Of a DNA stretch of 28,919 nt, positions 1-28,919 are shown piece after piece. How positions within the stretch are numbered: the first letter of the stretch is position 1; each line of letters starts with the position of its first letter. A program made the translations under genes and the position numbers. Origin of the DNA: Folioceros fuciformis (lineage: Eukaryota); the NCBI GenBank assembly GCA_049999805.1, contig JBNGIO010006373.1, positions 160,231 to 189,149 of the forward strand, read 5' to 3'. Below the pieces are notes generated by a model. That model worked only from the letters and a program-made list of their open reading frames with translations. It had not been told where the DNA came from and ran no database searches.

Positions 1-338
1 CCACCAGCCCGGGAGGATGGATCGTCCGGCCGTCCAGTCGGGATTGATGGAATGGGAGGCGCGCGTACGCTTAACACTACCACTCCTACTACTGCCTGGC
101 ACACACCTGACCTCGCCACACCTAGCTCCCGCAGTCCTGCCCTCCGCTCTGCCTCCACGGGTAAAGAAAGCGCCCCTGCGTTGTGACATCTCAACTCCCC
201 CCCGCCACCCCACGACAAAAGCCCGTCCCGCGGACTCTTCTCTCCCACACTCTCCTGCACTGATCCATCCTCCAATTCGGGGTTCTCGGTTCTCGAATCC
301 ACCACACCTCGTCCCTGCGGATCCCTGAAGCTGTAGCA

Positions 339-2281
339 ATGCAAGGCGGCGGAGGCGGCAAGCGGCGGGTGGTGGCCGGGCCGCCCCCCGAGCTGGTCGA
401 GCTGCCAGTGAAGCTGGCCGATCCGGAGCTCATCAAGCCTGCTTCTCCCGGGAACGGGGAAAACGCTCCTCTCTTCCTATCCAACATCGACCAGGTCCTG
501 GCGTTCTCGGTGGAGACTGTGTATTTCTACCGCGCCGACCCCGACAAGCCCAGCCTGAGCGTGGCCAGCACCCTGCGCGAGGCCCTCAAGAAGGTGCTGG
601 TGCATTACCAGTTTCTGGCCGGGAGGCTTCGGCTGAATGCGGCCCAGCGCAGGCTGGAGGTGGAGTGCAACGGCGCCGGCGCCCAGTTCGGAGAGGCCGA
701 CACCGAGCTCCGCCTGGCCGATCTCGGGGACGTCACCATTCCCAACCCCGNNNNNNNNNNNNNNNNNNNNNNNNNNNNNNNNNNNNNNNNNNNNNNNNNN
801 NNNNNNNNNNNNNNNNNNNNNNNNNNNNNNNNNNNNNNNNNNNNNNNNNNGAATGCGGCCCAGCGCAGGCTGGAGGTGGAGTGCAACGGCGCCGGCGCTC
901 AGTTCGGAGAGGCCGACACCGAGCTCCGCCTGGCCGATCTCGGGGACGTCACCATTCCCAACCCCGCCTTTCGCACGCTGGTGCCCCAGGCCTGGGGCGC
1001 CGCCAAGATCACCGACGTCCCGCTCCTCATGGTGCAGGTGAGGTCTCCAGGCAATGCGACCTCGATCGTGAACGTGATTCCCGGTTGCATCGTGACGGTG
1101 ATGGTGACGACTGTAGGTGAATGTGGCCCTGTGCTGTGTGGTAACGGATGCAGGTGACGAGGTTCCGGTGCGGGGGATTCGCGGTGGGCTTCACTATGGG
1201 CCACATCAACTACGACGGCATTGGGGCAATAGATTTCCTTACCAACTTCACCTCTTTCTGCAAGGGCGGGGACATGGTGGTCTTCCCGGTCCACGACCGC
1301 ACGCTGCTGCGCGCGCGGGATCCCCCGCAGATCCGCTTCGATCACCCTGAGTACATTCCCCCGGAGGACATCCCCATGATGGCTGCCTCCAATCCCTTCA
1401 CCACCGCGGATGTCGCCAACGGCAAGCTCCAAGATCTCCATGCCTCGCAGCGCCACATCTACAGAGTGTTCCATTTCCACGCGGACGTGCTGGATCATCT
1501 CAAGAAGAAGGCCGCAGGCCTGGAGCAGGAGGAGCCGGAGCCGGCCGAGCAGGACCTTGTCAAACCTAGCAATGGCGATGGGAAAGTCAACCACATCGAC
1601 GACCCTACTGGCCACAGCAACGGCAATAGCAATGGCCACGCCAATGGCAACGGCAACAGCAGCAGCAGCAGCAATGGCAACAACGGCCATGACAACGGCG
1701 GCGTCAAGATGAACGGCTTAGGCAGCAGCAACAGCAAAGGACTCGCGAGCAAGGTGTCCACGTTCGAAGCTTTGGCCTCGCACATCTGGCAGGCGAGGAG
1801 CAGGGCGGTGGACTGCCCGGCGCCGACAGCACCGGCGACCATGCTGTTCGCGGTGGACATACGCGGGCGGATGAGCCCGCCGCTACCGAGGGCTTTGTGC
1901 TGCAACGCCGTCTTCTCGGCCTGCGCCAGGGCCACGTTTCAGGAGCTCAAGGAGAAGCCGCTGGCTTTCTGCGTGGAGAAGGTGCAGAGCGCCATTGAGA
2001 GGGTGACGGACGAATACGTGAGGTCGTCATTGGACTGGTGGGAGGTGCACCGTGGCATTCCCGCGCTGCCTGGCGGGGTCTTCATCTCCGCCTGGTGGAA
2101 GCTGCCTTTCTACCAGGTGGATTTCGGGTGGGGGAAGCCTGTGTTTGCGGGCCCGATCGTGAGCTCCATGACGGAATTCGTGCTGCTCTTGCCCACCGCC
2201 AGGCCTGCGGGAGGATTGAACGTCGTCATCTCCCTGCTGCCGCATGAGATGGACAAGTTTGAGGAGTTTGTTCAGATTTGA
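339..2281 (+). CDS. BAHD (HXXXD) acyltransferase, GLAUCE/omega-hydroxypalmitate feruloyltransferase-like; exons 339-1037 and 1154-2281 (exon 1 interrupted by an assembly gap)
   Basis: N-terminal LFLSNIDQ, catalytic HINYDG and C-terminal DFGWG motifs. GT-AG intron 1038-1153 (CAG|GTGAGG ... TGCAG|GTG) lies at the conserved BAHD 'Q' intron position (VQ|VTRFRCGG). Third codon positions are GC-rich. Subclade assignment is from recalled motif similarity only. Confidence 0.93.
635..966. other. Assembly artefact: 100-N gap (751-850) flanked by a 116-bp duplicated overlap
   Basis: 635-750 is repeated at 851-966 with one mismatch (C683 vs T899). Collapsing the copies restores a normal BAHD N-terminal domain. 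Confidence 0.9.
1568..1737 (+). repeat. Coding low-complexity Asn/Gly/Ser/His tract inside BAHD1, including a short (AGC)n poly-Ser run
   Basis: Translates as SNGDGKVNH...GHSNGNSNGHANGNGNSSSSSNGNNGHDNGG, built from AAC/AAT-GGC/AGC units. Confidence 0.8.
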
Positions 2282-5005
2282 AAGAGACAGTGATGGTTGC
2301 TTACACCCGTCTGCCCGAAAGTTTAGAGTTAAGGAGGCTCCAAATAAGGTGCCCGGTGCTGAAATTGGCACTTACGCCGGTGGTGGGGTGGATTGGTCGA
2401 CCGCCTTCACCACCAACTGCCGCCTCCATGTTTTCTTTCACCCTGGCGGAACGAGGGTGCATTATTTTTATGATACATGTCAAGTTTGCAAACACAGAGT
2501 CCATGCCCTCCTTGCTTGTACAAGTGCAGAGAATGTTGTGGCCACCACGGTTCATCTCCAGAATCGAGCACGATGACAAGAGTCCTACTGCTGAAAAATT
2601 CCATGGGCACGGACGGTGCGAAAAAGGGGGCTGACGACACCTGATCCAGATGATGGAAACACATCGTCGTGTTAGGATTGCGAGGCGAGCAGTCACCGTT
2701 GGGTGATTGTCGGGGCCTGAGATCAGAAAGCGATACTGCTGCTAACCACCTCACAACCGGATTCTGTTACTTGAGCTGCATGAAGCATCACAAGATAGGT
2801 GACCAAAGATGAACAACCACGAAACAAAATGCGACTAGCGCATGCATCTGCCGAGCAAGCCGTCCACATCGTGCCTCCTTTCGCGGAGAGGGAGCCTGAT
2901 GTTTCAAATACAGTAGATCTAGATTGAGGACACGGTGCTATTTCAAACACAAACGACAAAAGATGTCTGGCAGAGGGCACCTTGCGGTCGTCAACGGCAG
3001 CCGCTCTCGGAAGAATTGCCACAGCCTGTCACGAGAAGCAATCCACCAACAGATCATTGAGTCACATCCGACAGCAACTGTCTGAAGGAAATAGCTGTTG
3101 GATGGAAAGCGAGCTCACCACACTTGGCACGTCTAACCGATCACAGCTGGGTCGCGCTGTCTCAGAAATGTGGTACACATGTCTATTCTTGCATGAAGTC
3201 GGAATTTGGGCGTGGATCGGAGCTTCTCCCCCGCAATTCTCAGATGTGGTAAGGCTCCCACAACTGAGAATCAGGAGCGGAGAAGCTTCGAATCGCCACC
3301 CATGGATATTCTGAAACTGGAGGGGAGCAGTGTCGTGTCGACGTAGCAACATCAGCTCGAGGGGCCAAAAAGCTGACATATCACCAACTCAAAGACTCGG
3401 CTGTAACCTCACCATCCGAATGCTCTCCAAGGCGCACAAACCACGGTATTCAATGGATGGGCTCTCAAGACAAGACACGAACCCCACTCCTACGCGATGG
3501 ACTTGTATTGTGGTGACTGGCTCTCCAACTGCAGATGGGGCTCACCTGGTGGAAGAAGCAGCTACAACGTCTTAAGCTCTCAGGTCAGGAACACGTTCGG
3601 CTAATCACCTTGCGATGAGCATGATGAGTTCAACAACTCTTCAGGACAGATCTGCTCTCCATTAATGGGGCTTAAGTGGGGCTGTAAAGATGTACTCAGA
3701 GGTACAAGGCAAGTCACCATGTGGCTCACCAACCCACCACCAACTCGCTGGGCCCATCCACATCTTGGACTAGTGCTGCTATTGGCTACCATTACATCAC
3801 TGGCTGGGAATCATGAAGCGGATGTGAATTAAAGGCTCTTTCCCTCCCAGCGTACAAAGCGAAAGCATACATAGTTGGAGTCATCCAATACCATGTACAG
3901 TACTTGCCTCAAGGTCTTCATCTTCAGAGCAAATACTGGTCTTGACGAGTCACGCATCCGTCGCCAGGCCAGAAATTATACACTTGCAACACCAGGACGT
4001 ATCTGCAATGCATGTGTAAACCACGTCACTCGTACTCCCATGAAAGACGAAGTGTCCCCAAGGCCACGAACCCTTCCTTGTAGGCAAAGAATCACTCGGG
4101 GCCGAGACCCGGCACCCACCACTGTTCAACATGGCTCAAAAACGTGAGCCATGCCCGATAATGCCACTCTCTCCCCTCTCCTCTTCTCTTCGAACACTCC
4201 GTCCCCACAATCCACCCAGATGCCGCATCAATGGGAACCTCCTTCGCAAGACACACCAAAGAGAAAAACGTGCCCTCTACTGATTTGAAGAATCCGGCCT
4301 AGCTCTGGAGAGAACATGAATAACTGTAGAGAATCAGAAGACATTGAAATCAAATCTACCCTGTAGAGACGCTCACACAGAGACATATGTCTATCCATTA
4401 CCAGCGCCAGGCAGGGCCTGCTCGAAGTGGTTGGTTGTTGCGCCTGTGCCACACCGCCACTGTCCAAGGCGACGTCACAGTGTCCGATTTACAAGATTGA
4501 CAGCTCTCTGACAGCGCTAGGAACGTGTTCACGGGGCCCTTGTCCATCCGCTGGCAGCGTACTGCCTCATCGCAGACGAGCACAGATGTCCGCGAGAAAG
4601 CTTACGGTGTAGTAATGGGTGGAGCGCACTGGACTCGTTGCACTCGCCATGCTTAAAAGCTCTGAGGTCCGATTTTGTCCTGCCACTGAGTCACCTCAAG
4701 CCCCTCGTACCAACCACTCCAGCTCTCTCCTTTCATGAACGTGTCCCGACCCTTCGAACCTAAGTTCCTGGCCACATTCCTCCTCGACTCCGCCATCACA
4801 TCTTCGGACTTCGTCAGCTGAGCTCGGTGGCCAACAGGCAAAGTTTGGGTCTCAGTGCAAGAAGTAGGTGCAACAAACCCTCCATCCAAATATGGAGAGA
4901 CGCTCTGCAATTGACCAATATTTTGTGCACGGAAATGGTGTGCTGCCAGACATCAGGGAGCTCATCCATTGAAAGTTTGTGGCCTGCAGAACATTTCAGG
5001 GCAAA

Positions 5006-6529
5006 ATGGGTTCTGATCACCCACTAGAACTGCAGGTCACTCTGCTCGGGGAGCCTGAGCTGGTAGTGCCTGCAGAACCAGTCAAGGAGAATCAGGGCGA
5101 ATTCTTCCTCAGCAACCTGGACCAGAACATTGCCGTGATGGTAGAAACGCTTTACTTTTTCCAGGCTCAGCTGCCACAGCCTCACATCTTGCCGGTTCCA
5201 GAGGACGACCCCAACACCGCACCTGGTAACGGAGATAACCACGACGGTGCAACAGAGAATGGCGACATAGCAAAGCGGAAACCTGCTGTCCCGAAGCGGC
5301 ATCCAGACCCGGCTCGTGTGCTCAAGGACGCCCTGGCTAAACTCTTGGTCTTCTACTACCCGGTCACAGGCAGGCTGGGCATCAGCAAGGAGGGAAAGCT
5401 GGACATCAAACTCACAGGAGATGGCGTTGTGTTTGTGGAGGCCGAGGCAAACCTGTCCCTGGCCGAGCTCGGCTATGATGTGAGCAAACCGAATGTGCAG
5501 GTGAGCAAGAAGCTGGTGTACGCTGTTCCTGGAGCCGCCAACATTCTTCAGATTCCGCCGATGGTCATCCAGGTGAGTGTAAGAGCTTGCTAGGCCATGT
5601 TTTAATACGTTCCATGCTCCAAGTCTTCACACCGTGTGCGTGATCTGAAGGTGACCAAATTCAAGTGCGGGGGCTGGGTGCTGGGACTGAGCAACAACCA
5701 CTGCCTGTTCGATGGCGTCGGCGCCATGAACTTCGTCAACTCCTGGGCAGAGCTGGCCCGAGGGGAGAAGGCCTTGAGCGTGTCACCAGTCCTGGACAGG
5801 AGTATCATCCGGCAGCGAAACCCTCCGGAGATCAGATATCCGCACGGTGAGTTCGCGGAAATCGAAGATCTCTCCGAAGAGAAGAATCTACTGCTCCAGG
5901 ACGAGGGCTTGGAAAACGCCTTCTTCTGGTTTACGGCCGACGAATTGGAGGCTCTGAAGAAGGCAGCGAGTGTTGAGGAGACAGTTTCTCCAACCGCCAA
6001 GGTCACCACCTTCGAGAGCCTGGCAGCGCACATCTGGAGAGCTCGTACTCGAGCTATGGGCATGAAGGGGGATCAGCTGACAAAGCTCCTCTTCGCAGTG
6101 GACGGACGCAACCGCCTGGAACCTCCTCTTCCCCAGGGCTTCGTCGGCAACGGAATTGCACTGGCGTACGCCACAACCACGTCCTCGGAGCTGACACAGC
6201 GCCCGCTGTCCCACGCTGTGGGGCTGGTGAAGGACGCCATAGCCATGATCACCGGCGACTACATCAGATCCGCCATTGATTTCTTCGAAGTGACCAGGGC
6301 GAGGCCGGCTCTGGTGGCAACACTGGTGATCACCACCTGGTCACGGCTGGAGTTCCACACCACCAATTTCGGGTGGGGTGAGCCAGTGCAAACGGGTCCT
6401 GCTAATCTCCCGGAGCGTGAGGCCGTGCTGTTCCTCTCACACGGGACGGAGAGGAAGAGCATAAACGTGCTCATCAGCCTGCCGCCTGCTGCGATGGATA
6501 TTTTCAGGCAAGAAGTCCGCAAATTATGA
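5006..6529 (+). CDS. ASFT: BAHD acyltransferase, ASFT/HHT1 (aliphatic suberin feruloyltransferase)-like; exons 5006-5572 and 5651-6529
   Basis: FFLSNLDQNIAV, HCLFDGVGAMNFVNSWAELARG and ITTWSRLEFHTTNFGWGEP..LPEREAVLFLSHGTERKSINVL closely match the ASFT/FACT/DCF clade as I recall it. 78-nt intron 5573-5650 (CAG|GTGAGT ... AAG|GTG) is at the Q-intron site. An AG just upstream of the ATG (4998-4999) could indicate a further 5' exon. Confidence 0.9.
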
Positions 6530-6881
6530 GAACCAAGATGGCCAATCCGACAACTGCGCGATCAGACTCGCAAGGCTTCGTTGTTCCTCTGACCGTCCTG
6601 AAGATGCATTGCATCGTCCGTCTGTAGAAAGCAAGAGCAAGCAATCGGCTTAGATGCCTGTGTGCATTTTCCGGCAACTTCCAAAACCTCGCCAACGGAG
6701 GAAGAAGGTGTTTGAAAATGCGAACAGGCACTTTCCAGACAAGCTCAAGGCTATGGCCATAAACACATACATAAGAAGATAAACGACTGTTAAGTACTAC
6801 AGTTTCCATTGCTGCCACTTCCCTACGCATGACCACACCACCCCAAGCTTTATCTTCCATCCGCACTAGAGGTGGTGAAAA

Positions 6882-7834
6882 TCACGTTTCTGGCATCAGT
6901 AGGGCGTGATGATCAACTACTCTGGCGTCTTGAGGAAAAGAGCTGCCAGACGGAGCTACATCTCCCCGTCTTGGGAAGGAAAAGCATCTAGATCCTTCCA
7001 ATTCTAAAGTAACACTTCTCTCACGCTCAAATCTGAAACTTGCATGCCTTGAGGGAAACCTGAATACTTCTCTTGCGGACGAAGAGGAAGAAGCACCAAG
7101 CTCGTGGAACCTGAAACTTCCACGGTTCGACAACGAGAGGCTGCGGACAATGTTCCGCTTAGGCTCTTCAACTGTCTCCTGGCCATCAGGAGACGACTCC
7201 GCTACACATTCCTTCACCACCGCAGCTCCAGAAGCGTCATCCCCTTGCTCCACCTCTCCACTCGAGCTGTTTATTTTCACCTTCAAAGAAACATCGCCGG
7301 AAGCCGAGTCTCCCGTGAAAGGAGCTGGCCGTGCAAAGACAGCCAACTCTTCTCCAGGCATGTACACAAGAACCAGATCATCGAAGGCCGTTGAGTCAGG
7401 ACCGGACGCAGACGCAGCCACACCCGCAGTGGCAGGAGCCACTTGAGACGCAGGACTCGAACCCTGGAGTCTCAATTCTCTTCGCTTGTAGTAAGAGCAG
7501 TAAAGCATCAGCAAAGCCACGCTTACGAGAAACAACATGGAAACAAGGCCGGCCACCACGATCACCAAAACCGGGTACTCCTGCGGAGAGCAAAGATAAG
7601 TCTGTCCCGTGGTGTAGTCAGTACACACTCTGCGAGCGGGAGAAGAGGCTGGCACAGATGCCAGGATTCGCCTGCCTTGCACTCCTCCTCCGCTCCCCCG
7701 AGCGGGGAGAGCGTCATCTGCAATTTCCAACAGCCATTCCACACAATTCAGACTCGAACACTACAGTCTCTACATCACGAACACCAGGAGGACACTGACG
7801 GGCGCATCAAACCTGATGTGGGTACAGGCTCCAT
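6882..7834 (-). CDS. Divergent GLUTAMINE DUMPER (GDU)-like single-pass membrane protein, about 285 aa; proposed exons 7834-7813 and 7717-6882
   Basis: TM helix VIVVAGLVSMLFLVSVALLMLYCSYYKR resembles the GDU pattern ..GLAAMLGLIAFALLILACSYW; VLVYMPGEELAVFARP resembles the VIMAG motif. The ORF has no ATG before the TM helix, but ATG 7834 (MEPVPTS) joins in phase via a 95-nt intron (CAG|GTTTGA ... TTGCAG|AT). Confidence 0.7.
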
Positions 7835-8810
7835 GACTGCTCCTCTCGACCAAAGAGATAGCCTCGGCTTGAACGTCCTCCCTCACGTGCTCCCGAAGCC
7901 ATGGATCCCGGGGCCCTGGACACCCGTGATTCTACAGCACAGACAGCTCCGGGCTGCCGCTCATCACACCACAAACCGTAGACAAACGAGCGGGAAATCT
8001 CCCTCTGGCACCCGTCATACCAGCTAGCTACAGCGAGGAAGCAAGAAACTCGACAAACGTCTCAGACAACACAAGCAAATCGGCACATTGCACGACTGCC
8101 ACGGTGCAGGCAAGGCACTAGCCAATTCCTATGTCGCCGGGAAAGGCAATCGAGGGATAGGGGCGGGTAGCGGGCAGCCGGCGAGACGAAGTCACGATCG
8201 CCGCGCAGAAGCCTTGTCAAATGGGCTGGCCGAGCAGTGGCAAAGACGGGCCCGCCATGGATACATGCGGCAGACCGCCACGGCCCGTACCACTTGCCTC
8301 CCAGATCAGATGCTTGGGCTACAAGTCAAAAGGCTTTGGGAAGGCGGTACGAAGCGGGCGACGAAGGCGGGGCGAACCCCACCTGCCCCTTCCTTCTTTT
8401 AGTTTCCGTTTCGTGTCTGCAAACTCCAGATAAAAAGAGAGACATTCTTTGGTGAGAGCGTGTGTTGGCATGAGATGGGACGTCACCACTCACGCCAAGA
8501 TTTATTTCGTTTCGGGCAATGCGTACAAGACATCCCTATCTTTAAATTCTCGTTTACCTATCTGATAATAAGACGTAAGTAATACGTAGTGGGGAAAGAA
8601 ACAATGGAGACAGCCAACTGGTACCAATGTTGGAGCTCATCACACAAGTCACTAGCTTGGTAACTTGGGCAAACATGTACCAACTTGCCTTATTAGATCT
8701 AAAATCCCTTAGACTAAGGACCTAAGAAATTCTAGGGATGCCAAGGACGGTCTTGCCCCTACTGGGTCAAGTGTTGAGGACTGTTCTGCCGCAGCTATGT
8801 CAAGTGCTAA

Positions 8811-9870
8811 GAACTGTCCTATATTTTGTATGATATTATTATGGAACAGATTTTGCTGCGATTACTAACTACATTCCAAGTTTGCTGCCATTCTGTCTCC
8901 AAGGAGTGGCATGACATGGTCACAAATGCAAGATTTCATCGGCGGAGCTTTCTCCAAGGATTGAAGGCGTGCGTCGCATGACCACACCCATGCTATGTAG
9001 CCTTGTATTACAGCACGAGTGGGATTACCCTTCTGCTATTTGGGGGATTCGTGGTTCTAATCACTTTCATAGGACACAATTGCAGAGCTGGGACAAGGTT
9101 TTGAAAGTGCACCTATTTTTCCTACCAAACGTATTTCAGTCTGGTTTTTGTATTGTCTATTGATGTCCTAGATCAATGTCTGGTTTCATATCCATATACC
9201 ACAAGAAATCCTCGGGAATGGTGGTATGTGTAATGAATCCGATGAACCAAAGTTTCAAACTTCTATCCATACTTCAAGATTATTATAGCGAGGATACAAG
9301 CAGTGCACCAAGCTTTGCAACAATAAAGGTTTCCAACTTCAAGGTTTCAGTGAGAGATGTAGGAAGGACACCTTATGTGAGCAAGAGTAGTCTGATGTCA
9401 AAGTCACGCTTTCCATGAGTGTGCCATCTACAACAGCATGAACAGGAAGTGGAAGGGCTTCAGGTATAATTTTTATGCAGTTTTCTCCTGCGATGGAGAG
9501 CTATATGCATTGGTTCATCTCCTTTGCCCTTGCATAGTGCAACTTAATACAGAAAGCGGTCTAAGGTATTCATGGGATCTAAAGTTTCCTCGAGACTTGT
9601 CTCTATTGAGGGATGTTCCGATTTATATATGGTAGCTTACCATGTAGAGCTCCTATGGTGCTCAGATGGTATTTGGCAATTGGATGATGCCAGGCAAAGG
9701 TGGATTAGAATTGCAAGCAATTGACCACCTTCCTTATTTTCACTTACCTCTTTTACTGGCTTAGAAATGTTGCTGCTTGTGTAGGTTGCCGGGAACTTCA
9801 TGATGTTTTTATTCCAACTAAGTCCTTCTTTCGGGTGGATGTAATTGTGGCTTATGACTTGCTCCGACTC
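8811..9870 (+). pseudogene. Decayed F-box protein (F-box plus plant beta-propeller/FBA-like C-terminal fragments)
   Basis: 8826-8981 reads LYDIIMEQILLRLLTTFQVCCHSVSKEWHDMVTNARF (F-box consensus), bounded by stops at 8808 and 8979. Downstream frame-shifted fragments include HLFFLP, VVCVMNPMNQSFKLL, DGELYAL, GIWQLDDARQRWIRIAS and VIVAYDL. Confidence 0.72.
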
Positions 9871-10731
9871 TCAATTCTTAGCATGGGCACTTTTATCACC
9901 CTATGCCAAATTTGTTTCTTTGAGACCAAGCTATTGTATATTTGTATGTCAAGCAATTTGTTTCTCTTGTGGACAAACTCCCGGAGTTGGTGTACAAGGT
10001 GGGGGATGCAACTTGGTGTCACACCGGAGCGTAATATGATGGTAGATTAGCAATGAGCTAGAGGGACATATCTAGGCTGTTGTTCATGTGAACAGGATTC
10101 TGTTGTCGTGATTGTCGCTATCGAAAGTTTGTACACATTCTGAAACTTAAAACATATCACTTCCAAGGCTAACAGCAGTTGCCCAACATTTTCTTTCCTG
10201 CCCCTAATGGAGTGACAAGTTTTGCTTATACAGATAGATGCTTAGCTGCATGTCATGCACGAAAATCTGACTACGGCTGCCGGACTCTTGCAAATTCTCC
10301 TGCTCGGGACTTCTGAGCAGGAAGTTCGATGTTCCATGGCTGGAGTCTCACGATCGTAGAGCCGCAGAGAGATGCTCTCGGATGGCTATGTCAACCGCTC
10401 GTAAAATTTGTTTCGGCAGGTGGAATGGCGGGACGTTTCTGTGCAATTGGGTTGTGGATCCTGCCAGTAACGGACCGGAAGTTCGAGACGCATTCTGTTC
10501 TTCTGCTGATGGTGCTGCATCTTCCTCAATTCGTTTCTGGACTGGTTGGTCCGTCTTTGAATCGAAGTGCAAAACGATGATATCGTCTACGAAGAGCTGA
10601 AGAGTTTACTTCACTGAGAGCGAGGCTTTGACAATGTAGCTATCTCCCCTGCCCTGGGGTCTTGACGAAATTCAACGTGCTTCAAGACACTCAGATATCT
10701 GCAGTCCGGTGCAGGACAGACGGTATGTCCT

Positions 10732-13461
10732 TTGCAGTCCACGGCTGTCTGCAGCGTTGCAATCGAGTCACGGAGAGGGCAACAGGATCGGCTACGGGGA
10801 CAGGTTTTCGGGACCCTGCGTGGTGGTGGTTTACCATGTCTTAAAGGAAAAGCTTCTTCAGCTCGCTTGGCCTCAAGAAACCAACCGTTGGCAAACAAAG
10901 GAGTCACCAGGAGCAGCACCTGTGCAACACAGCCTCGGCCTATGCGATGTGTGGCTGCTCTGCATATGCAGATAGGTTGTAGCTCACCTGCAGAAAACGG
11001 AATGGGCATAACTTCTGAGACCGTAAGCAAGCTATGTCAGCAGGGCCAGCTCAGTCAGGCTGTCGAGGCTCTGGGAGTCCTGGTGCACGTAGACAGTTAT
11101 ATACCCAAAGCTGTCTTCTATACGGTTCTCAAAGGGTGTTTAGCTCAAAATGATGGACCTCTGGGACGCCGTGTTCATGCTCTCAGCGTGAAGAAAGGGC
11201 TTGAGTCGGACACGTTCTTGTGCAATCACTTCCTGCGGATGTACGCTTCTCATGCCAGGCTACAAGAAGCGGTGGATGTGTTTTACATGGTTGCCACACC
11301 CGATGCTTTCATGTGGTCTTCTATCATTTCTGCGCATGTGAAGCATGGCCAATATGCACAGGCCATACAACTGTATCATGGGATGCGCAGATCTGGTGTG
11401 AAACCAGATGGCCATGTGTTCGTAGCAGCACTTCAAGCTTGTGCAAAGGGCGCAGATTTGATATCTGGGCAGAAGGTGCATGCTGATTTTTTGGATAGTG
11501 ACGTTGAACGTGATATGTTTATTTGTAGTTGCTTGGTGGACATGTATTCAAAATGCGGCAGCTTGGATGCAGCGAGAAGAGTGTTTGACGGGCTTGTTCA
11601 GAAAAATGTGGTAACTTGGAATGCCATGATCTCAGGATATTCCCAGCAGGGCATGGGTCAGGAAGCCCTTTGCCTTTACCGTGCTATGCAAGAAGAGGGA
11701 ATAGTTGCACCCAATTCTGTCACATTCGCATGCGTGCTGCAGGGATGTGCAAGTGTGGGTGTCTCGGCTTTGGGAACGGGGATGCAGATTCATGCTCAAA
11801 TCAGGGAAGAAGGGCTCGAAGCTCATGTATTTGTAGCCAGCAGTTTGGTAAACATGTATGCAAAGTGTGGCAGTTTGGAAGACGCTGAAAGAGTGTTCAA
11901 CGGACTTGACAAGAAAAATGTGGTGACGTGGAGTGCCATGATAGCAGGATATTCCCAGCAAGGCAAGGGACCGGAAGCCCTTGGTCTTTATAGTGCTATG
12001 CAAGATGAAGGGCTTGTTGCACCCGATTCTGTGACATTTGTGTCCCTGTTGCAGGCATGTTCAAGTGTGGGCGCTCCTGCTTTGGACATTGGAAAGCAAA
12101 TGCATGCACAGATGAGGGAACGAGGTTTTCAGGACGATGTTTTTGCAGCCAACAGCTTGGTAAACATGTATGCCAAGTGTGGAAGCATAGAGGATGCTCA
12201 GCGTGTGTTTGGTAGGCTTGGCCAAAAGAATGTAGTCTCGTGGAATGCCATGATAGGAGGTTACTCCCAGCAGGGTATGGGGCACGAAGCCCTTCGTCTT
12301 TACAGGGCTATGCTGGATGAAGGCATTTGTGCACCGGATTCTGTGACGTTTGTATCCCTCCTGCAGGCATGTGCAGGAATTGGAAACGCAGCTTTGGAGG
12401 AGGGAAAGCAGCTTCATGCACAAATCAAAGATAGTGGGCTTCAGGCTAATGTGTTTGTAGCTAATAGCTTAGTCAACATGTATGCAAAATGTGGTAGCCT
12501 GGAGGATGCCCAGGTTGTGTTCACTGTCCTTGGTCAAAAGGATGTGGTGACATGGAATGCCATGATAGCTGGGTATTCCCAGCAGGGCTTGGGGCAGGAC
12601 GCCCTTCGTCTATACAGGGCTATGGAAGAAGAGGGCTTGGCTGCACCTGATTCTGTGACTTTTGTCTCCCTCCTGCAGGCATGTGCAAACGTGGCAGCTT
12701 TGCACCTGGGAAAGCAGCTTCATGCACAGGTAAAACAAGAGGAGCTTCAGGCTGATGTTCTTGTAGCCGGCAGTTTGATAAACATGTACGGAAAGTGCGG
12801 TAGCATGGCTGATGCGCAGCAGGTGTTTGACGGATTACCTAGAAGAGACATGGTCGCCTGGAGCGCACTGATAGCAGGATATACGCGTCAAGGGGACAGT
12901 AACAAGGTCTTTGACTTAGTTCGCAGAATGCGCGAGGATGGTGTACAGCCAGACGGCATCACTTTCCTCAGTGCATTAACAGTCTGCGGCCACACGGGCC
13001 TGGTGAGCGAGGGGCGAGAGTACTTTGAGGTTATGAGCAGACAGTACAACATCATTCCTAGTCCGGACCACTACTCATGCATGGTGGGTCTCCTGGCTCG
13101 TGCAGGACTACTGGACGAGGCACTAGCTTTAGTAAAGACAATGCCTGTCCAGCCTACTGCTGCAGTTTGGCACACTTTGCTGGGTGCTTGTCAGAAGTGG
13201 AGCAACGTGGAGTTGGGACGCTTTGCTTTTGAGGAAACCGTGAAGCTGGCCAAAACAGATCCCGCAGCATATGTGTTGATGTCGAACATATATATCAGTG
13301 CCCAGATGTGGGAGGAAGCACGGGAAGTGCAGGCGAGGAGAATAGAAATTGGGGCATGGAAGCAGCCAGGACAGAGCTGGTGGGCAGACATGGATGGACT
13401 GGTGCACAGTTTTTTGGTGGGGGAGAAGATCCGTTCCGGGAGCGAATCGAAGGTGAATTAA
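10732..13461 (+). CDS. PLS-class PPR protein 1: 20 PPR motifs + E1 + E2 + WW-type PG box, no DYW catalytic part (organellar RNA-editing specificity factor)
   Basis: Repeated L/S/P motifs (SVTFVSLLQAC / SSLVNMYAKCGS / VVTWNAMIAGY), terminal P2-L2-S2, E1 AAVWHTLLGACQKWSNVELG, then QPGQSWWADMDGLVHSFLVG and stop. Start uncertain: the ORF begins at TTG 10732 and the first in-frame ATG is 10942. Confidence 0.95.
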   Translation: MQSTAVCSVAIESRRGQQDRLRGQVFGTLRGGGLPCLKGKASSARLASRNQPLANKGVTRSSTCATQPRPMRCVAALHMQIGCSSPAENGMGITSETVSKLCQQGQLSQAVEALGVLVHVDSYIPKAVFYTVLKGCLAQNDGPLGRRVHALSVKKGLESDTFLCNHFLRMYASHARLQEAVDVFYMVATPDAFMWSSIISAHVKHGQYAQAIQLYHGMRRSGVKPDGHVFVAALQACAKGADLISGQKVHADFLDSDVERDMFICSCLVDMYSKCGSLDAARRVFDGLVQKNVVTWNAMISGYSQQGMGQEALCLYRAMQEEGIVAPNSVTFACVLQGCASVGVSALGTGMQIHAQIREEGLEAHVFVASSLVNMYAKCGSLEDAERVFNGLDKKNVVTWSAMIAGYSQQGKGPEALGLYSAMQDEGLVAPDSVTFVSLLQACSSVGAPALDIGKQMHAQMRERGFQDDVFAANSLVNMYAKCGSIEDAQRVFGRLGQKNVVSWNAMIGGYSQQGMGHEALRLYRAMLDEGICAPDSVTFVSLLQACAGIGNAALEEGKQLHAQIKDSGLQANVFVANSLVNMYAKCGSLEDAQVVFTVLGQKDVVTWNAMIAGYSQQGLGQDALRLYRAMEEEGLAAPDSVTFVSLLQACANVAALHLGKQLHAQVKQEELQADVLVAGSLINMYGKCGSMADAQQVFDGLPRRDMVAWSALIAGYTRQGDSNKVFDLVRRMREDGVQPDGITFLSALTVCGHTGLVSEGREYFEVMSRQYNIIPSPDHYSCMVGLLARAGLLDEALALVKTMPVQPTAAVWHTLLGACQKWSNVELGRFAFEETVKLAKTDPAAYVLMSNIYISAQMWEEAREVQARRIEIGAWKQPGQSWWADMDGLVHSFLVGEKIRSGSESKVN

Positions 13462-13805
13462 GTCATGAAGGATACGGGCCACATCGGGACTCCTCACTGG
13501 CCACTATATCTGACTGGATAGCGCTCGCGCCTGCGATGGCTGGTTGCTGACGGATGTCTAGGAGCTGGGCAAATATCCAATGTTTATGTGCGGCTGAATC
13601 TCGCTCCTCATTTCTCCGGACTTCAGGCAAGTTCTACATCGGTTGCCTGGTTCGGAGGCTCAGGCTGTTCTTGTACGATCCCGTCGCTGGAGGGTTGCAA
13701 TTGAATCACACCGAGGCATAGGAGATCCTAGACATTTTGTGCGGACGCGACAAAGCGCACACAAACTAGGAGGACGACAAGCCTCCACTTCAAGGGAGCA
13801 ACGAT

Positions 13806-16115
13806 GTGCGAAACAGAAATGCCCCGAGGGGCAGCTGCTTCTCAAGAAAGCCGGTCTGTGCAGGGGAATGTCCGGCTGTAGACGGATTTCCAGGTGTTCG
13901 CCAGATGCTCTCGTGGCGGCAAGGTGCCGTGGGTCATCGAGCCCCAAGAGTCAACAAGCCTGCAGGATTGGAAAGGGGCGTGACGTCTGGAAGCGTGAGG
14001 AAACTTTGTGAGCTGGAGCAGCTATTTGAGGCCGTGGAGGCTCTGGGAGTTTTGGTGCACAAAGACTGTCCTTGTCCGAACTCGCTATTTTATGCCGTCC
14101 TGAAAGAATGTGCGGCGAAGAAAGATCTGGCTCTGGGTCGCCGTGTGCATGCCCTCAGTGTGAAGAAGGGGTACGAGTCGGACACGTTCTTGTGCAACCA
14201 TTTCCTGCGGATGTATGCGTCTCATGCCAGAATGCAGGAAGTCATGGACGTCTTCACGTCAGTTGCCCATCCAGATGCCTTCATGTGGTCTTCCATAATT
14301 TCGGCACATGTCGAACGCGGTCAAAGTGAGCAGGCTTTACAGCTATATCATCGCATGCGCAGCTCGAGTGTGAAGCCTGACGGGCACGTCTTCGTATCAG
14401 CGCTTCGGGCTTGTGCATCGGCAGCGGACTTGGAATCTGGGCAGCTGGTGCATGCTGATGTGTTGGCTTATGGGCTTGAGAGCGATACATTTGTTTGTAG
14501 TTCTTTGATAGACATGTATGCAAAGTGCGGCAGCTTGCTCGACGCTCGAAGATTGTTTGATGGGGTTGCTGAGAAGAATGTGGTGACATGGAATGCCTTG
14601 ATTTCTGGATATTCCCACCAGGGCATGGGTCAGGAATCCCTTCATCTTTATGGTGCTATGCAGGAAGAAGGCATAGCTGCACCCACTTCGGTTACATTTG
14701 CGTGCCTCTTGCAGGCATGTGCAAGTCTGGGCCCTGCGGCTTTGGAGAAGGGAAAGGAGCTCCATGCTCAAATTAGAGAACGAGCACTTGAAACCAATGT
14801 GTTTGTAGCCAGCAGTCTAGTGAACATGTATGCAAAATGTGGCAGTTTGGAGGACGCCGAACGGGTGTTTCATGGCCTTGGTCAGAAAAATGTAGTGGCG
14901 TGGAGTGCCATGATAGCAGCATACTCGCAGCGGTGTATGGGGCAGGAAGCCCTTGGTGTTTACAGTGCGATGCAAGAAGACGGCATTGTTACACCCGATT
15001 CTGTAATTTTTGTGTTCCTCCTGCAGGCATGTGCAAGTCTCGGTACACCGGGTTTGGGGAAGGGGAGGCAGCTTCACGCACAAATAAGAGAGCTGCGGCT
15101 TCAGGCTGATACGTTTGTAGCCAACGGCCTGGTGAACATGTATGCAAAGTGCGGCAGCATAGAAGACGCTGAAGCAGTGTTTGGCAGTCTTCATGAAAGG
15201 AATGTGGTGTCATGGAATGCCATGATAGCCGGTTACTGTCAGGAGGGCAAGGGGCAGGAGGCCCTCGGTCTTTACCGTGCCATGCAAGAAGGAGGTTTGT
15301 TTGCACCTGATTCCGTGACATTTGTCTCCCTGTTGCAGGCATGTGCAGATGTGGCAGCTTTGGGGCTTGGAATGCAACTTCATACACGGATTAAAGACCA
15401 GGGGCTTCAGACTGATGCGGTTGTAGCCCGGAGTCTGATACATATGTACGGAAAGTGCGGAAGCATGGTTGATGCCCAAGAGGTGTTTGAGGCATTGGCA
15501 GAGAGAGATGTGGTGGCCTGGAATGCTCTGATTGCAGGATACCATCGACAGGGAGACTGCGAGCACGTCTTTGACTTGTTCCTCAGAATGACAGACGATG
15601 GCATACAGCCAGATGGTATCACATTCCTCAGCGTCCTTCCAGTATGCAGTTATGCAGGTCTCGTGAACAAAGGGCAAGAGTACTTCGAAGCTATGAGCAC
15701 ACACTACAGCATACCTCCCACAGTGGACCACTACTGCTGCATGGTGGATCTCCTGGGTCGTGCAGGAGAAGTGGAGGAGGCACTAGCCTTAGTGAGAACA
15801 ATGCCAGTACCGCCGAACACCTTGATTTGGCACACACTACTAGGTGCTTGTCGAAAGTGGAGCAACGTGGAGGTGGGACGTCATGCTTTCGAAGAAGCAA
15901 CGAAAATGGACAAGAAAAATGCTGCAGCGTATGTGTTAATGGCGAACATATACGCTGGTGCCCAGATGTGGGAGGGAGCTCAGCAGATTCACGCAATGAG
16001 AATAGGAGTCGGAGCTTGGAAGCAGCCAGGCCGGAGCTGGTGGACAGACATGGACGGAACTGTGCATACTTTTCTGGTTAGGGATAAGCAGGAGCCACCC
16101 AGTGTCGAAAGCTAA
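13806..16115 (+). CDS. PLS-class PPR protein 2: 17 PPR motifs + E1 + E2 + WW-type PG box, no DYW catalytic part
   Basis: Paralogue of PPR1 with one fewer L-S-P triplet; ends QPGRSWWTDMDGTVHTFLVRDK. The ORF begins at GTG and the first in-frame ATG is 13905. The upstream leader is frameshifted relative to PPR1. Confidence 0.92.
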   Translation: MRNRNAPRGSCFSRKPVCAGECPAVDGFPGVRQMLSWRQGAVGHRAPRVNKPAGLERGVTSGSVRKLCELEQLFEAVEALGVLVHKDCPCPNSLFYAVLKECAAKKDLALGRRVHALSVKKGYESDTFLCNHFLRMYASHARMQEVMDVFTSVAHPDAFMWSSIISAHVERGQSEQALQLYHRMRSSSVKPDGHVFVSALRACASAADLESGQLVHADVLAYGLESDTFVCSSLIDMYAKCGSLLDARRLFDGVAEKNVVTWNALISGYSHQGMGQESLHLYGAMQEEGIAAPTSVTFACLLQACASLGPAALEKGKELHAQIRERALETNVFVASSLVNMYAKCGSLEDAERVFHGLGQKNVVAWSAMIAAYSQRCMGQEALGVYSAMQEDGIVTPDSVIFVFLLQACASLGTPGLGKGRQLHAQIRELRLQADTFVANGLVNMYAKCGSIEDAEAVFGSLHERNVVSWNAMIAGYCQEGKGQEALGLYRAMQEGGLFAPDSVTFVSLLQACADVAALGLGMQLHTRIKDQGLQTDAVVARSLIHMYGKCGSMVDAQEVFEALAERDVVAWNALIAGYHRQGDCEHVFDLFLRMTDDGIQPDGITFLSVLPVCSYAGLVNKGQEYFEAMSTHYSIPPTVDHYCCMVDLLGRAGEVEEALALVRTMPVPPNTLIWHTLLGACRKWSNVEVGRHAFEEATKMDKKNAAAYVLMANIYAGAQMWEGAQQIHAMRIGVGAWKQPGRSWWTDMDGTVHTFLVRDKQEPPSVES

Positions 16116-16219
16116 GCTGTTTCTGCAAGGCAAAAAGTGTGTGTCATGCAGGACAGTCGTCGCAGAAAGAAGTCAAAATCGGATTGTCACGATATGACCC
16201 GACCTCCGCGCCTCCTGCC

Positions 16220-16399
16220 ATGTCGGAGTCCTTGCACGGCTGCGTGGAGTTCCGGCTGGCCATGGGGTCCGGGGAGCGCGTCCTAGGGCTGCGGATCGGC
16301 ACCCCAAGCAGGCTCCCTGCCCTGACTGTGCTCACCGGCAGCTTCCTGAAGTGGCTCCAGCAATCCTTGCAAAGACTTTATTCACGAGCAGGAGTTTAG
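16220..16399 (+). CDS. Possible 59-aa small ORF or captured exon fragment of unknown family
   Basis: GCCATG start; 43 of the first 47 codons end in G/C, unlike the flanking PPR genes. No motif recognised. Confidence 0.3.
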   Translation: MSESLHGCVEFRLAMGSGERVLGLRIGTPSRLPALTVLTGSFLKWLQQSLQRLYSRAGV

Positions 16400-17112
16400 A
16401 GACCGGACTAAATAGAAGCTGGAGTTCCTGTTCTCGTCTCTGGCTGCGATTGCCGTCCAAACATTCTGGTTACGTTGTCTCACTGCTCTGCTCTGCTCTG
16501 GGTATGAAAGGTTTAGGGTTCAGCAGGTGAGCCACCCACGACGACTAACCAGTAGAGCCCACCAAACTCATTGTTATGACTTGTTGAATAATTATATATA
16601 ATAATGTTGCATAGATTGTAGTTCTCAACAAGTTCGTTGTGGATGCAGCTCATCATCATGGTGCCTTTCTACCTGTCGGCGATCCCAAGTTCTCGTGCAC
16701 GGTGACGGGACTTCGGCGTGCTTGGTGGTTGATCTATTTCAGTTTCGAATGCTCTCAGAACTTGGAATGGATGTGGTTGCATGGAGCAAGGCATGGAGCA
16801 TGGAGTCCTCCATCTTCACCTTCATATGTTTACGGATGGAGGAGGAGTGGTGGCCTTCAATGCTGCGACCTGTGTGTGCCTTCTGTGGGAATGGGCACAC
16901 ACCGGTTCCTTGGTTGGTGAAGTCCAGCTGAAGCGAAGCAAGTCCTTCTCCAGCATGGACTGGTCACTGGCAGACATGCTGGAGCATGGAAGGGGATGTC
17001 GTCTGTCTGTCCAAGGGAAGAAGCTTACTGTGGGATGTGCCCTACGCTCCATACTCTTGGTGAAAGACGTGCCGGTCTTGGTTGATTGCCTCTTTTGTGC
17101 CGCCTACCTGCC

Positions 17113-19605
17113 ATGGCTGTCCGGAGGTTGAGAGGTAGTCTTGGACGAACCTCGGTTTATCCGGTTTCGAAGAAGCAAGAGTTGGCTCAAACCAGAAAGG
17201 CAGCCAATGCTAGAGATGGATCCTCCAGCAAGGGTGGTTGCCAGGAGCCGCCGTGCCGACAGTTGTATGAGGAGATCACACGTCGGTGGGATGACAGGCA
17301 ACGAAAGAAGAAACCCCGTTCGGTAATTGGTTTCTCGCATCTGGAGTCCCTGGGGGTTCGTCAGGCGGACGTGCAGATGGGTACTCCGTGTGTGGAGAAT
17401 GGCCGTTGTGCCCCTTCACCACCCACATGGAGCGTGCCGTATGATGGTTCTGGGACTCGTGGGCCTGCGGGATACGGGATGGGCGTGGCTGATAATTCGG
17501 TGAGCCAATTGTGTCGGCGGGGGCAGCTCTCTGAGGCCGTTCAGGCCCTTGAAGCTCTGGTGCTCATGGACTGTCGCATTTCGAAATCCGTGTTTTACAC
17601 TGTCATCAAAGAATGTGCTGCGAGGAAGGATCTGCTTTTGGGTCGCCGTGTGCATGCTCTCAGCGTGAAAACAGGGTATGGGTCGGACACGTTCTTGTGC
17701 AATCATGTCCTGCGGATGTACGCTTCTCTTGGTCGGCTGCAAGAAGCCGTGGATGTGTTCAATGGGGTCACCGAACCGGATGCATTCACCTGGTCTGCCA
17801 TGATATCTGCACAGGTTCAGTATGGACAAGATAAGCATGCCGTACAACTGTATCGTCGTATGCGGTTGTCAAGTACGAAGCCTGATGGGCATGTGTTTGT
17901 AGCAGCGCTTCAGGCTTGTGCAAAGGGATCAGACTTGAAGTCTGGGCAGCTGGTGCATGCTGATGTGCTGGCTAGTAGCGTGCAGCCAAGTATGTTTGTG
18001 TGGAATTGCCTGGTGGACATGTATGCAAAATGTGGCAGCTTGGAAGAGGGGCAGAGAGTGTTTGACGGACTTGGTGAGAAGGATGTGGTGACATGGAGTG
18101 CATTGATAGCAGGATATTCCCAGCAGGGAATGGGGCATGAAGCTCTTCGTCTCTACAGGGTGATGCAAGAAGAAGGCACGGTGGCACCCAATTCTGTGAC
18201 GTTTGTGTGCCTCCTGCAGGCATGCGCTAGTGTGGGTTCCACAGCTTTGGAAAAGGGGAGGCAGCTGCATGCACAAATCAAAGAACTAGGACTCCAAGGT
18301 CGTGAAAACATATCTAGCAGTTTGGTAAACATGTACGTGAAGTGTGGCAGCTTGGAAGAATCTCGAACAGTCTTTGGCGAACTTTCCCAGAAAGATGTGG
18401 TTACTTGGAGCACCATGATAACAGGATATTCGCGGCAGGGAATGGGGCAAGAAGCTCTTAGTCTTTATACTTCGATGCAAGAAGACGGGATAACTGCACC
18501 CGATTCTGTGACATTCTTGTGCCTCCTGCAGGCTTGTGCAAGTGTGGGCACTCCAGCCTTAGAGAAAGGGATGCAGCTTCATGCACAAATAAATGCACAA
18601 GGGCTTCAAGGTGATGAGGCTGTAGCCAGCGCTCTAGTAAACATGTACGCAAAGTGTGGCAGCCTTGAGGATGCGAAGGGTGTTTTTAATCTACTTGATA
18701 AAAAGAATGTAGTGACATGGACCGCACTGATAGCAGGATATTCTCAGCAGGGCATGGGTCAGGAAGCTCTTCGGCTCTACCTTGCTATGCTGGAAGAGGG
18801 CAACGCCGTACCTGATTCTGTTACTTTTGCATGCCTCCTGCAGGTATGTGCGAACGTGGCAGCTCTGCATTTAGGAAAGCGGCTTCATGAACAGGTTAGA
18901 GAACAAGGACTTCAAGCTGACGACGTCGTAGCCAGCAGCTTGATAAACATGTATGGAAAGTGCGGTAGCATGGTTGATGCACAGCAGGTGTTTGATGCAC
19001 TGCCTAAGGCCAATGGGGTAACCTGGACTGCTCTCATTGCTGGATATACTTATCAGGGACACAGTGAGATGGTGTTTGAATTGGTTCGAAGAATGAGGGA
19101 GGAGGGAGTACAGCCAGACACGGTCACATTCCTCAGTGTTCTTACAGTATGCAGTCATACTGGTCTAGTGGCCAAGGGACGAGAGTATTTTGAGGCTATG
19201 AGCAAACAGTATGGCATCACACCCGAGGTAGACCACTATACGTGCATGGTGGACCTCCTGGGCCGTGCAGGCCAACTAGACAAAGCACTAACTTTGGTCA
19301 CAACTATGCCTGTACTGCCCAATGCTTCTGTGTGGCACGCTCTCTTGGGAGCTTGTCAAAAGTGGGGGAACGTAGAGGTGGGACGACACGCGTTCAACGA
19401 AGCAGTAAAGCTGGACAAGAAAGATGCCGTAGCATACGTGTTATTGTCGAACATCTACTCTGGTGCCCAGATGTGGGAGCAGGCACAGGAGACACAGGCC
19501 AGAAGAAAAGGGGTTGGGGCTTGGAAGCAGCCAGGGCAGAGCTGGTGGGCGGACATGGACGGACTGGTGCATGATTTTCAGGTTGCCGGTTACGTACTTT
19601 CGTGA
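17113..19605 (+). CDS. PLS-class PPR protein 3: 17 PPR motifs + E1 + E2 + WW-type PG box, no DYW catalytic part
   Basis: GCCATGG start with an Arg/Ser-rich N-terminus (MAVRRLRGSLGRTS, organelle-targeting-like). Same motif architecture as PPR2; ends QPGQSWWADMDGLVHDFQVAGYVLS. Confidence 0.95.
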   Translation: MAVRRLRGSLGRTSVYPVSKKQELAQTRKAANARDGSSSKGGCQEPPCRQLYEEITRRWDDRQRKKKPRSVIGFSHLESLGVRQADVQMGTPCVENGRCAPSPPTWSVPYDGSGTRGPAGYGMGVADNSVSQLCRRGQLSEAVQALEALVLMDCRISKSVFYTVIKECAARKDLLLGRRVHALSVKTGYGSDTFLCNHVLRMYASLGRLQEAVDVFNGVTEPDAFTWSAMISAQVQYGQDKHAVQLYRRMRLSSTKPDGHVFVAALQACAKGSDLKSGQLVHADVLASSVQPSMFVWNCLVDMYAKCGSLEEGQRVFDGLGEKDVVTWSALIAGYSQQGMGHEALRLYRVMQEEGTVAPNSVTFVCLLQACASVGSTALEKGRQLHAQIKELGLQGRENISSSLVNMYVKCGSLEESRTVFGELSQKDVVTWSTMITGYSRQGMGQEALSLYTSMQEDGITAPDSVTFLCLLQACASVGTPALEKGMQLHAQINAQGLQGDEAVASALVNMYAKCGSLEDAKGVFNLLDKKNVVTWTALIAGYSQQGMGQEALRLYLAMLEEGNAVPDSVTFACLLQVCANVAALHLGKRLHEQVREQGLQADDVVASSLINMYGKCGSMVDAQQVFDALPKANGVTWTALIAGYTYQGHSEMVFELVRRMREEGVQPDTVTFLSVLTVCSHTGLVAKGREYFEAMSKQYGITPEVDHYTCMVDLLGRAGQLDKALTLVTTMPVLPNASVWHALLGACQKWGNVEVGRHAFNEAVKLDKKDAVAYVLLSNIYSGAQMWEQAQETQARRKGVGAWKQPGQSWWADMDGLVHDFQVAGYVLS

Positions 19606-20016
19606 ACAAATCAAAGCCGAGACAGTGGTTCTAAGGTGCATCAGGGCCGAAAGAGGGAGTCTCGAAGGTGCAGTACCAAGACATGTACTGTTTGTCGTGC
19701 ACGAGCTTTCACACGCATGCCAGATGGCCAAGACTGCGGCCACTAGGTTTCCGGGACATCCACCATCGGCAACCCTAGCGTGTACGAGATGCGTTCCATC
19801 TGAGGTTGTGCATCCAAAATTAAATAAGAAGCCCCGATTCGAAATAAATATGCCCTGAGGAAACCTGAGCGATATTCCCCTGCGGAGAGTGCTGTATATG
19901 GTCAACTTTCGGTCCGAGCACCTCAGTCGTTTTAGGTGTGTACATACCTGGTTAACGTGGTCTGCATCGGATCCCGTCGGAGCGTTTCGGTAGGGTTGAG
20001 CTGGGAATGTCAAGAG

Positions 20017-21387
20017 ATGGGGGAGGCTGAAGACCAAGCCGAGTACAATGCGGGGTACTTGGCTGTGATCGATGTGGAACGTCCTCCCTCTCGGCGCTAC
20101 CATTTCCACGCTCAGTTCACGCAGCCTGAGAAGAAAGGAAAGCCAGCCAACAATTTTCTGAAAGGGGTGAAGTGGGCTCCAGATGGCTCCGGCTTTTGCA
20201 CTTGCAGCGATGACAACAGTCTCCGGGTTTTCGATCTCCCAGCGGATGTCATTGCCCACGCGTGCGTGGAAGATGCGGCAGCAGCTGGTCAAGACTCGTA
20301 CTGTGCCGCCTTGAGGATCCAGGAGGGGGAGACCGTGTATGACTTCAGTTGGTACCCTGGAATGACTGCAGCAGATCCTGCAAGCTGCCTCGTGGCAAGC
20401 ACCAGCCGTGATCATCCCGTGCACCTCTGGGATGCTGTGTCGGGTGAGCTTCGGTGCAGCTATCGAGCCTACGATGCCATGGATGAAATTGCGGCTGCCT
20501 ACTCCGTTGCTTTCAATTCAGCGGGGAATAGAGTATTTTGCGGCTACAACAAGATGCTTAGGGTCTTCGATGCATCCAGGCCTGGAAGGGATTTCGATGA
20601 GTATTCCACGGTTAACAAGAGCAAAGATGGACTGCGGGGTATTATATCGTGCCTGGCGTTTAATCCCTATCAACCAGGGGTGCTAGCAGCTGGCTCGTAT
20701 AATCGGACTACCGCATTGTATGCGGAGGATAATGCGGAGCTGCTCTTTGTGCTTCATGGACAGGAGGGTGGAGTTACTCAGGTTTTGTTTTCCAAGGATG
20801 GAAACTACCTGTACACAGGAGGCAGGAAGGACCCGAACATTTTGTGCTGGGATGTTAGGAACACGGCTGGAGTTCTGTACAAGATGCCGAGAGTAGCTGC
20901 AGAAACCAACCAACGTATTGCTTTTGATATAGAATCGTCAGGAAGGTATTTGGGGACTGGAGGTCAGGATGGTCTGGTGCATGTGTATGATCTCCAAACA
21001 GGTGCATGGGTGACGAGTTTTCAAGGAGCTCTGGATACTGTGAATGGATTCTCATTTCATCCGACGTTACCCCTTGCAGCATCCTGTTCGGGACACCGCA
21101 GATTTGCACTTGATACGGCGGATGATGAAATTGAGAAGGGTGGTTCTGTCACGGTTGTTGAAAACTGTGCGTCTGTTTGGCAGTTCGAGTGGATGTGGCA
21201 GGCGGTGAGTTATGAAGGGTTAGAGTCAGAGCTGGCGACGACTCCTACCAGCAACAACATGCAGGAGGATCGAGATAACAATGGAGAATTTTATGCTTCC
21301 TCAGAGCACACTGCTACTCTGAGCACTTGTGAGCAGCAGCTGCTCGAGGATCCTGGTAGTCTGGTGGCTGTAGAAGTTGTGCAGTGA
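20017..21387 (+). CDS. WRAP53: WD40 protein WRAP53/TCAB1 (telomerase Cajal body protein 1), single exon
   Basis: NNFLKGVKWAPDGS, EGETVYDFSWYPGM, TSRDHPVHLWDA..GELRCSYRAYDAMDEI, VFDASRPGRDF, LYTGGRKD.ILCWDVR, TNQRIAFDI and NGFSFHP.LP.AASCSGHRRF are WRAP53 signature segments. First ATG is 20017. Confidence 0.93.
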   Translation: MGEAEDQAEYNAGYLAVIDVERPPSRRYHFHAQFTQPEKKGKPANNFLKGVKWAPDGSGFCTCSDDNSLRVFDLPADVIAHACVEDAAAAGQDSYCAALRIQEGETVYDFSWYPGMTAADPASCLVASTSRDHPVHLWDAVSGELRCSYRAYDAMDEIAAAYSVAFNSAGNRVFCGYNKMLRVFDASRPGRDFDEYSTVNKSKDGLRGIISCLAFNPYQPGVLAAGSYNRTTALYAEDNAELLFVLHGQEGGVTQVLFSKDGNYLYTGGRKDPNILCWDVRNTAGVLYKMPRVAAETNQRIAFDIESSGRYLGTGGQDGLVHVYDLQTGAWVTSFQGALDTVNGFSFHPTLPLAASCSGHRRFALDTADDEIEKGGSVTVVENCASVWQFEWMWQAVSYEGLESELATTPTSNNMQEDRDNNGEFYASSEHTATLSTCEQQLLEDPGSLVAVEVVQ

Positions 21388-22553
21388 TAGGATCCCGCTG
21401 GCACCACGTATGCTGGAGTAGCTGCCATCGTTGGCGTGGTGCTTGCATTCTTCGCGAGCTTCAGACTCCGATCCTGGTAGGTATAGTTCTACCAACATCC
21501 CTGGAGAAGCTGTTTTGGGCTTGGTGCTTGGTGTTGACTGCAGAGATTGAGAAGCATGCTCTGTGTTTGATGGTACAGAGTATTTGAAGGAAGGAAAAAA
21601 GAAACATTGAGGTGAAGCTTAGACGGGGATCCATCCTTTAGATCATGGACGTCTCAGGATCGGTTGTCAGGGTCTGCCTTCGAAATTGCCCAGGAGCTCC
21701 GAATCCTGGACAATAATGGACATCGGGAACTAATTTTATTGATCGAGTATGACAAGTGCTTCATCCTTTTTCAAAGTGCTAGTGAGTACCAGGTCTGACT
21801 CTAACCCCTGATAGCTCATTGGCCTCTAAAGCCTAGCGTGGTAGGCTCTGCGGCTGGACCGAACCTGGCCCACCGCACACAATATTCCAGAGTTGCAGTG
21901 GGTTGTCACGCCAATTGGTTGCTAACTGCCATGGTTGTCGCGACTAGTGTCTTCAATCTGGCACTTTCTTCCAGGATTTGGCTGGCATCCTTTGGGGATC
22001 TGAACTCTCTTTCAATTCTGAGCGCACTTCTTTCCGCAATTCTTCAAGCAGCTATGTTAAGTGTACCTTAAACTGCCCACCGTGACAGTGAGTCTACGGG
22101 CTGACGCTTGTTGCGGATCTAGAGCCACAACAGAGTAGGAAAATCAAGGTCGTGATCTTGACAGACATTTAATCCCTGCGAGGGCCTGTCATATTTCGCC
22201 GTTGGTGTACACGTGCCTGAGGCTCACCACGCGCTTGCGACCACAAACCTTGCATGCCCGTCGGCGGCACATCCTTTGAGCTCCACAACACCGGCGATCG
22301 TGGGAGCCTCTGGACAAATTTGGAGCGGAATATCGTCGAAAGAGAGTATGAGAAATGTTTCAGAACGGGTCACGTAGGGTATCGGGTTAAAAAAGACATC
22401 TCGGCTGGTAAAGAGTTCTCTTCCCCGTGTCACGAGCGTCCTCTGTGTCGTACTAGTTGCGATCAGGTGCACAGCGCAGCGCAGTGCAGGGCCCCCGATC
22501 CGGGTCTTTTGGAGGCGGAGTGATCATCCAGGGCATACGTCTTCAGCTCCGCC

Positions 22554-23368
22554 ATGGCGGATCCGAACTCTTCTTGGATTGGGTCGTTGAAGTACCTCTC
22601 GCCCTACTTCTACGCTGCGATGGGGATTGCCCTCTCCATCGGGGTCTCAGTTTTGGGAGCAGCGTGGTAAAATCCAGGGTCTTATGCTGGCTGGCTCGCT
22701 TGGCTCAAGATCGGAAATGGCCAGTTTTCTGACTGTGCTGGCGTTCTGCAAACAGGGGGATGCTCATAACTGGCAGCAGTCTGATTGGTGCTGCCATCAA
22801 AGTCCCACGGATCACTTCGAAAAATCTGGTCAGGTAAGGACGTGCACAGGATTTTGAGTCCTCGTGAATGAGGGCAACTGTGTCACTTCCCTTCCCTTTC
22901 CTTGCCTCCGATCTGACATAGTGCGCGTTTTGCAGTGTGATCTTTTGTGAGGCAGTTGCTATTTATGGTGTCATCGTGGCAATTATTCTGCAAACAAAGT
23001 TGGAGAGTGTCTCAAGCGAAAACCTATACCTTCCAACATCAATGCATGCTGGCTTTGCGATATTTGGCTCCGGCCTCATCGTGGGGCTGGCCAATTTGGC
23101 GTGCGGGTATGTATCACCGGGAGGGGGTGCATTTTCGTTTTCTTGGCTACTGACAATCAGCAGTCTGGTAACCATGTTGTGGTTGTTTGGCAGAATTTGT
23201 GTAGGAATTATTGGCAGCAGTTGTGCCTTAGCGGATGCTCAAAATTCAACCCTCTATGTGAAGATTCTGGTCATCGAGATCTTTGGCAGTGCCTTGGGTC
23301 TGTTTGGTGTCATTGTCGGAATTATTGTGTCCTCCCAAGCACAGTGGCCAACCACAGCTGTTAGCTGA
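22554..23368 (+). CDS. VHA-c'': V-type H+-ATPase proteolipid subunit c'' (VMA16/ATP6V0B-like), 178 aa; exons 22554-22666, 22756-22833, 22936-23106, 23194-23368
   Basis: Spliced product MADPNSSW...[48 protein letters not shown]...[26 protein letters not shown]. Three GT-AG introns (89, 102, 87 nt) are all phase-consistent; total 537 nt. Confidence 0.96.
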
Positions 23369-23956
23369 GCTTGAAGGTGGATCAGTGTGGAAGAAGCTTT
23401 CGTCATGGTATAACAAACAGTTCAACAGAATTTTACTCAGGCTTTCCTATATCAAAGTCCTTCTCATATGCCGAGCTCAGTGGCCACATGTCTACATCCT
23501 CTGCCATGAACTCCCCGAAACTTTAATGGACTCGGAGATGGTTAATCGTGATGTTGTGTCGTTGCAGATTTGCGTGGCAGCAGTGGGGTTGGCAGGACTC
23601 GAAGCCGCAGCGAAGATAATGCTGAACGCGATGCTTGGCAGTTTCTTCTTATCTCTAACTCAATCGTAGACACTTCAAAATCTGAATTCTCTGCTTGAAG
23701 GGCCTACTGGCAAAGAGAAATCTGGCAGTTGCCTTAGGATTTTGTCGCAGTCGTCGGAACCATGTCCTTCCAAGCAACATTCCCAGCCTGCCATAGCTCT
23801 AGTCTTCACGGAGTAGCTGAAGGTCATACTAAAGAAGTCTAGCTAACAAAGTTTGTACTCTAGCGAGGTGTGTTTTAGTACATGCCCCACCGGTGTGAGT
23901 GGAGTGTCGGGCAGCTCCTCAATTGTGGCCGGAAACCGAATTGCGCCCCCGTTGAG

Positions 23957-24564
23957 TCAAAAATTCAAATCATCCTCAGCTTTATGTTTTCGGAATTCAA
24001 ATCGCTGGCGGCCAGGCGATGTGGTCGGGCGTGCAATGTGGGTGGGCGCCTGCTCTCCCGCCATGATGACAACCAGCGGGTCCACGGTGTTCTCCTCCTC
24101 GTGCGGCAAGTTGTGGGCAATGGTGTTACGATCCACGAGCGGCAGTGGCTGATGCTGCGCCGCTTCTAAACCATCCGCTGCAGCTCCTTGTGCGTCGGCT
24201 GGATCGATGTTGTCCCTTGCCATATCTTCTCTTCTCATCCAAGAGCAAGTCAGCATGAAGAGAGCAAACATGACGAGCATGCTCATCACTGCAAAGCCCG
24301 CCACCACGTAAGGGAACGCCGCCATCGGCTGCGAATTCCATGGAGTATCACTGCCACACAAGACATTCACGAAGTCAGCGCCAATGCATTTCGAACGAGC
24401 TCAAAAGATACGTACATCGCAGATTGCAGAGAGTCCAGGCTTCCAGCACTCGAAACAAAGCCAGGCCCAGGCCCAGGACAGGCCCAGGCCGGCAACGACG
24501 GATTGGTCAAGGGGACGTACTTGCCAGTTGGCGTAATGGGTCCCGGGTAGTGGAGACCCGCCAT
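23957..24564 (-). CDS. GDU: GLUTAMINE DUMPER (GDU) family protein; main exon 24350-23957 plus a probable short first exon (24564-24521)
   Basis: TPWNSQPMAAFPYVVAGFAVMSMLVMFALFMLTCSW TM region and canonical VVIMAGEQAPTHIARP motif. Acceptor TGGCAG| at 24351. Phase-compatible GTACGT donors exist at 24520 and about 24415, so the extent of exon 1 is uncertain. Confidence 0.85.
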
Positions 24565-26415
24565 CCCTCCTTTCCGCGCTTGCCATCCATTCATGAACAC
24601 TTGCCCTCAGCTCCGGACTACTCCGAAGAATTCCAATCGGGGATTCCGACGCCTCGCGGACGGAGCCGACCCTGAAAGCGATCGGAATAGCTGCGAGGCT
24701 TCGTTCTTGCAGCGTGACGAGGCATGAACTCAGTCTGTGTGCAATCAGCTCAGTCTGGAGTCTGATTGCATACATGAAGAGTCCCCGACCGTTGGGAAGG
24801 AACAGTGTCAACCCGAGCAGAGGAGGGGAACCGGAATCGCCATCAGGGTGTCCTCAAAAGTCAGAATGATCCAAGATCTCTGCAGCAATTGCAATCGATG
24901 TCCCCCTGGAAGGAGCGCACAATTTTGCGACAGGCGACAAAGAAGACTTAGTCTAGTGCAGTGCTGCGCCCGGCGCTTGGGTTCCCCGAGCGTGAGTGTG
25001 GACCGAGGGAGAAAGAGGAGGACGAGCCTCGAGGGTAGTGGGTGTGCGGTCACTGGGCACTGGCCACTGCACTCCCACCGGGGTGGCACGCGGAGTATTC
25101 CCGTCCGGTCAGTTTCGGACTACAATCACAGCGGGGTGGTAGTACTACCCCAGATCTGAAGGGGGTACAACACGTCGAATGCGGCGATGGTGGAAGCCTG
25201 GAGGCAGCGCTTAGTAGGCCTAGCGCTGATGCTTCCGCACTGCTGCTAGCGACGGGACCCGGAGCAGCCGGACACCGTAAACAACAGGATTCTACACTGG
25301 TGGAGATTTGAAGAACAGAATGACATGGGATTGGAAGGAAAGGAGGAGTTGCAATCGATCTCGTCTGCTGCACGGCGCTCATGTTTTGTTTGTGCTTTTG
25401 CAAAAGTGATCATCTTGCAAGGGCTGGCCAGGCCAGGACCAAGTCCGGCGTCCGACGTTTCTCTTCGCGTTCGTTCCCTGGTCGCCAGATACATACGATT
25501 GGCTGCAGGCAAGGTTGCTGTGAGAGAGACGTCCCAAGTGGAGCTCATCCAGGGACCGGGAGAAAGATTGTTGCAGGTGACGCGTTTACGGCGGAATTCC
25601 GCCCGGCGCTGCGCTATGTATGTACATGCATACGATACAGACTCCCGGCAGACACATGTGCGATGTGGGAATAAAGCAGCGTTCGTCACAGGGCGGAACC
25701 AGGCGCACAGTTCATCGTGCTGTGCCTGATCACGACCGGTCACTGCCTGCTGACTCATGTGGAATCAACTACCCACTCTCATCACCAAATCTTCACGCTC
25801 CTGGTGCTGCTGCCTCGACCAACACTATGGCATGAGGACGCCAGCATTTGCCAACATAATTACCGGGCCTGTCTGGAGTCACTCCCGTCACAGGGGACGG
25901 AGGGCCTGGCAGCTTGCCTCTCCTGTGAGCGCGAAAGCCAACCCTTTTCTTGTGATTGCCATCAATGAGCAGTGTCAAATTAGCTCCGACTGCTTGTCGG
26001 ACTGAAGCAGAAGGTGGGTAGCTTCGCCAGTACTGACAATCAGCTTTCAACCATCCTGCTAAAGGATGTGGAAGTGTCCTAGCAACCACCCCCGATGACA
26101 TTCCACACGCATTCACACTTCACCACCTCGGGGAAGCGCTTTGCCAAGGACTTCGTCATCATTGTGTTTCAGCAATGATCTGCGTTATACACCAGCAATG
26201 TTTGGGTGGTGCACAACCGGACGACTCGCTGAATGCATGCTGCGCTAGCACGATGGCACCTGATGAACCCTCATGCTGCTGATAGACAATTCCTGTAGGG
26301 GTCCTGTACTCCGCACATCACAAAAAATCTGAGTTGCATGCTAACGCGGTAAATGCTCCGGCGGCCGGGGGTGTCGTTTGCTTCACGGGACATTCGCAAA
26401 TTACCCTGAAGATTG

Positions 26416-26515
26416 NNNNNNNNNNNNNNNNNNNNNNNNNNNNNNNNNNNNNNNNNNNNNNNNNNNNNNNNNNNNNNNNNNNNNNNNNNNNNNNNNNNNN
26501 NNNNNNNNNNNNNNN
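26416..26515. other. Assembly gap (100 N)
   Basis: Run of N; contiguity across it is not guaranteed. Confidence 0.98.
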
Positions 26516-26937
26516 TTGGATAGGTCCAGCGGACACTGCTGCAGCAAAAATCAACTCCCTGCAAGCCCATGATGTTCAGATTGTGAGCACACACGACCAC
26601 TACTACATAATCTACACATCAAAATGCCATCCGATGACGTTTTGCGGTCATGGGATTCCCATTGACTAACCATATTCGGAACGTGTCATGCTCTGCAGTA
26701 CTGCTCCTGGCGCAGAAACTGTCACTGGTATGTATTCTCTCAGCTGCAAAACCATTGGCATCGTCAACATTTGACCCGCAAACTGAAGCCCACCATTCTT
26801 GCAGAGTATTGAAAGAAGCCAGGCAACCAACCTTTTGTTCAGGATGATAGTGCAATGTGGCTCCAGCGGGGAACCCAGAAGTGCTCCTCAACTTGACCGT
26901 CCACTCTCCTACGTTTCAAACACCTTGGATAGACCAT

Positions 26938-28632
26938 TCAGGATGGGCAAGGACAATGTGAGACTTTCTTGTGCTGCCATTGTGGACGTTGAGCCGCTTT
27001 GTTAGCCTGTGACTGTATATAGGATCGAGCATATGAACGCTGGATGCAGAGCACAAAACTTGTCAGGAGGACAGGCCAACTCCGCTAAACACTGGTACGC
27101 AAGCGTTGCGCCTAGAACCTACCTTGCAGGCATTATTCTGGTAGTAGGCATCATGAACTTGCTCCAAACGTCGGCAAAGCTCAGCCCTCATCTTGGCTTC
27201 TGTATGTCTCCAGCCCCTCTCCCTGTTAAAAATTTCTTCTGCACCACAGGGGACCACCATTATTCAGCAGGGGGTTACGTAATGGTACAAAACGAGCAAA
27301 GAAAAGAAACAGGAATATATAAAAGCCTGGTCCTGCTGCCAAAAACCTAAGACACAGGATCAAGAAATCTTGAACCGTCTGAATCCAAGGACAGGTGCAG
27401 CGCAAGTTTGTAGTAGTACCTTGCAAATTCTTCATTTCCTGGTCCGAGCTGCAGTCGACATGGCTTGGACAGCGTATGTTGCAATAGCATTTTCGGTCCA
27501 TCTGCCTGTGGGAGGAAGTGTTGTTGGAGCATGATGTGCATTCATCCACTCGAGTAAGTGGAGACGATTGACCATATGTCCTGCTTAAACAGGAACCAAA
27601 TCTGGGGGCGCTGTCGCGTTTAGGCGGCGATCTCTCACTCAACCGCTGTGGTGAAAGGCAACAACTCCGAGATGGTGAAGTATCTCGCTTTTGCGAAGGG
27701 GGCACGCCCCTTCTAAAAGTTGGTGAGTTTCCACGTTTTCGCGATGATGAAGGTCTTGCATCTTGTTCCTGTTTACGAACTGCTATCGGGTTTGCCATCC
27801 TGCCCCCGGGAGTAGTGATTCGACTCGTTTTGGGAGACTCTGCAAAGTGCGCAGTTTTGCCCCCAACCTTCGAGTGTGGCCCAAGCTTTGGAGAGGAGTG
27901 ATCAGGCGAGGAACAAGGTTTGCTAGAACTCGCTTTGGATGTTGAGGGACAGGGTTTGGAGAGGACCGGGCAGGGTTTGGAGAGTACAGGACAGGGTTTG
28001 GAGAGTACAGGACAGGGTTTGGAGAGCACCGGGCAAGGTTTGGAAAGGACGGGACATGGTTTGGAAAGGACGGGACATGGTTTGGAAAGGACTGAACATG
28101 GTTTGGATAGGACTGGACATGGTTTGGATAGGACAGGACATGGTTTAGATAGGACAGGACAAGGTGTAGACAAGACAGGACATTTCGGAGACAAGAGGGG
28201 ACATGTCGGAGATGAAGGTGTGGTGTTTGCTTCACTTCCTTGCATCTGTAGAGTAAGCCATCCACGGAGTCAACATGCTAACATTACCACAACCCAATTA
28301 AACAATATGTTTTCTTCAGACCGCCATTCAAAAGCAACCAGATTTGCGAATATTTCACTTCAGCGGCAACATACCTTACTACGAGGAGAGTGGTATGTAC
28401 AACTCGTAGGGGAGGCGAGGGCACCACATGTATCTATTGCACGTCAAGAATGTCAGGATTCCTCCATGAAAAGCCCGTGATCAAATCTGCCCTAGAATTT
28501 TATCACTGGGAGCTCATGCTGAAAAAGAATCTTACCATTCTCGTACAGCTCGTTTGTGAACACATCCATACATGTGGAGCGCTTTATGCAAGCATCACGC
28601 TCTGCTTGAGATATGGTTCTGGTTTCAAGCAT
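26938..28632 (-). CDS. Unrecognised 399-aa Cys/Pro/Ser-rich repeat protein; exons 28632-28536, 28433-28375, 28245-27420, 27238-27123, 27039-26938
   Basis: Four GT-AG introns (102, 129, 181, 83 nt; donors GTAAGA, GTATGT, GTACTA, GTAGGT) join in phase to a 1200-nt stop-free frame. An in-frame stop lies two codons upstream of the ATG. Repeat variation is synonymous on this strand. Confidence 0.8.
27947..28198 (-). repeat. Coding 21-bp tandem repeat, about 12 copies, encoding (KPCPVLS)n
   Basis: Plus-strand unit GG[A/G]CA[G/A/T]GGTTT[G/A]GA[G/A/T]AG[G/T/C]AC[N]; the last two units (28157-28198) are degenerate. Confidence 0.95.
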
Positions 28633-28919
28633 TAGTCACACCAGATGGTCAGCTACGGAGCATGATTTTAACTCAGACTCTCTGTCCCCATTCCCCCAGG
28701 TTTCCTCCTGCCGGCGCCCCCTCTCTCCCCACTCTTCCCTCCCTTTAAGTAAGCGCCAATTGCAATTCTAGGAAACGCTATCTACTAGTATTTTCAACTG
28801 AGGAACTAACTAACAGCAAGGCGGAAAGCATAACTTGGGTTGATCTATTCGGAGAACTTACAATTGCAAAGCCGTCAGCCGCTCTTGTGCTGTCTTCAGG
28901 CTCGACCGCATTTGTTCAT

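Follow-up and report, generated by a model that had tools for sequence, protein, structure and literature searches.

Three tandem PLS pentatricopeptide-repeat genes with a WW box and no deaminase in the hornwort Folioceros fuciformis

RNA editing with the deaminase in cis or in trans

RNA editing in bryophytes is usually seen as the work of a single protein, a PPR-DYW that recognises the site and also carries out the deamination, and the separation of guide and enzyme has been taken for something that vascular plants developed later (10.1101/2024.01.16.575875; PMC10482289). One case of such a separation is the use of DYW2 in trans by angiosperm E+ proteins (10.1101/2024.01.16.575875; PMC7076377). 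CLB19 is described as requiring both DYW2 and NUWA, with NUWA as the scaffold that links E+ proteins to DYW2. A CRR28 truncated so as to mimic an E+ protein comes to need DYW2, and the donors of the DYW1-like subfamily are regarded there as a vascular-plant innovation (10.1101/2024.01.16.575875). It has also been suggested that E+ stubs may make up for the deviant gating domains in DYW1 and DYW2 (PMC7611903). MORF proteins are described as reported from seed plants only (PMC13386178).

Two branches of the DYW family have been named in addition, DYW:KP (PMC9478123) and DYW:WW. The DYW:WW subclade, which comprises proteins of hornworts, lycophytes and ferns, forms the basis of RECODE-WW; in human cells its DYW domains act in cis and need no cofactors, and the branch is the source of a current guide-free RNA editor (PMC12684383). 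Hornwort genomes are reported to be enriched in the E+ subgroup, and the expansion of PPR genes in hornworts is put down mainly to dispersed duplication (Mol Biol Evol 2026). An earlier, sequence-only reading of the locus described here had pointed to a WW variant of the DYW domain in hornworts and ferns and the DYW2-dependence of angiosperm E+ proteins; both are in print in the works cited above.

Gene structure and the WW box

The window, the whole stretch of 28,919 nucleotides that was analysed, contains three open reading frames on the same strand, each of which encodes a PLS-type PPR protein (Table 1). Gene 2 starts ca. 450 bases behind the end of gene 1. PPR families were found by Pfam in all three proteins (207-327 bits), and motif segmentation gave alternating triplets of P (35-36 aa), L (35-37 aa) and S motifs (31 aa), with one P-L-S triplet more in gene 1 than in genes 2 and 3. 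The E motif PF20431 is likewise present in each protein, with 49.5, 50.1 and 52.1 bits at a cut-off of 27.3. Counted from the first ATG, the proteins of genes 1 and 2 have short N-termini, so that the starts assigned to them and any targeting peptides are only putative.

Table 1. Features of the three-gene array, in window coordinates
Feature	Start	End	Strand	Remarks
Gene 1	10942	13461	+	PLS-PPR with E1-E2 and WW box; 839 aa from first ATG; open from 10666
Gene 1 E1-E2 motifs	13165	13350	+	PF20431 at residues 845-905 of P0001
Gene 1 box	13351	13413	+	WW-DYW HMM; alignment to 9kfx
Candidate frame-shifted remnant ELSHEGYGPHRDSSLATISD	13455	13514	+	weak, tentative; like DYW residues ~53-72
Gene 2	13905	16115	+	PLS-PPR with E1-E2 and WW box; 736 aa from first ATG; open from 13770
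Gene 2 E1-E2 motifs	15825	16010	+	PF20431 at residues 697-757 of P0002
Gene 2 box GAWKQPGRSWWTDMDGTVHTF	16011	16073	+	WW-DYW HMM
Gene 2 in-frame continuation behind TAA	16116	16154	+	still aligns to DYW model (HMM, tblastn)
Decayed DYW core relic	16928	17167	+	model positions 44-129; 0.4 bits (HMM)
Gene 3	17113	19605	+	PLS-PPR with E1-E2 and WW box; 830 aa from first ATG; open from 17086
Gene 3 E1-E2 motifs	19330	19515	+	PF20431 at residues 761-820 of P0003
Gene 3 box GAWKQPGQSWWADMDGLVHDF	19516	19578	+	WW-DYW HMM

Directly behind E2, the three proteins share a box of 21 residues, GAWKQPGxSWWxDMDGxVHxF, in which both WKQPG and PGxSWW are kept three times out of three. Its identity between the copies is 81-95%, as compared to 65-70% over the whole shared region. 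The KP-type box that presumably replaces PG in the DYW:KP (U-to-C) type is absent, as all three read KQPGxSWW with PG retained. At the DNA level the similarity of the copies, 72-76%, stops at 13428, 16088 and 19584, directly past the box, and the protein tails beyond it are not conserved; the stop codons (TAA, TAA and TGA in genes 1, 2 and 3) follow 15, 13 and 8 codons after the last F of the box. The sequence-only reading had described a tandem array of deaminase-less PLS-E1-E2 proteins that diverge right behind a WW-type PG box and stop within 8-16 codons, and Pfam and a WW-DYW HMM agree with this. The box coordinates it gave (13363-13383, 16023-16043 and 19528-19548) match the QPGxSWW core exactly, while the full 21-residue box is wider.

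The predicted RNA code, based on the fifth and last residue of each P and S motif, reads in order ND SD SN NN SN SD NN ND ND ND GD SD in gene 1, ND SD SN NT SN SD NN ND RD ND in gene 2 and, with the first S motif unsegmented, SD ND SN SD SD SN TD SN TD in gene 3. Genes 1 and 2 are thus identical or nearly so over the first eight motifs and then differ, and gene 3 is unlike both at most positions. As their specificity residues differ, the three copies probably recognise different RNA sites.

Remnants of the deaminase, descent and constraint

The DYW deaminase family PF14432 was found by Pfam in none of the three proteins. From 12 DYW domains of the WW type an HMM was made, which was run on all six frames of the window and returned the three boxes and one decayed relic, and nothing else; neither an HxE..CxxC core nor an intact DYW exon is present in any of the six frames, and the missing core noticed in the earlier reading is therefore real within the window. 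The matches in genes 1, 2 and 3 extend over model positions 1-32, 1-46 and 1-24 only. In gene 2 the match (16017-16154, 25.6 bits) comprises the box together with the in-frame continuation behind the stop codon. The relic is placed in the transcribed leader and the start of gene 3. Its HxE reads QGK, its CxxC reads LVDC, and it contains one in-frame TGA. Its score was equalled or beaten by 9 of 300 shuffled windows, the same register was given by seven different query tails in tblastn, and no Pfam match was obtained for its ORF (16733-17128). The relic continues the gene-2 stub, without the catalytic residues.

Behind gene 1, the candidate remnant ELSHEGYGPHRDSSLATISD reached a tblastn E value of 0.32 against P0016 and lies under the HMM threshold. 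Three further candidates were set aside. The stretch PDFRQVLHRLPGSE (13616-13699) is homologous to the gene-1 leader, with the motif GTTGCAAT.GA.TCAC found at both 10756 and 13694, and was rejected as a DYW remnant of gene 1. A second WW box at MFTDGGGVVAFNA (~16830) is unsupported, the HMM alignment beginning at model position 44, and VSKVQYQDMYCLSCTSFH (19659-19712) behind gene 3 was treated as a chance match, with tblastn E values of only 1.3-9.8.

The box is also found in proteins with a complete domain. In P0016 and P0023 the same PGQSWWTD box is followed by an intact HSE..CxDC..(D/N)(F/Y)W domain, and the box occurs in further full-length relatives including P0127 of Selaginella. Among 381 fetched proteins, 29 have the WW box, 18 of them with a full DYW domain and 11 cut at various points; the query used to collect these relatives was itself truncated, which biases the proportion of truncated forms. 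The window proteins make up a single clade (96/91) in a tree with 32 rows and group with the WW-box proteins, apart from three PG-type outgroup rows. The clade is nested in a group of 14 rows, 12 truncated and 2 full, a ratio subject to the same bias of the query. As the SWW box of the relatives precedes an HxE..CxxC DYW domain that is complete, the window proteins are E+-type truncations of the DYW:WW subclade, and thus derivatives of this subclade, not members with the domain. We regard it as highly probable that they are functional truncated DYW:WW (E+) proteins, and as probable that the array arose by old tandem duplication of an E+-type PLS pentatricopeptide-repeat gene.

Over 699 shared codons, dN/dS between the copies is 0.186, 0.210 and 0.218 at a dS of 0.93-1.0. 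By region, values of 0.15-0.22 were obtained for E1-E2 and of 0.06-0.32 for the box. The frames of 736-839 codons are intact despite ca. 25% DNA divergence. Hence, the PPR array, E1-E2 and the box are under purifying selection in all three copies, and the three genes are not pseudogenes.

Transcription was assessed with the X3 contigs, which come from the same organism and were taken as RNA because they skip GT..AG introns in neighbouring genes, e.g. 23406>23567, while an X1 DNA contig (23134-23880) reads straight through this intron. Exact RNA contigs cover 13630-13968 and 15134-15767 of gene 2, and 16645-17919 and 19463-21475 of gene 3, so both genes are transcribed. The last of these contigs, followed by 21578-22145, runs past the box and the stop codon of gene 3 without a splice. 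For gene 1 there is no exact X3 contig among the matches listed. Upstream, next to no X3 depth was seen at 8534-10669, likewise among the matches listed. Within the PPR repeats the RNA cover is swamped by paralogues, and the depths of hundreds to thousands in these bins add up several paralogous contigs and do not represent copy numbers. Of the outcomes that the sequence-only reading had named as speaking against its view, neither relaxed dN/dS nor a lack of expression (genes 2 and 3) was found, and no splicing to a downstream DYW exon was detected, the window being devoid of an intact exon and the gene-3 stop being crossed unspliced.

Possible functions and comparison with known systems

In the proposed mechanism, each protein would act as a site-recognition factor for organellar RNA editing, using its P and S repeats to bind an organellar RNA target of its own and presenting the target cytidine to a DYW deaminase. 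As the window proteins cannot deaminate, the deaminase would have to come from another protein, which could be a short DYW protein dedicated to this task or a PPR-DYW paralogue of full length, and the retained end of E2 and box may complete the fold of the donor deaminase or position the RNA. We give editing through a deaminase in trans an even chance. The sequence-only reading had proposed a two-component system with many WW-type guides and a separate catalytic donor; the putative role of the box as a docking site for such a donor would be a reasonable analogy to angiosperm E+/DYW2. No donor was identified among short DYW-only matches in public collections, which come from other organisms; of 33 such proteins of up to 250 aa, 30 begin with M, in most cases apparently a methionine from within a PPR-DYW gene on a short contig. 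One protein, P0209, which has 97 aa with no more than the DYW core and lies on a contig of 6.3 kb, is a candidate lead. A donor system in a bryophyte would need an independent origin, since DYW1-like donors are described as a vascular-plant innovation. A hornwort split editosome that arose independently of seed plants, in which a large class of guides with the WW box, maintained by selection, repeatedly shed the deaminase and needs a so far unrecognised DYW donor in trans, the WW hairpin completes the sheet of the donor, and the trio represents duplicated guides diverged in their targets, can be offered only tentatively.

Two readings that deny the genes their function or their apparent ends were weighed against the data. 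Decaying pseudogenes from the tandem duplication of a PPR-DYW gene would account for the lost deaminase, for the dead core relic and for what may be DYW remnants downstream of genes 1 and 2, but they are very improbable in view of a dN/dS of ~0.2 at a dS of ~1, the intact frames and the exact RNA contigs for genes 2 and 3. Even less credible is an artefact of the gene models, with the real mRNAs spliced near the ORF ends to a DYW exon. Such splicing could start from the donor-like AAG|GTGAAT at 13452/13453, the RNA contigs do not resolve the 3' end of gene 1, and one X3 contig departs from the window sequence at 13427. However, intact DYW coding sequence is present in no frame of the window, gene 2 begins shortly behind gene 1, and the RNA contig is unspliced through the gene-3 stop. 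The loose end itself was rejected as a splice; the window sequence goes on from 13428 with GA instead of GT, and switches from one paralogue to another can occur in Logan contigs, which makes a paralogue or an assembly switch the more likely explanation.

The remaining readings accept three functional proteins and differ in what they do. Rather unlikely, in our assessment, is a role as RNA binders outside editing proper, which would stabilise, process or translate an organellar transcript, or block or tune an editing site, and for which a deaminase is unneeded. Selection and expression show that there is a function, not which one, and the failure to find a donor and the unconserved tail past the box fit this reading as well. 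Yet E1-E2 and the deaminase stub, which are editing parts in the studied proteins, are constrained like the PPR array, and PLS-class proteins are described as predominantly for editing (PMC13386178). Unlikely, too, is editing without docking, in which E2 and the box position the RNA with the help of the first beta-hairpin and of the lysine that precedes PG, and the deaminase comes from a full-length PPR-DYW paralogue bound close by or by way of a scaffold protein. WKQPG is kept in every box, mutation of the corresponding lysine of PPR56, K555, which may contact the edited nucleotide, strongly reduces editing (PMC7611903), and NUWA provides a precedent for a scaffold between E+ proteins and DYW2 (10.1101/2024.01.16.575875). 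RNA contact would thus explain the retention of the box as well as docking does. On the other hand, a two-stranded hairpin without its sheet would be an odd structure to conserve unless it is paired.

If deaminase-less guides are conserved and expressed in a hornwort, the split between guide and enzyme would have arisen more than once. The trio offers a defined set of genes that differ in their predicted RNA codes and with which the source of catalysis can be studied, and because the WW branch has yielded a guide-free RNA editor, a natural supply of its deaminase in trans would have practical interest. A literature search found no description of a trans donor in hornworts. The locus itself is an ordinary case of a class that has been published before as abundant in hornworts: the window genes fit the hornwort E+ class of Mol Biol Evol 2026, the main text of which is a census where selection, the WW type, donors and tandem arrays were not found.

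Compared to the published WW domain, which is a complete, cofactor-independent C-to-U deaminase (PMC12684383), the window proteins end 8-15 codons past the first two strands; we infer that the phylogenetic "WW" of that work corresponds to the SWW box described here. In the solved structure of the synthetic PPR-DYW protein 9kfx/9kfy, chain residues 406-499 align to E1-E2 and the PG box of gene 1 (E 1.8e-18), and the 9kfx chain runs on for ca. 110 residues to 612 with the whole deaminase, whereas the gene 1 protein ends there. In lacking the deaminase, the window proteins resemble CRR4 of Arabidopsis, a PPR protein for which the short DYW1 provides catalysis (10.1101/2024.01.16.575875; PMC7611903). 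CRR4-like proteins are described as ending in a "half E+", which leaves them 14 residues short of E+ proteins, a difference that decides between DYW1 and DYW2 (10.1101/2024.01.16.575875). There is also a close likeness to angiosperm E+ factors such as CLB19, or the engineered CRR28 without its DYW domain, with which the window proteins share the PLS array, E1-E2, a PG-box DYW stub and the lack of HxE..CxxC. In contrast to these, whose box reads PGxSWIE, they carry the WW variant PGxSWW, and their host is a bryophyte, outside the vascular plants to which the origin of DYW1-like donors is assigned; the angiosperm factors are partnered by DYW2 and NUWA.

Gene models, constraint and RNA specificity

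What the sequence-only reading described is real and accurate, and its architectural part, three tandem genes that lack a deaminase and carry a box each, is right: in all three proteins Pfam matches PPR families as well as the E motif PF20431 (49.5-52.1 bits, cut-off 27.3), in none of the three the DYW deaminase PF14432, and the box is present in 3/3. The box coordinates of that reading are those of the QPGxSWW core, and the early stop that it described follows the last F of the box by 15, 13 and 8 codons in genes 1, 2 and 3. The proteins cannot deaminate.

Features of the window (box, GAWKQPGxSWWxDMDGxVHxF; HMM, profile of WW-type DYW domains)
Feature	Position	Strand	Remarks
BAHD-type acyltransferase gene (PF02458)	339-2281	+	tandem with next
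BAHD-type acyltransferase gene (PF02458)	4979-6529	+	
Gene 1 ORF	10666-13461	+	first ATG 10942
Gene 1 box	13351-13413	+	HMM positions 1-32, 20.7 bits
Gene 2 ORF	13770-16115	+	first ATG 13905
Gene 2 box	16011-16073	+	HMM positions 1-46, 25.6 bits; match passes through gene-2 TAA to 16154
Relic (DYW-like stretch)	16928-17167		HMM positions 44-129, 0.4 bits
Gene 3 ORF	17086-19605	+	first ATG 17113
Gene 3 box	19516-19578	+	HMM positions 1-24, 14.7 bits
Telomerase Cajal body protein 1 (WD40) homologue	20017-21475 + 21578-22145	+	directly behind gene 3; ORF 20017-21387
V-ATPase proteolipid gene (subunit c, PF00137)	22421-23785	+	

The copies share 72-76% DNA identity from 10987/13959/17464 to 13428/16088/19584, and in a comparison of the three they were unalignable beyond, in line with the immediate divergence noted earlier. 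Relaxed selection, which had been considered, is not seen, with dN/dS of 0.186, 0.210 and 0.218 over 699 shared codons (NG86), 0.15-0.22 in E1-E2 and 0.06-0.32 in the 21 codons of the box. At a dS of 0.93-1.0 unconstrained flanks are expected to be unrecognisable, hence the abrupt loss of similarity behind the box, which marks the end of constraint; the PG/WW box closes the conserved part of the proteins. Faint homology between the leaders of genes 1 and 2 indicates that the duplicated unit extended upstream of the coding region.

Base preference is set by the fifth and last residues of P and S motifs. Over the first eight motifs these residues agree fully or almost fully between genes 1 and 2 (ND SD SN NN/NT SN SD NN ND), and they differ towards the E motifs; those of gene 3 differ at most positions. 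Gene 1 has one P-L-S triplet more than genes 2 and 3 (104 residues; ~12230-12541), a change of repeat number in the RNA-binding array. These differences fit duplicated guides with RNA target sites that are no longer the same. Runs X4 and X8, from other organisms, contain thousands of short contigs that match the PPR repeats at 11200-19700 with 90-99% similarity; the motif DNA of this PPR family is highly similar across related species.

Probable decayed DYW sequence, and transcription

An HMM built from 12 WW-type DYW domains was run against the six frames of the window (57,834 residues, stops as X) and gave four matches, the three boxes and one weak stretch, the relic; an intact DYW exon was not found. 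The relic reads QGK at the HxE positions and LVDC at CxxC, contains one in-frame TGA and has no Pfam match. Locally shuffled windows scored as high or higher in 9 of 300 cases, with only two shuffle hits that also covered at least 60 model positions, and seven different query tails align to it in the same register (tblastn). As model positions 1-46 and 44-129 are consecutive, the simplest reading, moderately supported, is that the gene-2 box match and the relic are two parts, ~770 bases apart, of a single decayed DYW domain belonging to gene 2; the relic now lies within the transcribed leader of gene 3. Behind gene 1 the frame-shifted ELSHEGYGPHRDSSLATISD (13455-13514) is similar to DYW residues 53-72, with a tblastn E of 0.32, which is only suggestive of a gene-1 remnant.

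Run X3 and the DNA runs matching the window derive from one organism. X3 is RNA, since GT..AG introns of the adjoining V-ATPase and WD40 genes are missing from its contigs (e.g. 23406>23567, 21476-21577); a DNA contig of run X1 (23134-23880) retains the former. X3 contigs are identical to the window at 13630-13968, 15134-15767 and 16645-17919. Another (19463-21475 + 21578-22145) crosses the gene-3 box and stop codon unspliced and skips the WD40 intron; it shows RNA colinear with the genome at the gene-3 end, a contig spanning two genes being no proof of a single transcript. Two of the three genes are transcribed. The downstream DYW exon that the sequence-only reading had wanted excluded is absent from the window, and the RNA runs unspliced through the gene-3 stop.

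Between genes 2 and 3 lies a candidate intron, 16527-16648 (+; CAG|GTGAGC, AT-rich, TGCAG|C). One X3 contig of 1594 bases matched for 1275 bases only, from 16645; the other 319 may lie upstream of this intron, in which case the gene-3 leader would begin close behind gene 2.

Genes are dense in the window and introns short (87-160 bases). The four GT..AG introns of the V-ATPase gene (22665>22755, 22830>22933, 23105>23193, 23406>23567) show up as joints in the RNA contigs of both X3 and X8. For the WD40 homologue the best match overall is 67% identical, and the best named relatives are mosses and liverworts (Physcomitrium, Ceratodon, Sphagnum, Marchantia; 59-65%). Such bryophyte-level similarity, the short introns, the gene density and the WW-type PPRs jointly suggest a hornwort. 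Each BAHD-type gene consists of two ORF pieces, split at profile positions ~111-139 / 136, which implies an intron or frameshift there. Short tandem peptide-like repeats at 27940-28105 (RVWRGPGRVW / FGKDGTW) surfaced as tblastn noise, and Pfam matches nothing in the ORF that overlaps them, 27229-28245 (-).

Descent among WW-type proteins

When the last 212 residues of gene 1 served as query, the matches were PLS proteins of ferns (Adiantum, Ceratopteris) and lycophytes (Diphasiastrum, Selaginella) and many others with identities of up to 65%. Several relatives, such as P0016 and P0023, have the same box followed by a complete deaminase, P0016 reading ...PGQSWWTDLNGTVHGF...HSEKLA...CEDCH...GDFW. 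Excluding the window proteins, 29 of 381 retrieved proteins carry the WW box; in 18 of them HxE..CxxC follows, and the other 11 are truncated at varying points 36-151 residues after PG. The sample is biased because two of the three underlying searches used the truncated protein as query. The WW variant attributed to hornworts and ferns is in print as the 'DYW:WW' subclade of hornworts, lycophytes and ferns (RECODE paper, PMC12684383), its WW presumably being the SWW of the box.

A tree of 32 rows was built from 29 WW-box proteins, each with 200 or more residues upstream, and three PG-type outgroups; one outgroup was filtered out, and P0124, P0125 and P0147 were omitted because their upstream parts were too short. 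The window proteins form one clade (96/91), sister to two short-tailed proteins, P0021 and P0043 (88/73), all nested in a 14-row group of 12 truncated and two full proteins; in another WW clade all 13 rows are full-length. Truncation requires ~4 changes on the tree (3-4 in bootstraps), of which well-supported branches force only one. The decay level of the relic would fit deaminase loss before or after the local duplications alike.

Possible function and known editing systems

Most likely, though with confidence about evenly balanced, the window proteins would deliver RNA targets to a deaminase on another protein; in a variant of this, the box would position RNA instead of docking. Against such a donor stand three points: none is known, DYW1-like donors are placed as originating in vascular plants (10.1101/2024.01.16.575875), and WW domains as a rule act in cis and need no cofactors, the DYW:WW consensus domain performing C-to-U editing in human cells with no plant cofactor supplied (PMC12684383). 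Our literature search yielded no report of a deaminase acting in trans in hornworts. An RNA role other than editing is unlikely but deserves some weight. That the genes are pseudogenes is highly improbable given the purifying selection and expression, and a mis-modelled 3' end, with the gene-3 end colinear in RNA, is extremely improbable.

P0209, a 97-residue ORF on a Logan contig of 6320 bases, holds a DYW core only, from 'MKKQGYVP' to DYW, without PG box or PPRs, and is 73% identical to P0016; it may be part of a frame-shifted gene, or else a deaminase piece that stands alone.

Tandem clusters and PLS expansion were reported for Anthoceros angustus (PMC7027989), and the class and its abundance are already in print; the locus adds evidence of purifying selection and expression, of WW ancestry, of a relic of a decayed DYW domain and of codes that have diverged. 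The proteins are E+-type, in which the PLS array and E1-E2 are followed by only the start of a DYW domain, because the gene-1 end aligns to 9kfx, a solved synthetic PPR-DYW, over E1-E2 and the PG box only, the 9kfx chain continuing ~110 residues further. The two-component, docking reading is a sensible but tentative analogy to known systems. In PPR56 the lysine directly before the PG box is required for editing, and the gating domains, deviant in DYW1 and DYW2, may be restored by E+ stubs (PMC7611903); Arabidopsis CRR28 becomes DYW2-dependent when trimmed to an E+ form and DYW1-dependent instead when 14 residues shorter, with NUWA as scaffold (10.1101/2024.01.16.575875).
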